A stretch of DNA of 64,000 nt from a virus (taxonomy: Duplodnaviria; Heunggongvirae; Uroviricota; Caudoviricetes): the IMG/VR virus record IMGVR_UViG_3300036790_000261, positions 24,725 through 88,724 of that record; one strand, written 5' to 3'. The position numbers and the translations under genes were made by a program. The notes beneath the pieces are model-generated. The model saw only the letters and a list, made by a program, of their open reading frames with translations, made no database searches and had not been told where the DNA came from. Shown here one piece after another: positions 1-64,000 of this stretch. How positions within the stretch are numbered: position 1 is the stretch's first letter; each line of letters starts with the position of its first letter.

Positions 1-41
1 AAGATGATCTTCCCGCTGCCGGTGATGGAGGTGGTCAGCCG

Positions 42-635
42 GTGATCTCCGTGCTCTGCCCGTCCCGGGGTAACCCCGAGTGGCTGAAACGGTCGGCGAA
101 ATCCCTGCGCAGCACAGCCCGGGGTGAGTTCGAGCTACTGGTTGCCGCTGACGACGATGACCCTGTGACGATTGAGACGGCCGCGGAGGCGGCTGATACT
201 ACGGTCGTCTTGCCGCGGGCGGGTTACGCCAGGCTGCACGTTTACTACCAGGCGCTCGCTGATATCGCGGCCGGCGACTGGCTACTGGTCTGGAACGACG
301 ACTGCATTATGCTCACGCCCGGGTGGGACGTGATTATCAGGGCACTGCCGCCGGAAGTCCTCGTCGCTGACGTCCAGTCCCCGCACTCGCCGCTGTGCTG
401 CCTGCCTGCTGTCCGCCGCAGCGCAGTTGAGGCCATCGGCACGTTCAGCTCGGACAACCCGCACATCGATACTTTCTGGCAGGACGTCGCGAACTCCCTC
501 GGGGTGATGCGGGCCGTCCCTGTCCGCGCCAGCGTGGAATCACCGGTTAGCGCCAATTCCCACGGGTTCTACGAGGCGGGGCACCAGGAGCAGATGGCAG
601 CGTACGCGCAAGTTCTCCGGGAGGCACTAGCGTGA
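42..635 (+). CDS. glycosyltransferase-like protein (ORF open to window edge; true start probably upstream)
   Basis: No in-frame stop back to nt 1; GT-A-like stretch (LLVWNDDCIM...); stop overlaps start of next GT gene at 632-635. Confidence 0.4.
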   Translation: MISVLCPSRGNPEWLKRSAKSLRSTARGEFELLVAADDDDPVTIETAAEAADTTVVLPRAGYARLHVYYQALADIAAGDWLLVWNDDCIMLTPGWDVIIRALPPEVLVADVQSPHSPLCCLPAVRRSAVEAIGTFSSDNPHIDTFWQDVANSLGVMRAVPVRASVESPVSANSHGFYEAGHQEQMAAYAQVLREALA

Positions 636-1261
636 AGCCCCTCGTCAGCGTCATCACCCCGACCTGGCAGCGGCACGAGCGGCTGCTGAACCGCTGCGTC
701 CCGTCGGTCCAGGCTCAGGCGTACCCGCGGGTCGAGCACGTTATCGCCTGCGACGGCCAGGACCCGGAGCTGGCGCAGCGTATTGACAAGCTTGCGCAAC
801 GGGTTGGGGCCTTCTGCCACCCGGTGACGTTCGTTCACCTGCCTGAGCACGCCCCGGAGCAGCACTGGGGGCACCTGGCGAGGCTAGCCGGGATCGAGGC
901 GGCGAAGGGAGAGTACATCGCCTATGTCGACGACGACGACGCCCTGCGCTCCGATCACGTTGCCAAGCTTGCCGCCTGCCTTGACGCTGACCCGGAGGCT
1001 GGCTGGGCGTACTCCGTGATGGAAAGCCACAACAGCTCCGGGGCTACGCAGATCGGCTTCACCCCGCCGTCCTGCGGCCAGATCGGCACCCCGATGATCA
1101 TGCACCGCCGCGAGACACTACAGCACGGCACCTGGGGGCCCGCCTCTTCCGTTGAGGACTGGGAACTGGTGCAGCGCTGGATGAACGCCGGGGTCAAGCA
1201 CGTGCACTACACCGGGGTCACCGTAGACGTCTGGCCTTCCGCCTTCCACGAGCATTCATGA
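632..1261 (+). CDS. glycosyltransferase family 2
   Basis: N-terminal GT2 signature SVITPTWQRHERL, YIAYVDDDD acidic motif; translationally coupled to upstream GT. Confidence 0.65.
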   Translation: MKPLVSVITPTWQRHERLLNRCVPSVQAQAYPRVEHVIACDGQDPELAQRIDKLAQRVGAFCHPVTFVHLPEHAPEQHWGHLARLAGIEAAKGEYIAYVDDDDALRSDHVAKLAACLDADPEAGWAYSVMESHNSSGATQIGFTPPSCGQIGTPMIMHRRETLQHGTWGPASSVEDWELVQRWMNAGVKHVHYTGVTVDVWPSAFHEHS

Positions 1262-1282
1262 GCCGCATGGTAGCGTGACGCC

Positions 1283-1461
1283 ATGAGTACACCTGAGCCT
1301 CTTGACGAGCGCCCGGCCGGGGCGGTAGAGATCCGCGGCGGTGACAAGCCCGAGGACTTCATCCCCGGTCCAGGCTTCCGCACCGGCAGCGTTGAAGAGC
1401 TGCTCGGTAAGCATGTTCCTTACGCTTCGTGTGACTGCGGCTGCGAGGACGGGTCTGAGTG
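1283..1461 (+). CDS. small hypothetical protein (59 aa, below ORF-track cutoff)
   Basis: ATG 1283, stop overlaps GTG start of methyltransferase (TGAGTGA). Confidence 0.25.
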
Positions 1462-2034
1462 ACCCTCGACGTCTTCACGGCCGCCCAGCAGACGATCCGG
1501 CACGTGCAGAAGGAAGAGCACCGCTGGTTCAAGCAGGGCGACCCGACGTCTCCGACGCTGCCCTGGATGCCGTTCCAGCCCGCCGAGTTCCTCTCGATCC
1601 TCTTTGAGTGCGTCCCTGAGCTCGCGGGCCGGGAGTTCCTGGACGTCGGGTGCGGCCCCGGCACCAAGATGCGCCTGGCCCGCGACTTCTTCGGTATGGA
1701 AACTGACGGTATTGAGATTAACCGCGAGATGGCCGTTGCCGCCGCCCCGCATGCCTCATGCCCGGTAACCACGGGCGATGCGCTGTCTGTCGGCCCCGGT
1801 TTCTACAGCGGCTATGACCTGATCTGGCTTTACCGGCCGTTCCGTGACCCGCAGCTGGAGACCCGGCTTGAGGCCCGGGTCATGGACGAGATGAAGCCCG
1901 GCGCGATCCTGGCCGGCGCGCACTGGGAGATCTGCCCGGCGGACCACCGGTGGATTCCAGTTTTTGACGACTGGGAGATCCGCCGCGGCGCCTGGATGAA
2001 GCCCCGCCCTGTTGACGACGTGCCGCTGCCGTGA
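1459..2034 (+). CDS. class I SAM-dependent methyltransferase
   Basis: Motif I FLDVGCGPGTK, GIEIN post-I motif; GTG start. Confidence 0.6.
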   Translation: MTLDVFTAAQQTIRHVQKEEHRWFKQGDPTSPTLPWMPFQPAEFLSILFECVPELAGREFLDVGCGPGTKMRLARDFFGMETDGIEINREMAVAAAPHASCPVTTGDALSVGPGFYSGYDLIWLYRPFRDPQLETRLEARVMDEMKPGAILAGAHWEICPADHRWIPVFDDWEIRRGAWMKPRPVDDVPLP

Positions 2035-2300
2035 CCGCGCTCTGGGACCTGCTGCCCCCCGCGATCGTGACGCGGGCTAAGGCGATCGTCGCCGTCATCG
2101 GCGTCACCGGGTTCATCGTCGTCAGCTTCTTCCCGTCGCTCGCCACTGATCACTACGTGGCTGCCGCGATCGCCGTGCTCACCGCCCTCGGCGTCTGGGG
2201 CGTGCCTAACCAGAATGCTAAGACCGAGCGCCCTGTGGGGTTGCGTCACGCAGACGGCACCCCGTACGTGTACAAGGAGAAGCGGCGGCACGAGCGGTGA
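2031..2300 (+). CDS. small membrane protein
   Basis: Two hydrophobic helices; overlapping stop/start with flanking genes. Confidence 0.4.
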   Translation: MTALWDLLPPAIVTRAKAIVAVIGVTGFIVVSFFPSLATDHYVAAAIAVLTALGVWGVPNQNAKTERPVGLRHADGTPYVYKEKRRHER

Positions 2301-2524
2301 CTGCCGCGCAAGCGTGGCCGTGGGCGCTGTCGGCAGTGACGCTGCTTAGTGTCTGGGTCATCGGGCTAAAGCGGCACGAGGGCTGGCTGATTGGCCTGGC
2401 CGCGGAAGTCTTGTGGGCAGTGTGGTCCGTGCTGTACCACGAATGGGGCTTCCTGGTGTCCGCCGGGGCGTTCAGTGTTATCTACGCCCGAAACTGGTGG
2501 CTGTGGCGGTCAACGGCAAGCTGA
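2297..2524 (+). CDS. small membrane protein (2 TM, holin-like topology)
   Basis: WALSAVTLLSVWVIGL and LIGLAAEVLWAVWSVLY hydrophobic segments. Confidence 0.4.
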   Translation: MTAAQAWPWALSAVTLLSVWVIGLKRHEGWLIGLAAEVLWAVWSVLYHEWGFLVSAGAFSVIYARNWWLWRSTAS

Positions 2525-2539
2525 CTGCCACGTGGCAGT
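2524..2539. promoter_or_regulatory. conserved palindrome ACTGCCACGTGGCAGT (copy 1 of 6)
   Basis: Perfect 16-bp palindrome immediately after a gene 3' end; same sequence at 18153, 30787, variants at 41955, 50893, 56556. Confidence 0.5.
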
Positions 2540-2610
2540 TGAACTAGGATTGAACCGATACCCGAGGCCGTAGTCTGCGGAGCCGGGGCGTACCTGACGA
2601 AGGATGCCCT

Positions 2611-2928
2611 GTGACCTCTATCCCGCTGTTTAACCGGCCCGACGAGTGGTTCTGCCCCAACTGCGATGTCACCGATGTCACCGCGCCGCTGCCGCCCGGC
2701 CAGTCCCGCTACCACCCCTGCCCCGGCCTGCACGGGCTCAACGCCCCGCTGATCCGCCAGGGCGTGAACGTCAAGGTAGAAGCGCACGAGCGCGAGGACT
2801 ACCTGAACGGCGACCTTCAGCAGACAGGCGACAACGGCCGTGTCTACATGAACGTTGAGGTCACCCGCGAGGACGGCACGGACGTTACTGTCTTCGCCGG
2901 GCTCGCCCGCGCAGAGATGAAGGTGTGA
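2611..2928 (+). CDS. hypothetical protein
   Basis: ORF with high GC3; ATG preceded by GAAGGATG region. Confidence 0.4.
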   Translation: MTSIPLFNRPDEWFCPNCDVTDVTAPLPPGQSRYHPCPGLHGLNAPLIRQGVNVKVEAHEREDYLNGDLQQTGDNGRVYMNVEVTREDGTDVTVFAGLARAEMKV

Positions 2929-2931
2929 GCC

Positions 2932-3453
2932 GTGACCTGGACTACCTCAGCGATCTTCCAGCAGGCGGCGCTCAATCCACTGCTCGGTAAGGCCACCGGG
3001 TCTACGAACCCCACGACTTTCGGCAGCTGGACGGCTGACACCATCAACGTCGCGCTGTTTCTAACGGGCGCTACCCCGGACAAGACCGCCGCCGTCGGTA
3101 GCACGGGTTACAACACGGGTGTCTGGACGACAGGTAACGAGGCCCCGGGCACGGGTGGCTACACGCAGGGCGGAACCGCACTCGCCTCTAAGGCGAACAC
3201 TATTGACTCGGGTTCGTCTTCGCTGTGCTTCACCGCGGCTAACCCCTCCTGGACTAGTGCCACCATCTCTAGCGTGTTTGGCGACTTGGTCTACGACATC
3301 ACGATTGCTTCAGCGGGTAGCACTGTCGCCAAGCAGGGGTTCTGCTTCAACTACTTCGGCGGCTCGCAGGGCGTTACGGCGGGGACGTTCACGATTCAGT
3401 GGGCTACCCCGCCCAGCGGTGCCGTTACCGCGGTTTTCAACTTCGCTGTCTGA
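2932..3453 (+). CDS. hypothetical Thr/Gly/Ser-rich protein (probable virion-associated)
   Basis: High GC3; GTG start overlapping upstream stop; composition like neighbouring 3486 gene. Confidence 0.4.
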   Translation: MTWTTSAIFQQAALNPLLGKATGSTNPTTFGSWTADTINVALFLTGATPDKTAAVGSTGYNTGVWTTGNEAPGTGGYTQGGTALASKANTIDSGSSSLCFTAANPSWTSATISSVFGDLVYDITIASAGSTVAKQGFCFNYFGGSQGVTAGTFTIQWATPPSGAVTAVFNFAV

Positions 3454-3485
3454 CCCTTCCGGCTACCGCCTGAGGGGAGGCCGCC

Positions 3486-4991
3486 GTGGCCACGCTTACC
3501 CGCGTTCAGCACAACAGCATGACGACGACCAGCACCACGGCCACAAACTTCAACACAACCCTTGGTGCCGGGGACACGGTCGGCAACCTGCTGGTAGTCA
3601 CCATTGTGCTGGGCACCAACGGGCTTACGCTGACAGCCCCCTCTGGCTGGGTTCAGGCGGGTTCCTCGGAGGTCGTTTCCGGGTCTCTCGATACCCGGAT
3701 CTATTACCTGGTGGTCAGCTCGGGCAGCGTCACTAGCTTCAACTGGAGCTTCGGCGCTACCGCGCACTCATTCGGCTGGACCATCGACGAGTGGAACAGC
3801 TCTTCCGGATGGCAGGCTAGCCCGGTAGACAGCACCGCCGGGGCCGTTCACACGTCACCGTCGACTGCGGTCAACTGCGGTACCCCGTCGGCGACGACCC
3901 AGGCGTCTGAGCTGTGGCTCGGCGTGCTGTCCTGGGCGAACAGCGGGCAGACGCTGTCGGGTGTGACCGGCGGCTGGTCGACCGGCGATACCGCTACGTT
4001 TACCGGCCAGAACACGCAGACGGCGTTCTTCCAGATCGCCACGACGACCGGCACCCCGAGCCTCGCCGCCACCATCAGCGCGTCCACGGTCAACGCGGGC
4101 GTTGTCGCCACCTTCATGCCCGTCGCCGGCACCACCGTTAACGCGGGGCTCGCCACGGCCACCGGGCTTGCGCTTCAGGTTCCGTCTAACGCCCGGCTCG
4201 CCACCGCTACAGGTACTGCCCTCCAGGTCCCGGCGCCTGCTGGCCTGGCTACGGCTGCCGGCGCTGCGTTCAAGCCGCTGTTCACCGTCCCGGCCCAGCT
4301 GGCGACCGCGACCGGCACCGCGCTGCAGGTTCCGTCTAAGGCGGGGCTCGCCCACGGCACCGGCAGTGCCTTCCAGGTTCCGGCCCCGGCTGGCCTTGCG
4401 CACGGCGCGGGCAGCGCGTTCACCCTCACCCCGTGGAAGGACACGGTCTTCGCGGGGCTGGCCGCGGGCTTCGCCGAGACGTTCCAGCCGACCCCGCGCA
4501 TCCTGCGCACCCCGCTGAACCTGGGGGCGGTGCTGACCGAGGTCACGGCAGACGGCTTCCTGCGTGTAGCCACCGCTGATGCTACGTTTACCCTCGCGGA
4601 CTACGGGGCTACCCTGGCACTAGCTAACTTCGGCGCAAGCCTGACGGGATGGACGATGCAGACGGCCCCGCTGACTCTTAACGAGTTCAACGACGTCACC
4701 ATCAGTATCACCGTGACGCAGAACGGCAGCCCGCTCAACCTGACCGGCGACACGCTTAACCTGCTGCTGAAGACGGCGCCGAACACCCCGGACTCCAGCG
4801 CGCTGATCTTTTCCTCGGCTGGCGGGTCCCCCGCGATCGTCATCACCAACGCAGCTGGCGGCCTCGCTACCGCGATCATCCCGAACACCGACCTCGACGC
4901 CGAGACCTACACGTTCTACCGGCTCGACGTGGTCAGCGGCGGCCTGACCAACACCACGCTGTACGGCAGCGTCGTCTGGATCTCGCTATGA
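3486..4991 (+). CDS. hypothetical structural protein with six ~16-aa tandem repeats (AGLATATGTALQVPSx)
   Basis: Repeat block at nt ~4141-4440; Thr-rich N-terminus. Confidence 0.45.
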   Translation: MATLTRVQHNSMTTTSTTATNFNTTLGAGDTVGNLLVVTIVLGTNGLTLTAPSGWVQAGSSEVVSGSLDTRIYYLVVSSGSVTSFNWSFGATAHSFGWTIDEWNSSSGWQASPVDSTAGAVHTSPSTAVNCGTPSATTQASELWLGVLSWANSGQTLSGVTGGWSTGDTATFTGQNTQTAFFQIATTTGTPSLAATISASTVNAGVVATFMPVAGTTVNAGLATATGLALQVPSNARLATATGTALQVPAPAGLATAAGAAFKPLFTVPAQLATATGTALQVPSKAGLAHGTGSAFQVPAPAGLAHGAGSAFTLTPWKDTVFAGLAAGFAETFQPTPRILRTPLNLGAVLTEVTADGFLRVATADATFTLADYGATLALANFGASLTGWTMQTAPLTLNEFNDVTISITVTQNGSPLNLTGDTLNLLLKTAPNTPDSSALIFSSAGGSPAIVITNAAGGLATAIIPNTDLDAETYTFYRLDVVSGGLTNTTLYGSVVWISL

Positions 4992-6022
4992 GCGCCACCG
5001 TCTATTACGACAACCCCGCTGAAGCCGCGGCCGTCGTCCCGGTGACCTTCACGTCACTGGCGGGCGCTGTTACCGACCCGGCCTCGATCAGCTGCGTCAT
5101 CACTGACCCCACTGGCACGGCAGCGACGTACACCTACCTGGGCAGCGGGCCGAACAACACGATCACCCGCTCGTCTGCAGGCAACTACGCGCTGAGCATC
5201 ACCGGCCTGGTCCTCGCCGGGCTCTATGTCGGCACCTGGGTGGGCACGGGCAACAACGTCCAGCAGGTCACCCCGACGACCTTCCGGATCGTGCCGCTGT
5301 CGGCCGTCGGGACCGGCATGAACCTGTGGTACACCGGCCGCGAGGAGCTCAAGTCCCGGCTGAACATCACCGACAGCAACTCGGACTACGAGATCCAGAT
5401 CGCCATTCAGGCCGTTACCAACTGGATTAACAATTACTGCGGGCGGCACTTCTACCAGCTGGCCGAGACACGTACCTACGTGCCGACGAACATCTGGGAA
5501 CTGCCGGTCGACGACCTGGTGTCCACCCCCGCGGTCGCCGCCGCCACCCAGGTCAACCTCGACTACGACGGCGACGGCATCTACGAGGTCGCCTGGGGCA
5601 ACCCGGCCCCGCCCATCGGCAACGGGCTCAACTACGTGCTGAAGCTCGGCACCCCCGGCGGTTACGAGGACAACTACAACGTCAACAGTGCAGGCGTGCC
5701 CCGGCCGTACACCCAGCTGCAGGCCCTCATGTCCGGGCAGGGGCAGAACCCGGCAGGCGGCGGCTGGCTCCCGTTCATCTGGCCCTACACCCACCTCAAC
5801 CGGGTGCAGGTCGTCGGGACCTGGGGCTGGCCCGTCATCCCGCCAAGCGTCCAGCAGGCGTCCATGCTGCTGTGCACCGACGTGTTCAAATCCAAGGACG
5901 CACCCTGGGGTATTGCTGGTACGGCCGAGACCGGGCTGATGCGGGTGACCTCATCACCCTGGGTGGTGGAGCTTTTGCACGATTTTGTAAATACTCGCAG
6001 GAAGGTGGGAGTTTTATACTAA
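4988..6022 (+). CDS. head-tail connector-like protein (gp6-like domain with N-terminal extension)
   Basis: TGREELKSRLNITDSNSDYEIQIAIQAVTNWINNYCGRHFY resembles phage gp6-like head-tail connector motif. Confidence 0.4.
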   Translation: MSATVYYDNPAEAAAVVPVTFTSLAGAVTDPASISCVITDPTGTAATYTYLGSGPNNTITRSSAGNYALSITGLVLAGLYVGTWVGTGNNVQQVTPTTFRIVPLSAVGTGMNLWYTGREELKSRLNITDSNSDYEIQIAIQAVTNWINNYCGRHFYQLAETRTYVPTNIWELPVDDLVSTPAVAAATQVNLDYDGDGIYEVAWGNPAPPIGNGLNYVLKLGTPGGYEDNYNVNSAGVPRPYTQLQALMSGQGQNPAGGGWLPFIWPYTHLNRVQVVGTWGWPVIPPSVQQASMLLCTDVFKSKDAPWGIAGTAETGLMRVTSSPWVVELLHDFVNTRRKVGVLY

Positions 6023-6043
6023 GGCTTTGCGTATGCTGTCTTC

Positions 6044-6553
6044 ATGCGCGAGGTCCAGTTGCACGGGAAGGTAGCCGCCGGACGTGTCGCCCGGGTCGAC
6101 GCCGCTGACTACGAAGAGCTGATGCAGTACCGCTGGCTCGGCTGGGAAAAGCCAGCGAGCGAGTATCGAAGGTCTAACGGGCCCTACGCGTGCCGCCAGT
6201 ACCGGGTGGACGGCAAGAGCGTGCTGCTGTTCATGCACACGTTTCTCACAGGCTGGAGGCGGACAGACCACATTGATCACGACGGGCTGAACAACCAGCG
6301 GTACAACCTGCGCGAGACCACTACGGCTCACAACGAGCACAATTCCCGGGCACGGATCAACACGTACTCCAGGTATAAGGGTGTCACCTGGTCGAAAGCC
6401 TCGCGGAAGTGGCAAGCTGGCATCAGAGTAGACGGACACTTGTACTACCTCGGTCAGTTCACTGACGAGAAGGAAGCCGCTCAGGTGTACGACACAGCTG
6501 CTATGCGTGAGTTTGGGCCACACGCCGTTTTCAACTTCCCGGAGGGCAAGTGA
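6044..6553 (+). CDS. HNH homing endonuclease with AP2 DNA-binding domain
   Basis: HIDHDGLNNQRYNLRETTTAHN HNH motif; YRGVTWSKASRKWQAGIRVDGHLYYLGQFTDEKEAAQVYD AP2 domain. Confidence 0.75.
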   Translation: MREVQLHGKVAAGRVARVDAADYEELMQYRWLGWEKPASEYRRSNGPYACRQYRVDGKSVLLFMHTFLTGWRRTDHIDHDGLNNQRYNLRETTTAHNEHNSRARINTYSRYKGVTWSKASRKWQAGIRVDGHLYYLGQFTDEKEAAQVYDTAAMREFGPHAVFNFPEGK

Positions 6554-6661
6554 AGCTACGTGTGCTTGTGCGGCTGGAGGACTGGTGGTGTCACCGGCTG
6601 GAGCTCCCGGGTCACCGTCGGTTCTGTGACAAGTTTGACGCCTGGGTCCTAAGCTAAACAC

Positions 6662-6934
6662 ATGGGATACGACGGAAAGTACGGCAAGGTCACTACTGAG
6701 CACGGTGACATCCCCGACGACGAGCCGGTCATCGTCTTCCGTGCTCAGGACCGGCTGTCCGTCAGCGTGCTCCGGGCCTACTTCGAGCTGTGCAGGGTGG
6801 CGGGCAGCCCGCAGCGGCACCTCGCGCTTGTCTCGGGTGCGATCCGGCGGTTTGCCGACTGGCAGGAAGCGCACTCAGGGCAGACGAAGGTCCCGGACAG
6901 CGAGCGCAGCAGGGCGTGGATGCCGGAGGTCTGA
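6662..6934 (+). CDS. hypothetical protein
   Basis: ATG ORF, good GC3. Confidence 0.35.
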   Translation: MGYDGKYGKVTTEHGDIPDDEPVIVFRAQDRLSVSVLRAYFELCRVAGSPQRHLALVSGAIRRFADWQEAHSGQTKVPDSERSRAWMPEV

Positions 6935-7122
6935 TGGGCAGGTTGCACGGCCGGGCCTGCATTCTGTACTTGACGGACGATGACGGCAGGGTGCTTGAAG
7001 TTCCCGTCGGAGACTGGACAATCGATTACGCGGGGTACCCCTCGGTGCCGGTCATGCGGTTTCGAGTCGTAGGGCCATCGGACGGGATCTTTCATGGCGC
7101 CCAAGGCGAAGGTGAAGGCTAA
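6934..7122 (+). CDS. hypothetical small protein
   Basis: ATG overlapping upstream stop (TGATGG). Confidence 0.3.
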   Translation: MGRLHGRACILYLTDDDGRVLEVPVGDWTIDYAGYPSVPVMRFRVVGPSDGIFHGAQGEGEG

Positions 7123-8185
7123 AGGGGTCGTTACCCCGAAGAACAACGCCGCCCCGACGGGCCTGCACCTGTCAGCCGCGCAGCGCAAGGCGTACAACGC
7201 GACATTCACTGCCTCCGCCACGGCTGGCTTCCAGAAGCTGGCCCTTGCCCAGCGGCGGCAGGCGATCGCGAACGCGGCCCAGGTGCTGCGCAACTCCCGG
7301 CTGCAGGCAGCCGCCACCGTCCAGCAGAAGGCCAGCGCCGCGCACCAGGCGGCCCGCACCGCCGCGATCGCCAGGTTCGCCGCTCAGCAGACCTACCGGC
7401 AGGGCCGGCTAGCCCACCAGAACGCTGCCCTCCAGGCCCGGCTGTTCGCCGACTACGAGCGGCACATCCAGGTTGCCGCCCGGCTGCAGTTCGCTTACAA
7501 GGGCGAGAAGGCGTACGCGCACGAGGCTGTCATGCGGACCCTTACCACTGCTGCGGCTACCAGCATCGAGGAAGCGCTGTTCGCCCGTGCCGCCAAGACC
7601 GCGAAGAAGGCGGTCAGCACCGTCGGGAACCCGCAGTCCAGCTCGCCCGCCGCGGTCAACGCCCGGCTCGGCGCCGCGCAGGTCATCGCCAGCGCCAAGG
7701 CCGCCGCGCTCGCCGCCGCCCGTGCCACTCCGGCCGGCCGCACCGCCCCCCGCCCTGGGCCCGTCAAGCTGCGGGCTCCCGGCATGTACAAGTGGCGAGG
7801 TGACCCGGACGGGTATGACTGCGTTGCCGCGGCGATCATGAACAGTTGCCAGCAGGCCACGGGCTACCGGTTTTCCGATGTCAAGTACATGGTCCTGGCG
7901 GCCGAGCTCGGGCAGTGGCCGGAGGGGCCGCCTATCGAGGACGCGCTGAAGTACGTGAAGAACAATTGGGAGATCCTAGGCGCTCCCCGCCTGGTGAGCT
8001 ACGAGCCGGTTCCGGTGCACGCCCGTGACCACTGCGTTACTGGTTTCGCCACGGAGAACGGGTCGCATGCCGCCCTCATGTCCGGTCCCCGGTACGTCAT
8101 CAGCTGGGGCCAGCTGCTTCTTCTTGACGACGTGATCCTTCCGGGAACTGAGGTTGAAGAAGCCTGGGCCCTGCTGTGGAAGTAG
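7094..8185 (+). CDS. hypothetical protein, Ala/Gln-rich coiled-coil N-terminus; C-terminal Cys/His domain (possible peptidase)
   Basis: DGYDCVAAAIMNSC ... HCVTGF ... GSHAALM arrangement suggests papain-like Cys/His dyad; low certainty. Confidence 0.4.
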   Translation: MAPKAKVKAKGVVTPKNNAAPTGLHLSAAQRKAYNATFTASATAGFQKLALAQRRQAIANAAQVLRNSRLQAAATVQQKASAAHQAARTAAIARFAAQQTYRQGRLAHQNAALQARLFADYERHIQVAARLQFAYKGEKAYAHEAVMRTLTTAAATSIEEALFARAAKTAKKAVSTVGNPQSSSPAAVNARLGAAQVIASAKAAALAAARATPAGRTAPRPGPVKLRAPGMYKWRGDPDGYDCVAAAIMNSCQQATGYRFSDVKYMVLAAELGQWPEGPPIEDALKYVKNNWEILGAPRLVSYEPVPVHARDHCVTGFATENGSHAALMSGPRYVISWGQLLLLDDVILPGTEVEEAWALLWK

Positions 8186-8194
8186 GCTAGCCGC

Positions 8195-8653
8195 GTGTCG
8201 AACATCACCGTCGTGCGCGAGGCCCTGGCCACCCAGATAGGGCAGCTCGCGTTCCCGGCGCTGCGGTCCCTGCCGGAGATGGAAGGGCAGGTCAACCCGC
8301 CGGTCGGGATCGTCATGCTGGGCGCTGCGAACTACGGCACCACCTTGCAGGGCGCGACCGGGTTCCTCGGCGGCGGCGTGACGATCGCCCCGACGGACAT
8401 CGCCCTTGACTACCTGATCCTGGTAGCCCAGGCGTCGACGGTTGAGCGGTTCGAGGCTGCGCTAGCCGCCTGGCTCGGCTTCGAGAATGACGCGACCGCG
8501 GTGTCCGTGCCGGCTGCCGTTGCCGCAGACTCCTCGCTGGGCGGTACTGTCGCCTGGTGCGTCGCGAACTCAGCGGACCGGCCCGGCCCTGTTGAGTGGA
8601 ACGGCGTGCACTATTTCGGTACCCGCATTCACTTCAGCGTGTCCCTCCAGTAG
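8195..8653 (+). CDS. hypothetical structural protein
   Basis: Position between head-tail genes and major tail protein. Confidence 0.4.
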   Translation: MSNITVVREALATQIGQLAFPALRSLPEMEGQVNPPVGIVMLGAANYGTTLQGATGFLGGGVTIAPTDIALDYLILVAQASTVERFEAALAAWLGFENDATAVSVPAAVAADSSLGGTVAWCVANSADRPGPVEWNGVHYFGTRIHFSVSLQ

Positions 8654-9825
8654 AAGGAAGTTACGGCCGGCCGAGAGCGCTTCGGTCAACTAGGAGGTGG
8701 TGCCGGGGTGGCTCGTATCTTGCTAGTTCACCCGGGTTTAGCCCGGACTTTTCGGTTGCTGACGTCTACCGGGGCTGGGAAAAAGCGCTTCGGAAGCTCG
8801 GCCACACGGTCATGGCCTTCAATACCAATGACCGCCTGACTTACTACGGGCACGCCCGGATGCCCGACCACGACAAGCCGGTGTGCGAGGTGTGTGACCA
8901 GGTCCCGACGCACCAGGCCCTTGACGGTGACGGCATCAAGCAGCTGGGCATGGACGGCCTGTACAAAGAGCTGTACCTGTTCTGGCCGGACGTGGTGTTC
9001 TTCGTCTCCGGGTTCTACATGACCCCGGCGATGCTGCAGGTGATCCGCACCCGGCGGCACAAGATCGTCATGCTGCACACCGAGAGCCCCTACCAAGATG
9101 AAGAGCAGATGCAGCGCGGTCAGTTTGCTGACCTGAACCTGCTGAACGACCCGGCGAACCTCGAAGCGTGGAAAGAACTCGACGTCCCCGTTGCCTACAT
9201 GCCGCACGCTTACGACCCGGACGTGCACTACCCCGACTGGCGCAGCGACCGCTACGAAGCTGACTTCGCCTTCATCGGCACCTTGTTCAAGAGCCGGGCT
9301 GAGTTCTTCAGCAAGATGGACTTCACGGGCCTGAACGTCGCGTTCGGCGGGGGTGGCTGGGACATCGCCCTGCACGACTACCCCGAGCTAGTGAACACCG
9401 TGGTTGACGTACAGCGGAACACCCGGCTAATCGACTACCTCGCCCACCCGCTAGACTCCTGCGTCGGAAACGACGAAACCGCGGACACCTACCGCAAGAC
9501 CAGGGTCGGCATTAACTTTTACCGGCGCGAAGGTGAAGACAGCCAGGCGCAAGGCTGGGCGATGGGACCGCGCGAGATCGAGATGGCCGCCTGCGGGCTG
9601 TTCTTCCTGCGCGACCCGCGGCCCGAGTCCGACGAGGTGCTCGGGCACATCCTGCCAGCGTTCGGCTCGCCGGAAGAGGCGTCAGAGCTGCTGCACAGCT
9701 GGATCGGCTACGGAAACCGCCGGGTGTACGCGGCTGAGCGCGCCTACAACGCGATCGCGGCCCGCACGTTCGGCAACAACGCTCGCGCGGCACTGAACCT
9801 GATGGAAGAGGCGGGCATCTTGTGA
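8596..9825 (+). CDS. glycosyltransferase-like protein (GT1/CgeB-like); start uncertain (ATG 8596 or ATG 8812)
   Basis: C-terminal region resembles CgeB/GT1-like glycosyltransferase fold; no GTG/TTG between 8596 and 8812 in frame. Confidence 0.4.
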   Translation: MERRALFRYPHSLQRVPPVEGSYGRPRALRSTRRWCRGGSYLASSPGFSPDFSVADVYRGWEKALRKLGHTVMAFNTNDRLTYYGHARMPDHDKPVCEVCDQVPTHQALDGDGIKQLGMDGLYKELYLFWPDVVFFVSGFYMTPAMLQVIRTRRHKIVMLHTESPYQDEEQMQRGQFADLNLLNDPANLEAWKELDVPVAYMPHAYDPDVHYPDWRSDRYEADFAFIGTLFKSRAEFFSKMDFTGLNVAFGGGGWDIALHDYPELVNTVVDVQRNTRLIDYLAHPLDSCVGNDETADTYRKTRVGINFYRREGEDSQAQGWAMGPREIEMAACGLFFLRDPRPESDEVLGHILPAFGSPEEASELLHSWIGYGNRRVYAAERAYNAIAARTFGNNARAALNLMEEAGIL

Positions 9826-9937
9826 GCATAGATATTTGCGGGAACCAGTGGGCCGATTCCGCTAACGACGGGCATCACCAGCGTCATGTCTGCGGGGAGG
9901 AAACAGACGGCAGTGACCACACGCACGTGTGCGCCTC

Positions 9938-10207
9938 ATGCGGGGGGACGAAGTGATCTGCAAGAGCTGCCGGGACGCTGCGGCGCTGCTGCCTGAGGAA
10001 GAAGTTATCTACCAGCACCTTGACGGACGGCCGCAGGAAATGCTGAGCGGTCCCGAAGCGGCCCGGAAGATGCACGCCCAGTGCCCCGAGGTCGTCCGCA
10101 GGCAGGCCGGGAACCTGACCGCCGTCGAGCTTGTCGGGTCACCCTGGTGTGAGTGCCAACATATCGTCCCTGTTCTCCGGCCTGCGCTGGCGCCTACACT
10201 TAAATAG
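9938..10207 (+). CDS. small Cys-containing hypothetical protein
   Basis: ATG ORF with good GC3. Confidence 0.3.
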   Translation: MRGDEVICKSCRDAAALLPEEEVIYQHLDGRPQEMLSGPEAARKMHAQCPEVVRRQAGNLTAVELVGSPWCECQHIVPVLRPALAPTLK

Positions 10208-10260
10208 CAGCAGCCGTGGCCTGATCGCCCCAGGAGCCGGACCAGTCTCATTTTGAGAGG
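10207..10260 (+). promoter_or_regulatory. conserved upstream element copy 1 (GCAGCAGCCGYGGCC...GGAGCCGGMCAGT..TCATT..AGAGG)
   Basis: ~54-nt motif ending 9 nt before ATG of major tail protein; second copy at 12187-12233. Confidence 0.4.
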
Positions 10261-10269
10261 GTTCCGCTT

Positions 10270-10722
10270 ATGGGCCGTATCCATGGCCGTAACGGCATGG
10301 TGTACATGTCGATCCTGTCGACCGGCGCCGCGCAGCCGCTGGCGTTCGTTAGCGACTGGACGATGAACTTCACGGTCGCGAAGGTCGACGTCACTGCGCT
10401 CGGCGACACCAACCTCGTCTGGGTCGCGGGCCTGCCCGACGCCTCCGGTGACTTCACCGGCTTCATGGACACGGCGACCAGCCAGACCTACCAGTCGGCC
10501 GTCGACGGCCAGCCACGCAACTTCTACCTGTACCCGACACTGGTTGCCGTCAACGGCGGCCCTGGCAACTCGACGGTCAGTCCCGGCCAGTACTTCTACG
10601 GAACCATCCTTCCTGACTTCAGCGTGTCCGGTGGCGTTGCCGCTGCCGTCACGATGAAGTCGACGTGGAACGCCGCGTCTACCGTGGCGCGGTACCCGGC
10701 TAACGGCGTTCCCGGCACGTGA
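10270..10722 (+). CDS. major tail (tube) protein
   Basis: WTMNFTVAKVDVTALGD ... DASGDFTGFMDT ... NFYLYP pattern typical of siphovirus major tail proteins; sits upstream of chaperone pair and tape measure. Confidence 0.6.
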   Translation: MGRIHGRNGMVYMSILSTGAAQPLAFVSDWTMNFTVAKVDVTALGDTNLVWVAGLPDASGDFTGFMDTATSQTYQSAVDGQPRNFYLYPTLVAVNGGPGNSTVSPGQYFYGTILPDFSVSGGVAAAVTMKSTWNAASTVARYPANGVPGT

Positions 10723-10827
10723 CATTAGGACGGCCGCTTTCCAGGCAACGGAAAGCGGCCGTCTGCCGGTCACCTCATGTAGGGCGCCCTCGACAGCTCT
10801 GACCCTATATGAGACAGGACTAAACCC

Positions 10828-11328
10828 ATGCCCCCACGCAAGACCCGCCAGGTGGCGCCCGTTACTGACGCGGAAATCGCAGACACTGCGGAAACCCTCA
10901 ACCCAGCCGTGCCGCAGGACACGGTGCCTGAGGCGTTTAAGCCGAAGCGCGCCCGTGCTGCCCGCCGGGTTCAGTCGGCGACCGGTGACCCGAAGGTCCG
11001 GCTGCCTGAGGGCAAGCGCGCCGTCGAGGTCGCGGACGGGGTGCTGACGGCGGCGATCGCCGGGCGCAGCTTCCGGCTGACGGAGACGGTTGGCCTGATG
11101 CCGCTGATGGAGTGGGTCGCGGCGTCCGAAGGGGTCGACACCAGCAACGTGCCGACGATGCTCAGCTTCTACCGCGTGCTGCAGGACCTGGTGCATGAAG
11201 ACGACTGGGTGGCGTTCCGGGGGCACACCCGCGAGCAGAAGTGCGACGACACGGAGCTCATGGCGTTCCAGGCAGCGGCTATGGAAGCGCTCGCCGCGCG
11301 CCCTACCAGGCGGCCCGCAACCTCCTGA
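10828..11328 (+). CDS. tail assembly chaperone (G-like)
   Basis: Position between major tail protein and tape measure; acidic C-terminus. Confidence 0.55.
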   Translation: MPPRKTRQVAPVTDAEIADTAETLNPAVPQDTVPEAFKPKRARAARRVQSATGDPKVRLPEGKRAVEVADGVLTAAIAGRSFRLTETVGLMPLMEWVAASEGVDTSNVPTMLSFYRVLQDLVHEDDWVAFRGHTREQKCDDTELMAFQAAAMEALAARPTRRPATS

Positions 11329-11798
11329 GGTGGCTGCTCGGGCACTGGGCGAAGGTGAACGGCGACTTCCTGCGGGCTAGCGGGCACGGGCTAGAGGAGC
11401 TGGACGTGCGGGAGATGTGCGACGCTGCCTACTCCGCGATCGTGGCGGACGTTGAACGGAACTTCTACGCCCAGGTCGCGGCCGGAGCGCAGTGGAAGGA
11501 CAGCACGGACCCGCTCGGCGACACCATTGAGCGGCTGGAGGAGCGCCTCGGGCTGCGTGAGGACCCGGAGGCGATCGCCCTGGCGATGCACAAGGCGTTC
11601 ATGCTGTCCCAGGGCAAGGAGTGGGACGAGACGCCGGTCGGGGCGGGCAGCGGGCAGTGGTGGGACCAGGATGTGGAGTTCAGCGACATGAGCGACCTCG
11701 ACCAGGAAGCGAAGCGCCGCACCGCCGCCGAAACCAACCGGGGCCTGTTCGCGAAGAACCTGAAGCCGAAGAACCTGAAGCCGAAGGAGACGCTGTGA
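11241..11798 (+). CDS. tail assembly chaperone extension (T-like), probably made by -1 frameshift from 10828 ORF
   Basis: ORF in -1 frame overlapping last 88 nt of the G-like gene; canonical G/GT synteny; slippery site not identified. Confidence 0.4.
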   Translation: MRRHGAHGVPGSGYGSARRAPYQAARNLLRWLLGHWAKVNGDFLRASGHGLEELDVREMCDAAYSAIVADVERNFYAQVAAGAQWKDSTDPLGDTIERLEERLGLREDPEAIALAMHKAFMLSQGKEWDETPVGAGSGQWWDQDVEFSDMSDLDQEAKRRTAAETNRGLFAKNLKPKNLKPKETL

Positions 11799-11810
11799 CC
11801 TGGACACGCC

Positions 11811-12170
11811 GTGGCTAACTCGGTCAAGCTCGACCCCGCCGCGATCGAGGACCTGCTGAACTCCCCCGACGGGCCGGTGGGCCTAGTGATCGAGGAGCTG
11901 TCGGAGAAGGCCGCTGACATCGCCAAGATCCTCGTCCCGGTGATGAAGCGGCGCAAGTGGAACCCGCTGTACCAGTACGGGCCGCCTGGGGTGACTAGCG
12001 CGAGCATCCGGGCATCCGGGTTCCGCTACAACAAGCTCGGCCAGCTGTACTCCGGGGTAAACGTGAATTACGGGCCCACGCTGTTCCTGCAGCGGCCTGC
12101 CCGGCAGATCCACAGCCCGCAGTACATGTTCATGTCCCGGGCGCTAGACATCGTCACGGCCCTGGGATAA
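11811..12170 (+). CDS. hypothetical protein
   Basis: ATG ORF, good GC3. Confidence 0.4.
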   Translation: MANSVKLDPAAIEDLLNSPDGPVGLVIEELSEKAADIAKILVPVMKRRKWNPLYQYGPPGVTSASIRASGFRYNKLGQLYSGVNVNYGPTLFLQRPARQIHSPQYMFMSRALDIVTALG

Positions 12171-12186
12171 CACCGTAGAGTTATCG

Positions 12187-12233
12187 CAGCAGCCGCGGCC
12201 CGTCACCGGGAGCCGGCCAGTTCATTCAGAGGA
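12187..12233 (+). promoter_or_regulatory. conserved upstream element copy 2
   Basis: Aligns with 10207-10260; overlapped by 3' end of minus-strand HNH gene. Confidence 0.35.
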
Positions 12234-12767
12234 AGGGGGCAGGTGGCCCGGCTGCGCACGGCGCTTGTTTGCCTGCTGTTCCTTCCGCGTCGCCCAGCGC
12301 ACGTTACCCGGCTCGTAGTTCCCGTCGTTGTTGACCCGGTCCAAGGTCAGCTTCGGGTCCGGCTTCAGCCCGATCAACTGCTCGATCTCTGCGGCGAAGG
12401 TTCCGAAGTACCGCCACGCCAAGCAAACAGTGATGCCCCTGCCGCCGTAGTTCCGGTAGGCCAGCTGCTTCGGGTTGAAGCAGCGGTTCATCATGCCCGA
12501 CCAGGTTACGTACAGCGGGTGCGTACGCGTCAGGCCGTGCGTGGTCTTGTCCCGCTTGTTCGCTTCTGCCGTTCGAATGCCGTTGGCAACAGCCTGCGCG
12601 CGAACACGCGCTTGCTCTTCCGGGCGCTGTCGAGCCGCCTTGACCGCTGCGCGCTGAGTGCACCAGCACACCTGCGTGCTCCCCTTGAGGAGCTGCGTGA
12701 TCAGGGTTTCGTAAACGTTTCCGCAGTCGCAGAGCATGCGGGCGTAGCGCTTACGGTTTCGCCTCAC
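12222..12767 (-). CDS. HNH homing endonuclease
   Basis: Close paralog of 29233 gene (HPLYVTWSGMMNRCFNP...YRNYGGRGITVC...DRVNNDGNYEPGNVRWATRKEQ); opposite strand to surrounding late genes. Confidence 0.75.
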   Translation of the reverse strand: MRRNRKRYARMLCDCGNVYETLITQLLKGSTQVCWCTQRAAVKAARQRPEEQARVRAQAVANGIRTAEANKRDKTTHGLTRTHPLYVTWSGMMNRCFNPKQLAYRNYGGRGITVCLAWRYFGTFAAEIEQLIGLKPDPKLTLDRVNNDGNYEPGNVRWATRKEQQANKRRAQPGHLPPSSE

Positions 12768-13116
12768 CTCCGGCTCAACAACGACAGCTGGGCCGAAGCG
12801 CTGGCCTGTACTGACAGTCTGCGTCTCCGTGTCCCCTCTTACCGTATTTCGTCGCCTATCGTACGCGACGACCGAGGCGCTCAGCGCACGGGAGGGGGGT
12901 GGTAGGGCGTGGCTAGGTTGATTGGCGACGCATATTTAAATAGTCATCTATCCGCAGACCGACCAGTTCGGCCCGCAGCTAGAGGCCGCCGTCGGCAAGT
13001 GGACGAAGTCGCTGCGGCCGAACGTCAACGTCACCCCGCAGCTGGACAAGTCCGGCATCGCTAAGATCGAGGCTGACCTCAAGGCCGCGAAGGCGAACAT
13101 TGACGCCTACGTCACC

Positions 13117-16100
13117 TTGTCGGCTGCGTCAGAGGCAAAGGTCCAGGCTCAGCTGGACGCCTTGCACACGAACTTCACCCTCGGCACGAAGATTGACCCG
13201 GTAACGCTCGCCGCAGACAAGGCGAGCCTTCAGGCGTACCTCGACCGGAACATCGTTGCAGCCCCGATCAAGACAGCGCTTGACCCGGCATCGCTCGCGG
13301 CGTCGAAGGCAAGCATCGAAGCCTACATGTCCGGGATACCAGCCGGCCTGGACTTCAAGCTTGACCCGGTGAAGCTCCTCGGGGTCAAGGCGGGTATCGA
13401 CCGGTTCCTGTCTTCGAACACGGTGACCATTCCGGTTCAGGCCAATACCACCCAGGCAGTCAGCCGGCTAGAAGGCCTGGAAGCGGACACCTCCGTCCTG
13501 CAGACCCGGCTGATGAACCTGCGGGCAGAAGTGAACGACGTCGGCGCTGAGGCGAAGATCGCCGCGCTGCAGGTGCAGGCCGCCGCGTTCGCCAAGACCC
13601 TGGCCGGCGCCGGAAAGGGCGCGGACTTCGAGCCGCTGGAAGCCTCGCTGCTCGGCATGCAGTCTTCGTACGCGAAGCTGATCGCCGCCCAGGAGGCCGA
13701 GGACGAGGAGATCAAGCGGCAGACCGGTTTCTTCGGGGCGCTCGGGCTAGCCGGGCCCGGCTCGCTGATCCACATCACCGACATCCTGAACGCTTCCCTA
13801 CCCGCGGTGAAGCTGTTCGGCGGCGCGATCGGTGACATGTACGCGACGATCCGCGGCGGCGACGCCGAGCTGCCGACGGTCGCTAACCACCTGTTCAACC
13901 TTGCCAGCTCCGCGCACCTGACCGCTGAGGCGGCGATCGAGTTCACCGCGATCTGGGCTCCGGCAATTATCGCGGTGACCGCGTTCGGCCTGGCCGCTAC
14001 CCCGACGGTCATCACCATCGGCAAGCAGCTGCAGAACATGAACACCGCGGCCAAGGGCACCGGCCAGGCGTTCGCGTCCCTGGCGACCCAGGGGGAGCAC
14101 GTCACCGCGGCGGTTAAGCCAGCCGTGCTGGAACTGTTCGGTGAGGGGCTTGAGGCCCTGAAGAACGACTCGGGCACGCTAGGGCCGATCCTGGCTGCCC
14201 TGGGCAGCGGGTTCGACCGGCTGGGCGCGCAGGCAGTTGTCGCATTCGGCAGCGGCGGGTCCGGTGGCATCTTCAAGTCCGGCAGCGCCGACGCACTGGC
14301 CCTGGCTAACTCGTTTACCGCGCTCGGGTCAATCGCGGGGACGTTTTTCAAGCTGGTCCCCGGGTACGCCGAGATCCTGCTCGGCTTCGGCAATGACGTA
14401 TTGGGTGCTTCGGCAGACGTGCTCAAGTTCGTCGAGCCGGTACTGAAAATCGGCGTCGCCCTGCACGGCGCCATCTTCTACGGCGGCCTGTTCGGCACCG
14501 CTGTTGGCGCAGGACTTAACAAGCTTGTCCCGGTTGCCGCGAGCGTAGCCGGGGGCATCGCTAACCTAGCCGGGAAGTTCGAGCTTCTCGGCGGCGAGTC
14601 CGGCAAGCTGGCAACCGGCGCGGCTGATGCGGCAACCGCCCTTGACGGTATCGCCGGCGGCCCGGTCATCGTCGGCCTGGCGCTGCTAGCTGGCGCGGTC
14701 GCGGCTGTCGTGCTTTACATGAAGGCGGCTAGCGACTCGGCGGCGGCATTCAACAAGTCGATTCAGTCGACGGTGCAGTCAGCGAGCGTGCTGAACCTGC
14801 AGAAAGCGATTACGACCGGGCTGACTGAGACTACGGTCCAGTACACGGCTGCGCTGAAAAACGTCGCGCAGGCAAACAACACAGCAGCTGCCTCCGCCGG
14901 GAGCGTTCAGTTCCGGTACTCAGGCGTAACCACCGCGCAGCAGGCGGCTACCACGGCAGCCGGCGAGTACCAGGGCGCGCTGAGCCAGCTGACCACCCAG
15001 CAGACGAACGTTAACAGCAACCTCCAGGCGCTAGCCGACACTTTTCACACGACGCTCCCCGGCGCACTCGCCATCGCCAACGGCGCGCAGATTACCAGCA
15101 ACCAGCTCATGGGCTCCGGTGCGCAGAACATCGCCACCATCAAGGCGCAAGCGGTAGGTTACGCCGATCAGCTGGCCGTGATGACCGCAGGCACCGGCAC
15201 GCTGAACCAGGCGCTGAACGCGCTGAGCGTCACCCAGTCGGCACAGGTTACTGACGCGCAGAAGCTTGCCCAGGCGTACGCGTCGTGGATCGGGATCGTC
15301 ACCGGCGGGGACAGCGCGTTCACCTCGTTCGAGCAGTCGCAGCAGACCCTGGTAGACACGCTCGGCGGCAAGGTAACGCCCGCTGTCGTCACGGCGACGA
15401 CTGCCTCGACTAGGGCCGGGCAGTCCATCACCGCCCTGGGCGGGACCAGTTCGACGGCGAGCTCGTCGCTGACCAAGCTAGCCAAGGGCGGCAGCGACGT
15501 CACCACCTCGCTGTCGAACACGGCCAAGGGCGGCCAGGACGTCACTAATTCGCTGGACACCACGACGAGTGCGACGACGAAGGCCGCCAGCGCTGCGGAC
15601 ACCCTGTCGGTCAAGGTCGGGAACATCACCGAGAAGTTCGACCTGGCCGGCGCGGCGATGAACGGCACGTCGGTTGCGTCACTAGCCGCCCGGCAGGCGT
15701 TTGACCAGCAGATCGTGTCGGCAACCAGCCTGTACGGCGCCTTGCAGACCATGGCGGCGGCTAGCGGGAATAACGCGACCGCGCAAGTAGCGCTAGCTAA
15801 GTCTGGCAAGGACCTGGTCGCGCAGATGCTGCCGCTAGCTGCTGGCAGCAAGGAGGCGACGGCTGAGGTTTACGCCCTGGCGCAGATCGCCGGGTACGCC
15901 GGCCCGGACAGCTTCCAGAAGCTCGCCCAGTGGGTCGGCAATACTTCGAACGCCGAGTCTGACCTCAACACGCAGCAGACGATCCTTACGCTGAGCACGG
16001 CAAACCTGACCGCGGCGGCGAAGAACCTGGCAACGGCGGTCAGCCAGGAGATCACTCAGGCTGAAGCAGCGGCGATCGCCAAGACCGAGGACTTCAGCAA

Positions 16101-17997
16101 CACCACCCTGAAGCTAGCGCAGGCGTTCCAGGCTAGCGATGACTCGGCGAACTCCGCGGTGACCACTCTGTCCGGCACGTTTTACTCGTCGCTGATCAAG
16201 GCCGGAGATCAGACCAAGGACGCCACGCAGCAGGTAAACGCGTTCCTTAGCCAGCTCGGCGCGTCGCCTGAGGTGATCTCCCAGGTAGACGCCAGCCTGG
16301 CCAAGCTGCCGGACGGCACCCAGCAGGCTGTCAACGCGATGAAGAGCCTGAACGACGCGTCCCAGGCGAATCTAGCCACCCTGCGGTCGATCCCTGGGAC
16401 GCTCGCTACTAACACAGCTAGCTACAACGAGCTGTTCAACGCGATCGTCAAGGAAGACCAGGGGCTCGTCAACAACACCAGCCAGGCGGACACGACGAAG
16501 GCGGCGTTCATCGCATTCGCCGAGCAGGGCCTGAACCTGACCTCGTCGGCGGCGGCGAAACTGTGGGCGACGCAGAACGCGCAGAACCTGGTCGCGACCG
16601 CGTCCAAGGCGAGCACCACGGAGAACGCGTTCATCGCCATGGCCAAGAGCGGCCTGAACCTGTCGACGTCGTCGGCGCAGACCCTGTGGAACACGCTGCG
16701 GCTGCAGTACCTGGACACCCTGGTCACCAAGGGCAAGGGAGCGGAGAGCCAGTTCATCGCCCTCGCCAAGAGCGGCCTCGACCTGACCACGTCATCCGCC
16801 ACGCAGCTGTGGAACACCCTCAAGCAGCAGTACCTGGACACCCTGGCGTCCAAGTCGACTGAGACCGAGAAGTCGTTCGAGGCGACGGCTAAGCAACTCG
16901 GGCTAACGAAGACCGCTGCTGACCAGCTGTGGACTTCGATGCACACACTTGCCGCGGGCAGCCCGTACAGCGCGAACGTCAACGCGACGATCAGCGCGAC
17001 GGGTGAGGTCCAGGCCATCGAGTCGTCTGGCGCCGCGGCGAACATCGTCAACGCGGCACTCGGGGACCTGCACTTTTCCGCAGCGGGCGGTACGGTGCCC
17101 GGCGGAGTTCACGGGCAGGACTCGGTGCACGCCGTTCTCGCTCCCGGTGAGCTGGTCATCCCGAGCCAGCACGCGCCCAAGTTCGCCGACATGGCCCGTA
17201 AGGCGAGCATCCCCGGGTTCGCGGCCGGCGGTACCGTCGCGGCGGGTATTGACGCGATCGTGCCGACCTCGGTCAAGGACACCGGGCAGTTCGCGACGAG
17301 CACGATCGCGGCTTTCGTGAAGAACGTGCAGGGCGCGATGACTGCCCTGCTGGCCGCTCCGGGGAACACCCTCGCGTACGAGCCCGTCGTCCTGAACGTC
17401 ATGAAGATGCTGGACATCCCGCTGACCGACCTGTCCGCGATCATGCAGCAGATGGCGACAGAGTCCGGGGGTAACCCGCTGGCGGTCAACAACTCGGACA
17501 GCAACGCGGCGGCAGGCACCCCGTCCACCGGCCTTTTCCAGGTGATCGCCCCGACGTTCGACGCGTTTGCCGGGCCGTTCCGCAACACGGGGCCGTTCCT
17601 GAACGGCGTGTCAGTTAACCCGACCGCCAACACGTACGCAGGCTTGAACTACGCGATTCACCGCTATGGCATCGGCAACCTGACCAGCGTCCTCGGCCAG
17701 GGGCACGGCTACTCGTCGGGCGGGATGGTGAACGAGCCTGTCCTCGGGGTGGGCCTGAACTCGGGAACGCCCTACAGCTTTGCCGAGCGGGGCAGTGAGT
17801 ACGTCGGGCCGATCAGCGGCAACGGAACCTCGAACTCCGGGCTGCCCGGGATGTCGTCGTACCAGGCGAGCACGCTGATCAGCCTCATGCAGCAGCAGAA
17901 CAAGCTCCTCGCGCAGATGCCGTACAGCCAGGCGCAGGCAATCAACCAGGCGAACGCGACCGGGGTCAGAAGGGGGTATTTCGCGACAAGCGGCTGA
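13117..17997 (+). CDS. tape measure protein with C-terminal SLT lytic transglycosylase motif (5' end likely upstream, frame open back to 12940)
   Basis: 1626-aa repeat-rich alpha-helical protein; ESGGNPLAVNNSD...GLFQVI SLT motif; first canonical start is TTG 13117 but repeats continue upstream. Confidence 0.8.
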   Translation: MSAASEAKVQAQLDALHTNFTLGTKIDPVTLAADKASLQAYLDRNIVAAPIKTALDPASLAASKASIEAYMSGIPAGLDFKLDPVKLLGVKAGIDRFLSSNTVTIPVQANTTQAVSRLEGLEADTSVLQTRLMNLRAEVNDVGAEAKIAALQVQAAAFAKTLAGAGKGADFEPLEASLLGMQSSYAKLIAAQEAEDEEIKRQTGFFGALGLAGPGSLIHITDILNASLPAVKLFGGAIGDMYATIRGGDAELPTVANHLFNLASSAHLTAEAAIEFTAIWAPAIIAVTAFGLAATPTVITIGKQLQNMNTAAKGTGQAFASLATQGEHVTAAVKPAVLELFGEGLEALKNDSGTLGPILAALGSGFDRLGAQAVVAFGSGGSGGIFKSGSADALALANSFTALGSIAGTFFKLVPGYAEILLGFGNDVLGASADVLKFVEPVLKIGVALHGAIFYGGLFGTAVGAGLNKLVPVAASVAGGIANLAGKFELLGGESGKLATGAADAATALDGIAGGPVIVGLALLAGAVAAVVLYMKAASDSAAAFNKSIQSTVQSASVLNLQKAITTGLTETTVQYTAALKNVAQANNTAAASAGSVQFRYSGVTTAQQAATTAAGEYQGALSQLTTQQTNVNSNLQALADTFHTTLPGALAIANGAQITSNQLMGSGAQNIATIKAQAVGYADQLAVMTAGTGTLNQALNALSVTQSAQVTDAQKLAQAYASWIGIVTGGDSAFTSFEQSQQTLVDTLGGKVTPAVVTATTASTRAGQSITALGGTSSTASSSLTKLAKGGSDVTTSLSNTAKGGQDVTNSLDTTTSATTKAASAADTLSVKVGNITEKFDLAGAAMNGTSVASLAARQAFDQQIVSATSLYGALQTMAAASGNNATAQVALAKSGKDLVAQMLPLAAGSKEATAEVYALAQIAGYAGPDSFQKLAQWVGNTSNAESDLNTQQTILTLSTANLTAAAKNLATAVSQEITQAEAAAIAKTEDFSNTTLKLAQAFQASDDSANSAVTTLSGTFYSSLIKAGDQTKDATQQVNAFLSQLGASPEVISQVDASLAKLPDGTQQAVNAMKSLNDASQANLATLRSIPGTLATNTASYNELFNAIVKEDQGLVNNTSQADTTKAAFIAFAEQGLNLTSSAAAKLWATQNAQNLVATASKASTTENAFIAMAKSGLNLSTSSAQTLWNTLRLQYLDTLVTKGKGAESQFIALAKSGLDLTTSSATQLWNTLKQQYLDTLASKSTETEKSFEATAKQLGLTKTAADQLWTSMHTLAAGSPYSANVNATISATGEVQAIESSGAAANIVNAALGDLHFSAAGGTVPGGVHGQDSVHAVLAPGELVIPSQHAPKFADMARKASIPGFAAGGTVAAGIDAIVPTSVKDTGQFATSTIAAFVKNVQGAMTALLAAPGNTLAYEPVVLNVMKMLDIPLTDLSAIMQQMATESGGNPLAVNNSDSNAAAGTPSTGLFQVIAPTFDAFAGPFRNTGPFLNGVSVNPTANTYAGLNYAIHRYGIGNLTSVLGQGHGYSSGGMVNEPVLGVGLNSGTPYSFAERGSEYVGPISGNGTSNSGLPGMSSYQASTLISLMQQQNKLLAQMPYSQAQAINQANATGVRRGYFATSG

Positions 17998-18075
17998 CCC
18001 CTGCGGGCGTTGACTGTGTAGTTCTCGTAGTATCTGTGGCCCGCTGTGAGACTGTAGTATACCTATGGAAACTAA

Positions 18076-18148
18076 GCGCGTGTAGCTCAGCGGATAGAGC
18101 ACCTGCCTACGGAGCAGGGTGCCGGGGGTTCGATCCCCTCCACGCGCA
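18076..18148 (+). tRNA. tRNA-Arg (anticodon ACG)
   Basis: Acceptor GCGCGTG/CACGCGC, D-loop TAGCTCAGCGGATAGAGC, anticodon loop CTACGGA, T-arm GGGGGTTCGATCCCC. Confidence 0.85.
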
Positions 18149-18151
18149 CTC

Positions 18152-18169
18152 AACTGCCACGTGGCAGTT
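18152..18169. promoter_or_regulatory. conserved palindrome AACTGCCACGTGGCAGTT (copy 2)
   Basis: Perfect 18-bp palindrome directly after tRNA-Arg. Confidence 0.5.
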
Positions 18170-18249
18170 AGGAGACCCCTGCTATAGAGTCCTGAGCAGG
18201 AGCGCCCGGTAACGCACTGAGGTTGGCCTGAGCAGCACGGAGGACGTGC

Positions 18250-21200
18250 GTGCCGGCCTACTCAGGCAGCTCCTTCCCGTACTGGATGACGATCCAGGAC
18301 AACGGCTCTACGGCTAACGCCGGCGCTGTGTCTGAGAACATCCCGGTCACGGTCGGCACCAGCTACACGTTCACCGTCTCTGCTGCCTACTCCGGGTTCT
18401 TCTCCGGCGGCGTCAAGCTCACCCTGGAGTGGTTCACCTCCGGCGGGACGCCGATCAGCACGGTGACCGCGACCAGCGGCGCGATGTCTCCCGACGAGAT
18501 CGTCACCTTTTCTACGGCCTCGACCGCAGCCCCGTCTAGCGCAGCGTTCGCGATCGCCACCGTTGCGCTGAACGGGCTGCCCGGCGAGGCGAACGTGCTG
18601 TCGGTCTTCGCGGCGGCCGTCACCCCGGCAGGCTCGGTGCCGGTCAACCTGAACTACGCGTTCACCTGGACGTTCTGGCCGTGGACGCCGTCTAACAGCG
18701 CAACCCTCGGCTGGCAGGCCGACCAGTTCCTGCTGAACAACTCCGACTCGCTCACTCTGGCGCACACGATCGAGCTGATGGGCGGCGCCGGCGGTGTCTC
18801 CTGCCAGGCGATCCCCGAGCTACTCGACTCTAACGGCGTCGGCCCCCGTTACCGCATTCTCGCGCCCCCGTCGCTGAACTCCGCGGCGTTCGGCTACGAG
18901 TCGTCTTACGACCTGAACGCCCCGCAGCCGACCCAGGACGTCGTCGCGTCCATGCTGCTCGACGGCGAGCGCCCCTTCGGTACAAGGGCATCCAACAGGA
19001 CCATCTCGCTGCCGGTGATCATCTTCGGCACGCTCGCCGGCGGCATGCGCCAGGTTCTGGCGGCCCGCGAGTACCTGATGTCGCTGATCGACCAGCAGAC
19101 CTGGGAGATCGCCTGGACCCCGGCCGACACCGGTAAGCCGCTGATTTACGACGCGTTCCGGGCGCTGCCGTCCGTCCCGGTCTACGGCATGAACCACTCG
19201 GCTGGCGGTGCCGCGAGCAACTCGACGGTCGGCCGGGCGAACTACCCGATCGCGCTGATCACGCTGACGGTCCAGGCGCTGCCCTACGGGCGCTCAGACA
19301 TCGACGGCGTGCAGACCCTGCCGGTCAGCAACAGCCTGATCAACGCGCCCGTGCCGCCCGGGGCGCAGCTTCTCGACAACTTCTCCGTGGTCACCCCCGG
19401 CATGGGCTGGGTGCAAGACGAGTCCAAGTTCGTTCAGGGCGGTACCGCAAGCATTCGCTACGACGCGCCCGTTCCCCTGTCCAGCCCGTACCCGGCGGCT
19501 GTCTACGCGGCTGCGCTCAGCTCGCCGGTCAGCATCATGGGGCTGCCTGCAGTATCGGTCTGGCTCGGCCAGGCGTATGACACCCAGTGGCCCGCGGCGC
19601 CGACGTTTGCCTCTAACGTCACCCTGGCCTGGACGCTGCTGGACGGCAGCGAGCGCGCCCTGTCATTCTCGACGACTCACAATGCCGCGGCCTGGGGCGC
19701 GTCCCCGTCCACTCCCAAATGGACCCTGGTGTCAGCGCCGGTTCCGCAGGGGAACCAGAACTTCTCCTACGGGAACGTCGTCGCCTACTCAGTGCGGCTT
19801 ACCAACTGGGCCGGCTCGGGCAACACCGGCTTCGTCCGGATGCACGCCTGGCTGAACGACCTGACCGCCAACCCGCAGACCGTCGCCAACCAGGCCAGCC
19901 CCCGCGGCATCTTGTACAACCTGTTCTCACTGCCGGGCAGCGCGCGGGCGCCGGTCAACGTGCAGTGCCAGCTGCCCGCTACCGCGCCCGTCGTGCAGGA
20001 GATCACCAGTCCCGCGTCAGGCACCTGGATCGTGCCGCCCGCGGTGTACGCGCTGCAGGCTGAGGCGTGGGGCGGCGGCGGCAGCGGCGCTACCGTCAAC
20101 CAGTCCCGCCCGACGGCAGGCGCAGGCGGCGGCGGCGGTGAGTACGCGGCTGAGTCGCTGCTGGCAGTTGTCCCCGGGACGGCGATCCCCTACAGCCTTG
20201 GCGCCGGCGGCACCCCGTCCCAGATTCAGCAGACGGTCATCGACCAGACGGTGCCCGGCCTGCACAACTGGGTCGCCCCGGCGAACGTTACCTCCCTGCT
20301 GGTGGAGTGCTTCGGCGGCGGCGCGGCAGGCGCGGCGGGAGCTGGTGGCGGTGGCGCGGGCGGGTACTCGTCCTCGACCCTCACCGTCGTCCCCGGCACC
20401 TCTTACCTGATCTCCGTCGGCGCCGGCGGCATGGCGAACACGGGCACCACCTCGGCGGACAACGCTGCCCGCAACGGCGGTGCCTCCTGGTTCGGCGCGT
20501 CGACGGCGACCGGCCCGTCTAACGCGCTAGTCGCTGCCTCCGGCGGTACCTCACCGCAAACCGGAACCGCAAGCGGAGGCTCAGGCGGTAACAACGCCGG
20601 GTGCCCTGGCACGACGCAGTTCCCCGGTGGCAACGGCGGTCATGCCCCCGGCGGCGGCGGAGGCGGCGGCGGCGGCTGCGGCGGGCACAGTGGTCACGGC
20701 GGGCACGGCCGGGCGCCTAACGCCAACGGCAACGGCGCCGCCTGGTGCGGCAACGGCCAGGGCGGTAACGGCAACGGGCAGGGCGGCGGCGGCGGCAACG
20801 GCTCGTCCGCGCCCGGTACCCCGTCGGGCGGCAGTTCTCCCGGCGGCGGCGGCGGCGGCGGCTTCTGCGGCTCGTTCTTCCAGTTCGCCGCGCAGGCCGC
20901 GCAGGCAACCCCCGGCCAGGCGCAGGTCAACTACATGGGGGCCAACGGCGCCAACGGCATGGTGCAGCTGACCTACGCGATCGGCAACGGAAACCCGGTT
21001 AACGGCGGGGCGACCACCTTCGGCTCCAGCGCCACGACGGGCGTCACCGTGACTGCTAACGGCGGCTCCAGCGCAGCGATCAACGCGGCGACGGGCGCGG
21101 CGGGCGGTTCCGGCTCGGCGAACACGGTTCACGCGTCCGGGGGTGCGGGCGGGCTGGACACCGGTACCTCGATGGGCAGCTGGATGCTCGGCCCGTCGGT

Positions 21201-23484
21201 GAGCTCCCTGTTCCAGACGCTGTCCTCGTTCAGCTACACCACGGCGACGCACACCTCGGGCACCGCGGGCAGTTCGTGCGCGCAGGGCGTCGGCATGGTC
21301 CTCGTCCAGTCGACTGCGCCGGTGCAGGACCTGACCGTGCAGGACTCGGCGGGCAACGTCTACCTGAACCAGGGGCAGCAGGGCGGCGGCACCGGCGGGG
21401 CAACGGGCTGCGTGTACCTGTTCACCGCGCCGCTGGTCTTCCCGATTACCACCGGCACCACCCTGGCCCTGGCCTCGGCGACCGCCCAGCAGTACGGGGC
21501 GATCTGGTACGCCTCACCGTGGGCGCTGGACGCCACCGGCTCCAACACCGGGCAGGCCAACGGCACCGGCACCGCGCTGAGCGGCCAGTTCGGCGTAGCC
21601 GACAACGTCTCCGCGCAGTACGAGCTCGTCGTCGCCTTCAACGCCACCAGCCAGAGCTTCGGCACCCCGACGTTCGGCGGTAAGCTCTGGTACGCCCCTG
21701 GCTCGACGAGCTCACTGACCTCGGGCAGCCTCTCGATGCAGGCGTACGTCGGGCTGAACGAGGGAGGCGGCACCGGAAGCGCTAACGGTGACGCCTTCGC
21801 CCTAACGCTGGGCGGCTCGTCGAGCTGGGCGGTGCTGTGCATCCCGATCCTGGCGGCGAGCCAGCAGGCGTACGTACCGCAGCTCGACTGGCGGGCCGGC
21901 ACCACCCCGGGCACCTCTACTACCTGGGGCACGGACTGCTCAATCTCCGCTGAGGGCATGATCGCGGTGGTCGGCATGGCCGGCTCCGGCAGCGGCATCA
22001 CCGCAGGCCCGTCGGCTGTCTCTGACCAGGGCGGGAACGCCTACACGATCCAGAGCACCACGCTGCTGCCCGCTAACGGCGGGGTAATGTTCCTGGCGAC
22101 CGCCCCGGTGACCGCAGCGATGGCGCAGGGCGCGTCCGGTACCGTCAGCTGGGGTCATGCGTCGGGCGCACCCAATTACTGGACGGCCGCGTACTGGATT
22201 CCCAACGCAACAGGCCTCGACGGGGTGTCTGCTGTCACCGGCAACAGCGGCACCCCGTCGGGGACGTACGCACCGAACAGCACGAGCCCGATGGCGCTGG
22301 CGTTCCTCGGCAACGCGGTCAGTGTTACCGCTGCCTCCGGCATGGCCGCGCCGTGGAACTACCTTGACCTCAACAACCAGAACTACCTGACCGGCCAGAC
22401 GTGGGCCAGCCAGGTTACCGACCGCACGGCCGTTACCGCCGCGACCACGATGACGTCGGACCCGTGGGGGCTGATGCTGATCGGCTTCGCGATGTCCGTG
22501 CGGGCAGCAGGCGGCGGCGCGGCGGGCGGGCCCGGTAACGCGGGGTACCCGTCTACCTTCTACGCGGGCGGCCCCGGGTACTCCGGCGGCGGCAAGGGCG
22601 GGCTCGGCGCGCAGTCCCTGAACACCCAGGGCGGCGGCGCCAGCCTGCCCGGAGGCGGCGGCGGCGGGTCGTTCGGCTCGACCACCACCTCGATCGAGGG
22701 CGGGCAGGGCGGGCAGGGCGCGGCCAGGCTTACCTATTCTCCGCCGCTCACCCCGTTCAACACGCTGCTCGTGCACCGGCCCGGCACTAACGCGAACCAG
22801 AACCTCAACCCGCTGGTGCCCATCCCGTTCTCCGACGTGCCGAATAACACCCAGTACGTCGTCGCCAACGCGGTGCAGCCGAACGTCAACGCGGTGTTCA
22901 ACTCGACCTACTCGGTGCTGCTAGTCAGCCACACCTGGAACTCCGCGACCCTCGGGGTAGCCCGCACGGTCACCGTGACCATCTCGCAGTTTGAGTACCA
23001 GGGCGGCCCGGCCAGCTCGGTGCAGGTCAGCCGGTCGATCGTGCCCGCTACCGACATCGTCAACGGCATCGTCAACATGGGCGACGTCACGTTGCCGATC
23101 AAGGACTACGCCAAGTTCAACGACCAGTCGTACTTCACGGTCTCGATCAACGACACCGACCAGTCGGACCGCTACATGGACGTGCTTTTCCTCGATACGA
23201 CCGGGCAGACTGTCCTGCTGAATATCGACCCGTCGCAGCCGGGCTACAACAGCTACGTCAACTACTACATCGACGAGCCCACCGCCGACCGGGACCTCGG
23301 GTTCATCGGCGGCACCACCCAGGACCGGCAGCACAACGTCTCGCTGATGGAGTACACGTTCATCTCCGGCGGCCCGCTGTACATCGGCGCGGGCGACAAC
23401 CTGCTGCTCACCTACAGTCCAAGTGGGGCGCCCAGTCTAGGGGTATCGTATTCTCCTCGCTGGTACCTAGATAGAATAGTGTGA
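18250..23484 (+). CDS. minor tail/fibre protein, glycine-rich (Gly_rich-type repeats)
   Basis: 1744 aa; repeated modules GGGGxGxxYAxE...VVPGTxYxIxVGAGG; poly-Gly/(GGC)n tracts. Confidence 0.6.
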   Translation: MPAYSGSSFPYWMTIQDNGSTANAGAVSENIPVTVGTSYTFTVSAAYSGFFSGGVKLTLEWFTSGGTPISTVTATSGAMSPDEIVTFSTASTAAPSSAAFAIATVALNGLPGEANVLSVFAAAVTPAGSVPVNLNYAFTWTFWPWTPSNSATLGWQADQFLLNNSDSLTLAHTIELMGGAGGVSCQAIPELLDSNGVGPRYRILAPPSLNSAAFGYESSYDLNAPQPTQDVVASMLLDGERPFGTRASNRTISLPVIIFGTLAGGMRQVLAAREYLMSLIDQQTWEIAWTPADTGKPLIYDAFRALPSVPVYGMNHSAGGAASNSTVGRANYPIALITLTVQALPYGRSDIDGVQTLPVSNSLINAPVPPGAQLLDNFSVVTPGMGWVQDESKFVQGGTASIRYDAPVPLSSPYPAAVYAAALSSPVSIMGLPAVSVWLGQAYDTQWPAAPTFASNVTLAWTLLDGSERALSFSTTHNAAAWGASPSTPKWTLVSAPVPQGNQNFSYGNVVAYSVRLTNWAGSGNTGFVRMHAWLNDLTANPQTVANQASPRGILYNLFSLPGSARAPVNVQCQLPATAPVVQEITSPASGTWIVPPAVYALQAEAWGGGGSGATVNQSRPTAGAGGGGGEYAAESLLAVVPGTAIPYSLGAGGTPSQIQQTVIDQTVPGLHNWVAPANVTSLLVECFGGGAAGAAGAGGGGAGGYSSSTLTVVPGTSYLISVGAGGMANTGTTSADNAARNGGASWFGASTATGPSNALVAASGGTSPQTGTASGGSGGNNAGCPGTTQFPGGNGGHAPGGGGGGGGGCGGHSGHGGHGRAPNANGNGAAWCGNGQGGNGNGQGGGGGNGSSAPGTPSGGSSPGGGGGGGFCGSFFQFAAQAAQATPGQAQVNYMGANGANGMVQLTYAIGNGNPVNGGATTFGSSATTGVTVTANGGSSAAINAATGAAGGSGSANTVHASGGAGGLDTGTSMGSWMLGPSVSSLFQTLSSFSYTTATHTSGTAGSSCAQGVGMVLVQSTAPVQDLTVQDSAGNVYLNQGQQGGGTGGATGCVYLFTAPLVFPITTGTTLALASATAQQYGAIWYASPWALDATGSNTGQANGTGTALSGQFGVADNVSAQYELVVAFNATSQSFGTPTFGGKLWYAPGSTSSLTSGSLSMQAYVGLNEGGGTGSANGDAFALTLGGSSSWAVLCIPILAASQQAYVPQLDWRAGTTPGTSTTWGTDCSISAEGMIAVVGMAGSGSGITAGPSAVSDQGGNAYTIQSTTLLPANGGVMFLATAPVTAAMAQGASGTVSWGHASGAPNYWTAAYWIPNATGLDGVSAVTGNSGTPSGTYAPNSTSPMALAFLGNAVSVTAASGMAAPWNYLDLNNQNYLTGQTWASQVTDRTAVTAATTMTSDPWGLMLIGFAMSVRAAGGGAAGGPGNAGYPSTFYAGGPGYSGGGKGGLGAQSLNTQGGGASLPGGGGGGSFGSTTTSIEGGQGGQGAARLTYSPPLTPFNTLLVHRPGTNANQNLNPLVPIPFSDVPNNTQYVVANAVQPNVNAVFNSTYSVLLVSHTWNSATLGVARTVTVTISQFEYQGGPASSVQVSRSIVPATDIVNGIVNMGDVTLPIKDYAKFNDQSYFTVSINDTDQSDRYMDVLFLDTTGQTVLLNIDPSQPGYNSYVNYYIDEPTADRDLGFIGGTTQDRQHNVSLMEYTFISGGPLYIGAGDNLLLTYSPSGAPSLGVSYSPRWYLDRIV

Positions 23485-23498
23485 CGGGGGGTACCTGA

Positions 23499-26400
23499 GT
23501 GACCTCGACCCCCCCGAAGCCAAGCCTGCTCAAGTCCACCGCGCTCGCCCAGGCCACGGCGGTGGCCAACCGGCTGAACTCCCTGCTGCCCACGGTGCCG
23601 AGTGCCGAGTCGCCGGTCACCGTGTACCAGGCGGGCACCATCGGGGTGGGCGGGCAGCTGAGCGCGCCTACCTCGGTGTTCCCGGTCGGCACCGGCTATT
23701 ACGGGGTGTGGACGGCGCCGGACCTGAACGACGGCAAGCCGTACACGATGCAGGTGGAGTGCTTCGGCGGCGGCGGCGGCGGCGGGGGCGGGTCCTCCAC
23801 TTCGGGCGGCGGCGGCGGGGGCGGGGCTGAGTACGCCCGGGAGACCTCGTACCCGGTCAAGCCCGGCGTCAACTACGTCTACGTGGTGGGAGTACCCGGC
23901 TCGGCGGGCACGGCGAACAACGACGACAACCAGGGCGCGACCGCGGGCGGCACCGGGGGGCTGACCGTATTTGACATCGCCGGAAGCGGCGTCGCGGGCG
24001 GCGTGCAGGCCAACGGGGGCCAGGGCGGGGATGTCGGCAATACCGGCATCGGCGGGAACGGGGGCCTGGGCAGCTTCAACACCACTGAGTTCCAAGGTGG
24101 CCCGGGTGGTACCAACCTTCCAGGCGGCGGGGGCGGTTCCGGCGGCCAGGGCGGTACCGACAATCCCATCGCACTGCTGAACGCAGGGCTGCTGAGCTCG
24201 CCGCCGGTCGCCTGGTACCTGATGAACGACGCGTCGTCCAACGGGCAGCTGAACGACAACAGCGGCGACGACAACCCGGCTAACCCGGGCAGCTACGGCG
24301 GCGGCGGCCTCGCCTACGGGCAGCCGGGAGCCCCGTCCCAGGTCCCCGCGTACGTCAGCCCCGGCAACCCGCCGAGCTCCCCCAACCCGACGACCGCCGG
24401 AACCCAGCTGCGGTTCGTCCTCGCCCAGCTGAACCAGCAGTCCGGTTACGCGCTGTGCCCCGGCTTCGCCTTCTCCGGGCACCAGGTCACCGTCTCGGGC
24501 TGGGTGACCCCGGACCCGACGGGCACCTGGGGCAACACCGCGACCGGCTCGCGGGCGGTCATCGCCACTAACTGCACGGGGTACGCGAACTCCAGCACCG
24601 CGGGCGTCGCCCTGTACTTCAAGAACTCCGGCACCAGCGCTCACCCGAGCTGGACGCTGAACTTCTACTGCGCTAGCTCAGGCTCGCACCAGACGGTCAG
24701 CGTCAGCGTCCCGCCGGTCGCGAACACCCCGGTCTACGTGGCGGCCACCTTCAGCTCCGGCGCGATGACCGTGTACGTCAACGGCACCTCGGCGGGCACG
24801 GCCACCGCGGGCTTCAGCAGCCTGCCCGGCTTCCCGACGGTGCCGTTCGGCGTGACGCTGGGCGCGGACCCGCGGATCACCACCGACTGGTTCTTCGGCT
24901 ACATGTCCAACCTGTGGTTCTCGCCCGGCGTGCTGAGCTCAGCGGGCGTGACCCAGGCGTTCAGCGGCTCCGGCGGCAGCTCAACCGAGGGCGGGGCCGG
25001 CGGCGGCGCGTCGGGCGGGCCGGCGGCACTCGGCGGCGCCGGGGCGGCAGGCAGCGGGTCGACGGGCGGGGCCGGGGGGACACCCGCTACCCAGCCTGCG
25101 ACAGACGTCGGCCTGAACACCCCGGCCTCAGCGGGCATCGCGGGCGCGGCGGGTAACGCCGGCAACCCGGGTATCACCGGCGCGGCGGGCGCGGGCGGCG
25201 GCGGGGCAGGCAGCTCGACGTCACCCCCGAATATCGTCACCGTCCAGGTGCCGTTCGTCACGGCGGCCTCTTACTGCGGGACGGACGCGACCGGCGGCAG
25301 CGCGGGCACGGTGTACAACCCGGTCATCCAGGGCGCCACCGGGCGGCTGTTCACCGGCGGCCAGTCGCAGGACGCGGCATCGGGCTCCAAGAACTCTCTG
25401 CTGGTCCTGCCGCCCAGCCTGGCGGCCAGCCTGCAGCCGGGCAGCTTCACCGTGCTCCGGGTGACCCTGACGGTAACCAGCGCTAACCCGCAGGCGGCGC
25501 AGAACGCGCTGATGCAGGTCGGCTGGGCGGCCGACACGTTCCTGCCGATCACCTACGACGCGAGTGACACCGCGGGCTCGGCGGGCGTGGTGGAGATCCC
25601 GGCCGGGGCGTTCACCGTCACCGCGGACCTGACCGAGTCTCAGCTGGGCGCGTTCCTGCAAAACGGCGGCGCTAAGGCGCTGGTTCTCGGCCCTGGCCCC
25701 AGCCCGACCTTCGCCGCTTACAACTCCGACACCGCGGCTGACTTCTACACGGCTGTCTACGGGCCGGGCGCGGTAGACAGCGCGGGCAACAGCCTGGCCC
25801 CGTTCCTTACGGTCACCTACGCGCAGTCGACGACCGTGCAGCAGGGGTCGCCCGGCGGCGCGGGCGCGGTGCTGCTGACCTTCCTCAACCAGGCGCAGAC
25901 ACTGGTCGGCAACTGGACCGCCGCGGACGGCATCAACGCCTCCGGCGGCCAGCTCACTGAGACGACGGTCGTACTCGGCTCGACCTTGCAGGACGCTGCC
26001 CGGATGAACGCGATCCGCGAGCAGGTCAGGGCTGAGGTCAAGGCGGAGAACCGCGCGATGATCAGGGAGGCGATGGCCCGGCTCGGCTCGGTTCCGGGGG
26101 CGCCGGGCACCCTGCTCGGCTACACGGCGGGCATGACCACGGTTACCCAGACGACGCCGGGTACCTACACGTTCACCGTGCCTTCTGACGTCACCTCGCT
26201 GAGCGTCGCCTGCTGGGGCGCGGGCGCGGGCGCTACCGGGGGCAGCACCAGCCAGGGGCAGGGCGGCGGCGGCGGCGGCGCGTACGCGGGCGAGCCGAAC
26301 TACAACGCCGCCCCGGGTGACGTGCTCACTTACATTGTCGGGGCGGGCGGCGCCGGGGACCACGTCGGGTCGAATAATTCGCCGGACGGCGGGTTCAGCG

Positions 26401-27464
26401 CGTTCGACACCCTTAACATCGACGGTCCCGGGGTCCTGGCTAACGGCGGCCAGCATTACAGCAGCAGCCGCAACTTCGGGCCCGGCGGCACGACCTCGGG
26501 CAACACCGTCAGCTTCGCCGGCGGCAACGGCGGCCCGCTGAACTCCGGGCAGAACAACGGCTCCGGCGGCGGCGGCTCGGCGGGCGCGGGCGGTAACGGC
26601 GGCGGCGGCAACTCGGGTGTCACCGGCGGCCACGCGGGCTCGGGCGGCGGCGCGGCGGGCGGCGCGGGGTCTACTAACGGCAGCGGCTCAGGCGGCAGTG
26701 CGCCGGGTGCGGGCGGCGGCGGCGCCAGCCAGGGCACCAGTGCGTTCACCGGCGGCTCGGGCGCTAACGGCAAGGTCGTCATTACCTACGTCTCGTCCAC
26801 CGCGCTGGCGACCTCGATCGCGACGGCCTCAGGCAGTGACGCGGCGGGCAACCCGTACCCGACCGGCATCGGCACGACTGAGCTCGCGGTGAGCGGCACC
26901 ACCACGACGGCGAACCAGATGGTCAGCAACACCACCACGACCAACGTGCTCGCCGTCACCACCAACGCCACCGTCGGCGGCAACCACACCGTCACCGGCA
27001 ACGTCGCGGTCGGCGGCGTCATCACCGGCCCGTCGGGCGGCACCCTGGAGTCCAGCAGCGGCGTGCACGTAGCCGGCGCCACCCTGATAGACGGCGGCCT
27101 GACCGTCAGCAGCACCGGGGCGAGCATCAGCGGCGGCACCGACACCGACTCGCTGACGGTCAGCGGCGGCTCGACAACTGAGCTCGCCGCCGGCCTGCAC
27201 GCGGGCGGTGCCATCCTGGCTGACGGCGGGCTGACCAGCACGACCATCGTCACCGCCAACGGCTCCGGTACCAGCGAGTACACCGGCGGCATTCACGCGG
27301 GCGGTGCCGTCCAGGCCGACGGGGGCTTCATCGGGCCGGCCATCCCGGGGTTCCCGGTTTCCATGGGCGTGACCATCGGCACTGTGTCCGGCTCCGGCTC
27401 CAACGTGATTGCTACCGGCGGGCTCGTCAACCTGCTCAACGCCATCAACTCGGCACTGACTTAG
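23499..27464 (+). CDS. minor tail/fibre protein, glycine-rich
   Basis: 1321 aa; same module type (ECFGGGGGGGG...AEYARE...VKPGVNYVYVVGVPG); C-terminal beta-rich repeats. Confidence 0.6.
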   Translation: MTSTPPKPSLLKSTALAQATAVANRLNSLLPTVPSAESPVTVYQAGTIGVGGQLSAPTSVFPVGTGYYGVWTAPDLNDGKPYTMQVECFGGGGGGGGGSSTSGGGGGGGAEYARETSYPVKPGVNYVYVVGVPGSAGTANNDDNQGATAGGTGGLTVFDIAGSGVAGGVQANGGQGGDVGNTGIGGNGGLGSFNTTEFQGGPGGTNLPGGGGGSGGQGGTDNPIALLNAGLLSSPPVAWYLMNDASSNGQLNDNSGDDNPANPGSYGGGGLAYGQPGAPSQVPAYVSPGNPPSSPNPTTAGTQLRFVLAQLNQQSGYALCPGFAFSGHQVTVSGWVTPDPTGTWGNTATGSRAVIATNCTGYANSSTAGVALYFKNSGTSAHPSWTLNFYCASSGSHQTVSVSVPPVANTPVYVAATFSSGAMTVYVNGTSAGTATAGFSSLPGFPTVPFGVTLGADPRITTDWFFGYMSNLWFSPGVLSSAGVTQAFSGSGGSSTEGGAGGGASGGPAALGGAGAAGSGSTGGAGGTPATQPATDVGLNTPASAGIAGAAGNAGNPGITGAAGAGGGGAGSSTSPPNIVTVQVPFVTAASYCGTDATGGSAGTVYNPVIQGATGRLFTGGQSQDAASGSKNSLLVLPPSLAASLQPGSFTVLRVTLTVTSANPQAAQNALMQVGWAADTFLPITYDASDTAGSAGVVEIPAGAFTVTADLTESQLGAFLQNGGAKALVLGPGPSPTFAAYNSDTAADFYTAVYGPGAVDSAGNSLAPFLTVTYAQSTTVQQGSPGGAGAVLLTFLNQAQTLVGNWTAADGINASGGQLTETTVVLGSTLQDAARMNAIREQVRAEVKAENRAMIREAMARLGSVPGAPGTLLGYTAGMTTVTQTTPGTYTFTVPSDVTSLSVACWGAGAGATGGSTSQGQGGGGGGAYAGEPNYNAAPGDVLTYIVGAGGAGDHVGSNNSPDGGFSAFDTLNIDGPGVLANGGQHYSSSRNFGPGGTTSGNTVSFAGGNGGPLNSGQNNGSGGGGSAGAGGNGGGGNSGVTGGHAGSGGGAAGGAGSTNGSGSGGSAPGAGGGGASQGTSAFTGGSGANGKVVITYVSSTALATSIATASGSDAAGNPYPTGIGTTELAVSGTTTTANQMVSNTTTTNVLAVTTNATVGGNHTVTGNVAVGGVITGPSGGTLESSSGVHVAGATLIDGGLTVSSTGASISGGTDTDSLTVSGGSTTELAAGLHAGGAILADGGLTSTTIVTANGSGTSEYTGGIHAGGAVQADGGFIGPAIPGFPVSMGVTIGTVSGSGSNVIATGGLVNLLNAINSALT

Positions 27465-27472
27465 GAGGCGGC

Positions 27473-29200
27473 ATGGCCTTTGAGAAGCTCGACGCCACCC
27501 TGCTGTGCACGTGGGCACCCCCGCTGCCGCGCCGCGCGTTTCCTATTCAGGCGGCCGGGGTGACCAGTGACGGGATCAGCCTGGGCGGGGTGGCGGTCAA
27601 CGGGCAGCGGTACGGGTACTTCCTGCTGAACACCAGCCAGTGGCCGGTGAGCGCGAGCCTGAACCTGCCGCCGGTGAACGTGGGGGAGCGGTTCCAGCTG
27701 TGCACCGCCGCCTCCGGGTCAACGTTCCCGCCGATGCCCGCGTTCGCCACCGGGCAGGCGCTGCCCGCGTCCCTGGTCTCCGGGTCCGGCAGCGGCAGCA
27801 GCGCCCCGGCGCCCGACCTGTTTGACGTCTTCCTGATGTTCAACACGGAGTACGTCAAGAAGGACCCGACGCTGTGCTCCGTGGTTTCCACCCGGCAGAA
27901 CTCAGCGAACTCCTGGTACGTGTACTACTCGCCGTACAACCCGACGGTGACGGTGACGCCGAACAAGGACGGGTTCGTCACGGTACCGGAGCTGTCGAAC
28001 CCGAAGTGGCTCGGCCAGGCGGGGCACGTCGCCGGCCTGAACTACACCTACGCGATCCCGGGCGGCCCGGACCAGCTGACCTGCCTGCTGCAGGTTGAGC
28101 CGAACTACCGGACCGACGCGATCAACCCGGGACGGGTGGTCACCGCGCACCGCGGCGGCTCCTGCATCTGGGAGGGCACCCTGACCGAGCCGACCCCGTC
28201 CCCGACCGGCTGGCAGCTGACCGCCAACGGCTGCGGTACCTACGGCAGCAACTTCAGCGCCTGGTGGCAGCTGAGCTACCCGGACTCCTGGTCGGTGGAC
28301 GGCCCGATTGACCTGGCGATCGCCCGCGGGCTGCGCTGGACGAACCTCGGGCTGAATAACCCGGGCGGCATCTACCTCGGGCCGGTGCAGAACCCGGGGT
28401 CGCTGACCATGACTGACTTCATGAACCTGCTGTGCACCGGCGGGGCGCTGTCCTGGCAGCTGGTGCAGCCGCCGTCAGCGAGCTCGTTCCCGCCGGGCCC
28501 GTGGGTGATCGACCTGTTCCCGCTGCCGACTGACACCTCAGGCAACCCGATTGCGTCGGCGCCGAGCAACGTCTTGTCCTCCCAGCTGTTCACCTTTAAC
28601 CGGTGGTCCCGGTCAGACCTGTCGTCCACCTTGTCCCGGCGACCGCCGGACCTGTACGTCGTCAACACGAACCCGATCGGCCGGACGATCACTGCCGACA
28701 TCAACACGATCGTGATCTACTACCAGGTCACGGCGGATACCACCGCGACCAGCACCGACGCGGCCGTCGCGGCGACCTACGGCACCACGTTCGCGGACAT
28801 CCCCGCCTCCGTCGCGATGCACGGGCGGCTGGAGTACTTCCTGGACGTCAGCTCAGCCGGGGTGATGACCCAGCCGCAGGCCGCGGCAATCGGGCAGAAC
28901 GTGCTGAGCAAGTACGTGCGGGCGAACTTCTCCGGCAGCTTCACCGTGCAGCCGGGACAGCTGCTGAACGTCGGCGGCTTCCCTGTTGACCTCGGCTGCA
29001 ACTGGGGCGGTTACATGGCCTCGGTGCAGGTGGAGAACTTCGCGGCCGGCGGCGAGGTCGGCTTCGCGCCGATGACGTTTCAGATCGGGGAGTACGCCTT
29101 CGACGACGACACCCAGACGGCAACGGTTACCCCGTACCAGAACGCGCGGAACGACCTGGCGAGCGTTGTTGCGCAGCTTTATCCCGGGAAGTTTTCCTGA
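27473..29200 (+). CDS. minor tail protein (putative)
   Basis: 575-aa ORF coupled to fibre gene (stop/start 9 nt apart). Confidence 0.45.
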   Translation: MAFEKLDATLLCTWAPPLPRRAFPIQAAGVTSDGISLGGVAVNGQRYGYFLLNTSQWPVSASLNLPPVNVGERFQLCTAASGSTFPPMPAFATGQALPASLVSGSGSGSSAPAPDLFDVFLMFNTEYVKKDPTLCSVVSTRQNSANSWYVYYSPYNPTVTVTPNKDGFVTVPELSNPKWLGQAGHVAGLNYTYAIPGGPDQLTCLLQVEPNYRTDAINPGRVVTAHRGGSCIWEGTLTEPTPSPTGWQLTANGCGTYGSNFSAWWQLSYPDSWSVDGPIDLAIARGLRWTNLGLNNPGGIYLGPVQNPGSLTMTDFMNLLCTGGALSWQLVQPPSASSFPPGPWVIDLFPLPTDTSGNPIASAPSNVLSSQLFTFNRWSRSDLSSTLSRRPPDLYVVNTNPIGRTITADINTIVIYYQVTADTTATSTDAAVAATYGTTFADIPASVAMHGRLEYFLDVSSAGVMTQPQAAAIGQNVLSKYVRANFSGSFTVQPGQLLNVGGFPVDLGCNWGGYMASVQVENFAAGGEVGFAPMTFQIGEYAFDDDTQTATVTPYQNARNDLASVVAQLYPGKFS

Positions 29201-29232
29201 AACTTTAACTGAGAACGTGCTAGCTTCAAGGC

Positions 29233-29820
29233 ATGCCCGCACCTCGAAAGCACCCTGACCCGGAGCTTGGTACGAAGTTCGGCTACGGAACTGTGCTCGC
29301 TCTCGTTACTTTTAAGCGCACGACGAACCGGCAAACCTGGGAACGCGGGGCTGTCCTTGGGTGTGACTGCGGGAACGAGTACCTCGCTGATTTGTCCGCC
29401 CTGTACCGCGGTAGCCGAAAATCCTGCGGGTGCAAGCGCAAGAAGAGAGGCTTCGTCGCTACGCCGGGATACGCGGGCCACGCTCTCTACTACACCTGGC
29501 ACGGCATGATGGACCGCTGCTACAACCCTGACGTCAGGAACTACAGGTGGTACGGAGGCCGAGGTATAACAGTCTGCTGTGAATGGCAGGGCCTGGAGGG
29601 TCTTCGCAACTTCGTTGTCTACGTCACCTGCGTTCTCGGGCCACGACCTACTGGATGCACGCTCGATCGGATTGACAACGCCTGTGGGTACGAGCCGGGT
29701 AACGTGCGCTGGGCGACAAGAGCTGAACAAGAAGAGAACAAACGCCTGTGGTGGGAAGACAGCACGACAGTTCGACAGCGCACAGAGAGGTGGAGGAAGA
29801 GCATGGGTTACGGAAGCTGA
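29233..29820 (+). CDS. HNH homing endonuclease
   Basis: Paralog of 12222-12767 gene; HNH block DRIDNACGYEPGNVRWATRAEQ. Confidence 0.75.
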   Translation: MPAPRKHPDPELGTKFGYGTVLALVTFKRTTNRQTWERGAVLGCDCGNEYLADLSALYRGSRKSCGCKRKKRGFVATPGYAGHALYYTWHGMMDRCYNPDVRNYRWYGGRGITVCCEWQGLEGLRNFVVYVTCVLGPRPTGCTLDRIDNACGYEPGNVRWATRAEQEENKRLWWEDSTTVRQRTERWRKSMGYGS

Positions 29821-29978
29821 GTTCCTGACGGGCGTTCCTGCACTGGTTTTCGTGTCTCACATGGCCCGTCGGGATGACCTTAGTCGCCTGAAATCTTTGC
29901 GTCTTGCATACTGTTAGGTAGGTCCTGAGGCCGTATGCGGAGCCAGGTTCTCGCCGGAGCGAATGACGAGGGAGAGCC

Positions 29979-30365
29979 GTGCCAGGGACCGAGGACAACC
30001 CCGTGCTGGGCCCGGTGCCTCAGCAGAAGCGCGGCCTGACCCGCCGGGAGAAGCTGTTCGCGGGCGCGATGATCTTGCTGTTCGTGGTGCTGAGCGCAGG
30101 CACCCTGATCAGCCAGCAGCTGCAGCAGAGCAGCTTCGAGACGACGATCACGACCAACCACAACGCGAACCTCCAGCGCCAGGCAGCGCAGTCCGCCGCG
30201 ATTGAGGCGAAGCTGTGCAAGACCCTGAAGCCGCTGGTCCCCCTGGCGAAGCTGAGGGCGCCTGCTGGTGACCCGGCGAGCAACCCGTCGCGTGCGTTCG
30301 AGCAGCAGCTTGTCATCAGGCTTGCCCCGCTCGCCCAGCTCGGGTCCGACATCGGGTGCCCGTGA
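29979..30365 (+). CDS. membrane protein
   Basis: GTG with GAGGGAGAG SD; one TM helix. Confidence 0.4.
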   Translation: MPGTEDNPVLGPVPQQKRGLTRREKLFAGAMILLFVVLSAGTLISQQLQQSSFETTITTNHNANLQRQAAQSAAIEAKLCKTLKPLVPLAKLRAPAGDPASNPSRAFEQQLVIRLAPLAQLGSDIGCP

Positions 30366-30727
30366 ACCCAGCGTGGGTTGCTGCGATTGTAGCCCTCGCC
30401 GGGATTGTCGCAACGGCCGTCGGCTGGCTGCTGCGCAAGTCTTACCATGCCTTCCGGACAATCGAGGCGTTTCGCGAGGACTGGAACGGCGTCCCGGCTG
30501 ACGTTAACCACGTGGCCCGCCCGGGTGTCTTGCAGCGGGTGAACATGATGGAGCAGACCGTTGACGGCCTGGCGGTCCAGCTGTCTGACGTGCAGGGTCA
30601 GGTGCACCTCAACAGCGGGCACTCGATGCGCGACGAGGTGCAGCGGATCGAGGCCGCGGTTGAGATGCTGACCGGCAAGATGGATGACGTGCAGAACACT
30701 GTGGACGTGCTGAAGGCCCGCCCCTAG
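30356..30727 (+). CDS. membrane protein with N-terminal TM and coiled coil (holin/lysis-accessory-like)
   Basis: WVAAIVALAGIVATAVGWLL TM then helical region. Confidence 0.4.
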   Translation: MPVNPAWVAAIVALAGIVATAVGWLLRKSYHAFRTIEAFREDWNGVPADVNHVARPGVLQRVNMMEQTVDGLAVQLSDVQGQVHLNSGHSMRDEVQRIEAAVEMLTGKMDDVQNTVDVLKARP

Positions 30728-30786
30728 GCGATTTCCCATTGGCGCGCGTTCATGGTTTGGCCTGGGGGCGGGCCTGACTGCCACGT

Positions 30787-30802
30787 GGCAGTTAGCAGAC
30801 GC
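30787..30802. promoter_or_regulatory. conserved palindrome ACTGCCACGTGGCAGT (copy 3)
   Basis: Between convergent gene ends (30727 + / 30899 -). Confidence 0.5.
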
Positions 30803-30898
30803 AGGAAAGGCTGTGCACGGTGCAGCCCCGGTTTACGCAGTACGAGCAGATAAGGCACATCGTGCAGCCGCGCCGGCGAGAACGCCGCATACGAGAGG

Positions 30899-31417
30899 TC
30901 ACTGCTTTCCTTCCTCCGGCTTCGCGTGACGGGCCGGGGGCGTTTCCTGCTTGGCCGCACGCTTCCGCCGGGCTTCCTCCCGGTCCCGGCGAACAGAGTC
31001 GGCGTGCTTGATCCGGCCGCCTGCCTGCCTGCCGAGCTTGCGGGCCAGGTTCTCCAGGGCCCGCTTGACCGCGATCGCGGTGCCGGTCTCCGGGTCGTAC
31101 TCGTCGGCGTTGTCCCGCTTGGACCAGCCGGTCGCCGTCATGATCGCCGGCCCGTACCCGTCAGCAGACAGGGTTGCCCGTGCCACAGTCGCGTGCGGGT
31201 CGGTGAGAACCTGCACCTGTACGAGAACCGACTCAGGAACGCCCGCCTGGACAGGAAAAGGCACAGGCACGGGCGGGTACGACGGCAGCTGGTACTGACC
31301 CTGCGGGGCCATCGGGGCGAAGATGCCCGGCTGTTGTTTCTTTGGCTTGTTCACACTTGTCACTTTCGTTTCGAGCAGGGGCATTCCGGGCAGCGGCACG
31401 TGCACGGCGGCAGGCAC
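30899..31417 (-). CDS. hypothetical protein (Pro-rich N-terminus)
   Basis: ATG ORF downstream of SPFH gene. Confidence 0.4.
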   Translation of the reverse strand: MPAAVHVPLPGMPLLETKVTSVNKPKKQQPGIFAPMAPQGQYQLPSYPPVPVPFPVQAGVPESVLVQVQVLTDPHATVARATLSADGYGPAIMTATGWSKRDNADEYDPETGTAIAVKRALENLARKLGRQAGGRIKHADSVRRDREEARRKRAAKQETPPARHAKPEEGKQ

Positions 31418-31508
31418 ACGCAGGGAGAGTACGTATAGACAGGGCCGCTGCCGCCCGCCCCCGAGCGCACGTTCACCGGGACTTGGTCACAGCACTTGTC
31501 GTCGTCCA

Positions 31509-32447
31509 CTACTTGCCCGCTGAGGCCGTCGGGATGACGATGCCCGACCCGCTGCCGGGCCAGCAGGAGCCGCCTGCCGGGACTGTGATCTGCCCGGCAG
31601 CCCAGGCGCTCATGCACTGCTGCACGAGGACCAGCGGGTTGTTGGCCAGGTTCTGCTCAAGCAGCTTGTTAGCTGCCGCCTGGGCAGATGCCGTCTTCTC
31701 TGCCTCGGTGGCAACGACTGTCTTGGCTGCCTGGTTGGTGGCCGCGTTGATCTGGTTCTGCACGGTGGTGTCGTAGGTCAGGGGCTTGAGGTTGAGGGTC
31801 GCGATGTTGATGTCACTGCCGACCCGTCCCTTCAGCGCTGTCTCGATCAGGCCACCTAGCTGGACTGTGCTCGGATTAGTCGGGCTGCCGGCCTTCGCGC
31901 CTGTGGCAAGCGGGGTGATCGGGTCGTACCCGTCGAGCACGGTGTTGGTGGCGGCGTTCAGCTCCGGGTCTAGCAACCCGCTCTGCAGGCCGGCTGTCGT
32001 CTTGTAGTTCGCGAAGATGTCGTCGGCCGCAGGGACGGCAGCGTTCCACCGAACCTGGACCGTTGCCTGCGCGGTCTGGCCGCCGGCAATGCGGACTGTG
32101 AACGTCTCGTCGGTCAGCTGGTAGCTGTCGTCGATGGTGGTGACGTTGTCCCAGGGCGCAGTCAGGTCGGGCCCTGGACCCTCGTGCCCGGCAAGCGCGC
32201 CGAACGACGTGACGATCCCGATGTCCCGGGTGCCGACGATGTTGAACGAGCTGACAAACACCAGCAGGCAGGTGAAGGCGGCGCAGGAGACAGCGAGGCC
32301 GAATGCCCAGGCATGCACGAGAGCGCCATCGGCCAGGCCACCGCGGGACGTCCTCTTGCCCTTCTCCGAGTGGCTGAGCCGCGCTAGAACAGCGAAGCCG
32401 ACTGTGAACGCCGCGACGATGATCGCGAAGGTGAAAATTCCTGACAC
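31509..32447 (-). CDS. SPFH/band-7 domain membrane protein
   Basis: N-terminal TM helices then SPFH-like core (TRDIGIVTSFGAL...PGPDLTAPWDNVTTIDDSYQ...ATVQVRWN). Confidence 0.5.
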   Translation of the reverse strand: MSGIFTFAIIVAAFTVGFAVLARLSHSEKGKRTSRGGLADGALVHAWAFGLAVSCAAFTCLLVFVSSFNIVGTRDIGIVTSFGALAGHEGPGPDLTAPWDNVTTIDDSYQLTDETFTVRIAGGQTAQATVQVRWNAAVPAADDIFANYKTTAGLQSGLLDPELNAATNTVLDGYDPITPLATGAKAGSPTNPSTVQLGGLIETALKGRVGSDINIATLNLKPLTYDTTVQNQINAATNQAAKTVVATEAEKTASAQAAANKLLEQNLANNPLVLVQQCMSAWAAGQITVPAGGSCWPGSGSGIVIPTASAGK

Positions 32448-32561
32448 GCAGGACTCACTTCCTGTTTTCGGGGGTGTGCATGCCTGATCTTAACTTACGT
32501 CGCACAGTAGGTATTCCGTTACCTCCGCTGGAATGTCGGGGTCCCTCGCTAAGCTGGCCGC

Positions 32562-32981
32562 ATGACAAGTGTGGACAGGGCAATCGCCGACGCGCTGACT
32601 GCCGAGTACCAGGGGCGGACCCAGCTGACCGGCCAGCCTGAGGTCGTCATCGTGGACGTACCGCCGGAGAGCAAGCTAGAGCAGCTGCTGTGCCTGGAGG
32701 AGAAGCTGCGCAGCGCGCACGAGGCGGCCGACGCCAACTGGGACGAGTGGAAGAAGGCGGTCAGCGGCGAGCTCGGCAGGCTGTACCCCGGTGAGGCCGC
32801 CCCGACCAAGGCATTCGAGATCACCGGCGGCCCGATGTGGAAGGCGCTGACGGTCAGCTGGCGCAACGGCAAGGAGTACCTGCCGACCACCCTGATCAAG
32901 CAGCACATCCCGCAGGTGTGGAACGCGTTCAAGAAGACGTCCGCGGGATACTGGGACATCAGGCGAAAGGGCAAGCGGTGA
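32562..32981 (+). CDS. hypothetical protein
   Basis: ATG with GGAGG-type SD. Confidence 0.4.
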   Translation: MTSVDRAIADALTAEYQGRTQLTGQPEVVIVDVPPESKLEQLLCLEEKLRSAHEAADANWDEWKKAVSGELGRLYPGEAAPTKAFEITGGPMWKALTVSWRNGKEYLPTTLIKQHIPQVWNAFKKTSAGYWDIRRKGKR

Positions 32982-33166
32982 GCCTGTCTAACGTCTGGGC
33001 CGAGGATCTCGACGACGTGTCCCTGACCTTCCTGTACCGCATCCTGAACCGGATGATCGAGAACGGGCACAGGGGGCTTGAATCAAAAAGCGAGCAGGAC
33101 ATCGCATGGGCGGTCAAGCATGAGTACGAGGAGCGGGCTGCGCTACCAGACACGCGGGTGTTCTAG
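32978..33166 (+). CDS. small hypothetical protein
   Basis: GTG overlapping upstream stop (GTGA). Confidence 0.3.
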   Translation: MSLSNVWAEDLDDVSLTFLYRILNRMIENGHRGLESKSEQDIAWAVKHEYEERAALPDTRVF

Positions 33167-34999
33167 ATGGGCCTGGCATCGGAGTTCATGGCCTCAGCAC
33201 CGCGCTCTCCTAATGCCAGCGACGCGTGGGCAGAGCGGTACGGCGGGGAGCTGCGCGGGATCGTCACCCGGTACGCCGCGCGGATGCCCCGGTCCGTGCA
33301 GAAGCACCTCGGCCCCTCGGAGCTCGGGCACGAGTGCCTGTCTGGCGACACCGAGGTAGTGACCCGTTACGGTCTCCGTCAGATCTCGGAGCTGGCGGGC
33401 GCTGAGCCCGAACTGCTCGTGCCGATGCGGTACGAGGGAAGCGAGATCCGGAAGCACTGGGGCAGGTTCCAGCAGGTTCCTGTCACCTGCTTCGGTGAGC
33501 GTGAGCTGCTTAAAGTCACACTGCGCCGGAATCAGGCAACGAAAGTCATCCACGCGACGGCAGACCATCACTGGTTCCGTTCGTACTGGTCGGGCAAGGT
33601 CAAGAAGCAGGAACGCCTTGCCACGACTGAGCTGAGACCAGGGCACAAGCTCACGCAGCTCCGCCGGGCGATGCCACGGACGACCGCGCTGATGCCTGTC
33701 GCCGTTGCGCAGGGGTTCGTGTTCGGTGACGGTACGAAGGGCAGCAGTGACAGCAAGCATCGGGCCGCCGTCCTGAGCCTGTACCAGAACGGCAAGGACG
33801 AGGCGATGCTGCGCTTCTTCCCGGGCGAGCACAAGCAGTACAAGGACTCCGGTCACGCGCATACCTACATCCGGAACCTGCCTCGTTACTGGAAGGAGCT
33901 TCCTCCTGTCGATGAGTCTTGCTCGTTCCTGGTCAGCTGGCTGGCCGGCTACTTCGCTGCCGACGGTTCAGTGGGCGCTGATGACGGGCACTGCTCGATC
34001 TCGTCCGCCGACTGGGCGCACCTGGATTTCGTGCGCAGCGTCGCTGCTGTCTGCGGAATCGGGTACGGGCAGGTTACGACTGGGCTGCGCATCGGGATCA
34101 GCGGGAGCAAGCCCGCGGCAAAAGCAACTCCGCTGTACCGGCTCAGCCTCCGGCGCAGAGACCTGCCTGCGTGGTTCTTCCTGGTCGAGGAGCACCGTCG
34201 CCGGGCAGAAACTGCTAACGCTACCGCTGAGCGTGATCCACACTGGCTGGTCGAGTCTGTCGAACCGACGGGCCGCGTTGAGCCGGTGTACTGCGCGACG
34301 GTTGAAGGCGCTCACGCTTTCGGCCTTGCCGATGACCTGATGACAGGCAACTGCGACCGCCAGGTAGTGGCGAAGATGTCGGGCAGCCCAGTTACTAATC
34401 ACGTGGCGGACCCGTGGGCGTCGATCATGGGCACGGCCGGGCACGCGTTCGTCGCGGACGCATTCGACTGGGACAACAAGCACAACAACTACCTGCGCTG
34501 GCTGACTGAGGCACGGGTTACCCCCGACCCCGGTCCCGACCCGCACCCCGGCACCGCTGACCTGTATGACACCTACAGCCGCTGCGTGATCGACCACAAG
34601 TTCCAGGGTGACTCCACCCGGGGCAGGCTGAAGTCCAAGGGCCCGCCGCGGCACTACTACGTGCAGCTGCTGCTCTACCGGCAGGGCTACCTGAACCTGG
34701 GGCTGCCCGTCGAGCGGGTGGTGATCGTCAGCTGGCCGCGAACGAAGTCGACACTGGACGACATGTACGTGTGGTCGCACGTGCCGGTCCCGGAGGACGA
34801 CCTGCTGGTGCGCGACGTGCTGGCGGCGACGGGGTTCCGGCAGTACCTCGCTGCCCTGGTGCGCGCCGGGCAGTTCGACCTGATGGACGTTCCCGCTGTG
34901 CCGGAAGATAACGAGTGCTATTTTTGCGGTCTCTACCGGCCCCAGTCGGCCCATGACGGCAAGTACGGCTGCGCGGGGACGCTGATGAAGGAGAAGTGA
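33167..34999 (+). CDS. Cas4/RecB-family PD-(D/E)XK exonuclease interrupted by an intein
   Basis: Exteins: DLYD...CVIDHKF...YYVQLLLYRQGY (D/ExK and QxxxY motifs) plus 1+3 Cys cluster (GHEC / CYFCG...YGC); intein between. Confidence 0.65.
   Translation: MGLASEFMASAPRSPNASDAWAERYGGELRGIVTRYAARMPRSVQKHLGPSELGHECLSGDTEVVTRYGLRQISELAGAEPELLVPMRYEGSEIRKHWGRFQQVPVTCFGERELLKVTLRRNQATKVIHATADHHWFRSYWSGKVKKQERLATTELRPGHKLTQLRRAMPRTTALMPVAVAQGFVFGDGTKGSSDSKHRAAVLSLYQNGKDEAMLRFFPGEHKQYKDSGHAHTYIRNLPRYWKELPPVDESCSFLVSWLAGYFAADGSVGADDGHCSISSADWAHLDFVRSVAAVCGIGYGQVTTGLRIGISGSKPAAKATPLYRLSLRRRDLPAWFFLVEEHRRRAETANATAERDPHWLVESVEPTGRVEPVYCATVEGAHAFGLADDLMTGNCDRQVVAKMSGSPVTNHVADPWASIMGTAGHAFVADAFDWDNKHNNYLRWLTEARVTPDPGPDPHPGTADLYDTYSRCVIDHKFQGDSTRGRLKSKGPPRHYYVQLLLYRQGYLNLGLPVERVVIVSWPRTKSTLDDMYVWSHVPVPEDDLLVRDVLAATGFRQYLAALVRAGQFDLMDVPAVPEDNECYFCGLYRPQSAHDGKYGCAGTLMKEK
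33335..34351 (+). mobile_element. intein (339 aa) with LAGLIDADG homing endonuclease
   Basis: N-splice CLSGDTEVV, block B TADHH, LAGLIDADG LVSWLAGYFAADGSVG, C-splice VYCATVEGAHAFGLADDLMTGN followed by Cys. Confidence 0.7.
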
Positions 35000-35088
35000 T
35001 GGGGTCTGTCACCTGCCTGCGCGGGTGCCCGTACTACGTTAAGGAGAACGGCGTCTGGGTGTGCGGCGTGTGCAGGACCCTGAGGTAG
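34999..35088 (+). CDS. 29-aa zinc-ribbon peptide
   Basis: ATG overlaps upstream stop; CxxxC...CxxC. Confidence 0.3.
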   Translation: MGSVTCLRGCPYYVKENGVWVCGVCRTLR

Positions 35089-35096
35089 GAGGCGCG

Positions 35097-35348
35097 GTGT
35101 ACCACGCGGAGCTGAACATGAACGAGGCCCGGCGCCGCGTGGTGCTGTCCACCGTCGGGGACACCGTCGCCGGGGACGTCTTCTACCTGGTTTCCGACCC
35201 GGCGGAAGTCTGGCTGCGGGTCTACCCGGCGGCGCACGAGTACCCGTTCGTGAAGTTCGGGGTCGACGTGTGGCACTCGGTCGAGACCCTCGGCGACCTG
35301 CGGGAGCGGGTCATCATCATCCACAACACCAAGGAGAGCAGCACGTGA
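35097..35348 (+). CDS. hypothetical protein
   Basis: GTG with GGTAGGAGG SD. Confidence 0.4.
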   Translation: MYHAELNMNEARRRVVLSTVGDTVAGDVFYLVSDPAEVWLRVYPAAHEYPFVKFGVDVWHSVETLGDLRERVIIIHNTKESST

Positions 35349-36007
35349 CTCAGCAGGGATACCGGCACCGGATCGTCATCCAGGACCGGTCAGGAAGCAT
35401 GGGCCAGATCCTCGAAGGCGCGCAGAGCGGCCTGGACGAGTTCATCGCCGGCGAGGCGAAGCTGCCGGGCAAGGTGACGGTCAGCCTGTGGGACTTCGAT
35501 ACTGAGATCCGCTGCGTGCACTCGCTGGCGGAGGCGGTCCTCGGGTACAAGATCGAGCCGCGCGGCGGAACTGCGATGTACGACGCGATCGGCGACGCGG
35601 TGACCGAAGAGGGCCGGAAGCTCGCGGCCCTGCCCGAGGACGAGCGGCCGGAAGACGTCACGATGATCATCGCGTCCGACGGGCTGGAGAACCGCTCCGT
35701 GAATTACACCGGCCAACAGGTGAGGGAAATGCTGGAGCACCAGCAGGGCTACTACAAGTGGCGGGTCATCTACATGGGCTGCAACCAGGACGCGCTGAAG
35801 GAAGGCGCGAAGATGGGCACCCAGTCGGGGCTGACGGTGAACACGGCTGGCACCAACTCCGGCGCTTCCAGGGGCTGGAAGATGTCATCGGACTACATGA
35901 GCCGGGTTCCCGTTGCCTCGGCGGCCTCCGGTCAGAGCGTCTTCTTCACCCCGAAGGAGCGGGCGCTTGGCGAGTCTGCCGAAGAGGCTGGCCCCGAGGA
36001 GGAGTAG
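35345..36007 (+). CDS. von Willebrand factor A (vWA) domain protein
   Basis: MIDAS DRSGSM, TAMYDAIG, IASDGLEN motifs; GTG with AAGGAGAG SD. Confidence 0.65.
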   Translation: MTQQGYRHRIVIQDRSGSMGQILEGAQSGLDEFIAGEAKLPGKVTVSLWDFDTEIRCVHSLAEAVLGYKIEPRGGTAMYDAIGDAVTEEGRKLAALPEDERPEDVTMIIASDGLENRSVNYTGQQVREMLEHQQGYYKWRVIYMGCNQDALKEGAKMGTQSGLTVNTAGTNSGASRGWKMSSDYMSRVPVASAASGQSVFFTPKERALGESAEEAGPEEE

Positions 36008-36314
36008 CTGCTAGGTTGGCACGCACGGAGCACCTGAACCGAACACCGACAGGCGTAACGTACGACGCTCAAAGTGACAGGTCAGGCAAAAGCTCCCAGG
36101 CGGAGGCAGTGTCCCCAGCGGGCACAGAATTCCCAGCTGACTCATTAACAGGCCTAACAGCCGGGGTCAGCCAGGGCTCAGGAAGTCCTCCAGGGCCAGG
36201 GTAGTTAGGGGCGGCGTCACAGCCAGGTACAAGGCGCCGGCGCCGCCCCGCACAAGGATCAATGCTCACGGACCATGGACAAGCTCAGTTCTCACGGACC
36301 AAGGACAAAGGATC

Positions 36315-37688
36315 TTGACTCAGCAGCCTTACCAGCAGCAGCAGGGATACCCCGGGCAGCCGAATTACGCTCCCGCCCCGGGGTACCCTCCTGCTCAGCC
36401 CGGTTACGCCGTTCAGCCGTACCAGCAGCAGCCTCCCCCTCAGCAGTACTACAGCCCGCAGCCCGCTCCGACCGGGTACCAGCCCCAGCAGCCGGGTTAC
36501 CCGCCGCAGAACGGCTACGGCCAGCCGCCCCAGCCCCCGCAGCCCGAACTGCCGCGCGGCAGCCTCAAGGACTACGTTGACCAGCCCGCGGGCGGCTTCG
36601 GCCCGTCGCTCGCGTTCCCCCAGGCGGGCACCCAGTACTGGTGCACCGTCGCGCGGAACGTCGGCGACGCGGACATCAAGCCGCAGACTGACATGATCAC
36701 CGGCGAGGTGCGGACGTTCCCGGACGGCCGGGTCAAGTGGATGATGTGCGTCCCGGTGCTGATGCAGCCGTCCCCGCAGTACCCGGAGGGCATCGCCACC
36801 TGGTACGTGAAGGGCAACGACCGCGCCGAGATGACCCGCGCGATGGAAGCGGCCGGCGTCGGGATCGACCCAGCGACCGGCACCCTGTTCCCGCCGCGCG
36901 CCGGCGACACCTTCCACGTGCACTTCACCCACGAGTCGGCCAGCAGCGGCAAGGGCCGGAACCCGACGAAGGTCAAGCGGGTCACCTACACGATGGGCAA
37001 CGGCGAGGCCCCGCCCCCGCAGGTCGTGCAGGGCCAGGTCATTCAGGCGTACCAGCAGGCGACGGGTCAGCAGATGCCCGGGGCCTTCAGCCAGCCGACG
37101 ATGCAGATGGCCCAGCCTGCCCTTGCGCAGCCGCAGAACCCGACGCAGCAGCTCCCGCCTGTTCTGCAGGGTTACAACCCCCAGCCGGGCTTCGCCTTTC
37201 AGCAGCCGCAGCTCTCGTACCCGCAGAACCCGCCGCAGCAGCCTCAGTACCAGCAGCCTCAGGTTCAGAACAGCATGCAGGGCGCTCCTGTTCCCCAGAA
37301 CGGTTACCAGCAGCCCGACTCTGCACTGGCGTACCAGCAGGCGACGGGCCAGCAGATGCAGCCTCAGCAGCCGGGCCCGTACGGTCAGCCGAACGCGGAC
37401 TGGAACCCGTACGCGCAGCAGCCTCAGCCTCCCCAGCAGCAGTTCGACCCGGCTCAGGCTCAGCAGTTCCAGCAGCAGTACCAGCAGCCGGCGTTCCCTA
37501 CGCCTGCGCCGCCTGTCCCGGGTGGTCCCCCTTCGGGTCCTGCTCAGCCCTCGGGTGCGCCGTCCCCTTCTAGTCCCCCGCCTGGCTGGCCAGCTGACGT
37601 GCCGTTCATGGAGGGGCTGACCCCGGAGATGGCCCGGGTCGCGGCGTCGGTGAAGTACCCGGGCACGCAGATGCCCCCTCAGCAGTAG
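36315..37688 (+). CDS. Pro/Gln-rich protein with central globular domain
   Basis: Low-complexity PQ-rich N- and C-termini flanking ~200-aa ordered core. Confidence 0.45.
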   Translation: MTQQPYQQQQGYPGQPNYAPAPGYPPAQPGYAVQPYQQQPPPQQYYSPQPAPTGYQPQQPGYPPQNGYGQPPQPPQPELPRGSLKDYVDQPAGGFGPSLAFPQAGTQYWCTVARNVGDADIKPQTDMITGEVRTFPDGRVKWMMCVPVLMQPSPQYPEGIATWYVKGNDRAEMTRAMEAAGVGIDPATGTLFPPRAGDTFHVHFTHESASSGKGRNPTKVKRVTYTMGNGEAPPPQVVQGQVIQAYQQATGQQMPGAFSQPTMQMAQPALAQPQNPTQQLPPVLQGYNPQPGFAFQQPQLSYPQNPPQQPQYQQPQVQNSMQGAPVPQNGYQQPDSALAYQQATGQQMQPQQPGPYGQPNADWNPYAQQPQPPQQQFDPAQAQQFQQQYQQPAFPTPAPPVPGGPPSGPAQPSGAPSPSSPPPGWPADVPFMEGLTPEMARVAASVKYPGTQMPPQQ

Positions 37689-37780
37689 CGAAACGGGCAG
37701 CGGAATGCTCTGGCCGTGCCGTATGTTACGTATGGCGTCGGCCGGAGCATTCTGGCGTCTACTGACTGACAAGGAAACGC

Positions 37781-39106
37781 GTGAACGACGAAGACTACGA
37801 CTGGATGGCTGGCCCTGCCACCGTCCCCCTTGAGCCTGTCCGCTCAGCCCCGCCGTGGGAGCTAGCGACGCTCACCGATACCCCCGTCGTGCCGGGCTGG
37901 CACACCGACACCATGACGATGGCCGCCCCGGGCGACCTGAAGGAGAACGACGATGATACTGCTGCCCGTCGGAGTGACGATCGCGGTCTACTCCGTGCTC
38001 GTGCTCGGGCTCGCCGCTCGCAGGTTCGCCCGGTGGACGCGCCGGATGTGGGCACCCGTACCCTGACGGTTATCGTCCCGGCGTATAACGAGGCGGCCGG
38101 GCTGCCGGAGACGCTGACCTCGGTGATGCGCCAGACCGAGGCGGCTGACCGGGTCCTGGTGGTTGACGACGGCAGCAGTGACGGCACCGCCGAGGTCGCC
38201 CTGGCCTACGGGGCTGAGGTACTGCGCCGGGACCAGTCGTCGGGCAGCAAGTCAGCAGCACTCAACTACGGGCTGCTGGAGTGCGACACCGACCTGGTGC
38301 TGAACGTGGACGGCGACACGGTTATCGCCGACAACTACGTCAAGCTGGTTAAAGCGGCATTCGCCGACCCGATGGTCGCCGTCGCCGCCGGGTCAGTCGG
38401 GGTGTGGAACCCCAAGGGCATCCTGCAGCGCGGGCGCCAGGCGGAGTACCTGCTTAGCTTCCACCTGTTCCGGCCGGTTCAGAACGCCTGGGGATCGCCC
38501 TTGGTGTGCTCGGGCGCGGCATGCGCCTACGACCGTGAGCCATTGGCTGCCGCGGGCGGGTTCCCGGATGACACCGTCGGGGAGGACATGGACTACACCT
38601 GGCGGATGATGCTCGCCGGGCGCAAGGCGGTGTACGTCGCCGGGGCTGAGTGCTACGCCATCGACCCGAAGACGACCGCGCAGCTGCGCACCCAGTTGTG
38701 GCGGTGGATGTCCGGCTACTTCCAGTGCCTGCGACTGCACTGGCGGGAGATCCTCCGGCACAAGAAGCTGCTGGGCTTGCTGGCGGTGCTGTCCGTCATG
38801 GACCTGCTCAGCCTCCCGCTGTGGCTAGCGACCCCGTTCGCGGTAACCGGCAGCGGGCGGGAGATCGCCGAGACGGCACTGCTCTCGCTGGTCGGCACCG
38901 ACCTGCTGATCTCACTGCCTGTCGTCCTAGTCGGCGCGGCCCGGCGCAAGATCAGCATCTGGTGGACGCTAGCGAGCTTCCCGTGCATCTGGGTGCTGCG
39001 GGCGTTCAACGCCTACTACTTCACCAAGGCAATGATCTGGGAGCTGGCCCTCGTCCCGTGCGAGTGGAAGACCAGCCTGTCCGTCTTCAAGAAAGGCCAC
39101 GCGTAA
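37781..39106 (+). CDS. processive family-2 glycosyltransferase (PgaC/IcaA/NodC-like polysaccharide synthase)
   Basis: VIVPAYNEA, DDGSSDGT, NVDGDT (DxD), QLRTQLWRW (QxxRW), C-terminal TM helices; alternative in-frame-shifted N-terminal TM ORF at 37953. Confidence 0.65.
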   Translation: MNDEDYDWMAGPATVPLEPVRSAPPWELATLTDTPVVPGWHTDTMTMAAPGDLKENDDDTAARRSDDRGLLRARARARRSQVRPVDAPDVGTRTLTVIVPAYNEAAGLPETLTSVMRQTEAADRVLVVDDGSSDGTAEVALAYGAEVLRRDQSSGSKSAALNYGLLECDTDLVLNVDGDTVIADNYVKLVKAAFADPMVAVAAGSVGVWNPKGILQRGRQAEYLLSFHLFRPVQNAWGSPLVCSGAACAYDREPLAAAGGFPDDTVGEDMDYTWRMMLAGRKAVYVAGAECYAIDPKTTAQLRTQLWRWMSGYFQCLRLHWREILRHKKLLGLLAVLSVMDLLSLPLWLATPFAVTGSGREIAETALLSLVGTDLLISLPVVLVGAARRKISIWWTLASFPCIWVLRAFNAYYFTKAMIWELALVPCEWKTSLSVFKKGHA

Positions 39107-39108
39107 AC

Positions 39109-39630
39109 ATGAAGTACACAATCACCGTCCTGCAAGACGACATCGACAAGGGCGTACCCAGCAGTGCCAGAAAGTGCGCTATCGCCCTCGCCGCTAAGCG
39201 CGAGCTGTTCGTTGACGACCTCTGCGTCAACGGCCTGGGCATCGAAACCCCCACAGAACGCGGCAGGCTGCCCTCCGAAGCTCGGGCCTTCATCCCGAAG
39301 TTCGACCAGAAGCTGCCCGTCGAGCCGTTCAAGTTCGAGATCGACATGGGGCCCAAGCCCCCGGTTATGGCGTATCAGGGGCAAGATCCGTACTACAACG
39401 ATTACCAGAAGCTTGTCGATTACCAGAAGCTTGTCGTAGGCGGCTTCGACACGCTCAAGTACGAGCCGTTCACGTTCGACGCGTTCGACGCGATCCAGGA
39501 CGACTACGCCAAGCACACCGAGCCGTTCCAGCCCAAGTACACCGCGCACGCCTCGAACGAGTACGTCAACGACATGATCCCGTCGTTCGCGCCGGGTGGC
39601 CCGGTCCAGGTCCAAGGGGGCACAGCGTGA
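39109..39630 (+). CDS. hypothetical protein with in-frame 18-bp tandem duplication
   Basis: ATG 39109; DYQKLV duplicated (39400-39435). Confidence 0.45.
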   Translation: MKYTITVLQDDIDKGVPSSARKCAIALAAKRELFVDDLCVNGLGIETPTERGRLPSEARAFIPKFDQKLPVEPFKFEIDMGPKPPVMAYQGQDPYYNDYQKLVDYQKLVVGGFDTLKYEPFTFDAFDAIQDDYAKHTEPFQPKYTAHASNEYVNDMIPSFAPGGPVQVQGGTA

Positions 39631-40577
39631 AACTTCTCCTACGGCGCCTGACCGTGCTCACGCTCGCCGCGGTTCTCGTCGCCGGGCTCGGTTCCCTGGT
39701 GGCCTGGAAGCTCGGCAAGTTCAGCGGCACCCCGGTTACCGCTTCTGCCAGCGCCGCTAGCGTCTTCAGCCAGCAGGCGTACCTTGCCAGTAGTAACTGG
39801 CAGCAGGGTACGGCTCTTAGCAACGCGAGTGCGGTGCCGCCGGACGGCAAGTGGCCGGTTACCCTGCCGAAGGTCGCCAAGGGCCTGCCGGTGCTGGACA
39901 ACAGCTGCTCGAACGGCTACGTCACGTTCACGTTCGACGACGGGCCGGACCAGTACACGCTGCCGCTGGCGGCGGAGCTGCTGGCGGAGCACGTCCCGGC
40001 GGTGTTCTTCGAGATCGGCGACAAGGTGGCGGAGAACCCGGGCATCACGAGGCTGCTGGCGAAGAACCACTTCGTGATCGGGAACCACACCTACAACCAC
40101 GAGGACCTGACCGGGGCCGCGAACAAGACCAAGCCGCTGACCGCTGCCCAGGTAGCGACGGAGCTGACCCGGGCAACCGCGGCGATCGTCACGGCCGGGG
40201 CACCGGTTCCTACCCTGTGGCGGCCTCCGTACGGTGACGTCAACACAGCGTACGCCGCGGTCGCGAAGAGCCTCGGCTTGCGGCTGGTGATGTCCTGGTC
40301 AAACGACGGGACGATCATCGACAACGAGGACTGGACGAACGCCCCGGCGGCGAAGATCGTCAGCAGTGTCACCCGCTCAGCCGTGCCCCTGCGCAACGGG
40401 GTGATCGTCGCCGGCCACGACGGCATCGGGAACACGGTGAACACCGTCAAGGCGATACCGGAGATCGTCGCGTTCATGAACAGGCACCACCTGTGCGCCA
40501 CCGCTAAGGTTCGCCCGGACGCAACCGGCGCGGTGCTCACCGGGGGCACGGCGCCTACGGGTAACGCCGGCGGCTGA
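39627..40577 (+). CDS. polysaccharide deacetylase (CE4/NodB-homology) with N-terminal membrane anchor
   Basis: TFDDGP, GNHTYNH, LWRPPYG CE4 motifs; signal/TM anchor. Confidence 0.7.
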   Translation: MKLLLRRLTVLTLAAVLVAGLGSLVAWKLGKFSGTPVTASASAASVFSQQAYLASSNWQQGTALSNASAVPPDGKWPVTLPKVAKGLPVLDNSCSNGYVTFTFDDGPDQYTLPLAAELLAEHVPAVFFEIGDKVAENPGITRLLAKNHFVIGNHTYNHEDLTGAANKTKPLTAAQVATELTRATAAIVTAGAPVPTLWRPPYGDVNTAYAAVAKSLGLRLVMSWSNDGTIIDNEDWTNAPAAKIVSSVTRSAVPLRNGVIVAGHDGIGNTVNTVKAIPEIVAFMNRHHLCATAKVRPDATGAVLTGGTAPTGNAGG

Positions 40578-40593
40578 GGTCAGCAGAAGGCGA

Positions 40594-41472
40594 ATGCTCG
40601 CCCTGGTGGCGGGTGCGGCAGTGAGTACAGTACTGAGAAGCGACGACTCCTGGAGGAGCAGCATGCCCCGCACCCGTCACCCGCATCCACGGCCGAACCC
40701 GCACCCGGGGCCGCACCCCCACCCGCATCCTCAGCCGAAGCCGCCCGTCCCCCCGGTTACCCCGCCCCCGGTGCCGCCGACTCCTCCTGCCGGGCAGTAC
40801 CTGTGGAACCCGTCGTTCGCCGGGGCGGCCGGGACGCTGCCGAGCACCGCGGACTGGAATTTCATCACCGGGGCGGGCGCGGAGGTCGGCGGGAACAACG
40901 AGACCGAGACCTACGTCAAGTCAGCCAGCAACTCTTACCTGGACGGCAACGGGAACCTGGTTCTCGCGGTCACCAAGGGGCTGAACAGCGCCCGGCTGAC
41001 CAGTAAGTTCAGTGTCGGGCCGGGTACCTCCTGGGAAGCCGAGATCACGCTGGACAACGTGCAGGGCTGCTGGCCGGCGTTCTGGTTCATGAGCACGACG
41101 GCCGGGCCGTACCCGAAGAACTGGTGCGAGGTCGACGTCTGCGAGAGCTACGGCGAGGGCATCGTTGACAGCACCGTCTGGAACGGCAACGCCAGCACCG
41201 GCGTGTCAGACTCCCAGTGGGCGACGGACAGCAAGCCGCACGTCTTCCGGATGGACAACGCGGGCACCTCGATCTCGGTGTACCGCGACAACGTCCTGGT
41301 GAACACGGCGAGCGCGAAGAACTGCTCACCGTGGCTGTACGGCAACGCCGAGCTGTTCTGCATCCTGAACATCGCCACCGACGGCACCGGGACGCAGAAC
41401 GTCAACCCCAACCCGGCGGACCTGCCGTCCACGATGACCGTCGGGTACGTCCGCGCCTTCGAGATGGCGTAG
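40594..41472 (+). CDS. glycoside hydrolase family 16-like protein with Pro-rich linker
   Basis: EVDVCE catalytic motif (ExDxxE); HPHP/PPVPP linker; N-terminal hydrophobic segment. Confidence 0.55.
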   Translation: MLALVAGAAVSTVLRSDDSWRSSMPRTRHPHPRPNPHPGPHPHPHPQPKPPVPPVTPPPVPPTPPAGQYLWNPSFAGAAGTLPSTADWNFITGAGAEVGGNNETETYVKSASNSYLDGNGNLVLAVTKGLNSARLTSKFSVGPGTSWEAEITLDNVQGCWPAFWFMSTTAGPYPKNWCEVDVCESYGEGIVDSTVWNGNASTGVSDSQWATDSKPHVFRMDNAGTSISVYRDNVLVNTASAKNCSPWLYGNAELFCILNIATDGTGTQNVNPNPADLPSTMTVGYVRAFEMA

Positions 41473-41541
41473 CCGGGGCCATACCGCTGGCTAAGCACAC
41501 CCGTGTCAACGCCCCGCTCCCCGCTACTCCTAGGAGATCTC

Positions 41542-41955
41542 ATGCTCAAGAAACTGCTCGCCGTCGCTACCGCGGCGCCCCTCGTAGCGCTCGGCGTTCA
41601 GGTGACTGCCAGCGCCGCGGTCAGGCCGAAGCCGCTGCTCGTGTGCACGGCTACCGTCTCGAGTCAGCACCCGGTGGACTACAGCACGGTTGTCACGACT
41701 GTACGCGTCGGGGCTGCCGGGATAAAGACGGCGGTGACGGCTAATTACAAGACCGTGCGCACCACCATGACGGGCGTCTCTGTCCTTCAGCCTGTCGGTG
41801 ACATGCGTTTTGCGTACCTCGCGCACGCCCCGTTCAAGATCAGCGACGCCAAGCCGGGCTACAAGGTACAGGTGAACGCGGTGGTGAGCCGTCCGGGGTG
41901 GCGCTCGGGTAGCTGCTCGACCTGGTTCATCCCGCAGGCGAAGCCGAAGCGCTAA
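41542..41955 (+). CDS. secreted hypothetical protein
   Basis: Signal peptide MLKKLLAVATAAPLVALGVQVTASAA; SD GGAG upstream. Confidence 0.45.
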   Translation: MLKKLLAVATAAPLVALGVQVTASAAVRPKPLLVCTATVSSQHPVDYSTVVTTVRVGAAGIKTAVTANYKTVRTTMTGVSVLQPVGDMRFAYLAHAPFKISDAKPGYKVQVNAVVSRPGWRSGSCSTWFIPQAKPKR

Positions 41956-41970
41956 CTGCCGCGTGGCAGT
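41955..41970. promoter_or_regulatory. conserved palindrome variant ACTGCCGCGTGGCAGT (copy 4)
   Basis: Directly after stop of secreted-protein gene. Confidence 0.45.
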
Positions 41971-42086
41971 CACAGACGGGTCCGGGCAGGCTCCTACCGC
42001 AGGACCACTGGAAGCCCGGACCGGCACGTAAGGCGACGGCCGTCTCTGGCAGCGGGGCGGCCGTCGCCGCGCTAGGAAGGAACAGG

Positions 42087-42278
42087 ATGACCAAGGAAGA
42101 GATGATCGCCGCGATGGCGGAGCTGATCGCCGGGCTGCAGGTGCCGATGTCGATGTCGATGCCGCTCGGCGCGGCGAAGGACCCGTGGACGAGGCTGCAC
42201 CGGGGGCTGCACGGCTTCGGGTGGGCGACAGCGGAGGACTACGAGCACGCGATCAGGGCCGTGCTCATGACGAGGTAA
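42087..42278 (+). CDS. hypothetical protein
   Basis: ATG with GAAGGAACAGG SD. Confidence 0.4.
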   Translation: MTKEEMIAAMAELIAGLQVPMSMSMPLGAAKDPWTRLHRGLHGFGWATAEDYEHAIRAVLMTR

Positions 42279-42335
42279 CGGGCGCATCCGTAGCGGGCTA
42301 ATGAAGGAACGAAAAACCAGAGAGGGCACGCCCTG

Positions 42336-42485
42336 CTACGGGTGCACCCAGGGGCGCCAGGCGAACACGCCCTCGATCGCCAGGCAGGCCAGGGCGGCGC
42401 TGACGATGGCGAGGTCGTGGTCACCCTTGATCCATGACACGATCGCCGCAATGACAAACAGCACGAACGCAGCAACACCGAACAT
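42336..42485 (-). CDS. 49-aa two-helix membrane peptide (below ORF-track cutoff)
   Basis: MFGVAAFVLFVIAAIVSW...AALACLAIEGVFAW; good GC3. Confidence 0.3.
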   Translation of the reverse strand: MFGVAAFVLFVIAAIVSWIKGDHDLAIVSAALACLAIEGVFAWRPWVHP

Positions 42486-42537
42486 GACGGGCACCTTTCT
42501 ATAGGTTCCCCTCAGCTACCCACAGGAAGAGGATCAC

Positions 42538-42723
42538 ATGCAAGCCACGGAGAACGAGGTTATCGAGCAGCAGTGGGTGCAGGACATGCCGATGGCGATC
42601 CGGGTCAAGAAGAACCTGGTCGGGGCCGCCGCGTCCCAGGGGCTGGTGATCGGCATCGTGCCGGACGGGGACAACAAGACCCGCGGGTTCTTCGTCACCA
42701 TTGAGCGGCCCGCCCGTGTCTGA
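42538..42723 (+). CDS. hypothetical protein
   Basis: ATG with AGGAAGAGGA SD. Confidence 0.4.
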   Translation: MQATENEVIEQQWVQDMPMAIRVKKNLVGAAASQGLVIGIVPDGDNKTRGFFVTIERPARV

Positions 42724-42841
42724 GCCGACGTGCGACTACTGCTCTCAGGGCGCCAACGACAAAGGCCCGGTCCGGCTGTACGACGGCGGCTTCACCCACG
42801 CGCACGCCGAGTGCTACAAGAAGGCGAAGGGGCGCGCGTGA
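42716..42841 (+). CDS. 41-aa zinc-finger-like peptide
   Basis: CDYC...HAEC; GTG overlapping upstream stop. Confidence 0.3.
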   Translation: MSEPTCDYCSQGANDKGPVRLYDGGFTHAHAECYKKAKGRA

Positions 42842-43062
42842 GCCGGCCGAACTCCCGGCTGACCCGGGTGCGCAGGCGCCTGGTGAAGCTTCTGGACCCG
42901 TGGCCGCCGGTACACGAGGCGTGGTGCATCGGCTGCGCGCAGAACGGCGGGCGCACCCTGGTGCTCGGCGCGAACGCAGTTTACGATCACGTTGCCCTGC
43001 ACACGAGCTGCAAAGAGGTCGTGAGGGTCAGGGTGCAGACCCCGGCTCAGGAGGAAGCGTGA
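42838..43062 (+). CDS. small hypothetical protein
   Basis: GTGA overlap chain. Confidence 0.3.
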   Translation: MSRPNSRLTRVRRRLVKLLDPWPPVHEAWCIGCAQNGGRTLVLGANAVYDHVALHTSCKEVVRVRVQTPAQEEA

Positions 43063-43232
43063 ACGACCGGCTGACCGAGAACCTGGATGACCAGGTCTGG
43101 TATGCGATAAAGCTGATCAAGGAGCACGAGTACACCGACGGCGAGCACCATAAGCAGTGGGTGCTCAACCAGGTGCTGCTGCTCCTGACCGGCGGGGCCG
43201 AGCACCTGGAAGACGAGGGGACCATCCCGTGA
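43059..43232 (+). CDS. small hypothetical protein
   Basis: GTGA overlap chain. Confidence 0.3.
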   Translation: MNDRLTENLDDQVWYAIKLIKEHEYTDGEHHKQWVLNQVLLLLTGGAEHLEDEGTIP

Positions 43233-43423
43233 AGACAGCCGACGAGCACGGAGAGCGTTCCTGCGACGAGACGGTCGCCCTGCTCGACAACCCCAGCGAG
43301 CCTGAATTCGCCGTCGTCCTGCGCTGCAACGCGCTGTACCACACGCCGTACGCCGACTGCCCGGCAGAGCACTACGACCCGGACTACAGGCTCGCCTGGC
43401 GTTCAGCTGGCGGGAAGGTGTAA
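43229..43423 (+). CDS. small hypothetical protein
   Basis: GTGA overlap chain. Confidence 0.3.
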   Translation: MKTADEHGERSCDETVALLDNPSEPEFAVVLRCNALYHTPYADCPAEHYDPDYRLAWRSAGGKV

Positions 43424-45262
43424 GTGACCACTGTCTTCGGGGAGCTTGACCCGACGGGGGAGTTCATCCTCGTCACGGTGGTGGGCGGCGGGGATCATGA
43501 GCGGGCCCAGTGCGCGGCGCTGCTGCAGGCCATGACCCCCGCCATCAACCCGACGGCGAACCCGGAGGTGATCGCGGTCCCGCTGTCCTGGTCGGCGGTC
43601 ACCCAGCTGGCGCACGACTTCACCGGGGAGCCTGCGTGGGACGGGCGGCCGGGGCTAGCCTGGACCCCGGGAGAGCAGCTGTGCAAGTGGCTGCTGGCGG
43701 AGATCATCCGCCGCTCGTGCGACGGGGACTGGGTCGGTGAGTGGCCGAAGCGGGAGCCGATGGCGCACCAGCGGGCGGGCGGGATCGCCGTCGGGATGAA
43801 CGGGCGGTTCCTGTTCGTCGACGACATGGGCACAGGTAAGGGCGGCTGCTACCTGATGGGCCTGGCCGGGCTGGAGGCACGTAACCGGAACCCGTGGCCC
43901 GCGCTGTTCGTCTGCCCGGCCAGCGTGGTGGACACCATCCTGGAGGAGGTCCCGTTCTGGTACCCCGACTGGAAGGCGGTCGCTTACCGCGGCACCGGGC
44001 GGCAGAAGTACCTGAAGTCGAACGCGCGCATCCTGGTGATGGGGTACGAGACGATGCGCAACGACACCGGGGACTCAGCTAAGCCGGGGCCGCTGCTGAA
44101 GCTGAACGCGGGCACGCTGATCGGCGACGAGTGCCACATGCTCTGCAATTACGACAGCCTGCAGTCGCGCAAGTTCCGGCTGCTGGCTAAGCACGTGCGG
44201 AACGTGGTCCCCGGGTCGGGCACGCCGATCACCGTGAACGCGGCGGGCTTCTGGCCGGTGCTGAACTCGATGTACCCGGGCAGCTACCCGAGCCGGGACC
44301 GGTACAAGAAGTACTACTGCATAGGGCGCAAGGCGCAGTACGGCAACGGGGACCGGGAGGTCACCGGGATCAACCCGCTGCGCGACAAGCAGTTCCGGGC
44401 CGAGATGCAGGGGGTGTTCCGCCGGGTCGCCCTTGAAGACGTGTGGGACATGCCGCCGAAGTCCTACCAGGTGCGGTACGTGGAGATCCCGGCTGCCTGG
44501 CGGGCTGCGTACAACCAGATGGAAGAGGACATGCTGGCGGAGCTGCCCGACCAGATGACCCCGCTGGAGGCGAACGTCGCGGTGGTGAAGATGATGCGGC
44601 TGCGGCAGCTGGCCTGCTCGGCGTGCGACGTCGAGGTCACCCGGGAGATCGAGATGAACCTGCGGTCACCGAAGTACGGTACCGAGGTGGCGCGCACTAA
44701 GGTCACCTTGAAGGAGCCGTGCTGGAAGGGCGCCGCACTGGTTTCGCTGCTCGACGAGCTGCACCAGGCTGAGGGCGAGCACGACGAGCTCGGCAGGCAG
44801 TACGGGCACACCGTCGGGTCGCGTCCGGTACTCGCGTTCGCCGAGTCATCTCAGCTAGTCAGGGTGGCCGGGGCGATGGCGGAGAAGAAGGGGTACACCG
44901 TCGGGTACTTCGACGGGGACGTGAAGAACAAGGACCGGACTGCGGCCCGGCTCGCGTTCCAGGACAATAAACTCGACCTGCTGTGCGTTACGACAGGGGC
45001 GGGCGGTGTCGGGCTGAACCTAACTGCGGCCGGCGACGTGGCGTTCCTGGCTAACCCGTGGGGGTACGTGCCCCGGGTGCAGTCCGAGCGGCGGGCATGG
45101 CGCCGCGGGCAGGACAAGCCGGTGATGATCTACGACTTCGTTACCAAGGACAGCGTTGAGAGCCGGGTGGCGGCGCGGCTGCGGGAGAAGGCAGTGAACT
45201 TGGCGGATTTGGTGCAAGATCGCCGGATCGCGGAAGAGTTCTTGGGGGGCAACAAGCACTAG
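43424..45262 (+). CDS. SNF2/RAD54-family helicase
   Basis: DEAH-box LIGDECHMLCN, helicase C motif VI RAWRRGQDKPVMIYDFV. Confidence 0.75.
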   Translation: MTTVFGELDPTGEFILVTVVGGGDHERAQCAALLQAMTPAINPTANPEVIAVPLSWSAVTQLAHDFTGEPAWDGRPGLAWTPGEQLCKWLLAEIIRRSCDGDWVGEWPKREPMAHQRAGGIAVGMNGRFLFVDDMGTGKGGCYLMGLAGLEARNRNPWPALFVCPASVVDTILEEVPFWYPDWKAVAYRGTGRQKYLKSNARILVMGYETMRNDTGDSAKPGPLLKLNAGTLIGDECHMLCNYDSLQSRKFRLLAKHVRNVVPGSGTPITVNAAGFWPVLNSMYPGSYPSRDRYKKYYCIGRKAQYGNGDREVTGINPLRDKQFRAEMQGVFRRVALEDVWDMPPKSYQVRYVEIPAAWRAAYNQMEEDMLAELPDQMTPLEANVAVVKMMRLRQLACSACDVEVTREIEMNLRSPKYGTEVARTKVTLKEPCWKGAALVSLLDELHQAEGEHDELGRQYGHTVGSRPVLAFAESSQLVRVAGAMAEKKGYTVGYFDGDVKNKDRTAARLAFQDNKLDLLCVTTGAGGVGLNLTAAGDVAFLANPWGYVPRVQSERRAWRRGQDKPVMIYDFVTKDSVESRVAARLREKAVNLADLVQDRRIAEEFLGGNKH

Positions 45263-45278
45263 GAGAAACGGAGAGCGG

Positions 45279-45443
45279 ATGACCGGCAGAAGGCAGAGCG
45301 CTGTCAGCGTGCCCGAGGACACCTTGCTGATCCTGGCGCTGGACGCGCTGGTGCGGTACCGGGCGCGGGAGCTGAGCCTTCCGTCGGACTCCCTGTTCTC
45401 CACCCTGGTGGACCGGCTGGGCGGTGACGCTGATGCCGAGTAA
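45279..45443 (+). CDS. small hypothetical protein (54 aa)
   Basis: ATG with AGGAGAAACGGAGAG SD. Confidence 0.3.
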   Translation: MTGRRQSAVSVPEDTLLILALDALVRYRARELSLPSDSLFSTLVDRLGGDADAE

Positions 45444-45735
45444 GAAGGGCAAGGGCAGGCACCGGCAGCACGTGTACCGCAGGCCGTCGCCGTCGGGCGG
45501 CAACCGGAGGCTGTGGGGGTCGCACCGGTGCCCGGACTGCGGGAAGTGGTGCTACAAGAGCCGGGACGACGCGGAGGCCTCGGTGCGGATGCTGCACCCG
45601 GGGGCGACGGTGCACTACTACCTGTGCGCCGGCTGGTGGCACTACACGTCGATGACCGCGGAGCAGGTTGAGAACCTGAAGGACCGCCGGTTCGCTAAGG
45701 GCGACGACGGGGAAGCGGAAGAAACTGTCGCCTAG
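45424..45735 (+). CDS. zinc-finger hypothetical protein
   Basis: CPDCGKWCY...C motif. Confidence 0.4.
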   Translation: MTLMPSKKGKGRHRQHVYRRPSPSGGNRRLWGSHRCPDCGKWCYKSRDDAEASVRMLHPGATVHYYLCAGWWHYTSMTAEQVENLKDRRFAKGDDGEAEETVA

Positions 45736-45901
45736 GCTTGTTATCATCAGTCGCATGCAACGACACGAGAAGACAACCATGGCCTGGGGCGAGCCACCCT
45801 GCACCTGCACCCCCGGGAACGTCGTCAACGGCCACCAGACCTGGATCATCGACCCGGCCTGCCCTGAGCACGGCAGCGGCAACAGCTAGAAGGAGGCCCG
45901 C

Positions 45902-46564
45902 GTGAAAACATGGGTGAGGCTCCTGTTCCTGCTGCTCACCGGGAGCATCGCGTTCTTCATGCTCGCCCACCCGAACCTGCAGTACACCTACTGGAGCGGG
46001 ATTGCCGCCGTCCCCGTCGGGTTGTGCCTCGCCCTGGCCCTGGGCGGAGACGAGTGCGCCGCAAACGCCAGGCGGCTGGTGAAGGAGCGCAAGCAGAAGG
46101 CGGTCCGGGACCGCGCTGAGCAGACCATGCTTGAGTGGGGCAAGCGGTACGGGCCGTCCGTCGTCACCCCGGTGCGCAAGCCCGAGGCACTGCCCGTGTC
46201 GATCGCGCCTTCAGCAACCGGCAGTCCTGTCATCGGCGGCAGCATGTCCTCGGACGAGTTCGCCTGGCAGGTCGCCAGGGCAGCCGAAGAATCGTACGTG
46301 CCCGAGGGGTCGGCGGAGCTGCTGCAGAACCTGATGGAGGCGCTGCGCGACCAGGCGGCCGAGGCGGTCAAGGGCAGTCACTGGGAGATGAACGCCGAGT
46401 GGGCGGCCGAGGTGAAGAAGCTGAAGGTGATCGACGGCAACCGGGAACCGCTGTGGAAGGTGCGCACCCGGGTCATGCCCGCGGGCTACCCGAGTGCGTA
46501 CCTGCTCGGCTTCCCGGTCCGGGTCAGCGACGAGTACGGGGCGCCAAGCCTGGAGGGACCGTGA
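45902..46564 (+). CDS. membrane protein
   Basis: Two N-terminal TM helices. Confidence 0.45.
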   Translation: MKTWVRLLFLLLTGSIAFFMLAHPNLQYTYWSGIAAVPVGLCLALALGGDECAANARRLVKERKQKAVRDRAEQTMLEWGKRYGPSVVTPVRKPEALPVSIAPSATGSPVIGGSMSSDEFAWQVARAAEESYVPEGSAELLQNLMEALRDQAAEAVKGSHWEMNAEWAAEVKKLKVIDGNREPLWKVRTRVMPAGYPSAYLLGFPVRVSDEYGAPSLEGP

Positions 46565-46803
46565 AGAAGTACTGCCGGCGGTGGACAGCCCGGCGAGCAG
46601 GGTGCCGGCAGCCGAAGTACCACCCGTCGATGTGCCCGTGCATCTCACCGGAGACCCGGTTGCGCGCCGCGTCGGCCCCGAGGAGGAAGCTGCGGTGACC
46701 CCCGGCAGAAAGTGCAGCTGCGGGTGCCCGCCGTGCCGCCGGGGCGAGCACCTCCTCTGCCCGGACGGGCACTCCGGCGGGTGCCACGTTTACTGCGCCT
46801 CCT

Positions 46804-47169
46804 GTGCGAGCAGCGGCTCTACCATGGACTATGCCCCTGATGTATCACCCGGTGCGCTTGTTCCGGCTGTCGTGCGGCTGCCTGCGCGGCTACCCGATGA
46901 TGCCGGCCGGGGTTCAGCACACGGTGCTGTGCATTACCTGCCGGGTTACTGTCCTGACGACCGCGGTGTACCCGGAGCGGCGCTGCGGCGTATCGGGGTG
47001 GGCGCGGTTCGCCGGGGTGCGGCTGCGGGTGGCCTGCACCCGGCGGCGCGGGGCGTGCGTGACCGGGCTGCACCTGGACGAGTACGCGGCGGCGGTTCCC
47101 GTTGCCTTCACCGTGACCGGGTTGCCGAAGCTGGCGCGCAGCCGCGAGGGAAAGACAGGACGAGCGTGA
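46804..47169 (+). CDS. Cys-rich hypothetical protein
   Basis: High GC3 from ~46831; preceded by two short Cys-rich ORFs in other frames. Confidence 0.3.
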   Translation: MRAAALPWTMPLMYHPVRLFRLSCGCLRGYPMMPAGVQHTVLCITCRVTVLTTAVYPERRCGVSGWARFAGVRLRVACTRRRGACVTGLHLDEYAAAVPVAFTVTGLPKLARSREGKTGRA

Positions 47170-47218
47170 ACCTTGAAGACCTGGCAGAGCATGAGCGCGG
47201 GGACTGGGACGAGCACAC

Positions 47219-47506
47219 GTGACCGGGTTCACCATCGAGGACGCGAGGCAGGTGCAGCGTGACCTTGAGCTCGGGGACGTGCACGTGGCGTACGTCGACC
47301 CGGATGAAGGCTTCGTGCTCGCGCACACGAACCTCGGGCGGTCACTGATCGCGCAGGGCTATGACCTGGAGTGGTGCGAGATTCACCACTGGCTAGCCCG
47401 GGAGCCCACGATGCTTGGCTACATCGAGGTGTGGGGCGGCTGCTTCCCGCGACCTGGCTGGTACAAGATCAGCGGGCTACACAAAGCTGAGGGGCTGGCA
47501 CTGTGA
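47219..47506 (+). CDS. hypothetical protein
   Basis: ORF track, GC3. Confidence 0.4.
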   Translation: MTGFTIEDARQVQRDLELGDVHVAYVDPDEGFVLAHTNLGRSLIAQGYDLEWCEIHHWLAREPTMLGYIEVWGGCFPRPGWYKISGLHKAEGLAL

Positions 47507-47700
47507 CTGGCCCGGTCACCACGCAGCCCGGCTGGTGCGAGAACTTCGCGATGCACCTGTGGGCGCTGTACGACACCCGCGGTCAGGTGGTCGCCCAGGC
47601 TACGGCGGAGCTGCTCGCGCTGGGTCCGGCGGTAGAGGAGATACTGGAGGCCCGGTTCGGCGTCCCGTTCCCGAAGGAGGAGCCGTGGCAAGGCAGCTGA
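47503..47700 (+). CDS. hypothetical protein
   Basis: ORF track, overlap coupling. Confidence 0.4.
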   Translation: MTGPVTTQPGWCENFAMHLWALYDTRGQVVAQATAELLALGPAVEEILEARFGVPFPKEEPWQGS

Positions 47701-48491
47701 GGATGCTCGCCGGCTGCGAGATGTCCGGCCGGGTGCGGGACGCGTTCGCAGCGCGCAACTGGGAGGCGTGGTCTGCGGACATCCTGCCGTCGGAGATTCC
47801 CCCGCAGCGGGGGTACACCGCGGGCGAGAGCCGGTACCTGAGCCTGCCGGGCGCCCGGGGCTGCCACTACCAAGGCGACTGCCGGGACCTGTTCGACTGG
47901 TACCACCCGGTAAACGCTGAGCGTCGGCGGCAAGAGCTGACGATGCGCGAGGCCCCGCCGCTGTGGAACCTGTTCATCGGCTTCCCGCCGTGCACGGACC
48001 TGTCGCTGGCCGGCGCGCGCTGGTGGAAGGCTAAGCGGGAGCCCCGGTACGACGAGAACTTCGAGGAGATCTGGTCCGTCCAGGACGAGGCCGCGGCGTT
48101 CTTCATGCGAATGATTGACGCCCCGGCGGCGCACGTCGCGGTGGAGAACCCGCGCGGGGACATGAACCGCCGCTACCGGCCGCCCGACCAGACCGTGCAG
48201 CCGTTTTACTTCGGGGACCCGGTCGCCAAGCAGACCGGCTTGTGGCTGGAGGGACTGCCGCTGCTGCTCGCCGACAACCCGGTGGACCCGGGGGCGAACC
48301 GGGTGGCGACCGGCGGGGGCAGCTGGAAGAACGACATCAAGAACGGGCGCAAGTCGGTCAGCACGGAGGACAGTGAGGGCCGGGCCCGCCGGGATATCGT
48401 CCGCTCCCGCACGTCGCTAGAGGTAGCACGGGCAATGGCAGATCAGTGGGGCAGCTACATCGAGGAGGAGCATGGCAACCAAGGACGTTGA
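47685..48491 (+). CDS. DNA (cytosine-5)-methyltransferase-like
   Basis: GFPPCTDLSLAG (motif IV PC), VAVENPRG (motif VI), AGCEMSG (motif I-like); start GTG 47685 or ATG 47703. Confidence 0.5.
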   Translation: MARQLRMLAGCEMSGRVRDAFAARNWEAWSADILPSEIPPQRGYTAGESRYLSLPGARGCHYQGDCRDLFDWYHPVNAERRRQELTMREAPPLWNLFIGFPPCTDLSLAGARWWKAKREPRYDENFEEIWSVQDEAAAFFMRMIDAPAAHVAVENPRGDMNRRYRPPDQTVQPFYFGDPVAKQTGLWLEGLPLLLADNPVDPGANRVATGGGSWKNDIKNGRKSVSTEDSEGRARRDIVRSRTSLEVARAMADQWGSYIEEEHGNQGR

Positions 48492-48609
48492 GGTAAAGGT
48501 CGTTGTGACCGTGCGTGACAGTGAGGACCCGGACGTCGTGGCGAACCGCATATGGGCGGCACTAGACGATCACTTCGCCTGGGGTATCAAGAAGGTAGAG
48601 CTCGCGTGA
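48472..48609 (+). CDS. small hypothetical protein (45 aa)
   Basis: ATG with GAGGAGGAG SD. Confidence 0.3.
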   Translation: MATKDVEVKVVVTVRDSEDPDVVANRIWAALDDHFAWGIKKVELA

Positions 48610-49109
48610 TCGACAGTGCCGTGGGGTGCGACCCCGGCCCGGCTACCGGACTGGCGTTTCTCGACTACGAGGACGGGCGGCTCGTCGGGCGCAGTCTTCT
48701 CCAGGTCGTCGGGGCGGACGCGCCGGTCGTGCTGCGCGGCATGCTGGTCGCTTACTACAGCGATGACTTCAGCACCGGCCCGCGGGTCGGTCGTCGCGTC
48801 GGGTCGGTGGAGAAGTTCGTCACCGGGGCGAGCGCCGGGTCGCGGGGGAAGAACGCGGACGTCACCCGGCAGCTGGTGATGGAGCTCACCGAGGTGCTGC
48901 AAGAGTTCGGCTACACGGTAGCGATCCGCCCCGCCGCGGACGTCAAGCCGTGGGCAAACAACAAGCGGCTGGTGGCCGCAGGGATCGTCAGCTCGGAGAA
49001 GGCGATGCACGGCGACATGGGGCACAGCTACGACGGGGCCCGGCACTGCCTGTACGGCGCCAAGGAAGCCGGGATCATCCGGGACCCGCTGATCAGGAGG
49101 ACGGCGTGA
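48606..49109 (+). CDS. RuvC-like Holliday junction resolvase
   Basis: N-terminal GCDPGPATGLAFL (RuvC Asp motif), C-terminal H/D residues. Confidence 0.55.
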   Translation: MIDSAVGCDPGPATGLAFLDYEDGRLVGRSLLQVVGADAPVVLRGMLVAYYSDDFSTGPRVGRRVGSVEKFVTGASAGSRGKNADVTRQLVMELTEVLQEFGYTVAIRPAADVKPWANNKRLVAAGIVSSEKAMHGDMGHSYDGARHCLYGAKEAGIIRDPLIRRTA

Positions 49110-49333
49110 GCAAGTGCGAACACAACTGGAGTGACTGGACGGTCTGGTTCTTCTACGGGTCAGGCCTGGACATCCGCGAGCGGTTCTGCCGCAACGACAA
49201 GTGCTCCGTCTGGTCTGACTACGAACAGCGCCCGCACGAGCACGACTACGCCCCCGTTCCCGACCCGTTCGCCCCGATCGGCACCGGGCTGACCCTGCAG
49301 ATCTGCACGATCTGCCACGACGTGAAGAGCTAG
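49106..49333 (+). CDS. small Cys-containing protein
   Basis: GTGA overlap with resolvase. Confidence 0.4.
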   Translation: MSKCEHNWSDWTVWFFYGSGLDIRERFCRNDKCSVWSDYEQRPHEHDYAPVPDPFAPIGTGLTLQICTICHDVKS

Positions 49334-49343
49334 AAGGAGAAGC

Positions 49344-49463
49344 ATGGCGCACAAGCACGAGCACACCACTTTCCTAGGCAGGTTTTACGATATGGCGCGG
49401 CAGAAGTGGTACAAGAACTGGCAGTGCGCCTGCGGTGACGAGAAGCAGGAATGGGAGAACTGA
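49344..49463 (+). CDS. 39-aa zinc-finger peptide
   Basis: GAAGGAGAAGC SD; CxC motif. Confidence 0.3.
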   Translation: MAHKHEHTTFLGRFYDMARQKWYKNWQCACGDEKQEWEN

Positions 49464-49576
49464 TGGCCGGGCTACCCCCCATGAGTACCTGCTCGTACTG
49501 CCACCAGGACTACCCGACCGTCGGGATCAGCCGGCACGAGGCCGCGTGCCCCGACAACCCGGCGAACAAGTTATGA
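49463..49576 (+). CDS. 37-aa zinc-finger peptide (paralog of next)
   Basis: CSYC...H...C..NPANK. Confidence 0.3.
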   Translation: MAGLPPMSTCSYCHQDYPTVGISRHEAACPDNPANKL

Positions 49577-49677
49577 GTAACGACGACACCCGGTGCCCGT
49601 GGTGCAAGGGCTTCTACCCGACCACAGAAATCGAGGCCCATAAGCGGACGTGCAGCTTCAACCCGGCTAACAAGTGA
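49573..49677 (+). CDS. 34-aa zinc-finger peptide (paralog of previous)
   Basis: CPWC...H..C..NPANK. Confidence 0.3.
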   Translation: MSNDDTRCPWCKGFYPTTEIEAHKRTCSFNPANK

Positions 49678-49680
49678 CTG

Positions 49681-49833
49681 ATGGCCCCGGAACCCTGTGA
49701 CGACCCGGCCGGGCACACCTGGGTAGACAGTGAGACGTACTGCGAGGTCTGCGAGTCCCACCCTGCTGTTTACTGCCGGACCTGCTCGGAAATCGTCGAC
49801 CTGATCTGGGACGCTGACCCGAGGGAGGCGTGA
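49681..49833 (+). CDS. 50-aa Cys-rich peptide
   Basis: CEVC...CRTC. Confidence 0.3.
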   Translation: MAPEPCDDPAGHTWVDSETYCEVCESHPAVYCRTCSEIVDLIWDADPREA

Positions 49834-50192
49834 TGTCCTTTTCAGTGCTCGTGAAGACCACCCCGCACATGCTCGGCTCCTACTCCTACGAGCTGGTCAG
49901 CCGGGAGGCGGCCGAGGTGTTCGTGCAGCGGTCCGACGTGTGGTGGTGGTGCTTCCCGGTGGAGGAGGACACCCTGGACGGCAGCAGCTGGCGCAAGGGC
50001 GGGGCGTGGGCCGGGGCTGAGCACATCGCGGACGCCATCGGGGTCAAGCCTTCCGGGCCGGCTCCTGCCGAGGCTTACCCGTTGCCCGGCAAGTTTCAGC
50101 GGGAGGTTGCAGACAGTATCCCGATGGAGGCCTACCTAGCCGACGCGAAGAAGTACGAAGACAACGAGGAGGACGACGATGACCGCTGGTAG
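49830..50192 (+). CDS. acidic hypothetical protein
   Basis: ORF track; Asp/Glu-rich C-terminus. Confidence 0.4.
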   Translation: MMSFSVLVKTTPHMLGSYSYELVSREAAEVFVQRSDVWWWCFPVEEDTLDGSSWRKGGAWAGAEHIADAIGVKPSGPAPAEAYPLPGKFQREVADSIPMEAYLADAKKYEDNEEDDDDRW

Positions 50193-50304
50193 CACCGAGC
50201 ATGAAGACAAGTTTTACTGTGACGTGTGCCAGGGCTGGTTCCCGAAAGGCGAGTTCAGGGAGCACTACCACAATGACAACCGGTGGCAGGCCGTGCGCTC
50301 CTAA
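50179..50304 (+). CDS. 41-aa zinc-finger peptide
   Basis: GAGGAGGA SD; CDVC...HYH. Confidence 0.3.
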   Translation: MTAGSTEHEDKFYCDVCQGWFPKGEFREHYHNDNRWQAVRS

Positions 50305-50454
50305 GATCCGGTTCAACGACGAGCTCGGCGCACGGATAGCGCTGCTGCGGACCGGGAGCAGGAAGCAGCGGCGCAAGAGGAACGAGACCCGGGTGTACCG
50401 GTGCGAGCTCTGCCGCGGGTGGCACCTGACCAGCCAGCCGAAGAGGGGGAAGAC

Positions 50455-50835
50455 GTGACTGCAGACCGGAAGATCCAGTGGTGCCGCCGGTGTCATCACG
50501 CGATCACGCTGCTCGGCGGCACGACCCAGGGCTGGGGGCACGTCAGCGACGACGACTGGGCGGGCCCGCAGGGCGAGTGCCAGTGCACCTGGGACCTGAC
50601 CCCGTGCTCACCCGGACTGCCCGCAACCAGGGGACGGCTGGCAACCCGTACCCCGACGCCGATGGGCGGCCTCACCGTTAACTACGTCCTCTACGACGAG
50701 GCGCCTGTCTGCATCCTGAACATCGCCACCGACGGCACCCTCACCGGTACGTTTGAAATGGAGCTCACCGAGTACGGCAAGGCGTGGGTCGCCGCGGAGA
50801 TCCTGAAACTGAAACTGGCTGACCCGCCAGCATAG
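50455..50835 (+). CDS. hypothetical protein sharing 32-bp exact DNA repeat with GH16 gene
   Basis: GTG 50455; CILNIATDGT motif identical to 40594 gene. Confidence 0.4.
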   Translation: MTADRKIQWCRRCHHAITLLGGTTQGWGHVSDDDWAGPQGECQCTWDLTPCSPGLPATRGRLATRTPTPMGGLTVNYVLYDEAPVCILNIATDGTLTGTFEMELTEYGKAWVAAEILKLKLADPPA

Positions 50836-50844
50836 ACTTGCCTC

Positions 50845-51735
50845 ATGAGCATCACCCTGGCCTTCGATGCCACGCACCTGTTCATCGGCCAGCTGCCACG
50901 TGGCAGTCAGGCGTGCGGGTACGACACCGGCAGCAACGGGGTGGCCTGGACGGCCGCGGACTGGGCGGCGCACCCGGGCGCGGTGCACATCGACCAGGAC
51001 GTGCACGCTAGCGACTTCACCGCGGACGTGCTTGACTGCGAGAAGGGGGCAGTGCCTGTCGGGTCGGGACTGATCCCCCTGTGGGCTGAGTCTGCGCAGC
51101 ATAACTTCCGGCTAGCCGTCCGGCCTGGCCAGCGGATGCCGGCGATCTACTGCTCAGCCTCCAACGTGACCGCGAACGTCAACGCGCTGGTGCGCGGCGG
51201 GATCAAGGGCGGCGTCGGGCTGTGGGTAGCCAGCTGGGGGATCGGGCAGAACGCTGCGGTCGCTGACGTGCTGGCTGGCACGGGCCCGTTCCCGGTCATC
51301 GGCGTCCAGTTCTCGGACCTCGGTGACATCGACGCCGACGTGTTCAGCGACGCCTGGCTGGCGAACACCTCCCGGGTGCCGGTGCCGGCGCCGGCGTGGA
51401 CGTACGGGCCGGTGCGCGGGCTGCAGGTGGCCTCCGTCGGGCCCAGCTCGGTCAAGGTGAGCTTCAGCGCCCCGTCGGTGACCGTCCCCGCGGGCGTGGT
51501 GAACCCGGTCGGGATCGGCCGCTACGAGATCGCCGTCACCTTGGAGGGCAGCCCGGTCGACCTGAGTACCTACCCGCGGTTCCGGGTTAAGCGGCCTAAC
51601 CCGCAAGCTGAGCAGGTTGGCAGCCTCCCGCCGGGCACCGAGCTGACCGCCTGGGTACGAGCCTGGTCGACTGACCCCGGCGACTCGCACGCGGGCCCGT
51701 GGGCAACGGTTAACTTCGAGACGAAGACCGCATGA
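50845..51735 (+). CDS. hypothetical protein, possible cell-wall glycoside hydrolase-like domain plus C-terminal FN3-like domain (start uncertain)
   Basis: VGLWVASWG-type motif; FN3-like beta segment; followed by small TM ORF. Confidence 0.3.
   Translation: MSITLAFDATHLFIGQLPRGSQACGYDTGSNGVAWTAADWAAHPGAVHIDQDVHASDFTADVLDCEKGAVPVGSGLIPLWAESAQHNFRLAVRPGQRMPAIYCSASNVTANVNALVRGGIKGGVGLWVASWGIGQNAAVADVLAGTGPFPVIGVQFSDLGDIDADVFSDAWLANTSRVPVPAPAWTYGPVRGLQVASVGPSSVKVSFSAPSVTVPAGVVNPVGIGRYEIAVTLEGSPVDLSTYPRFRVKRPNPQAEQVGSLPPGTELTAWVRAWSTDPGDSHAGPWATVNFETKTA
50893..50906. promoter_or_regulatory. conserved palindrome core CTGCCACGTGGCAG (copy 5)
   Basis: Lies inside annotated 5' end of 50845 ORF, suggesting true start is downstream (e.g. 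GTG ~50941). Confidence 0.4.
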
Positions 51736-51830
51736 CCTGGAACCCGGACCCCGGTTACGTGCTGATCTTGTCCGTTGTGTTCGCCGCGGCTGCCGCGACT
51801 GTCGCCCTGATGGTGCTGGGCGTTATCTGA
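51732..51830 (+). CDS. 32-aa single-TM peptide
   Basis: ATGA overlap with upstream gene; hydrophobic core. Confidence 0.3.
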   Translation: MTWNPDPGYVLILSVVFAAAAATVALMVLGVI

Positions 51831-51901
51831 GCCCCGTCCGCGAATTGAACGCGGGACCTCTTTCTTACCAAGAAAGCGCTCTTCCACTGAGCTAACGGGG
51901 C
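51830..51901 (-). tRNA. tRNA-Thr (anticodon GGT)
   Basis: GCCCCGT acceptor, TAGCTCAGTGG D-loop, anticodon loop TTGGTAA, T-arm CCGCGTTCAATTCGCGG. Confidence 0.8.
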
Positions 51902-51956
51902 GGGCAAGCGGGGCGCTCTGACCTTGGCGCGCGCAGAGAGGTTGGCCCCGCTTACG

Positions 51957-52091
51957 CTAGCGTTCTACCCGCTGGGTACCGCAGCACGGGCACCGGCCTG
52001 ACCCGTCGGTACTACGGCAGGTGCACCCGCAGCACCCGGGCCCGTAGTTGCCGTGCGTGCACCCGCAGTTCTTGCATACGGGATCACTCAC
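51957..52091 (-). CDS. Cys-rich 44-aa peptide
   Basis: GGAGGAAGAG SD + GTG; 12 Cys. Confidence 0.4.
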   Translation of the reverse strand: MSDPVCKNCGCTHGNYGPGCCGCTCRSTDGSGRCPCCGTQRVER

Positions 52092-52107
52092 GCTCTTCCT
52101 CCGGGTT

Positions 52108-52248
52108 TTAGCATTCGAGGTGGCAGTCGTTGCTGTGCATGCCGCAGTGATCGAACCGCTTCGCCCCGCGGGCCTTGCACTCTGCGCAGCCGCACTTGCA
52201 CGACCCCTTATAGGGGCAGCTGCCGTTGCTCCCGCTTATCTCTCTCAC
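52108..52248 (-). CDS. Cys/His-rich 46-aa peptide (paralog of 56249-56383)
   Basis: CAGGAGGAAAAC SD + GTG; GSCKCGCAECK...CH..C. Confidence 0.4.
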   Translation of the reverse strand: MREISGSNGSCPYKGSCKCGCAECKARGAKRFDHCGMHSNDCHLEC

Positions 52249-52303
52249 GTTTTCCTCCTGAAAAGTTGGTGGGCCCCCGCCAATTCCCATGACGGGGGCC
52301 CGA

Positions 52304-52378
52304 TGTCACCGGGGGACTTGAACCCCCAACTTCAGTCTCCAGAGGACTGCGCGCTTCCGATTGCGCCAGGTGTCGGTT
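52304..52378 (-). tRNA. tRNA-like sequence (Gln, anticodon CTG) with imperfect acceptor stem
   Basis: T-arm GGGGGTTCAAGTCCCCC and anticodon arm CAGTC-CTCTGGA-GACTG present; 5' acceptor does not pair well. Confidence 0.3.
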
Positions 52379-52424
52379 GGTGCCCTCATGATCGTTGAGG
52401 GACAGCAGCTCTTGCGAGGGGTAA

Positions 52425-52486
52425 CGCTCTGCCGACTGAGCTAAGGGACCATGCTGGAGGTCCCTCGGGGGGTCGAACCCCGGACC
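52425..52486 (-). ncRNA. tRNA-like fragments in permuted order (3' half with CCA, then 5' half)
   Basis: ...GGTCCGGGGTTCGACCCCCCGAGGGACCTCCA then GCAT then GGTCCCTTAGCTCAGTCGGCAGAGCG; acceptor halves complementary to each other. Confidence 0.3.
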
Positions 52487-52638
52487 TTTACCTTGCACTG
52501 CTGACCTCGCGGGGAGGGCCTCACGGCTAACGGCTCGAAGGACAAGGAGCTTCCGGCTTATCAGCACGGCTCCCGGCTAACGGCATCTGCTAGGTCCTTA
52601 CACCAGTAACACTACCCGACACCGGGCGCAAAGGCAAA

Positions 52639-52698
52639 CCCGGCTCACGAGGCGCTCCGTCAGTGGGCGACGTCTTCACCATGGCCTCGTGAGCCGGG
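52639..52698. terminator. 15-bp-stem hairpin downstream of minus-strand gene
   Basis: CCCGGCTCACGAGGC...GCCTCGTGAGCCGGG. Confidence 0.4.
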
Positions 52699-52706
52699 CC
52701 TGGTTA

Positions 52707-52865
52707 GTCCTCGGTGTCGATGAACAGCGTGCCGGTCTCCTCGTCCCAGGACAGTCCCTGGATGTTCGTCCACCGCCCGGCCACGTTGACCATGACGTGG
52801 GAGAGGGGCCCTGAAGCGTGGCTAACCGCCTGGTCAATCTCCAGCAGCAGCTCGTCGGGACTCAC
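52707..52865 (-). CDS. small hypothetical protein (52 aa)
   Basis: GTGA overlap with upstream gene; good GC3. Confidence 0.3.
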
Positions 52866-53629
52866 GGCGCGGTCAGCCAGCCGAAGATGTCGGCGCCCTC
52901 GTTCAGCGGGGTGACCGTCGCCGAGTTCGCCTCCTCGCGGGCCATCTTCACCGCGGTGCGCAGCTTCGACAGCCGCTCCAGCAGCAGGGCCTTACGCTGG
53001 CGGGGCAGCGCGCCGGAGTAGTTCACCGTGCTGTTGTACTCGACGACCTGGTCGCGGGTCGTGACGTCTACCTGCTCCTGGAACTTGTCGGTACCGTTGC
53101 CGCGGTGCCAGTTGAACATGACCTTTTCCTTCTTGTCACCTTCCTGGGGCACCCTGGAGCGCCACTGTCCGGGCTCGGCGTTCTCGTCGGTCCAGTCCTG
53201 CACCGCGTCCAGCTCGGGGAGCGCGGTGACGAGGGTCTGCAGCTTGGTGAGCTCGCCCTCCAGGTACACCAGGTGCCGCACCGGGACGCCCGTCAGGACC
53301 GTGTCACCGTCGACCACCACGTCGGCCTTCGCGGCGCCCTGCGCGGTGTCCAGCGTCAGCGCGGTGTCCCACTTGCCGGTGAGCAGCTTCGCCGCGTCGT
53401 CCATCGCCTGCACCGCGGTGTAGCGAACCCGGGTGACCTGATCCGGCGTCACCTTACGGCGCGGTCCCTTGTTGTCCTTGTCGGGCTCGTCCGCCAGCCG
53501 GGACTTCTTCTCCATCCCGCTGAACAGTTCCTTGGTACCCAGGATGTGCGTCAGCCGGGCCAGGGACGTCTCCGCGTCGGTGCTCAGCCCGCCGATGATC
53601 GCGAGCAGCTGGTGAACCCTTACCGCCAT
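52862..53629 (-). CDS. hypothetical protein
   Basis: ATG (MAVRVHQLL) with GAGGAGAA SD; earlier in-frame start has no SD. Confidence 0.5.
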   Translation of the reverse strand: MAVRVHQLLAIIGGLSTDAETSLARLTHILGTKELFSGMEKKSRLADEPDKDNKGPRRKVTPDQVTRVRYTAVQAMDDAAKLLTGKWDTALTLDTAQGAAKADVVVDGDTVLTGVPVRHLVYLEGELTKLQTLVTALPELDAVQDWTDENAEPGQWRSRVPQEGDKKEKVMFNWHRGNGTDKFQEQVDVTTRDQVVEYNSTVNYSGALPRQRKALLLERLSKLRTAVKMAREEANSATVTPLNEGADIFGWLTAP

Positions 53630-53643
53630 GTTGTTCTCCTCTG

Positions 53644-53751
53644 CTAGTCCCTGACCGGGGGGCGAATACCGGTGCACCAGTAGTAGGCCCCGTCCTCAGG
53701 CCAGGTGTGCGGGTCGTGGTACCCGTTGTCGGTGCACTGCTTGCTAGTCAC
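53644..53751 (-). CDS. 35-aa Cys-containing peptide
   Basis: GTG with GGGGAAATA upstream; immediately 5' of 52862 gene. Confidence 0.3.
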   Translation of the reverse strand: MTSKQCTDNGYHDPHTWPEDGAYYWCTGIRPPVRD

Positions 53752-53766
53752 TATTTCCCCTTGTCA

Positions 53767-53965
53767 AGCCGGGGCGTTGTTGTTCTGGTTTTCGTTCACT
53801 GTGTGGCCCCGGCGTTAATCATGTGGACTTCGTCTGTGGCGTGGCCGGGGCGTAATCAGATTGGGTTTCGCCTGTACTTTGTCCCCGGCGTTGTGATTTT
53901 GGTTACCGTCAGGATTCTGGCCGGGGCGCACGCGGTTTTGTTTTCGTGAGAACAATGGCCCCGGT
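53767..53965. repeat. tandem repeat array A (6 units, cores alternate GGCCCCGGCG / GGCCGGGGCG)
   Basis: ~35-bp period; each spacer carries GGnTTTCGT-like motif. Confidence 0.7.
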
Positions 53966-54981
53966 AAGTTAAGGCCCCCCGCCAAGCCCCTGACGGAGGG
54001 TTCGTTCTTGAGGCTCGCGCAGCGCCGGGGGAGGGCTTGCGCTGCGGGGCTGTCCTCGTGCCGCCCGTGCACCATTATCAGCAGGGGTTGCGGGCCCCGT
54101 GCACGGACGGCCATCCCGGTCTCCCTCGCTAGCGGGCTTGGAAGAGGCCGGGACGTTGAGCACCTGCGGGCTTCGTAACCGGGGAGTGCACCTCCTGTTA
54201 ATTCTGCCTAAGCAAGAGACAGAAGGACAAAGGTAAATCCCGGTTCAGGCCTGCCCGCAGGGCGTCTAGTTATCCCGTAGTGACGCGGCCGGGGCACCGC
54301 CAGGTGAACAGCTGCGTGTCTCGCCACTCGTGCCCGTGGTGAATTTTCAGCGAGTCGCACTGCTGGTACGGGGCGCTCACGCTAGCGCTGCCCGGGGAAC
54401 GGGCTGACCGCGGTGAGCCAGCGGTCGAGGCCGTAGCCCTGCTCGGTGCCGGGCTCGGCGGCGGGCGCGACGGAGGCGCCCTGGCTGTTACTGAACATCA
54501 CGTGTGTCTCTTTTCGGCTTCTTGCGCTTCTCGGTGCGGATCTTGCCGGACTTGATGCGGGCGTCGTGGCCCTGCCCGTTCCTGGCGGAGTGCATCGCCT
54601 TGTGGTGGCGGCGCTTGTGCTCGGGGTTGTTCCCGTCTCGTCGTGGCATGCGTTCCAGTTGTCGCGCTGGCGGGTGAGTAAGGCGTTACCCTTGTGGGCT
54701 TCGAAGTAGCAGTGGCCTTACGGGTGATGGAGCCCCCGGCCGGAATCGTACCGGCCACTCAGCGCTACCCGCATGCGATCGCCTGCGAAGTAATCGAGAT
54801 CCTCAAGGAGGGGGCAGGGGTGCCGCCGCCGGTGACTTCCCTGTCAGGTGCCTGCCGTCCCGGGTTGGGAGCGAGACAGCTAGCGTGTTAGCCGGCGGCG
54901 GCGGCGCGGGGCCGGGGTTCCACCGGCACTGACACTCCCTATCCGGAGCTGCCTCTCCTTGGGCTACCCGCGCGTTCCTGG

Positions 54982-55048
54982 TCCCGCAAGCCCGGCCCTG
55001 GCTAGCACACTCGTACTCGTACGGCCAGCCAGGGCCGGGCTTGCGGGA
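54982..55048. terminator. perfect 22-bp-stem hairpin
   Basis: TCCCGCAAGCCCGGCCCTGGCT ...23 nt... AGCCAGGGCCGGGCTTGCGGGA. Confidence 0.4.
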
Positions 55049-55192
55049 GACGGCAGGGCCTGAACAGGAAAGTATGGGCCGCCCTGGATCGCCCCGCCGT
55101 CTGGTATCAGTTTACCTGTGTCCTGCTGTGTGTCAAACGCGAACCTGTGATACTCCACTGGGGCGTAGTTTCATTAGGCCTCGTAAGAACCA

Positions 55193-63587: not shown

Positions 63588-64000
63588 TTGGCGGTACTGG
63601 GGTTCGCGCAGCTGTGGGAAGACCTCGCGTCCCCGCAGGTTGACTGGGGCGCCTACGCGCTGCGGAACTTCATCGGCGAGAAGCGCAATCACGGAGGCGA
63701 GCTCCCGCCCCTCGAAGGCCAGGTAGTCCCCCCTGGTGAGGAACCCCAGCAGCCACCGCAGCAAGCCCCGTCCGTCGCCGCGTTCTACGCGCAGAAGGGG
63801 TCCCCCTGGGGCAGTATCGAGAAGACCCTGGAGGAAGGGCGCAACAACGGCACGATGCGCCTGGCCGCCTCAATCCGCTCAGCCACCGCCTGGTCGGTCG
63901 ACCACGCCATCAGCCACATGACCGACGAGGTCTGGCCGCACGTCACCGCGATTTCCAAGCCCGACGAGTTCAGCTACAGCGAGTTCACCGAGGTCATCCG
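63588..64000 (+). CDS. hypothetical protein, 3'-truncated by window end (possible continuation of primase module)
   Basis: TTG/GTG start ~63588, open to end of window, good GC3. Confidence 0.35.
   Translation, partial: MAVLGFAQLWEDLASPQVDWGAYALRNFIGEKRNHGGELPPLEGQVVPPGEEPQQPPQQAPSVAAFYAQKGSPWGSIEKTLEEGRNNGTMRLAASIRSATAWSVDHAISHMTDEVWPHVTAISKPDEFSYSEFTEVI

Follow-up and report, generated by a model that had tools for sequence, protein, structure and literature searches.

Gene order and enzymes of the glycan cassette

The phage studied here is an uncultivated, actinomycete-infecting soil phage with a genome contig of roughly 122 kb, of which one stretch of 64,000 nucleotides (the window) was analysed. 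The contig shares a metagenomic bin with a genome of the actinomycete Trebonia sp., and the assignment of this host rests on metagenomic binning. The genes run in the order terminase, portal, protease, capsid protein, fibre-like proteins, glycan cassette, o105-o173-o501, head-tail adaptor, tail terminator, glycosyltransferase GT3, tube protein, chaperones and tape measure, with the cassette lying between the capsid genes and the adaptor. Dozens of related phage contigs from metagenomes repeat this order (43-89% protein identity), and the arrangement is therefore not due to chance. The cassette is cut by the edge of the window, which begins with the following features.

1-45, plus strand: 3' end of a sugar 3-C-methyltransferase gene that starts upstream (396 aa; TcaB9/MtfC/KijD1-like; 8224-9414 of contig L032, offset 9369 to the window)
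42-635, plus strand: GT1, small GT-A-like glycosyltransferase, 197 aa, NDD motif (weak call)
632-1261, plus strand: GT2, family 2 glycosyltransferase, 209 aa (PF00535, 61 bits, cut-off 23.3; PF13641, 39.5 bits)
1283-1462, plus strand: conserved small ORF (59 aa) that separates GT2 from the methyltransferase (tblastn, same position in L001, L002, L013 and L014)
1459-2034, plus strand: class I SAM methyltransferase-like protein, 191 aa (weak call)
2031-2524, plus strand: two small membrane proteins, 2031-2300 (DUF7439) and 2297-2524 (PF24220, 32 bits; PHROG 4092 and 2421; hydrophobic segments)

The remainder of a larger cassette was located directly upstream of position 1, encoding a GT4-like glycosyltransferase, an SDR (NDP-sugar dehydratase/epimerase) and the TcaB9-type sugar 3-C-methyltransferase; the sequence-only reading, limited to the window, had missed this extension. 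The 3-C-methyltransferase gave a full-length PDB match to TcaB9 (4e2w, E 7e-40) and also matched the D-mycarose 3-C-methyltransferase 4rv9. Two adjacent glycosyltransferase genes had been proposed at the start of the window, of which GT2 is firm and GT1 weaker: GT1 scored 18.6 bits against PF00535, under the cut-off (23.3), and matched PHROG 14945 'glycosyltransferase' at 7.6e-10, and a PDB sequence search with GT1 gave no match. GT2 homologues (40-65% identical) were found in 20 viral contigs with o105-o173 behind them, and methyltransferase homologues (45-68% identical) immediately 3' of GT2 in relatives. The call of a SAM methyltransferase stood on its GxGxG motif and weak PDB methyltransferase matches, but all family matches (PF13649, PF07021) were sub-threshold. 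Family searches with the ORF at 1283-1462 gave no match.

The virion genes of the window are as follows.

4988-6022, plus strand: head-tail adaptor (PF05135, 24.2 bits; PHROG 442 at 1.3e-17)
8195-8653, plus strand: tail terminator (PHROG 17840 at 2.8e-8)
10270-10722, plus strand: major tail (tube) protein with the C-terminal tail RYPxxG(V/I/L)xG(T/S) (PHROG 10528 at 9e-8); candidate GT3 acceptor
10828-11798, plus strand: candidate tail assembly chaperone pair, by position only (overlapping ORFs 10828-11328 and 11241-11798)
13117-17997, plus strand: tape measure protein, 1626 aa, marking the tail module (by size and position; homologues at the same position in relatives)

The two ORFs of the chaperone position are kept in relatives 5' of the tape measure gene, and a family search with them gave no match. 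Portal, protease and major capsid protein genes of the same phage lie upstream of the window. Thus, the glycosyltransferase and methyltransferase genes do lie within the virion module, as had been read from the window.

Phage glycosyltransferases frequently modify the host envelope. As in Gtr-type conversion, the enzymes here could act on host glycoproteins, on teichoic acid or on arabinogalactan-like or other surface polysaccharide, blocking superinfection or aiding release; their place in the late operon would then be incidental. The two small membrane proteins encoded 3' of the methyltransferase could tie the cassette to the envelope, which counts against a role in virion glycosylation; the nearest NCBIfam matches of GT2 were cell-wall and exopolysaccharide enzymes (all far under cut-off), and elsewhere the phage clearly devotes genes to envelope glycobiology, with a polysaccharide deacetylase, a GH16 enzyme and a membrane GT2 synthase encoded at 37781-41472. 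However, none of the seven cassette enzymes (upstream GT4-like enzyme, SDR, 3-C-methyltransferase, GT1, GT2, methyltransferase and GT3) has a membrane segment or a signal peptide, whereas the unrelated cluster at 37781-40577 does carry membrane segments, and no GtrA-like flippase, polyprenyl-phosphate transferase or integrase was found nearby. The fixed position of GT3 described below would also be unusual for envelope-modifying morons, and we consider modification of the envelope unlikely.

Glycosylation of the phage's own DNA (hypermodified bases) against restriction, as in T4-like glucosyl-hmC, appears hardly probable at all. Large phages frequently modify their DNA, soluble GT-A and GT-B enzymes serve such modification, and about 58 kb of the 122-kb contig lies outside the examined sequence, but no hydroxymethylase, thymidylate-synthase-like or other base-modification gene was present among the window proteins scanned, and the cassette belongs to the virion module rather than to the replication module. 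Four transferases together with a pathway for a 3-C-methyl branched deoxysugar suggest an oligosaccharide, not one sugar on DNA.

Ser/Thr-rich proteins encoded next to the cassette

Three further genes lie between the cassette and the adaptor gene.

2611-2928, plus strand: o105, small protein with a CxxC motif, linked to GT2 and o173 (conserved in relatives)
2932-3453, plus strand: o173, Ser/Thr/Gly-rich beta protein (27% Ser+Thr; 836 homologues)
3486-4991, plus strand: o501, Ser/Thr-rich, repeat-containing fibre-like protein, 5' of the adaptor (26% Ser+Thr)

The o105 gene directly follows GT2 or the methyltransferase in L001, L008, L013 and L019-L024, and its sole family signal was a sub-threshold rubredoxin-like match at CPNC. 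The AlphaFold model of o173 (pLDDT 77) gave no match in a PDB comparison; its BFVD matches were uncharacterised phage proteins, a 'Structural protein' of Agrobacterium phage 7-7-1 and tail-collar fibre proteins. The protein is probably a virion fibre or decoration protein and a candidate glycan acceptor. The o501 gene contains a 48-nt tandem repeat at 4135-4232 and gave a weak BppU_N match, and only the C-terminal half of the protein is conserved in relatives. The pair o105-o173 follows GT2 in relatives down to 40% identity, and the block of cassette plus o105-o173-o501 moves together relative to u137-u208-u677 in L105.

The Ser/Thr richness of o173 and o501 noted before was reproduced, but its use as a pointer to glycosylation targets was not upheld, because the tape measure and minor tail proteins also contain 18-21% Ser+Thr and such composition is ordinary for phage fibre and tail proteins. 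To our knowledge, Ser/Thr-rich composition and C-terminal Ser/Thr are frequent in phage structural proteins without known glycosylation.

GT3 and its link to the tail tube gene

A third glycosyltransferase-like gene had been placed at 8596-9825. The gene does encode a glycosyltransferase, but its start and reading frame had been assigned wrongly; the real start is the GTG at 8708, preceded by a GGAGG Shine-Dalgarno sequence.

8657-8707, plus strand: conserved GT3 leader (hairpin 8669-8687; Shine-Dalgarno GGAGG 8693-8697)
8708-8740, plus strand: first segment of GT3, GTG start, MARILLVHPG, then in-frame TTA at 8738-8740 (heptamer G_GGT_TTA, 8734-8740)
8732-8746, plus strand: recoding-site hairpin CCGGGU-UUA-GCCCGG with UUA in the loop (the MFE fold pairs 8732-8737 with 8741-8746)
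8743-9825, plus strand: main segment of GT3, 360 aa, GT-B fold, GT4-like (Pfam Glyco_trans_1_2 'CgeB-like', PF13524, 35.1 bits, cut-off 25; 1827 homologues)

The AlphaFold model of GT3 (pLDDT 91.4) gave GlgM, MshA, BshA, PimB' and SdgB as best Foldseek matches, SdgB being a protein Ser-O-GlcNAc transferase. Fold and family do not single out an acceptor, as the substrates of GT4-like enzymes range from small molecules and lipids to polysaccharides and proteins. Of 58 related metagenomic loci with a tube homologue (49-89% identical), 52 have GT3 between the tail terminator and the tube gene, and three of the six exceptional loci have less than 1 kb of upstream sequence. In 37 of 38 homologues the tube protein has Thr or Ser as its last residue, and tube homologues in L090 and L091 keep the same C-terminal tail though they lack a nearby GT3. 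Capsid protein C-termini read GGAT(A/G), GGTS, GGAS or GPAT.

The cassette might also produce a glycosylated small molecule or lipid, or target a non-virion phage or host protein, with linkage reflecting only co-expression. Elsewhere, C-methyltransferases of the TcaB9 type belong to antibiotic deoxysugar pathways, and the small-molecule enzymes MshA, BshA and GlgM are among the closest folds of GT3; yet no aglycone-forming genes were found in the region, and an enzyme encoded beside its substrate is the simpler reading of the conserved association of GT3 with the tube gene and of GT2 with o105-o173. We regard this explanation as distinctly improbable.

Interruption of the GT3 reading frame

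Homologues of GT3 begin MARILLVHPGPDFSV in a single frame. In the window, a 5-nt gap (TTTAG/TTAGC) follows codon 10 and the remainder is in the -1 frame from 8743, whereas relatives without the interruption read CCGGGNCCGGA at the site. The TTA codon is used once in the 15,950 codons of the window. The identical 5-nt gap was seen in eight independent assemblies; other gaps at this site are TGA +6 and TTA +7, and three further sites in the gene are also gapped. Comparable TTA or TGA gaps thus occur at four gene positions in relatives, many with matching take-off and landing codons, which are synonymous in four gap forms (GGT/GGC, GGA/GGT, CCT/CCC and GAT/GAC) and also in a TAT/TAC gap.

Interrupted GT3 genes are under purifying selection, with a dN/dS of 0.17-0.43 equal to that of uninterrupted genes, and no interrupted copy has lost the downstream ORF (about 350 codons), which stays open at pS 0.34-0.64. 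Differences in the first 10 codons of interrupted genes are almost all synonymous, and MARILLVHPG is kept. The leader showed 85-96% mean pairwise identity among six GT3 genes that share only about 75% identity in their bodies and are preceded by different genes, and the 90 nt around the recoding site (85-96% conserved) are the most conserved region of the gene.

The gene could instead be decaying or N-terminally truncated, the 5-nt insertion inactivating it and any product starting from an internal ATG, which is how the public annotation reads it (337 aa); among the best 50 database homologues, 14 are likewise called N-terminally truncated. The intact downstream ORFs, the dN/dS values, the peptide preserved despite many synonymous changes, the conservation around the site and the recurrence of TTA/TGA gaps with matching codons argue against decay, and a start at the internal ATG would, by the model, remove strand beta-1 and helix alpha-1 of the Rossmann domain. 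We regard decay as very improbable.

Recoding of GT3 is thus favoured. Two alternative routes (slip or hop) are considered, because the landing codon AGC of the window's gap type is only near-cognate and no stimulatory structure was detected downstream of the recoding site (z = -0.17).

Comparison with known systems

In Streptomyces phage phiHau3 and in two prophages, UUA-mediated translational bypassing has been described for the large terminase gene (Smith et al. 2013; Antonov et al. 2023, PMC10732093), and by analogy the interruption of GT3 matches it. In both cases the host hardly ever uses UUA, one such codon stands in frame, and the short non-coding block behind it shifts the frame within a highly conserved peptide; both also have local hairpins around the UUA and, in most GT3 variants, matching take-off and landing codons. 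In contrast to phiHau3, the gene here is a glycosyltransferase in another phage lineage and probably another host order; gaps span 4-7 nt, not the 7-10 nt seen there; they are spread over four positions of the gene and were found in 14 of the best 50 homologues, compared with 3 of 100 terminase genes; and the window variant, with its near-cognate landing, also fits a classical -1 slip on G_GGU_UUA.

In the mycobacteriophages Che8, Corndog and Myrna, phage-encoded glycosyltransferases are reported to add sugars to the capsid and the tail tube (Freeman et al. 2023, as cited in PMC12363180, PMC11600133 and PMC11256854). Like Che8 (gp108-110), Corndog (gp35-38) and Myrna, the present phage encodes several glycosyltransferases and a methyltransferase and has an actinomycete host; in Corndog, a methyltransferase and three glycosyltransferases also lie among virion genes, between portal and capsid protease. 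BLASTP of the cassette enzymes against Che8 gp108-110 and Corndog gp35-38 showed no similarity. Unlike those systems, the cassette here is larger and would make its own modified sugar (SDR plus 3-C-methyltransferase), and one GT-B transferase is fixed between tail terminator and tube gene and would be gated by a UUA coding gap.

Genes 4-6 of Streptomyces phages KimJongPhill and Zuko (Zukovirus) are annotated as UDP-glucose dehydrogenase, methyltransferase and glycosyltransferase, and the upstream GT4-like enzyme is 31% identical over 96% of its length to this glycosyltransferase. They also border the virion module, just 5' of the terminase, but number three and stand at the end of the genome, whereas the present cassette has seven to eight genes placed between those for head and neck; a GT3 homologue was not found in these two phages. 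GtrABC serotype conversion likewise uses phage-encoded GT2 enzymes that alter surface sugars, but a flippase and a membrane-anchored transferase are absent from the present locus, its enzymes are all soluble, and no integration module adjoins. GT3 passes the Pfam threshold for the family of Bacillus subtilis CgeB (PF13524), and its homologues carry the JGI label 'spore maturation protein CgeB'; this relation is at family level only, with no NCBIfam match, and the label is automatic, without functional evidence. CgeB is implicated in glycosylation of the spore surface, likewise a proteinaceous shell.

Proposed role in virion glycosylation

The sequence-only observation holds in part and with corrections. 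Its mycobacteriophage-like interpretation is supported by the Corndog-like placement, soluble enzymes and tight linkage, but not by enzyme sequence similarity. Arguing by analogy with Che8 and Corndog, we take virion glycosylation as the best explanation, and on balance we think that the cassette in the late virion operon probably glycosylates virion proteins and that GT3 is made by recoding at UUA. The soluble SDR dehydratase/epimerase and TcaB9-type 3-C-methyltransferase would remodel a host nucleotide-sugar, from which the upstream GT4-like enzyme, GT1, GT2, GT3 and the further methyltransferase would build methylated glycans on virion proteins in the cytoplasm, before or during assembly. 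GT3 would most likely act on the major tail protein, because its gene is linked directly upstream, perhaps at the conserved C-terminal tail ending in Thr/Ser, and the GT1/GT2/methyltransferase block most likely on o173, o501 and/or the capsid protein.

In the proposed recoding, the ribosome would start at GTG 8708, make MARILLVHPG and meet the almost unused UUA; the peptidyl-tRNA-Gly on GGU would then slip by -1 on G_GGU_UUA or hop 5 nt to AGC, and decoding would continue at CCG GAC (8743). Because normal decoding of the UUA would yield a 43-residue dead-end peptide, the dosage of GT3 would depend on the supply of UUA-reading tRNA.

Gene order of the phage and position of the enzymes

The window was located within NCBI contig DASXDZ010000073.1 (122,349 bp; assembly GCA_036490375.1), whose proteins are labelled 'MAG TPA ... 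[Trebonia sp.]'. The host assignment to Trebonia is tentative because phage contigs may be binned by composition. A second, related phage-sized contig of the same assembly (P0125, 117,224 bp) encodes a homologue of protein o173 with 84% identity. The GC content is about 65%, and above 80% at third positions. Megablast of positions 1-12000 gave no DNA-level match among GenBank phages; tblastn against GenBank phages gave no match for the third glycosyltransferase (GT3) or the tube protein, and GT2 yielded weak matches only. Genome contigs scanned with GT3 gave no match, so there is no isolate host, and the metagenome scan returned three loci only. The gene order of the window was common to many metagenomic viral contigs of 84-164 kb, and the longest contigs with GT3 homologues clustered at about 113-122 kb.

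The full gene order was built from the window, the 10 kb that precede it on its contig (L032), and another 10 kb of contig L119, which was joined to L032 through an overlapping gene that was 100% identical. Upstream of the window, genes for the large terminase, portal, head protease, a scaffold-like protein, the major capsid protein (467 aa) and a connector-like protein are followed by the Ser/Thr-rich u176, u137, u208 and u677, and then by a GT4-like glycosyltransferase, an SDR nucleotide-sugar dehydratase/epimerase and a sugar 3-C-methyltransferase, the last ending at position 45. The order in the window is as follows:

42-635, GT1, putative glycosyltransferase
632-1261, GT2, predicted family 2 glycosyltransferase
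1283-1462, o59
1459-2034, putative methyltransferase, followed by two small membrane proteins
2611-2928, o105
2932-3453, o173
3486-4991, o501, fibre-like
4988-6022, head-tail adaptor
6044-6553 (+), HNH/AP2 insert, followed by o90 and o363
8195-8653, tail terminator
8708-9825, GT3, followed by o92
10270-10722, tube protein (major tail protein)
10828-11328 and 11241-11798, overlapping ORFs, chaperone-like pair, followed by o119
12222-12767 (-), HNH endonuclease, before the tape measure gene
18076-18149, tRNA Arg(ACG), between tape measure and minor tail genes
33167-34999 (+), 610-aa protein with a weak LAGLIDADG match
37781-41472 (+), second, unrelated carbohydrate cluster
51829-51901, tRNA Thr(GGT)
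52302-52375, tRNA Gln(CTG)
56442-56517, tRNA Met(CAT)

The sequence-only reading had described glycosyltransferase and methyltransferase genes among head and tail genes, and the full order confirmed this: the cassette (the three upstream enzymes with GT1, GT2 and the methyltransferase) lies between capsid and adaptor, and GT3 between the tail terminator and tube genes. The window start cuts the cassette, placing the three upstream enzyme genes beyond that reading's view. The HNH/AP2 gene, between the adaptor and o90, is absent from relatives; this gene, the HNH endonuclease gene and the gene with the LAGLIDADG match are likely homing-endonuclease insertions. The overlapping ORFs occupy the usual position of the tail assembly chaperone pair, which is normally made with a programmed frameshift, and the end of the second ORF contains a perfect 15-nt tandem repeat (11752-11786) encoding KNLKP KNLKP.

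Identity of the enzymes

GT2 matched PF00535 with 61.1 bits (cut-off 23.3) and has the D-x-D type motif YVDDDD, which bears out its reading as a glycosyltransferase and makes the prediction of a family 2 enzyme of GT-A fold secure. The corresponding readings of GT1 as a glycosyltransferase and of 1459-2034 as a SAM-methyltransferase persist as weak family calls: GT1 fell below the Pfam threshold and had no match in a PDB sequence search, with a PHROG glycosyltransferase family at 7.6e-10 and an NDD motif in its favour, and the methyltransferase had a GxGxG motif with sub-threshold class I matches only. GT3 matched PF13524 (35.1 bits, cut-off 25), and its AlphaFold model (pLDDT 91.4) was of GT-B type with two Rossmann domains, closest by Foldseek to the GT4 enzymes GlgM, MshA, BshA, PimB' and SdgB (probability 1.00 to the first four). 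GT3 is thus firmly predicted to be a GT4-like glycosyltransferase of GT-B fold.

The gene ending at position 45 encodes a full-length homologue of TcaB9 (PDB 4e2w, E 7e-40, residues 4-391) and of mycarose 3-C-methyltransferases. PF08421 and PF08484 were listed for the product, which has the zinc-binding N-terminal and the C-terminal domains of the NDP-hexose 3-C-methyltransferase type (TcaB9/TylC3/KijD1). The gene 5' of it encodes an SDR with dehydratase/epimerase signatures, preceded by the GT4-like transferase. In a near-identical variant contig (L034:2-1488 compared with L032:7331-10004), the 3-C-methyltransferase gene is missing and the SDR gene is directly followed by GT1; therefore, cassette content varies within the population.

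An antibiotic-type C-methyltransferase would also suit a cassette that makes a small-molecule product, which is possible in principle, but no aglycone genes are present. Glycosylation of phage DNA found no supporting genes among the window proteins scanned, and a Pfam search of the replication-side window ORFs for DNA-modification enzymes returned nothing relevant.

Linkage to virion genes and candidate acceptors

GT3 was found just upstream of the tube gene in 52 of 58 viral loci collected with the tube protein (49-89% identity), and three of the six exceptions had less than 1 kb of upstream sequence. In relatives with as little as about 40% identity, o105-o173 still came after GT2. In a related 117-kb phage (L105:579-13448), the cassette and o105-o173-o499 were shifted as one unit: they precede u137-u208-u795 there and follow the corresponding genes in L032 and window 1-6022. 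From these arrangements, the fibre-like genes appear to form two sets that can be exchanged as modules in the region from capsid to adaptor.

This fixed linkage to single structural genes weakens the main rival explanation, that the cassette modifies the host envelope. Moreover, none of the seven enzymes (GT1, GT2, GT3, the upstream glycosyltransferase, the SDR and both methyltransferases) has a membrane segment, so all are predicted to be soluble, and no flippase or lipid-carrier transferase was found, unlike in envelope glucosylation of the GtrABC type. The cluster at 37781-41472 does have membrane or signal segments; its processive GT2 enzyme (PgaC/NodC-like, 441 aa) is membrane-embedded, its polysaccharide deacetylase has a hydrophobic segment at the N-terminus, and a GH16 glycoside hydrolase completes the cluster, which probably acts on host envelope polysaccharide.

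The neighbouring structural proteins had been singled out as Ser/Thr-rich. Their composition was as described (Ser+Thr 27% in o173 and 26% in o501), but it does not mark acceptors, because the tape measure and minor tail proteins also reach 18-21%. The predicted fold of o173 is a beta structure with no significant match in a PDB fold search; it matched predicted structures of phage proteins, among them tail-collar fibre proteins and a 'Structural protein' of Agrobacterium phage 7-7-1. Conservation of o501 in relatives is limited to its C-terminal half, and a 48-nt tandem repeat in its gene (4135-4232, 2.1 copies, 76% matches) encodes ...ATATGTALQVP... units. The C-terminal tail of the tube protein, RYPxxG(V/I/L)xG(T/S), was strongly conserved, with Thr or Ser as the last residue in 37 of 38 homologues, and capsid proteins ended in GGAT(A/G), GGTS or GPAT. 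Both tails are treated as no more than candidate acceptor segments, because such ends are not specific.

A UUA-containing gap in the third glycosyltransferase gene

Uninterrupted GT3 homologues begin M-A-R-I-L-(L/I/M/V)-V-H-P-G-P-D-F-S-V-A-D-V. The third glycosyltransferase-like gene had been started at 8596, and here the sequence-only reading was right about the enzyme and not about its start: the start of the homologues corresponds to GTG 8708, 11 nt after GGAGG. The stretch from GTG 8596 is not conserved, and upstream of the junction in relative L004, that frame contains a stop codon and lacks a start codon. The zero frame from GTG 8708 ends after 43 codons. It reads ...CAC CCG GGT and then TTA G, after which P-D-F-S-V resumes in the -1 frame (CCG GAC from 8743), indicating a 5-nt gap with an in-frame TTA (8738-8740) inside the nearly invariant HPGPDFSV. 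TTA occurs once in the 15,950 codons of 51 window genes; that single codon (6014-6016) is the penultimate one of the head-tail adaptor, just before the HNH/AP2 insert.

A sequencing error was ruled out as the cause of the frame break, since the identical gap, GGT TTA G(CC), was present in eight independent assemblies from NCBI, JGI, ENA, Logan and IMG/VR (the window, L004, L035, L037, L040, L041/L046 and L045). Variants of the gap were found in other relatives at the same and at other sites.

Gap variants in GT3 genes of related loci (position; sequence; locus)
Same site; GGT TGA GGC; L002
Same site; GGA TTA A GGT; L038, L039, L044
Same site; CCT TTA G CCC; L076/L077
Before RLSFYG; GAT TTA G GAC; L086 (L086:2330-2380)
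Before FWPDVV; TAC TTA A ACC; L084
Before (D/E)DEQLM; TAT TTA C CAG; L082:50-80, L084, L088:1860-1890

The GT3 gene of L084 contains two gaps (L084:2010-2050 and 2130-2170). In most variants, the codon before TTA/TGA is synonymous with the codon just after the gap, and at the three other sites the take-off and landing codons are synonymous or near-synonymous; matching pairs in relatives are GGT/GGC, GGA/GGT, CCT/CCC, GAT/GAC and TAT/TAC. With such pairs, a peptidyl-tRNA hop of 4-7 nt would restore the exact conserved protein sequence. In the window, take-off GGT and landing AGC match at two of three positions, and two routes would lead to the correct frame: a +5 hop, in which GGU lands on the near-cognate AGC and the product reads HPGPDF, or a -1 slip on G_GGU_UUA (GGT to GGG), with HPG-(F/L)S-PDF as the product.

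In the window, a hairpin with a 6-bp stem (CCGGGU/GCCCGG) has the UUA as its loop. Downstream of the slippery site, folding energy was no better than that of shuffles (z = -0.17), giving no sign of a stimulatory structure there, and an Rfam search of the whole window found the four tRNAs and no known recoding or regulatory RNA. None of the four is tRNA-Leu(UAA), so TTA decoding depends on the host. Searching the window naively for more frame changes linked to TTA returned noise only; the search even missed the GT3 site and is uninformative for other genes. Just before the ribosome-binding site of GT3, a conserved hairpin (8669-8687, GGCCGA-loop-TCGGTC) shows pair-preserving changes in relatives, and the leader (8657-8707) is nearly identical even where the upstream gene differs. 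The hairpin may be a processing, stability or attenuation element.

The possibility that GT3 is a decaying gene is contradicted by the selection data. Downstream ORFs of interrupted genes were intact at synonymous divergence of 0.34-0.64, with dN/dS of 0.17-0.43 as in uninterrupted pairs; changes in the ten codons upstream of the gap were almost only synonymous; and the 90 nt from leader hairpin to gap were 85-96% identical among genes whose bodies were about 75% identical. The interrupted genes therefore appear functional, with a predicted full-length product. The window gene is annotated as N-terminally truncated in the public record (337 aa), as were 14 among the best 50 of 1827 GT3 homologues, which shows how often pipelines miss the gap.

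Discussion

The glycosyltransferase and methyltransferase genes noticed in the structural module are real and sound as a lead. Virion glycosylation is the best available interpretation of them, an inference that we hold with moderate confidence. According to PMC12363180, PMC11600133 and PMC11256854, which cite Freeman et al. (2023), the capsid and tail tube of mycobacteriophages Che8, Corndog and Myrna are glycosylated by phage-encoded transferases, and Che8 gp110 and Corndog gp38 are reported as essential. Corndog carries a methyltransferase and three transferases between portal and capsid protease, so embedding in the virion module has precedent. Like these phages, the window phage is predicted to encode glycosyltransferases with a methyltransferase, and here also a GT4-like enzyme and a C-methyltransferase. 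Its enzymes show no detectable homology to the characterised ones of Che8 and Corndog: BLASTP of the cassette enzymes and GT3 against Che8 gp108-110 and Corndog gp35-38 gave no meaningful similarity (best match GT2 with Che8 gp108, E 0.001 over 40 residues; all others E > 0.01). The fit to the mycobacteriophage paradigm thus holds for gene content and placement and fails for homology. By analogy, the putative glycosylation system would work like the mycobacteriophage one without being a member by homology. The only cultured relatives were Streptomyces phages KimJongPhill and Zuko, whose glycosyltransferase shares 31% identity with the upstream GT4-like enzyme; its gene lies just before terminase, next to genes with methyltransferase and UDP-glucose dehydrogenase annotations.

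The gap in GT3 is the most unexpected element. UUA-containing gaps of 7-10 nt were previously known from three terminase genes, that of Streptomyces phage phiHau3 and those of two prophages; the bypassing proposal of 2013 gained support in 2023, when mass spectrometry revealed a junction peptide in E. coli (PMC10732093). Like the phiHau3 terminase, GT3 has an in-frame UUA where this codon is nearly unused, followed by a short non-coding block that shifts the frame and splits a conserved peptide; this architecture matches the phiHau3 type. With GT3, this very rare recoding would reach another gene and another lineage, through many natural cases that form an internal comparative series with four sites and several gap lengths. 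The series makes the take-off and landing rules and the link to rare-tRNA supply directly testable. For annotation, current pipelines mis-call the interrupted genes as N-terminally truncated.

It is conceivable, although we consider it unlikely, that host state gates tail-tube glycosylation and that UUA micro-gaps are a recurrent, possibly mobile regulatory device. Synthesis of GT3 would then require a shortage of the UUA-reading (bldA-type) tRNA, the only condition under which ribosomes would stall and cross the gap by bypassing or shifting, and the micro-gaps would have entered GT3 at four or more positions. If true, particles from vegetative and differentiating host cells would carry different glycan coats.

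To our knowledge, virion glycosylation has so far been documented in only a few mycobacteriophages, and the branched-sugar pathway is otherwise known from antibiotic biosynthesis. What would be new to phage virion glycosylation is an unrelated enzyme set that is larger and more elaborate, has a branched-sugar pathway of its own and is wired into head and tail gene order in uncultivated soil phages, which form a widespread group (about 113-122 kb; 1827 GT3 homologues). Glycosylation of mycobacteriophage virions shields the particles from antibodies; this cannot be the role in soil, where the glycans would have another function, for example in adsorption, stability or escape from lectin-like host defences. 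The data suggest that glycan-coated virions arose more than once and are common in soil.

Follow-up and report, generated by a model that had tools for sequence, protein, structure and literature searches.

A conserved leader element, predicted to combine a promoter with a structured 5′ RNA, precedes two tail genes of an uncultivated actinobacterial phage

The stretch of phage DNA analyzed here (64,000 nucleotides, referred to as the window) carries on its + strand a gene for the major tail protein (MTP; 10270–10722; phrog_10528, E 9e-8; 58 + 62 related loci) and, downstream, the body of the tape-measure protein (TMP) gene (12940–17997; phrog_167, E 1e-26). The MTP stop codon is followed immediately by a GC-rich hairpin of 15 bp (10728–10764, + strand) with no T-run, and a hairpin of 12 to 19 bp is found after this stop codon in nearly all relatives. 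A small Zn-ribbon ORF upstream of the MTP gene was considered as the source of a trans-acting factor and proved uninformative, as it is restricted to the closest relatives.

Two stretches of about 50 nt, one ahead of each tail gene (copy 1, 10207–10260; copy 2, 12187–12232), are true copies of one conserved element; the block-by-block alignment on which the original prediction was built was reproduced at these coordinates. With copy 1 as the query in a local alignment scan of the whole window on both strands, copy 2 was the best non-self match at a score of 40, the runner-up tile scoring 26 against a background mean of 14.4 (SD 2.65, n = 2130 tiles), and exact matches to GCAGCAGCCGYGGCC were found at 10207 and 12186 only. 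Each copy ends 9 nt before a start codon (ATG at 10270 and GTG at 12243), within the 8 to 10 nt that had been proposed. A chance GC-rich resemblance, a reservation raised with the original prediction, or a functionless recent duplication is barely credible: although the region is GC-rich and box B (see below) is not over-represented when taken alone, such an origin is already refuted by a score of 40 where the background did not exceed 26, by orthologous conservation of both copies and by compensatory changes. An upstream sequence, TTAAATAG, had also been placed before both copies, whereas only copy 1 has it (10200–10207) and copy 2 has GTAGAGTTATC in that place. The window contains two occurrences of TTAAATAG, where 0.14 would be expected; the other one, listed at 12934 as a further site of the same type, lies at 12936–12943 inside the TMP coding sequence, close to its 5′ end (codons 9–12), contains a 4-nt insertion and is followed by no leader, and a third promoter at this position was dismissed.

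Read from 5′ to 3′, the element consists of a hexamer of the form TANNNT, box A (CCGWGGCC), a hairpin, box B (GGAGCCGG), a hairpin pairing with the Shine-Dalgarno (SD) sequence, and the start codon. Copy 1, on the + strand, begins with the −10-like hexamer TACACT (10195–10200), which lies 13 nt upstream of box A (CCGTGGCC, 10214–10221) and overlaps the final codons of a 92-aa ORF (9929–10207). Its first hairpin pairs CCTG (10220–10223) with CAGG (10231–10234), and its box B (GGAGCCGG, 10233–10240) ends 29 nt before the start codon. The 5′ module so formed (10208–10246) scores 38.9 bits with the R1 model and is further backed by folding and alignments, and the adjoining 3′ module (10241–10262) forms a hairpin (ACC..UCUCA/UGAGA..GGU) that holds the SD sequence GAGAGGG (10255–10261). 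In copy 2, likewise on the + strand, the hexamer TAGAGT (12176–12181) stands directly 3′ of the stop codon of a 119-aa ORF (12168–12170) and 11 nt upstream of box A (CCGCGGCC, 12193–12200); the hairpin CCCG-TCAC-CGGG separates the boxes, and box B (GGAGCCGG, 12209–12216) ends 26 nt before the start codon. The 5′ module of copy 2 (12187–12222) scores 31.6 bits with the R1 model and has orthologues in nine relatives.

A search for further copies, suggested with the original prediction, was productive both in relatives, where orthologous copies stand before the MTP and TMP genes, and in the window, where weaker ones were found at 2556 and 61952. The former belongs to a probable third copy (2545–2613, + strand; 18.4 bits, E 0.08, R1 model) comprising TAGGAT (2545–2550), box A (2562–2569), a hairpin, box B (2579–2586) and an SD-pairing hairpin ahead of the GTG at 2611 of a 105-aa ORF. 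The fourth (61932–61973, + strand; 15.2 bits, E 0.4, R1 model) is a weak candidate, with TAGACT, box A (61952–61959), a minimal hairpin and box B (61966–61973), and is located 61 nt upstream of an ORF for a DUF559-type nuclease (62035). The 64 kb thus hold two strong and two weak copies, the strong ones before MTP and TMP.

The element is present before the MTP gene in about 30 distinct metagenomic relatives (MTP identity 59–89%) and before the TMP gene in the closest relatives (L001–L006, L133, L134 and L184). All 74 model matches (37 + 37) in loci related to MTP have the orientation of the gene, and both copies are conserved orthologously, with compensatory changes, although the flanking sequence has diverged. 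A swapped box order before MTP, seen in the L010–L013 lineage only, was set aside, its fold giving no clear rebuilding of the motif. Among GenBank phages no close relative was found by DNA or by MTP protein. With Rfam 15, the gathering score was reached in the window by four tRNAs only, and no family at E ≤ 10 covered either copy or the HNH/TMP junction in the region 9800–13300. When IMG/VR was scanned with a regular expression for the two boxes, 80 loci among the matches listed were checked, and the best of them proved to be chance matches, one to a tRNA antisense and one to a Gly-repeat antisense. No description of the element was found in the literature.

Copy 2 is followed by the original TMP ribosome-binding site (AGAGGAAGGGGG) and start (GTG GCC CGG CTG, V-A-R-L; 12228–12254, + strand), which are now severed from the gene, their frame crossing the antisense of an HNH endonuclease ORF to a TAG at 12903–12905. 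The HNH ORF (12222–12767, minus strand; phrog_374, E 2e-42) belongs to a cassette (about 12255–12908) situated between leader copy 2 and the TMP gene. As originally noted, copy 2 overlaps the 3′ end of the HNH gene, the stop codon of which (12222–12224) lies inside the copy; the last ∼10–13 HNH codons (beyond residue ∼168–171 of 181) run on into sequence antisense to leader copy 2 and the former TMP start. A second TMP start, GTG GCT AGG TTG ATT GGC GAC GCA TAT (VARLIGDAY; 12909–12939, + strand), has its own ribosome-binding site, GGGAGGGGGG (12890–12899). The TMP frame is open from 12940, +1 relative to this start, and is broken by a 4-nt insertion, TTAA (12936–12939), that is absent from six relatives; no closer relative in which to check the insertion was found in metagenomes or genomes (best MTP identity 88% over a partial and 87% over a full-length sequence). 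A group I intron carrying the HNH gene within TMP was rejected: there was no Rfam match, and because the TMP start is duplicated at 12909, the junction is explained with no need for splicing. The cassette has displaced leader copy 2 by ∼650 nt from TMP, which is now served by a ribosome-binding site and start of its own, an example of a gene being severed from its native leader.

The spacer between the boxes varies in sequence and in length (8–38 nt), yet it almost always forms a hairpin. In an alignment of 46 distinct sequences, which had been fitted to the model, 92% of cells were paired. Pair 17-73 was represented by UA (17), GC (9), AU, GU and UG (3 each) and CG (1), and pair 18-72 by GC (23), UA (5), CG (3), AU (1) and UG (1); the observed covariation was reached by 0 of 500 shuffles, and slid registers dropped to 6–57% paired. 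Window copy 2 itself has CCCG/CGGG as compared to CCUG/CAGG in its orthologues. The three basal pairs are almost invariant, pair 7-81 offering one compensatory U-A against three breaks, and because of this near-invariance covariation leaves them unproven. An alternative register, in which GGCC (box A) would pair with GG-A-GCC (box B), fails at the first variable pairs in canonical copies. Taken as single sequences, the two window copies fold no more stably than shuffles, and their minimum-energy folds differ. The arms of the SD hairpin also covary (UCUC/GAGA, UUCC/GGAA, CUCUU/AAGAG, CUCC/GGAG, UCAC/GUGA and CCUCCU/AGGAGG), with a signal that is modest overall (mean z −0.98) and weak in window copy 2. 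The compensatory changes in the variable helix, confined to one strand, argue for a structured cis-regulatory RNA.

A site acting at the level of DNA, whether the operator of a dimeric protein, the hairpin promoter of a phage RNA polymerase or a homing or recombination site of an HNH enzyme, would account for the 5 of 8 positions at which box A matches box B in reverse complement, and for the HNH genes that adjoin copies in the window and in L133. This is nevertheless quite improbable. Boxes set 8 to 38 nt apart are ill-suited to a rigid dimeric DNA binder, and the G-U pairs, found on the sense strand alone, would become A-C mismatches in the opposite strand. Moreover, nine relatives have the TMP copy with no HNH gene there, L023 and L034 have HNH genes with no adjoining copy, and the ORFs scanned included no RNA polymerase.

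The hexamer TANNNT ends 10–16 nt before box A in 41 of the 44 instances, against a background rate of 0.0023 per nt; T1, A2 and T6 are retained in every one of its 15 variants. Purines are common at +7/+8 downstream of it, and in the −35 region the MTP set offers a weak TGTTC, which lies 18 nt upstream and within coding sequence. The copy 1 hexamer overlaps a small upstream ORF in close relatives, and part of its conservation may therefore be coding. A scan for the sigma-70 consensus returned nothing at the leaders, such a scan being unhelpful in so GC-rich a genome. We infer a sigma-A/sigma-70-type −10 element before box A, with putative promoter activity and presumed high expression of the tail genes, as in the original prediction. 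An unlikely alternative is that the element is a ribonuclease processing site in a long late transcript; cleavage would give the messages for MTP and TMP hairpin-protected 5′ ends, and the hexamer would be incidental. The genes upstream of copies 1 and 2 abut them with neither gap nor terminator, an extra copy in a relative (L133:4511) lacks a TANNNT where one would normally lie, and the box sequences are conserved more than pairing alone demands, all as expected of such a site. However, the hexamer keeps its distance from box A while varying just as −10 elements do, and it survives in MTP relatives that have no boxes.

No T-run follows either leader hairpin and a terminator scan was empty at these positions, so neither is an intrinsic terminator or attenuator. 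The strong hairpin right after MTP, with essential tail genes beyond it, brings to mind a putative antitermination RNA of the HK022 put type, or nut-like, by which polymerase would read through that hairpin into the chaperone and TMP genes. The presumed promoter-proximal position of the element and its two stem-loop modules, in which unpaired or internal-loop nucleotides are invariant, are consistent with this role, which we consider distinctly unlikely all the same: the post-MTP hairpin, lacking a T-run, need not terminate; the copy and hexamer that TMP has of its own would be superfluous were the gene reached by read-through from the copy before MTP; and no boxA-like CGCTCTT is found in either leader (10150–10270 and 12150–12245). 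HK022 put and lambda nut are promoter-proximal structured RNAs with conserved unpaired nucleotides that act in cis on a phage operon, a description that the element would share. It differs from both in having no boxA/boxB sequence, in lying directly on the ribosome-binding region and in occurring as one copy per target gene.

Start-associated sequences, to which the original prediction had likened the element, were also compared. The start-associated sequence (SAS) of Cluster K phages is a 13-bp consensus, GGGATAGGAGCCC, located in the ribosome-binding site 3–7 bp from the start codon and present in 11–19 copies per genome, all before non-structural genes, and the arms of the extended form (ESAS) are 17-bp inverted repeats, conserved in sequence, the differences among which lend no support to pairing as RNA (PMC3203893). 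Likenesses are that short repeats in one orientation stand before start codons in actinobacteriophages, that GGAGCC is common to both, and that a repeat element and a variable spacer lie upstream. Membership was rejected on the 13-mer, position, copy number, gene class and stem covariation. In the 64 kb, GGGATAGGAGCCC gave one match with 2 mismatches (52799) against 2.0 expected, and none near the element; box B lies about 29–33 nt before the start codon (26 nt in copy 2), with a separate purine-rich ribosome-binding site after it; there are 2–4 copies, of which the secure ones precede tail or other virion-region genes and the weak candidate at 61952 stands before a nuclease ORF; and the stem, free in sequence, covaries, unlike that of ESAS. 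The proposal that tail genes are preceded by a conserved element of leader or promoter type is supported, and membership in the SAS/ESAS family is not, the 13-mer being absent.

Actinobacterial housekeeping promoters combine a weak −35 element with a −10 element of the form TANNNT. The candidate hexamers resemble these in keeping T1, A2 and T6 with a free middle, in the purines 7–8 nt downstream and in a poorly conserved −35 region, and differ in that the copy 1 hexamer sits within the end of an upstream ORF. In phage T7, gene 10 has a 5′ stem-loop leader downstream of the class III promoter phi10, and the ompA leader is a 5′-terminal stabilizer hairpin. Common to T7 and the present locus are a promoter (here predicted) followed by a hairpin at the extreme mRNA 5′ end, an abundant virion protein, and a 3′ hairpin on the unit. 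The promoter here looks to be of the host sigma-A type, as compared to the phage RNA polymerase type of T7, there is no common sequence, and the gene 10 and ompA leaders differ from this element in its invariant boxes, an internal loop at the base of its hairpin and a second hairpin that masks the SD sequence.

Taken together, these observations make it reasonably probable that the element is an expression cassette on the + strand, consisting of an actinobacterial-type promoter and a structured 5′ leader RNA. TANNNT, as a sigma-A/sigma-70-type element, would begin transcription ∼4–7 nt upstream of box A, and the first ∼35 nt of the mRNA would fold into a conserved module, its variable helix established by covariation, in which CCG of box A pairs with CGG of box B. 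Above these basal pairs would lie an invariant 3x3 internal loop, with WGG opposite AGC, and over the loop a helix opening with CC/GG and leading into a hairpin free in sequence and length. In a second small hairpin, recurring across instances, a pyrimidine tract just upstream would pair with the SD purines and so tie translation to the state of the 5′ module. Most likely, the 5′ module would protect the message or dock a factor governing how stable the MTP and TMP mRNAs are or how they are translated. With the strong hairpin after its stop codon, the element would make MTP a separately controlled unit. That the boxes are so strongly conserved in sequence suggests a specific partner and counts against this explanation. 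A further reading, in which the invariant internal loop formed by boxes A and B docks a dedicated partner (a late protein of the phage, a protein of the host, or RNA polymerase in the manner of put RNA) whose binding switches the SD hairpin or the polymerase, has an outside chance of being correct.

The element, to which a promoter signal is linked, is a candidate for a new cis-regulatory RNA motif confined to one clade of high-GC soil phages of Actinomycetota that has no cultured representative, and it would mark transcription-unit boundaries in genomes that are almost unannotated. Its hexamer, 5′ module and SD hairpin offer a compact cassette for asking how a high MTP:TMP ratio is set. If the docking of a dedicated partner were true, the element would represent an undescribed class of riboregulator that times tail-gene expression in this uncultivated clade of actinobacterial phages.

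No GenBank phage is closely related to the window, a phage-like genome segment of ~65% GC, either by DNA or by major tail protein (MTP). On the plus strand of its tail region, a tail terminator gene (8195–8653), a glycosyltransferase-like ORF (8596–9825) and a 92-aa Cys-rich ORF (9929–10207) precede the MTP gene (10270–10722; phrog_10528), which is followed by two overlapping ORFs in the tail chaperone position (10828–11328 and 11241–11798), a 119-aa ORF (11811–12170) and the tape-measure protein (TMP) gene, ending at 17997 (phrog_167). An HNH endonuclease gene (12222–12767; phrog_374) lies on the minus strand. Downstream of TMP are a tRNA-Arg gene (18076–18149) and two giant ORFs of 1744 and 1321 aa with many GGC (glycine-rich) repeats (18250–27464); three other tRNA genes fall within 51829–56517. 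The right-hand region also contains dozens of intergenic units with a 38-nt period (53770–59611, with one more unit at 29824), which are built on a conserved core, TTGG..TTCGT, and whose ends alternate between GGCCGGGGCG and GGCCCCGGCG, two sequences capable of mutual pairing; these units have no Rfam match.

As originally predicted, two similar elements of ~50 nt were present at 10207–10260 (copy 1) and 12187–12233 (copy 2) and aligned block by block, and the HNH stop codon falls inside copy 2. Their likeness exceeds chance: when tiles across the entire window were aligned locally to copy 1, copy 2 scored 40, as compared to 26 for the runner-up tile and a background of 14.4 ± 2.65, and the 15-mer GCAGCAGCCGYGGCC matched exactly at these two sites only. 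R1, a covariance model of the box A–hairpin–box B module built from 18 sequences upstream of MTP in relatives, scored 38.9 bits at copy 1 and 31.6 bits at copy 2. Further copies were sought; within the window R1 returned weak intergenic matches at 2556–2592 (18.4 bits) and 61952–61973 (15.2 bits) and one antisense coding match regarded as chance, while orthologous copies were found in relatives.

These relatives, gathered by MTP protein search (58 IMG/VR loci and 62 metagenome loci, denoted by L numbers), derive from soil metagenomes, the sole genome match being an uncultured Actinomycetota MAG. The same architecture was observed upstream of MTP in ∼30 distinct relatives with MTP identities of 59–89%: box A (CCGWGGCC), a segment of 8–38 nt whose sequence is free, box B (GGAGCCGG) and then, after 20–45 nt, a ribosome-binding site rich in purines followed by the start codon. 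R1 yielded 37 + 37 matches in MTP-related loci, every one on the gene strand. L001–L006, L133, L134 and L184 each carry a second copy 1.9–2.5 kb past the MTP start, immediately 5′ of the TMP start; it is therefore the orthologue of copy 2. Additional copies lie upstream of a 138-aa ORF (L059:4599, on the same contig as L003), upstream of a 385-aa ORF (L044:789), and between an inserted HNH gene and the chaperone gene (L133:4511; module 4511–4546). In L133:3896–4566, the HNH gene is placed between MTP and the chaperone gene. One lineage (L010–L013) carries the boxes in swapped order (GGAGCCGT ... ACGAGGCC) ∼60 nt 5′ of the MTP start and 3′ of the usual TACCCT hexamer, with no clear fold.

When 32 instances were folded individually, the inter-box segment (including the flanking CC and GG) nearly always formed a hairpin, and the whole module assumed the form (((...((((loop))))...))) in most. 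An alignment of 46 distinct sequences to R1 had 92% of its cells paired, with the caveat that it was fitted to the model; the per-sequence folds are independent of it. Both variable pairs changed in a compensatory manner (first: UA 17, GC 9, AU 3, GU 3, UG 3, CG 1; second: GC 23, UA 5, CG 3, AU 1, UG 1), the observed covariation was reached by 0 of 500 shuffles, and slid registers dropped to 6–57% paired. On the plus strand both G-U and U-G pairs are seen; read from the opposite strand, they would be A-C mismatches. Box spacing varies five-fold across instances, a range that would be tolerable to an RNA hairpin but not to a rigid DNA-binding dimer. The three pairs at the base (CCG/CGG) hardly vary; with one compensatory U-A (L043) against three breaks, they are plausible but not proven. 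In the internal loop, where WGG faces AGC, only W varies. Service of this structured module as an RNA processing site is possible but considered unlikely, as is a put-like antitermination role.

On the sequence evidence, the element is best read as a putative promoter plus structured 5′ leader for tail genes. A −10-like hexamer, TANNNT (background rate 0.0023 per nt), ends 10–16 nt 5′ of box A in 41 of the 44 instances that could be assessed, with the caveats that L133:4511 has none at the usual distance and that, in the closest relatives, the copy 1 hexamer overlaps C-terminal codons of the 92-aa ORF. T1, A2 and T6 are constant in all 15 variants (TACACT, TACCCT, TAGAGT, TAAAGT, TAGTGT, TAGGGT, TAGGAT, TAGACT, TACGCT, TATCGT, TAACCT, TACTGT, TAAACT, TAAGAT and TATGAT); fixation of these positions with a free middle is the variation pattern of actinobacterial −10 elements. 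Purines are common 7–8 nt downstream of the hexamer, and their positions would place the RNA 5′ end 4–7 nt 5′ of box A. MTP relatives devoid of boxes (L018, L019, L021, L029 and L030) retain the hexamer ∼36 nt 5′ of the start codon, indicating that it is older than the structured module.

Most leaders also contain a pyrimidine tract that pairs with the Shine-Dalgarno purines, and both arms co-vary (UCUC/GAGA, UUCC/GGAA, CUCUU/AAGAG, UCUCG/CGAGA, CUCC/GGAG, UCAC/GUGA and CCUCCU/AGGAGG). The effect relative to shuffles is modest (mean z-score −0.98 over 45 instances); this hairpin spans 10241–10262 in copy 1 and is weak in copy 2. Directly 3′ of the MTP stop, the window has a very stable, GC-rich hairpin (10728–10764; −36 kcal/mol) that lacks a T-run, and nearly all relatives have a GC-rich counterpart of 12–19 bp, likewise without a T-run. 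The MTP gene is thus bracketed by leader and hairpin.

In relatives, the TMP N terminus reads M/V-A-(G)-R-L-I-G-D-A-Y-I-V-I-Y-P-Q-T-D-Q-F. In the window, GTG GCC CGG CTG (V-A-R-L, 12243–12254) comes next after copy 2 and is identical to the L005 sequence, and homology ends there; it restarts at GTG 12909, preceded by a new ribosome-binding site (GGGAGGGGGG), with GCT AGG TTG ATT GGC GAC GCA TAT, encoding the relatives' peptide with synonymous differences. The duplication of the TMP start flanks the HNH cassette, with GTGGCCCGGCTG at 12243 and GTGGCTAGGTTG at 12909 distinguished by synonymous changes alone; the 654 bp that separate the two homologous stretches hold the HNH gene on the opposite strand. 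GCGCACGG occurs close to both cassette ends (12254 and 12884). Conservation of the HNH domain extends to about residue 168, and the last ∼10 residues are read-through into sequence antisense to the former TMP start and leader. The plus-strand frame from GTG 12243 is open, antisense to HNH, to TAG 12903–12905, 3 nt short of GTG 12909; no conclusion was drawn from this, as the genome contains many long antisense ORFs. Minus-strand HNH homologues are present at the same junction in L034 (3773–4530) and, in L023 (7250–8010), in the interval that separates the chaperone gene from its downstream neighbour. The L023 insertion, too, has a diverged duplication of its target, the chaperone gene 3′ end, on its flanks; these cassettes in distant relatives suggest a recurrent mode of insertion. 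The TMP leader is found in nine relatives without HNH there, and the element is therefore not part of the HNH cassette. Free-standing nucleases are abundant in the window genome, which encodes two more HNH endonucleases and carries a nuclease ORF of the DUF559 type (6044–6553, 29233–29820 and 62035–63036).

At TMP codon 10, the window reads GCA TAT TTAA ATA GTC, as compared to GCN TAY ATH GTC in six relatives; this 4-nt insertion (TTAA, 12936–12939) puts the TMP body in +1 relative to the start at 12909, and the body frame has no canonical start codon before TTG 13117. T-TTA-AAT is a −1 slippery pattern, but a −1 shift meets TAG at once. The insertion may reflect misassembly, a defect or a site of recoding; metagenome and genome searches found no closer relative for checking the base calls. 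Two copies of the 8-mer TTAAATAG are present in the window (0.14 expected). The second, which had also been pointed out originally, overlaps the insertion inside TMP coding sequence; since the match was spotted post hoc, its likeness to the sequence 5′ of copy 1 is treated as coincidence.

The element is a real, conserved, strand-specific cis-element, with no match in Rfam 15. Membership in the Cluster K start-associated sequences (SAS/ESAS) was rejected: the 13-mer is absent, the element differs in its position, in its copy number and in the class of gene it precedes, and its stems covary, in contrast to those of Cluster K ESAS (PMC3203893). The start-associated part of the original prediction is accordingly not supported, while a conserved leader- or promoter-type element before tail genes is. 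T7 phi10/gene 10 combines a promoter with a 5′-terminal leader hairpin. By analogy, the element would be most like this system in its mode of working, the Shine-Dalgarno-masking hairpin being an addition relative to it. The motif itself is undescribed, but the kind of element is familiar.

Follow-up and report, generated by a model that had tools for sequence, protein, structure and literature searches.

A four-base insert beside an endonuclease-like cassette breaks the tape-measure reading frame of an uncultured phage and may be recoded at a rare UUA codon

UUA-triggered bypassing has been described in the large terminase genes of the Streptomyces phage phiHau3 and of the prophages StrepC.1 / S. 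catenulae (PMC10732093). The inserts in these actinophage terminase genes are short, begin with UUA and measure 7 or 10 nt (PMC10732093; reviewed in PMC5009743), and the bypass in the phiHau3 terminase was demonstrated by mass spectrometry in E. coli (PMC10732093). In phage T4, the homing endonuclease mobA and the 50-nt bypass insert of gene 60 form one mobile cassette (PMC5009743; bioRxiv 10.1101/2022.08.31.505936). In the mycobacteriophage Corndog, an HNH gene is inserted upstream of the tape-measure gene tmp, the start of which is non-canonical (PMC4351075). Here we describe a locus with features of all three systems in a 64,000-nt stretch of DNA (the window) that is part of the ~122-kb, 65% G+C genome of an uncultured, siphophage-like phage. 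The original prediction for this locus was of a tape-measure protein (TMP) gene with no canonical start; the anomaly is a frame break, not an absent start.

Anatomy of the tape-measure 5' end

The locus comprises the following features, with positions counted from the first base of the window.

11811..12170, plus strand: 119-aa gene, conserved and directly 5' of TMP in all relatives; anchor of the locus
12176..12242, plus strand: displaced native TMP leader, with conserved upstream element and Shine-Dalgarno sequence AGAGGAAGGGGG
12243..12254, plus strand: remnant of the original TMP start, GTG GCC CGG CTG (M A R L); opens the shadow ORF
12243..12905, plus strand: shadow ORF of 220 codons, from the native start through the cassette to TAG 12903-12905
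12255..12908, no strand assigned: inserted cassette of ~654 nt, left junction within 12255-12262; lacking in 14 related loci
12222..12767, minus strand: HNH-like (PacI-like) ORF, matching PHROG families annotated as HNH endonuclease (E down to 2e-42)
12890..12899, plus strand: Shine-Dalgarno sequence GGGAGGGGGG of the relocated TMP start, with 9 nt spacing to GTG 12909
12909..12935, plus strand: TMP codons 1-9 in frame 3, GTG GCT AGG TTG ATT GGC GAC GCA TAT = MARLIGDAY
12936..12939, plus strand: extra bases TTAA, a rare UUA plus one base, which break the frame; missing from 14 HNH-free relatives
12940..17997, plus strand: TMP body in frame 1, opening with IVIYPQTDQF; homology from residue 1

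The TMP body matched PHROG TMP families with E=1e-26. Frame 1 is open from 12940, just past TAA 12937-12939, and its earliest ATG, GTG or TTG is TTG 13117. The 59 codons in between are coding-like, with a GC3 of 0.90 and a dN/dS of ~0.5 (12940-13116), and a 400-aa frame-1 query aligned with the relative P0001 from its first residue, with 43% identity over 100% of the query. The original prediction of a frame that is coding from 12940 and lacks a canonical start before TTG 13117 was thereby borne out. It had also reported no Shine-Dalgarno sequence before 13117, and no convincing one was seen there by us; none was seen before 12940 or 12946 either.

A non-canonical start, for which ATC 12946 or CTG had been put forward, found no support, because the conserved first nine residues are encoded ahead of these codons, in frame 3, where a normal GTG follows a strong Shine-Dalgarno sequence. 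This start, GTG 12909, had been overlooked and lies in a frame other than that of the TMP body. Its product, MARLIGDAY, matches the N-terminus of P0001 and 17 related loci; M-A-(G)-R-L-I-G-D-A-Y-I-V-I-Y-P-Q opens the protein in 18 related loci. All differences within RLIGDAY are synonymous; the peptide is invariant and synonymous change is saturated (pS 0.6-1.3). Coding constraint is present on both sides of the TTAA insert, and both sides look translated.

The original start region is found on the other side of the cassette, which bears out the earlier proposal that an HNH cassette displaced or duplicated it: the native leader, its Shine-Dalgarno sequence and GTG GCC CGG CTG were left behind at 12176-12254. 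The leader (12176-12242) aligns with the TMP upstream region of four relatives (L001, L003, L004 and L157) and also with the element at 10196-10262 that precedes the major tail gene. The L004 TMP opens with the same 12 nt as the remnant 12243-12254, past which homology to the relatives stops. The comparison with HNH-free relatives that had been suggested as a check was run, and it gave an uninterrupted TMP as the pre-insertion junction and placed the cassette after codon 4 of the original gene. The second TMP start, at 12909 and 3' of the cassette, differs synonymously from the stranded copy. Homologues of the 119-aa gene precede TMP in 22 loci, and the gap between the two genes is 60-190 nt in HNH-free relatives; the 119-aa gene had no Pfam, NCBIfam or PHROG match. 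The stop codon of the shadow ORF, TAG 12903-12905, is 3 nt ahead of GTG 12909. The openness of this ORF may be passive, since its frame mirrors that of the HNH-like ORF codon by codon. A promoter/terminator scan of 11700-13300 was uninformative.

A third copy of the upstream element, previously placed at 12934-12990, had to be given up. The GCAGCAGCCGYGGCC...GGAGCCGG core common to the two real copies (10196-10262 and 12176-12240) is absent there, the GACCAGT in this segment corresponds to the conserved codons T-D-Q-F, also present in insert-free relatives, and the TTAAATAG in it arises from the 4-nt insert.

The minus-strand gene at 12222-12767 had been called an HNH homing endonuclease. The ORF was confirmed, and the designation HNH goes back only to the PHROG annotation and a weak fold match. 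The protein had no sequence match in Pfam, NCBIfam or PDB, and Foldseek against PDB gave nothing significant. Asp143-Arg144 is found where the motif, as read manually by us and not derived from a tool, expects Asp-His; among 60 homologues the Arg is invariant and the Asp is present in at least 90%. Nuclease activity of this ORF is putative. The ORF ends in ~10 codons that overlap the old TMP start in antisense. Ahead of its first canonical start, the frame extends through a conserved N-terminal segment, TGQRFGPAVVVEPEV (about 12768-12812). C-terminal truncation was considered and rejected, as the closest homologue, in L064, ends at the same place. An extra coiled coil of the protein occurs only in the clade of L062 and L063. 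An HNH-like gene is present at the same site and in the same antisense orientation in the window and in L062, L063, L064 and L163, and is absent in 14 relatives.

The insert in the window and its relatives

TTAA sits after codon 9 of the GTG 12909 frame, and the frame break measured against the 14 HNH-free relatives is exactly 4 nt. In every one of these relatives the start is canonical and the ...D/E-A-Y-I-x-I... junction runs on without a break or any change in length. The naive, insert-free TMP start sequence is GTGGCCCGGCTGATCGGCGACGCGTACATCGTC. In the window, UUA 12936-12938 is in frame with GTG 12909 and marks the point where the frame breaks; frame 1 carries on after the insert as IVIYPQTDQF and remains intact for 1685 TMP codons. 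The insert creates the palindrome TATTTAAATA. Simple fill-in of a staggered cut fails as an origin of the four bases, because they are no tandem duplication of their flanks.

The insert was reproduced in further assemblies. Contigs of JGI 3300037258 and NCBI GCA_036490375.1 match the 8.4 kb around the site with 0 mismatches, and a 5.9-kb locus in JGI 3300036781 is identical to the window, TTAA included. A Logan contig (SRR11833507) is also identical but ends at 12537, before TTAA. The window-type assemblies represent one clone and therefore show reproducibility, not conservation; with the three of them taken as one, two insert-bearing alleles were counted, TTAA in the window and TTAC in the relative L063.

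L063 originates from another study, and the HNH-like proteins of L063 and the window share only 63% identity. Its TTAC occupies the site equivalent to TTAA, with UUA at the same place, resulting in the junction TAT-TTAC-ATC, at which frame 0 (MTGRLIGDAY) gives way to frame +1 (IAILPEASMF...). Between the window and L063, RLIGDAY shows five nucleotide differences over four codons, all of them synonymous. Inserts were found in 2/5 cassette-bearing loci and 0/14 cassette-free loci, a weak association with small numbers (Fisher p ~0.06). The link between cassette and insert is not obligatory, because L064 and L163 have the HNH-like gene without an insert. In L062 the cassette directly follows the start codon, and ACG occupies the TMP start position.

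INPHARED phages, searched both for near-identity and at the protein level, gave no match to the locus, the TMP N-terminus, the major tail protein or a 501-aa structural ORF. When IMG/VR, the JGI metagenomes and GTDB genomes were scanned with a degenerate TMP-start pattern, the first two gave no relatives beyond those known before, and the third gave nothing. The pattern GGCGACGCNTATTTANAT gave 88 matches in viral and genome collections, all of them by chance and in unrelated contexts.

Candidate recoding at UUA and rival readings

We infer that full-length TMP may be made by recoding at UUA, through either a 4-nt hop or a +1 shift, and we consider the chances of this to be about even. On this reading, a mobile cassette with an antisense HNH-like gene landed after TMP codon 4, and with it came a Shine-Dalgarno sequence and a new TMP 5' end. 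This imported end starts at GTG 12909 and contains UUA plus A, which puts the remaining 1685 codons in the +1 frame. The ribosome would pause with peptidyl-tRNA-Tyr on the take-off codon UAU 12933-12935, a pause proposed because the A-site codon UUA is extremely rare. The tRNA-Tyr would then detach and re-pair 4 nt downstream, on UAA 12937-12939 in the window or on UAC in L063, and decoding would restart at AUA 12940 to give MARLIGDAY-IVIYPQ..., exactly collinear with the uninterrupted homologues. In the alternative mechanism, a +1 shift would follow the decoding of UUA and one Leu would be added; the conserved junction length in the homologues favors skipping over an added residue. Junction-spanning peptides under recoding would be LIGDAYIVIYPQTDQFGPQLEAAVGK or LIGDAYLIVIYPQ..., with the product depending on the route: LIGDAYIVIYPQTDQFGPQLEAAVGK for the 4-nt hop, LIGDAYLIVIYPQTDQFGPQLEAAVGK for the +1 shift after Leu, and LIGDAYPQTDQF... 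for a hop to UAU 12949.

Codon usage in the phage genome is consistent with a pause at this site. TTA occurs at 0.8 codons per 1000, TAT at 1.6 compared to 26 for TAC, and ATA at 0.6, so that UUA, UAU and AUA, together with AAU, are among its rarest codons; most TTA codons lie in spurious antisense ORFs. A search of 81 kb of the ~122 kb for a phage tRNA-Leu(UAA) or an odd tRNA gave only Arg-ACG, Thr-GGT, Gln-CTG and Met-CAT, and no tRNA-Leu gene. In L063, UAU and UAC are 4 nt apart and both encode Tyr, making a perfectly matched take-off and landing pair. The landing codon of the window, UAA, is no Tyr codon and only near-cognate for tRNA-Tyr, and only two of its three positions would therefore re-pair. 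Frame 1 has no true Tyr codon before UAU 12949-12951, where landing would cost the residues IVI. The RNA fold of 12885-13010 had no extra stability relative to shuffles (z = 0.58), and no stimulatory structure was predicted. The site does not fit a classical programmed +1 frameshift of the prfB or Ty1/Ty3 type, as P-site re-pairing of tRNA-Leu from UUA to UAA or UAC is poor, with a middle mismatch. A +1 shift would need to come after UAA 12937-12939, a frame-1 stop; rare A-site codons are present. A crude scan of the window for other TTA-linked frame switches was too permissive and gave no convincing second site.

The insert may also protect the allele that carries it from the nuclease encoded by the cassette, as with T4 mobA and gene 60. 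The fuller proposal, in which a bypassed savior insert confers target-site immunity and the locus is a second natural lineage after T4 mobA/gene 60 with the shortest programmed hop known (4 nt), is a tentative one that we rate as rather doubtful.

It is in our view unlikely that there is no recoding, the insert having severed the first nine codons so that TMP is made from TTG 13117 or from the near-cognate AUA 12940 or AUC 12946. The N-terminal TMP residues would then be dispensable. As each virion requires few copies of TMP, weak downstream initiation, or leaky unprogrammed frameshifting, might suffice. Database gene calls indeed put the start at TTG 13117 or 13162, L062 and L063 have an in-frame ATG 12-14 codons past the junction, and Corndog tmp may begin at ACG (PMC4351075). 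Against initiation at these positions stand the absence of a Shine-Dalgarno sequence before any of the three codons and the coding character of the open frame ahead of 13117, with homology from the first codon after the insert. Moreover, both insert-bearing phages have kept a strong Shine-Dalgarno sequence, GTG and a synonymously diverged RLIGDAY, which is unexpected if this segment is untranslated or unlinked to the TMP body.

We regard it as quite improbable that the four bases arose by a recent frameshift mutation, free of selection, in a genome that is defective or hitch-hiking, or that they reflect systematic sequencing error, with no decoding solution at all. The window-type contigs are 100% identical and the data are all metagenomic, with isolate relatives not found in INPHARED. 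However, the insert was seen in three assemblies from at least two samples, a 4-nt insertion is untypical of Illumina errors, and the downstream frame is intact. The phage is presumably viable, since ~122-kb contigs assemble in at least two samples. In the diverged L063, four extra bases that likewise begin with TTA interrupt the gene at this codon boundary, which together with the three identical assemblies makes the assembly error once suspected here unlikely.

Removal of the cassette from the RNA as an intron-like element, joining the stranded start 12243-12254 to TMP (e.g., MARL + IVIYPQ...), would account for the native Shine-Dalgarno sequence and start retained 5' of the cassette and for the position of the L062 cassette, but was rejected as highly improbable because Rfam gave no group I/II intron or other RNA family at E<=1 over 11000-14500 on both strands, and also in view of the fact that nearly all of the cassette is the antisense of a protein ORF, that splicing would discard the post-cassette Shine-Dalgarno sequence, GTG and conserved IGDAY, and that RT-PCR showed no splicing at the analogous Corndog insertion (PMC4351075).

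Comparison with described systems

If confirmed, UUA-dependent bypassing would no longer be confined to Streptomyces terminase genes but would include a tail gene, in an uncultured lineage of soil phages, a gap of just 4 nt could persist through divergence, and 'savior indels' would be tied to endonuclease cassettes. It would also offer a general account of puzzling tape-measure starts beside HNH genes, such as that of Corndog, a puzzle since 2015. On that reading, gene callers shorten the window TMP by 68-83 residues, and the same mis-call is likely wherever endonuclease cassettes adjoin gene 5' ends.

The window resembles the phiHau3 terminase in that an essential late gene of a high-G+C phage contains a short insert that opens with a rare in-frame UUA and, judged against uninterrupted homologues, has a length of 1 mod 3; L063 also has cognate take-off and landing codons. 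In contrast to phiHau3, the insert has 4 nt instead of 7 or 10, landing would be on a codon that shares bases with the UUA (in the window, UAA), and it is codon 10 of a tape-measure gene that is affected rather than the interior of a terminase gene. Local RNA structure is reported for the phiHau3 sites, whereas none was predicted at the window site, which is linked to an endonuclease-like cassette.

With T4 mobA and gene 60 the window shares an endonuclease-family gene beside an essential gene with a non-coding insert, which in the window, too, the ribosome would have to skip, and the insert is absent from endonuclease-free relatives. By this likeness, target-site immunity is a plausible role of the insert. 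The gap is 4 nt here as opposed to 50 nt in T4, there is no take-off hairpin, the nascent peptide has nine residues only, the protein families are unrelated, and two cassette-bearing relatives are without the insert.

The Corndog protein gp56 is of the HNH_3+AP2 type and encoded on the same strand as tmp; it is unrelated to the window ORF, and as a candidate homologue it was rejected (no similarity, E=0.9). Proteomic support exists for Corndog. The window differs in having a canonical GTG, its anomaly being the 4-nt frame break. The two nevertheless have the same genomic niche, with an endonuclease gene immediately 5' of tmp, and in both of them annotators were pushed to a far-downstream start with coding sequence upstream of it; L062, one of the relatives, even shares with Corndog an ACG at the position of the tmp start.

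Tail module and tape-measure start

The window has a G+C content of 65% and carries a siphovirus-type tail module, in which the G/GT-like ORF pair lies between the major tail gene and a 119-aa gene.

Features of the tail module
10270-10722, major tail protein gene (PHROG 10528)
10828-11328 and 11241-11798, overlapping ORF pair laid out as tail chaperones G and GT, the second ORF in the -1 frame
11811-12170, conserved 119-aa gene
12176-12254, displaced native 5′ end of the tape-measure gene: ~60-nt leader element, Shine-Dalgarno sequence and GTG GCC CGG CTG
12222-12767, minus strand, HNH-like ORF
12940-17997, tape-measure (TMP) open frame of 1685 codons, matching tape-measure PHROGs

TMP contains internal tandem repeats, with three 123-nt units (66–78% identity) and further 42-nt units (16496-16854 and 15466-15549); repeats of this kind are typical of tape-measure length modules. 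Two very large ORFs 3′ of TMP (18250-27464; 1744 and 1321 aa) have long Gly-rich GGC-repeat tracts, with G+C reaching 74%. A 16-nt palindrome, ACTGCCACGTGGCAGT, occurs in five copies (2524, 18153, 30777, 50892 and 56556), one of them just 3′ of a tRNA-Arg gene, in the interval from TMP to the tail gene that follows; these could be terminators or operator sites. Dense families of 37–50-nt repeats with inverted GC-rich ends (TGGCCGGGGCGT…TTCG…TGGCCCCGG), often spaced by 37–38 or 153 nt, occupy 53842-59611 among minus-strand genes and tRNA genes.

As originally observed, the TMP frame opens right after TAA 12937-12939 and has its first ATG, GTG or TTG at TTG 13117. The 59 codons between 12940 and TTG 13117 look coding, with a GC3 of 0.90 and homology to a related TMP protein (P0001) from the first residue (43% identity, full 400-aa query). 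The reading that the gene lacks a start codon was wrong in detail, as GTG 12909 encodes the family N-terminus in another frame. The N-terminus of P0001 is MARLIGEAYIVVYPQTDTF; GTG 12909 sits 9 nt 3′ of GGGAGGGGGG and yields MARLIGDAY in frame 3, frame 1 from 12940 yields IVIYPQTDQF, and TTAA 12936-12939 separates the two. This insert produces the palindrome TATTTAAATA. Frame 1 has a stop here (TAA), as does frame 2 (TAG 12941-12943), and a shift into frame 1 is therefore possible only at or after 12939.

Eighteen further loci of this phage group were retrieved from IMG/VR, JGI, ENA, NCBI and Logan data. The 14 of them that lack the minus-strand ORF all start canonically, at GTG or ATG, and in each the N-terminus M-x-(G)-R-L-I-G-D/E-A-Y-I-x-I... 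is unbroken and constant in length. By the proposed comparison with HNH-free relatives, TMP in the window is therefore a gene with a normal start, broken after codon 9 by a 4-nt insert. Internal initiation, at 13117 or a near-cognate codon, is unlikely, since it gives no reason why the Shine-Dalgarno sequence, the GTG and RLIGDAY are retained or why the 59 codons are constrained.

Cassette-bearing alleles and reproducibility of the insert

The HNH-like gene is found at the same site and in the same orientation in the related loci L062, L063, L064 and, more distant, L163; this patchy presence is the distribution expected of a homing element. In L063, a forest-soil contig from ENA, the endonuclease-like protein shares 63% identity with that of the window, and a 4-nt insert starting TTA lies at the same codon boundary.

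TMP starts of the two insert-bearing alleles, insert between hyphens
Window: GTG GCT AGG TTG ATT GGC GAC GCA TAT-TTAA-ATA GTC ATC TAT
L063: TTG ACC GGT AGA CTT ATC GGC GAC GCG TAT-TTAC-ATC GCC ATC CTC

The initiation frame of L063 gives MTGRLIGDAY, and its +1 frame gives IAILPEASMF.... The RLIGDAY codons of the two alleles differ at 5 nt over four codons, always synonymously, and RLIGDAY is invariant family-wide with synonymous change saturated; in two insert-bearing genomes that have diverged, the codons before and after the break are thus under protein-level constraint. Constraint on both sides of a frame break is what usually marks recoding in sequence comparisons.

Other cassette-bearing alleles differ. 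In L062 the cassette directly follows the TMP start codon, leaving the native Shine-Dalgarno sequence and GTG 750 nt upstream; TMP reads ACG CCA AGG CTC... (PRLIGDAY...) without a canonical in-frame start, and the start position is taken by the ACG, at a spacing of 6 nt from an upstream AGGTGA. Its HNH-free cousin L170 has an intact GTG CCG CGC CTT....

Start-region parts of L062
About 3480-3560 and 4244-4262, reverse strand (compare L170 3350-3400)

In L064 the codon at the old start position is ATC, with a GTG three codons before it, and the TMP start of L163 is normal. Anomalies of the TMP 5′ end were thus present in 3/5 cassette-bearing and 0/14 cassette-free loci (p about 0.01 by Fisher's test on post hoc categories), and the 4-nt insert in 2/5 and 0/14, respectively (p about 0.06).

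The window derives from NCBI assembly GCA_036490375.1 (contig DASXDZ010000073.1, 122,349 bp). A 122,178-bp contig from JGI sample 3300037258 has an 8.4-kb locus with 0 mismatches to the window, and a 24-kb contig from JGI sample 3300036781 has an identical 5.9-kb locus, TTAA included; a Logan contig is identical over its extent but ends at 12537. Identical sequence in separate assemblies rules out an assembler-specific cause for the suspected assembly error. These contigs represent one clone and therefore provide no evidence of conservation. A dead genome or sequencing error is improbable, given the recurrence of a 4-nt insert in L063 and ~122-kb assemblies from more than one sample.

Anatomy of the HNH-like cassette

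The segment 12176-12254 aligns to the TMP upstream region of HNH-free relatives. Its stranded GTG GCC CGG CTG matches, base for base, the opening 12 nt of TMP in one of them (L004); homology ends after this stretch and restarts at 12909 with GTG GCT AGG TTG ATT GGC...; hence a ~654-nt cassette (12255-12908) lies after codon 4 of the original TMP. It is flanked by an imperfect 12-nt start duplication (9/12 identical, the 3 differences all synonymous). The suggestion that the cassette had displaced or duplicated the start was right, the native start being stranded upstream and a second copy standing at 12909. That the cassette is an intron is very improbable, being contradicted by an Rfam search of both strands of 11000-14500 that gave no match at E<=1, by its almost wholly antisense ORF content and by the conserved start 3′ of it.

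The ~60-nt leader element has two window copies, at 10196-10262 before the major tail gene and at 12176-12240 before the original TMP start, and also precedes TMP in L001, L003, L004, L157 and L158. It follows the pattern …TTAT/AAAT-nGCAGCAGCCGYGGCC…GGAGCCGGnCCAGT…, contains a conserved hairpin of only 8 pairs (GCCG…CGGC) with a single compensatory change, and may be a late promoter, processing site or translational element.

In PHROG, ORF 12222-12767 matches families with an HNH endonuclease annotation (E=2e-42); it belongs to a very large family (>7900 matches, 1006 of them phage records) and has no match in Pfam, NCBIfam or PDB sequences. Its last ten codons are read antisense to the old TMP start. 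Some 20 conserved codons (…TGQRFGPAVVVEPEV; 12768-12830, minus strand) stand in frame before its first ATG/GTG/TTG; the window copy may be decaying, without a proper start, or may likewise start at a non-canonical codon.

On the sense strand, a 220-codon shadow ORF (12243-12905), whose codons mirror those of the minus-strand gene, opens at the stranded native start and ends 3 nt before GTG 12909. In 3/4 close loci (equivalents in L062 and L064), a long shadow ORF runs through the entire antisense cassette, beginning at the stranded TMP start in the window and L062. It could keep the transcript translated, guarding against polarity, and couple TMP initiation to upstream translation, or may be merely the mirrored frame of a high-GC3 gene; we place little weight on it because high-G+C DNA should leave a mirrored frame open in any case.

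Elsewhere, the DNA polymerase A region looks split (window 62035-63036 and, past the window end, L156 1249-7290): its D5_N/exonuclease and polymerase parts are separated by a T5orf172-domain gene plus one more ORF, and a DUF559/MTES_1575 endonuclease-like gene lies nearby. The genome seems rich in selfish-nuclease insertions.

Proposed recoding and known systems

TTA is nearly missing from the genes of this genome, with TAT, AAT, AGT and ATA also rare, and no tRNA-Leu gene was found in the 81 kb of genome examined. The tRNA-Arg gene lies within the tail module, directly 3′ of TMP.

Phage-encoded tRNA genes
18076-18149, tRNA-Arg-ACG
51829-51901, tRNA-Thr-GGT
52302-52375, tRNA-Gln-CTG
56442-56517, tRNA-Met-CAT

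We propose that TMP may be decoded by a hop or shift at UUA. At codon 10 the ribosome would hold peptidyl-tRNA-Tyr on UAU with a slow UUA in the A site. The landing codon 4 nt downstream would be the cognate UAC in L063, whereas UAA in the window would allow two of the three pairs; re-pairing there and decoding from AUC/AUA would give a protein exactly collinear with all unbroken homologues. A +1 shift after UUA decoding, adding one Leu, is possible and would leave the skipped base free to vary (A vs C), but the tRNA would re-pair poorly in the P site. No stimulatory RNA structure was predicted at the insert site.

On comparative evidence from two alleles, the frame break is a candidate recoding site, putatively made by a 4-nt UUA insert travelling with an endonuclease-like cassette. 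In phiHau3 and two prophages, 7- and 10-nt UUA-initiated inserts occur in terminase genes; conserved junction length was used to prefer bypass over frameshift, and phiHau3 bypass was later shown by mass spectrometry (PMC10732093). The same length argument applies to TMP here. The T4 endonuclease gene mobA moves as one with the gene 60 insert, believed to guard against cleavage (PMC5009743); a similar immunity role for the insert, and nuclease activity of the HNH-like gene, are putative. As the recipient TMP is intact up to nt 12, a break near that position is suggested: one side would have joined non-homologously into the donor cassette, and the other would have copied the donor TMP 5′ end homologously, insert included. 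In mycobacteriophage Corndog, an HNH gene is inserted just upstream of tmp and peptides map upstream of any canonical start; splicing was not detected, and ACG initiation or bypass was proposed (PMC4351075). The niche is the same, although Corndog's HNH gene is unrelated to that of the window, and L062 resembles Corndog tmp in having ACG at the start position and no canonical in-frame start. The candidate site is a variant of these known kinds: phiHau3-type UUA bypass, T4 mobA/gene 60 and Corndog tmp.

What the first reader, a model, noticed from the sequence alone, without database searches (positions are those of the whole stretch)
33335..34351. LAGLIDADG intein inserted at the first Fe-S cysteine of a Cas4/RecB-like exonuclease
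The 610-aa ORF splits cleanly into exteins (56 + 215 aa) and a 339-aa intein. The exteins carry PD-(D/E)XK motifs (DLYD, IDHK, QLLLY) and a 1+3 cysteine cluster. The intein shows all hallmark blocks: CLSGDTEVV, TxxH, LAGYFAADG and VYCATVEGAHAFGLADDLMTGN followed by Cys. It is inserted exactly at the conserved N-terminal Cys that ligates the Cas4 Fe-S cluster, a functionally critical site as expected for inteins. Inteins are known in actinophage terminases and helicases. A Cas4-family nuclease host site is less commonly reported.
Basis: partly seen in the sequence, partly recalled or inferred. Interest (0 to 1): 0.6.

Follow-up and report, generated by a model that had tools for sequence, protein, structure and literature searches.

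The report
Homing intein in phage Cas4-like nuclease
A phage DNA-repair nuclease gene is interrupted by a self-splicing, mobile protein element (an intein) sitting exactly on a cysteine that probably holds the enzyme's iron-sulfur cluster; this is a real example of a well-known phenomenon, at an insertion site absent from the intein papers I could read.

The parts
33167..34999 (+). Precursor gene: Cas4-like exonuclease interrupted by an intein (610 codons + stop)
   Evidence: ORF list and translation. Orthologues of about 610 aa with the same architecture, P0005 to P0030.
33167..33334 (+). N-extein, 56 aa, ending in the conserved LGPSELGHE (33308-33334)
   Evidence: Collinear with intein-free allele L001 832-1005 at 92% nt identity. 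L48, G49, P50, S51, E52 and G54 are invariant in 57 homologues.
33335..34351 (+). Intein, 339 aa (Cys1 to Asn339)
   Evidence: Precise 1017-bp insertion relative to L001. AF2 pLDDT 95. Foldseek matches to TliVMA intein 7qsu (E=1.6e-13), PI-PfuI and PI-SceI. GC3 is 0.767 against 0.875 and 0.888 in the exteins.
33335..33664 (+). N-terminal splicing (HINT) half: block A 33335-33373 (CLSGDTEVVTRYG); block B 33542-33583 with T75, H78 and W80 (B:7, B:10, B:12)
   Evidence: C1, T75, H78 and W80 are invariant in 67/67. The alignment to DnaE inteins places W80 on B:12. TIGR01445 scores 19.2 bits, below its cut-off of 24.5.
33665..34222 (+). Nested LAGLIDADG homing-endonuclease domain: motif 1 at 33692-33742 (..AQGFVFGDGTKG, Asp132); motif 2 at 33923-33973 (..WLAGYFAADGSV, Asp210). 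Domain borders are approximate.
   Evidence: Foldseek matches to I-DmoI (E about 2e-5). PF14528 scores 20.4 bits against a cut-off of 22.5. Asp132 is kept in 66/67 and Asp210 in 67/67.
34223..34351 (+). C-terminal splicing half: block F 34280-34330 (EPVYCATVEGAHAFGLA, Cys320 at F:4); block G 34331-34351 (DDLMTGN: Thr337 at G:5, Gly338 at G:6, Asn339 at G:7)
   Evidence: C320 67/67, T337 66/67, G338 63/67, N339 67/67. C320 aligns with the Asp of DnaE 'VYDIGV'.
34352..34354 (+). Cys+1 (TGC): the splicing nucleophile and also the first of the four invariant extein cysteines (putative Fe-S ligand)
   Evidence: +1 Cys in 66/66. It corresponds to C57 of P0121, invariant in 57 intein-free homologues together with C245, C248 and C263.
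34352..34996 (+). C-extein, 215 aa: nuclease core with motif II GTADLYD (34550-34570), motif III IDHK (34583-34603), QLLLY (34661-34690), CYFC (34913-34930) and the last Cys (34961-34978)

Best explanation
This is a genuine intein with a nested LAGLIDADG homing endonuclease, in the Cas4-like PD-(D/E)XK exonuclease gene of an uncultured high-GC tailed phage, most likely of an actinobacterium. It is very probably functional. Protein level (inferred from conserved residues): the 610-aa precursor folds. Cys1, assisted by the block B Thr75/His78, forms a thioester at the ...GHE|C junction. Cys+1 takes over the N-extein. Asn339 cyclises and releases the intein. The exteins are then joined as ...ELGHE-CDRQVV..., giving a 271-aa nuclease. 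Because Cys+1 is the first of the four invariant cysteines (1 + CxxC...C), the presumed [4Fe-4S] 'staple' between the N- and C-terminal parts of the nuclease can form only after splicing. DNA level (inferred): the LAGLIDADG domain, with both catalytic Asp retained, cuts intein-less alleles at ...GGGCACGAG|TGCGACCGCCAG... during co-infection. Repair then copies the intein in (homing). This explains its patchy distribution among near-identical phages. Shown here: exact boundaries, the precise indel against an intein-free allele, both folds, residue conservation, purifying selection on the exteins, and composition and distribution signatures of mobility. Inferred: splicing itself, the class 1 route, endonuclease activity and Fe-S binding.
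For: Boundaries and motifs.

Intein-free allele: L001 is collinear with the window at 92-94% nt identity, with a clean 1017-bp gap bounded by TGC on both sides. Its protein P0121 is 96.7% identical to the joined exteins.

Contiguity: the joined exteins hit phrog_1674 end to end, E=1.9e-52. They also match about 33%-identical 'Cas4 family exonuclease' genes in 365 actinophage records as single uninterrupted pieces in the rows shown.

Intein fold: pLDDT 95, matching HE-containing inteins at E=1e-13 to 1e-9 and I-DmoI.

Catalytic residues: C1, T(B:7), H(B:10) and N(G:7) in 67/67, C+1 in 66/66, LAGLIDADG Asp in 66-67/67.

Extein selection: dN/dS = 0.045 against the intein-free allele (54 nt differences, 6 aa differences), so the interrupted gene is still under strong selection.

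Mobility: the intein is more conserved than the extein between alleles (P0007: 74% against 53%), and the extein's closest relatives (97, 84, 82, 81%) are all intein-free. Intein GC3 is 0.767, against 0.84-0.93 in every other gene sampled. Only 1 of 80 IMG/VR loci of this exonuclease family has the site-a intein.

Penultimate residue: penultimate Gly is documented in splicing-competent mycobacteriophage inteins (Kelley 2016, PMC5050341).
Against: No curated intein or LAGLIDADG profile reaches its threshold: PF14890 13 bits against 35.8, TIGR01445 19.2 against 24.5, PF14528 20.4 against 22.5.

The window's extein has no Pfam or NCBIfam hit, and its family profile finds no PDB sequence. The Cas4 link therefore rests on predicted structure, on PF12705 hits in 12 of 57 relatives and on annotations of homologues.

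The penultimate His is missing. The residue aligning with the usual block F His (window His327) is not conserved in the subfamily, so Asn cyclisation must be assisted in another way.

Cys at F:4 together with Trp B:12 and Thr G:5 is the class 3 signature, so the class 1 route is not certain.

I could not read the model coordinates, so the spatial clustering of the four cysteines was not measured. The spacing CX2CX14C differs from the CX2CX5C that I recall for Cas4 and AddB.

Nothing here measures splicing, cleavage or metal binding.
Confidence: 0.85

Rival explanations
1. The intein does not splice by the standard class 1 route. It uses the block F cysteine (Cys320) as in class 3 inteins, or a three-cysteine relay (Cys1 to Cys320 to Cys+1). 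Alternatively Cys320 acts as a redox or metal switch that gates splicing.
For: The complete class 3 triplet is present and conserved: Trp B:12 in 67/67, Cys F:4 in 67/67, Thr G:5 in 66/67. Across the wider family the figures are 114, 113 and 108 of 119. The positions are as defined in Tori 2010 (PMC2807308) and Kelley 2016. In standard inteins F:4 is usually Asp. Strong conservation of Thr at G:5 is reported only for class 3 (PMC7891396). Tori 2010 found that 3 of 37 WCT inteins start with Ser or Cys and left their mechanism open. A block F Cys acts as a redox toggle in Msm DnaBi1 (PMC6195587).
Against: Cys1 is invariant (67/67 and 114/119), whereas class 3 inteins are defined by lacking it. 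The class 1 'spring-loading' Thr of TxxH is also invariant, whereas the class 3 DnaBi1 intein has Asp there. The +1 residue is Cys, which was unique among the class 3 inteins known in 2016. The family profile finds only class 1 DnaE inteins in the PDB, not the class 3 DnaB structures. [quoted passage not shown]
Confidence: 0.15
2. The element is a decaying or domesticated intein. It still splices, but the endonuclease is inactive and it is now inherited only vertically.
For: No activity data exist. The LAGLIDADG Pfam score is below its threshold. The closest intein-bearing allele, P0005, has similar intein and extein identities (77.5% and 78.8%), which fits co-descent within that lineage.
Against: Both catalytic Asp are conserved in 66-67/67, and the HE domain is full-sized and confidently folded. 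Inteins are 15-20 points more conserved than exteins across more distant alleles. A relative 93% identical in DNA lacks the intein. The GC3 deficit is not ameliorated.
Confidence: 0.2
3. The interrupted gene is a dead allele. The intein no longer splices and the exonuclease is dispensable or supplied in trans.
For: Non-splicing intein pseudogenes exist, for example Arth_1007 (PMC3196547). This intein lacks the penultimate His, and the residue aligning with the block F His is not conserved in its subfamily.
Against: dN/dS is 0.045 on the exteins since divergence from the intein-free allele. All nucleophiles are intact. There are no frameshifts or stops. About 30 diverged alleles keep the same architecture.
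Confidence: 0.04
4. The four cysteines bind zinc or form disulfides rather than an Fe-S cluster, so the site is a structural metal site and not a Cas4-type cluster.
For: The spacing CX2CX14C is unusual. The same intein family often sits in CxxC motifs that look like zinc ribbons (|CPFCGSGQ, |CFGCGEGG) in other hosts. No sequence profile links the N-terminal Cys to that of Cas4.
Against: The best structural matches are Cas4 proteins (4ic1, 7mi4, 8d3l, 4r5q), followed among others by the Fe-S nucleases Dna2, AdnAB and Exo5. From established knowledge, these share the arrangement of one N-terminal and three C-terminal cysteines. All four cysteines are invariant.
Confidence: 0.1

Closest known systems
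Class 3 LAGLIDADG inteins in the Cas4/RecB-like exonuclease of actinophages (C1 mycobacteriophages; Kelley et al. 2016, PMC5050341; bioRxiv 10.1101/2025.01.02.630785)
   Same: Same kind of host protein (phage Cas4-family PD-(D/E)XK exonuclease). Same kind of element (intein with a LAGLIDADG endonuclease). Insertion in a catalytically essential motif. Patchy distribution.
   Different: Those inteins sit at RecB motif III (PD-(D/E)XK, 'EFKT'), lack an N-terminal nucleophile and are class 3. The window's intein sits at the first cluster cysteine, about 80 residues upstream of motif III in the spliced protein, and has Cys1 and Cys+1. It has no close relative in 50,697 phage records; there are only two hits, at 22-26% identity, in ribonucleotide reductase genes. 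Some relatives of the window's exonuclease (P0012, P0028) do carry a motif III intein in addition. That intein is 43.5% identical to the one in the Streptomyces phage Frankenweenie exonuclease.
Endonuclease-containing class 1 inteins with solved structures (PI-SceI, PI-PfuI, TliVMA/PhoVMA)
   Same: Overall architecture of a HINT domain with a nested two-motif LAGLIDADG domain. Cys1, TxxH, terminal Asn and Cys+1. Foldseek E=1e-13 to 1e-9.
   Different: Sequence identity is 11-16%. The penultimate His is replaced by Gly, the block F Asp by Cys, and Trp sits at B:12. The intein is smaller (339 aa against 360-540).
WCT-triplet inteins that begin with Ser or Cys (3 of 37 WCT inteins in Tori et al. 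[quoted passage not shown]
   Same: The same combination of an N-terminal nucleophile with Trp B:12, Cys F:4 and Thr G:5.
   Different: I could not obtain the names or sequences of those three inteins (supplement not held; Tori & Perler 2011 not held), so common descent was not tested. The present family is far larger: 522 cluster representatives at E<=1e-30.
CRISPR-associated Cas4 (SSO0001 4IC1, Pcal_0546 4R5Q, type I-C Cas4 8D3L) and related Fe-S nucleases (AddB, AdnB, Dna2, Exo5)
   Different: 12-16% identity. No hit to the Cas4 profiles. Not in a CRISPR locus but in a phage replication and recombination region. Longer spacing before the last Cys. No intein is known to me in true Cas4.

Membership tests
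Intein (HINT splicing domain, class 1) | Nucleophile (Cys/Ser/Thr) as first residue | tested here: met
   Cys57 of the ORF is intein Cys1. Conserved in 67/67 and 114/119.
Intein (HINT splicing domain, class 1) | Block B TxxH | tested here: met
   T75 and H78 are invariant in 67/67. They align with the TKDH of DnaE inteins.
Intein (HINT splicing domain, class 1) | C-terminal Asn followed by Cys/Ser/Thr | tested here: met
   Asn339|Cys. N in 67/67 and C+1 in 66/66.
Intein (HINT splicing domain, class 1) | Penultimate His (G:6) and block F Asp (F:4); typical but not obligatory | tested here: not met
   Gly338 (63/67) and Cys320 (67/67). Penultimate Gly, Lys or Ser is documented in functional phage inteins (PMC5050341).
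Intein (HINT splicing domain, class 1) | HINT fold | tested here: met
   AF2 pLDDT 95, pTM 0.92. Foldseek matches 7qsu at 1.6e-13, 1dq3 at 1.8e-12 and 1vde at 1.3e-11.
Intein (HINT splicing domain, class 1) | Curated profile thresholds (PF14890, TIGR01445) | tested here: inconclusive
   13 bits against 35.8, and 19.2 bits against 24.5. The hits are in the right places but below the cut-offs.
Intein (HINT splicing domain, class 1) | Exteins contiguous in intein-less homologues | tested here: met
   P0121 is 96.7% identical across the junction. The DNA gap is exactly 1017 bp. phrog_1674 is matched end to end.
Intein (HINT splicing domain, class 1) | Protein splicing demonstrated | not testable with these tools
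   Indirect only: extein dN/dS = 0.045.
LAGLIDADG homing endonuclease | Two LAGLIDADG motifs, each with the catalytic acidic residue | tested here: met
   GFVFGD132G and GYFAAD210G. Asp kept in 66/67 and 67/67.
LAGLIDADG homing endonuclease | LAGLIDADG fold or profile | tested here: met
   Foldseek matches to I-DmoI at about 2e-5 and to the endonuclease domains of PI-SceI and PI-PfuI. The Pfam PF14528 score alone is just below its cut-off (20.4 against 22.5).
LAGLIDADG homing endonuclease | Site-specific cleavage of the empty allele, and homing | not testable with these tools
   Indirect only: intein more conserved than extein, nearest exteins intein-free, GC3 deficit, 1 of 80 IMG/VR loci occupied at this site.
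Cas4/RecB-like Fe-S PD-(D/E)XK exonuclease | RecB motifs II (D), III (D/ExK) and QxxxY | tested here: met
   D126, D137, K139, Q161 and Y165 are invariant in 57 homologues.
Cas4/RecB-like Fe-S PD-(D/E)XK exonuclease | Four cluster cysteines, one N-terminal and three C-terminal | tested here: met
   C57, C245, C248 and C263 are invariant. The spacing CX2CX14C is longer than the CX2CX5C I recall for Cas4 and AddB. 3D clustering was not measured.
Cas4/RecB-like Fe-S PD-(D/E)XK exonuclease | Cas4-like fold | tested here: met
Cas4/RecB-like Fe-S PD-(D/E)XK exonuclease | Curated sequence profiles (PF12705 PDDEXK_1; Cas4 models of Pfam and NCBIfam) | tested here: inconclusive
   The window's extein has no Pfam or NCBIfam hit. 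12 of 57 relatives hit PF12705 at E<=0.01, and the four re-scanned score 25-30 bits against a cut-off of 22. No Cas4-specific model was hit.
Cas4/RecB-like Fe-S PD-(D/E)XK exonuclease | Fe-S cluster bound; 5'-3' exonuclease activity | not testable with these tools
   None.
Cas4/RecB-like Fe-S PD-(D/E)XK exonuclease | Association with a CRISPR-cas locus (true Cas4) | not tested
   The neighbours are phage genes: tape measure, head-tail adaptor, helicase, glycosyltransferase. 'Cas4-like' describes the fold only.
Class 3 intein | Trp B:12, Cys F:4, Thr G:5 triplet | tested here: met
   W80, C320 and T337 are kept in 67/67, 67/67 and 66/67. The positions were confirmed by alignment to DnaE inteins.
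Class 3 intein | No Cys/Ser/Thr at position 1 | tested here: not met
   Cys1 is invariant. By definition the intein is therefore not filed as class 3.
Class 3 intein | Splicing initiated by Cys F:4 (block F branched intermediate) | not testable with these tools
   Needs C1A and C320A mutants.

The most novel reading that the evidence does not exclude
The intein belongs to a large, essentially uncharacterised clade (522 cluster representatives at E<=1e-30). The clade joins class 1 features (Cys1, TxxH) to the class 3 Trp-Cys-Thr triplet, usually lacks the penultimate His, and homes almost exclusively to metal-ligand cysteines: either Cys of CxxC motifs in many unrelated hosts, and two of the four cluster cysteines of this exonuclease, sometimes both in one gene. 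If the three active-site cysteines work as a relay or as a redox/metal gate, and the splicing nucleophile is itself the Fe-S ligand, maturation of the nuclease would depend on the redox or iron state of the infected cell. That would be a mechanistic intermediate between intein classes 1 and 3, with a regulatory role.
Probability: 0.12. Interest if true: 0.6.

Novelty: new member of a known kind. Interest (0 to 1): 0.35.

Why it matters
For annotation: the gene should be called as one intein-containing Cas4-family exonuclease. Automatic callers gave related sequences no function ('hypothetical protein', or 'LAGLIDADG DNA endonuclease family protein' for the whole precursor).

For intein biology:
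- It adds a new insertion site to the second commonest actinophage intein host.
- One small nuclease family can carry inteins at three essential positions: the first Fe-S Cys, the third Fe-S Cys and the motif III Lys.
- It points to a large metagenomic intein family, with a mixed class 1 / class 3 active-site signature, that specialises in cysteine motifs.

That family could be tested for how Cys F:4 functions when Cys1 is present. It could also supply cysteine-junction inteins for protein engineering. None of this overturns current understanding.

Tried and rejected
- Near-identity DNA search of 32500-35500 against 50,697 phage records found nothing, so the phage is uncultured.
- Pfam and NCBIfam on the joined exteins gave no hit. 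A profile of 57 homologues against PDB sequences gave only a spurious antibody hit. I had hoped for a residue-level alignment of Cys57 to the first Cys of Cas4, and did not get one.
- The intein alone against PDB sequences gave nothing. The family profile hit only DnaE inteins weakly.
- PHROGs on the intein gave no family.
- A second copy of the intein elsewhere in the window: none (tblastn).
- Neighbouring genes for a recombination partner (RecT/Erf-like): no informative PHROG hits.
- Tori & Perler 2011 (PMC3133030), which tested WCT inteins with N-terminal nucleophiles, is not held. The supplement of Tori 2010 listing those inteins is not held. A search for 'Tfu2914' found nothing.
- Model coordinates are not exposed to the script sandbox, so Cys-Cys distances could not be measured.
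- Rejected: chance ORF or antisense gene. The antisense ORFs 33194..33862 and 33968..34954 have no support, and the + frame is supported by hundreds of homologues.
- Rejected: a fusion of two genes or a free-standing endonuclease gene. There are no stops, the insertion is in frame, and the exteins rejoin exactly.
Full report
**1. The observation**

The ORF listing and translation show one ORF at 33167..34999 on the + strand, 610 aa. CLSGDTEVV starts at residue 57 (nt 33335). LMTGN ends at residue 395 (nt 34351) and is followed by Cys. The start codon ATG overlaps the stop of the preceding small ORF (TAGATG). The window is part of a tailed-phage genome of 66.7% G+C. It carries a tape measure gene at 13117-17997, a head-tail adaptor gene, a helicase gene at 43424-45262 and a glycosyltransferase gene. 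It has no near relative among 50,697 deposited phage genomes.

**2. Is the insert a clean insertion?**

Yes, at both the protein and the DNA level.

- The joined exteins (271 aa) match PHROG 1674 'exonuclease' from end to end (E=1.9e-52).
- They match about 33%-identical 'Cas4 family exonuclease' genes in 365 actinophage records, as single uninterrupted pieces in the rows shown.
- In the large metagenomic protein collection the best match to the joined exteins is P0121, 274 aa and 96.7% identical, reading ...SELGHECDRQVV... straight across the junction.
- P0121's contig (L001) is collinear with the window at 92-94% nucleotide identity for several kilobases. L001 832-1005 aligns to window 33163-33337, and L001 1003-1625 to window 34352-34974. 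The only difference in the gene is the presence of 1017 bp bounded by TGC on each side.

**3. What the insert is**

Curated profiles give only sub-threshold hits, all in the right places: LAGLIDADG_3 at 20.4 bits against a cut-off of 22.5, Intein_splicing at 13 against 35.8, and TIGR01445 at 19.2 against 24.5. Structure and family data are decisive.

- With an alignment of 67 relatives, AlphaFold2 gives pLDDT 95 and pTM 0.92.
- The model's best PDB matches are endonuclease-containing inteins: TliVMA at 1.6e-13, PI-PfuI at 1.8e-12 and PI-SceI at 1.3e-11. I-DmoI matches the central domain.
- Among the 67 relatives, Cys1, Thr75 and His78 (block B TxxH) and Asn339 are invariant, Cys+1 is present in 66/66, and the two LAGLIDADG aspartates are kept in 66/67 and 67/67.

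Two deviations from the textbook intein are also family-wide. The penultimate residue is Gly (63/67), not His. Block F position 4 is Cys (67/67), not Asp. The alignment to DnaE inteins confirms the register: VYCATV on VYDIGV, and HxW on HKF. Together with Trp80 at B:12 (67/67) and Thr337 at G:5 (66/67), this is the full 'WCT' triplet that defines class 3 inteins (PMC2807308, PMC5050341, PMC5222942).

Class 3 inteins, however, lack an N-terminal nucleophile, and the class 3 DnaBi1 intein has Asp in place of the TxxH Thr (PMC6195587). Here both Cys1 and that Thr are invariant. I therefore file it as a class 1-type intein with a class 3-like triplet. [quoted passage not shown] I keep a class 3-like or relay mechanism as a 15% rival. 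Penultimate Gly is documented in splicing-competent mycobacteriophage inteins.

**4. What the host protein is**

Fifty-seven intein-free homologues (52-97% identical to P0121) have invariant D126, D137-x-K139, Q161 and Y165, which are RecB motifs II and III and QxxxY. They have exactly four invariant cysteines: C57, C245, C248 and C263.

Sequence profiles are weak. The window's own extein has no Pfam or NCBIfam hit. The family profile finds no PDB sequence. PF12705 is hit in 12 of 57 relatives at E<=0.01, and the four re-scanned score 25-30 bits against a cut-off of 22, over motif III through the CxxC.

The AlphaFold2 model of P0121 is confident (pLDDT 91.3).

- By Foldseek, its best PDB match is Cas4 SSO0001.

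So 'Cas4-like Fe-S PD-(D/E)XK exonuclease' is well supported as a fold and motif assignment. That Cys57 (the +1 residue) is a cluster ligand remains an inference, because I could neither obtain a residue-level alignment to Cas4 nor read the model coordinates.

**5. Is it functional and mobile?**

- Between the window's exteins and the intein-free allele there are 54 nucleotide differences but only 6 amino-acid differences (dN/dS 0.045). The interrupted gene is under the same strong constraint as an uninterrupted one, which implies efficient splicing.
- The intein's GC3 is 0.767. The exteins have 0.875 and 0.888, and eight other genes of the window have 0.84-0.93.
- Between more distant alleles the intein is much better conserved than the exteins (P0007: 74% against 53%; P0008: 70% against 50%). 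The window extein's four closest relatives (97, 84, 82 and 81%) all lack the intein.
- Of 80 IMG/VR loci encoding this exonuclease family, only one carries an intein at this site. That sample favours uninterrupted alleles.

These are the expected signatures of a homing element that is repeatedly gained and lost. Endonuclease activity itself is untested.

**6. Wider family and insertion sites**

An exhaustive search of 1.84 billion cluster representatives finds 1,299 relatives of the intein, 522 of them at E<=1e-30. In contrast, the 50,697 phage records contain only two distant relatives, at 22-26% identity, both in ribonucleotide reductase genes.

Of 119 full-length family domains in these representatives:

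| Feature | Count |
|---|---|
| Cys1 | 114 |
| TxxHxW | 114 |
| Block F Cys | 113 |
| Thr at G:5 | 108 |
| Penultimate Gly | 88 |
| Penultimate His | 17 |
| Cys+1 | 106 |

The insertion points are strikingly cysteine-centred. Many lie before the second Cys of a CxxC: the exonuclease's own CYF|C, PAPS-reductase-like proteins (SCVF|C) and several unknown proteins. Others lie before the first Cys of a CxxC (|CPFCG, |CFGCG).

Within the exonuclease family there are three intein sites:
- (a) the first cysteine, as in the window;
- (b) the third cysteine, occupied by a paralogous intein of the same family;
- (c) after the motif III Lys, occupied by an unrelated intein that begins with Gly.

Proteins P0002, P0003, P0004 and P0006 and the IMG/VR locus L083 carry inteins at both (a) and (b). 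P0012 and P0028 carry (a) and (c).

A neighbour-joining tree of 113 family inteins places all 31 site-a inteins in one clade. That clade is nested among site-b inteins, with the inteins from other hosts mostly outside. The tree is midpoint-rooted with no support values, so this is only suggestive that site a was colonised from the CxxC site of the same gene.

**7. Comparison with what is known**

Inteins in actinophage Cas4/RecB-like exonucleases are well known. Kelley et al. 2016 counted 40 in C1 mycobacteriophages, the second largest group after terminase, at a single site in the PD-(D/E)XK motif. A 2025 survey counted 138 of 784, with the class 3 Cas4 inteins at motif III 'EFKT', and does not mention iron, Fe-S or a cysteine site. 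The site-c intein of P0012 belongs to that known group: it is 43.5% identical to the intein in the Streptomyces phage Frankenweenie exonuclease, and it also matches TerL and C1 'HNH endonuclease' genes.

So the host is not unusual. The insertion site and the intein lineage are what is new relative to the literature and to the sequenced phages I could search.

**8. Verdict**

The element is a new member, at a new insertion site, of a known kind. Interest is moderate (0.35). It comes mainly from the coincidence of splicing nucleophile and presumed cluster ligand, the multiple occupancy of one Fe-S site, and the large WCT-plus-Cys1 family that remains mechanistically untested.

Noticed in passing
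Not in the window: proteins P0002, P0003, P0004, P0006 (939-953 aa); IMG/VR locus L083 1978-3000 and 3568-4590: Orthologues of the window's exonuclease carry two paralogous inteins of the same family. One sits before the first cluster cysteine (as here) and one before the second Cys of the CxxC (CYF|C). In L083 the two copies are 71% and 47% identical to the window intein. Two of the four presumed Fe-S ligands are thus intein +1 residues in one protein. The window gene is empty at the second site (34913-34930).
   Followed up: partly
Not in the window: P0012 residues 482-822, P0028 residues 498-840: A third insertion site in the same exonuclease family lies directly after the motif III Lys (VDHK|). 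It is occupied by a 341-343-aa LAGLIDADG intein that starts with Gly, has Cys at block F:4, lacks an obvious block B His and Trp, and ends VHN|C. It is related to known class 3 inteins of actinophage exonuclease and terminase genes (Frankenweenie exonuclease 43.5%).
   Followed up: partly
Window 33542-33583, 34280-34351: The intein combines invariant Cys1 and TxxH (class 1) with the class 3 Trp(B:12)-Cys(F:4)-Thr(G:5) triplet, and has Gly in place of the penultimate His. The same holds for about 95% of 119 diverse family members.
   Followed up: partly
Proteins P0075-P0120 and P0241-P0370: This intein family is inserted almost always at cysteine motifs of unrelated hosts. Sites before the second Cys of a CxxC are found in PAPS-reductase-like proteins (PF01507), a PF12705 nuclease, a PF00476 DNA-polymerase-like protein and unknown ~500-aa proteins; one glycosyltransferase host (P0075) is interrupted at a Cys with no CxxC. 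Other sites lie before the first Cys of zinc-ribbon-like CxxCG motifs.
   Followed up: partly
Window 32984-33166 (+): A ~60-codon ORF (LSNVWAEDLDD...PDTRVF) lies between the conserved 139-aa gene (32562-32981) and the exonuclease. In the 93%-identical intein-free relative L001 it is replaced by 55 bp of unrelated DNA, and in L002 by a different 61-aa ORF. This is a small variable slot right next to the intein-bearing gene. It has no PHROG hit.
   Followed up: partly
Window 36315-37688 (+): A 457-aa protein is extremely rich in Gln, Pro and Tyr at both ends (MTQQPYQQQQGYPGQPNY...). It is conserved as a called gene in the relatives L001 and L003. It has no PHROG hit.
   Followed up: no
Window 33335-34351 versus the rest of the window: The intein's third-position G+C is 0.767, which is 0.07-0.16 lower than its own exteins and eight other genes of the window. 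This is a local compositional island coinciding exactly with the insert.
   Followed up: yes
Window 18250-23484 and 23499-27464 (+): Two very large ORFs (1744 and 1321 aa) lie downstream of the tape measure gene with almost no PHROG similarity. The only hit is a weak tail-fibre-assembly match in the first. They are probably tail or host-recognition proteins of an unsampled phage group.
   Followed up: no
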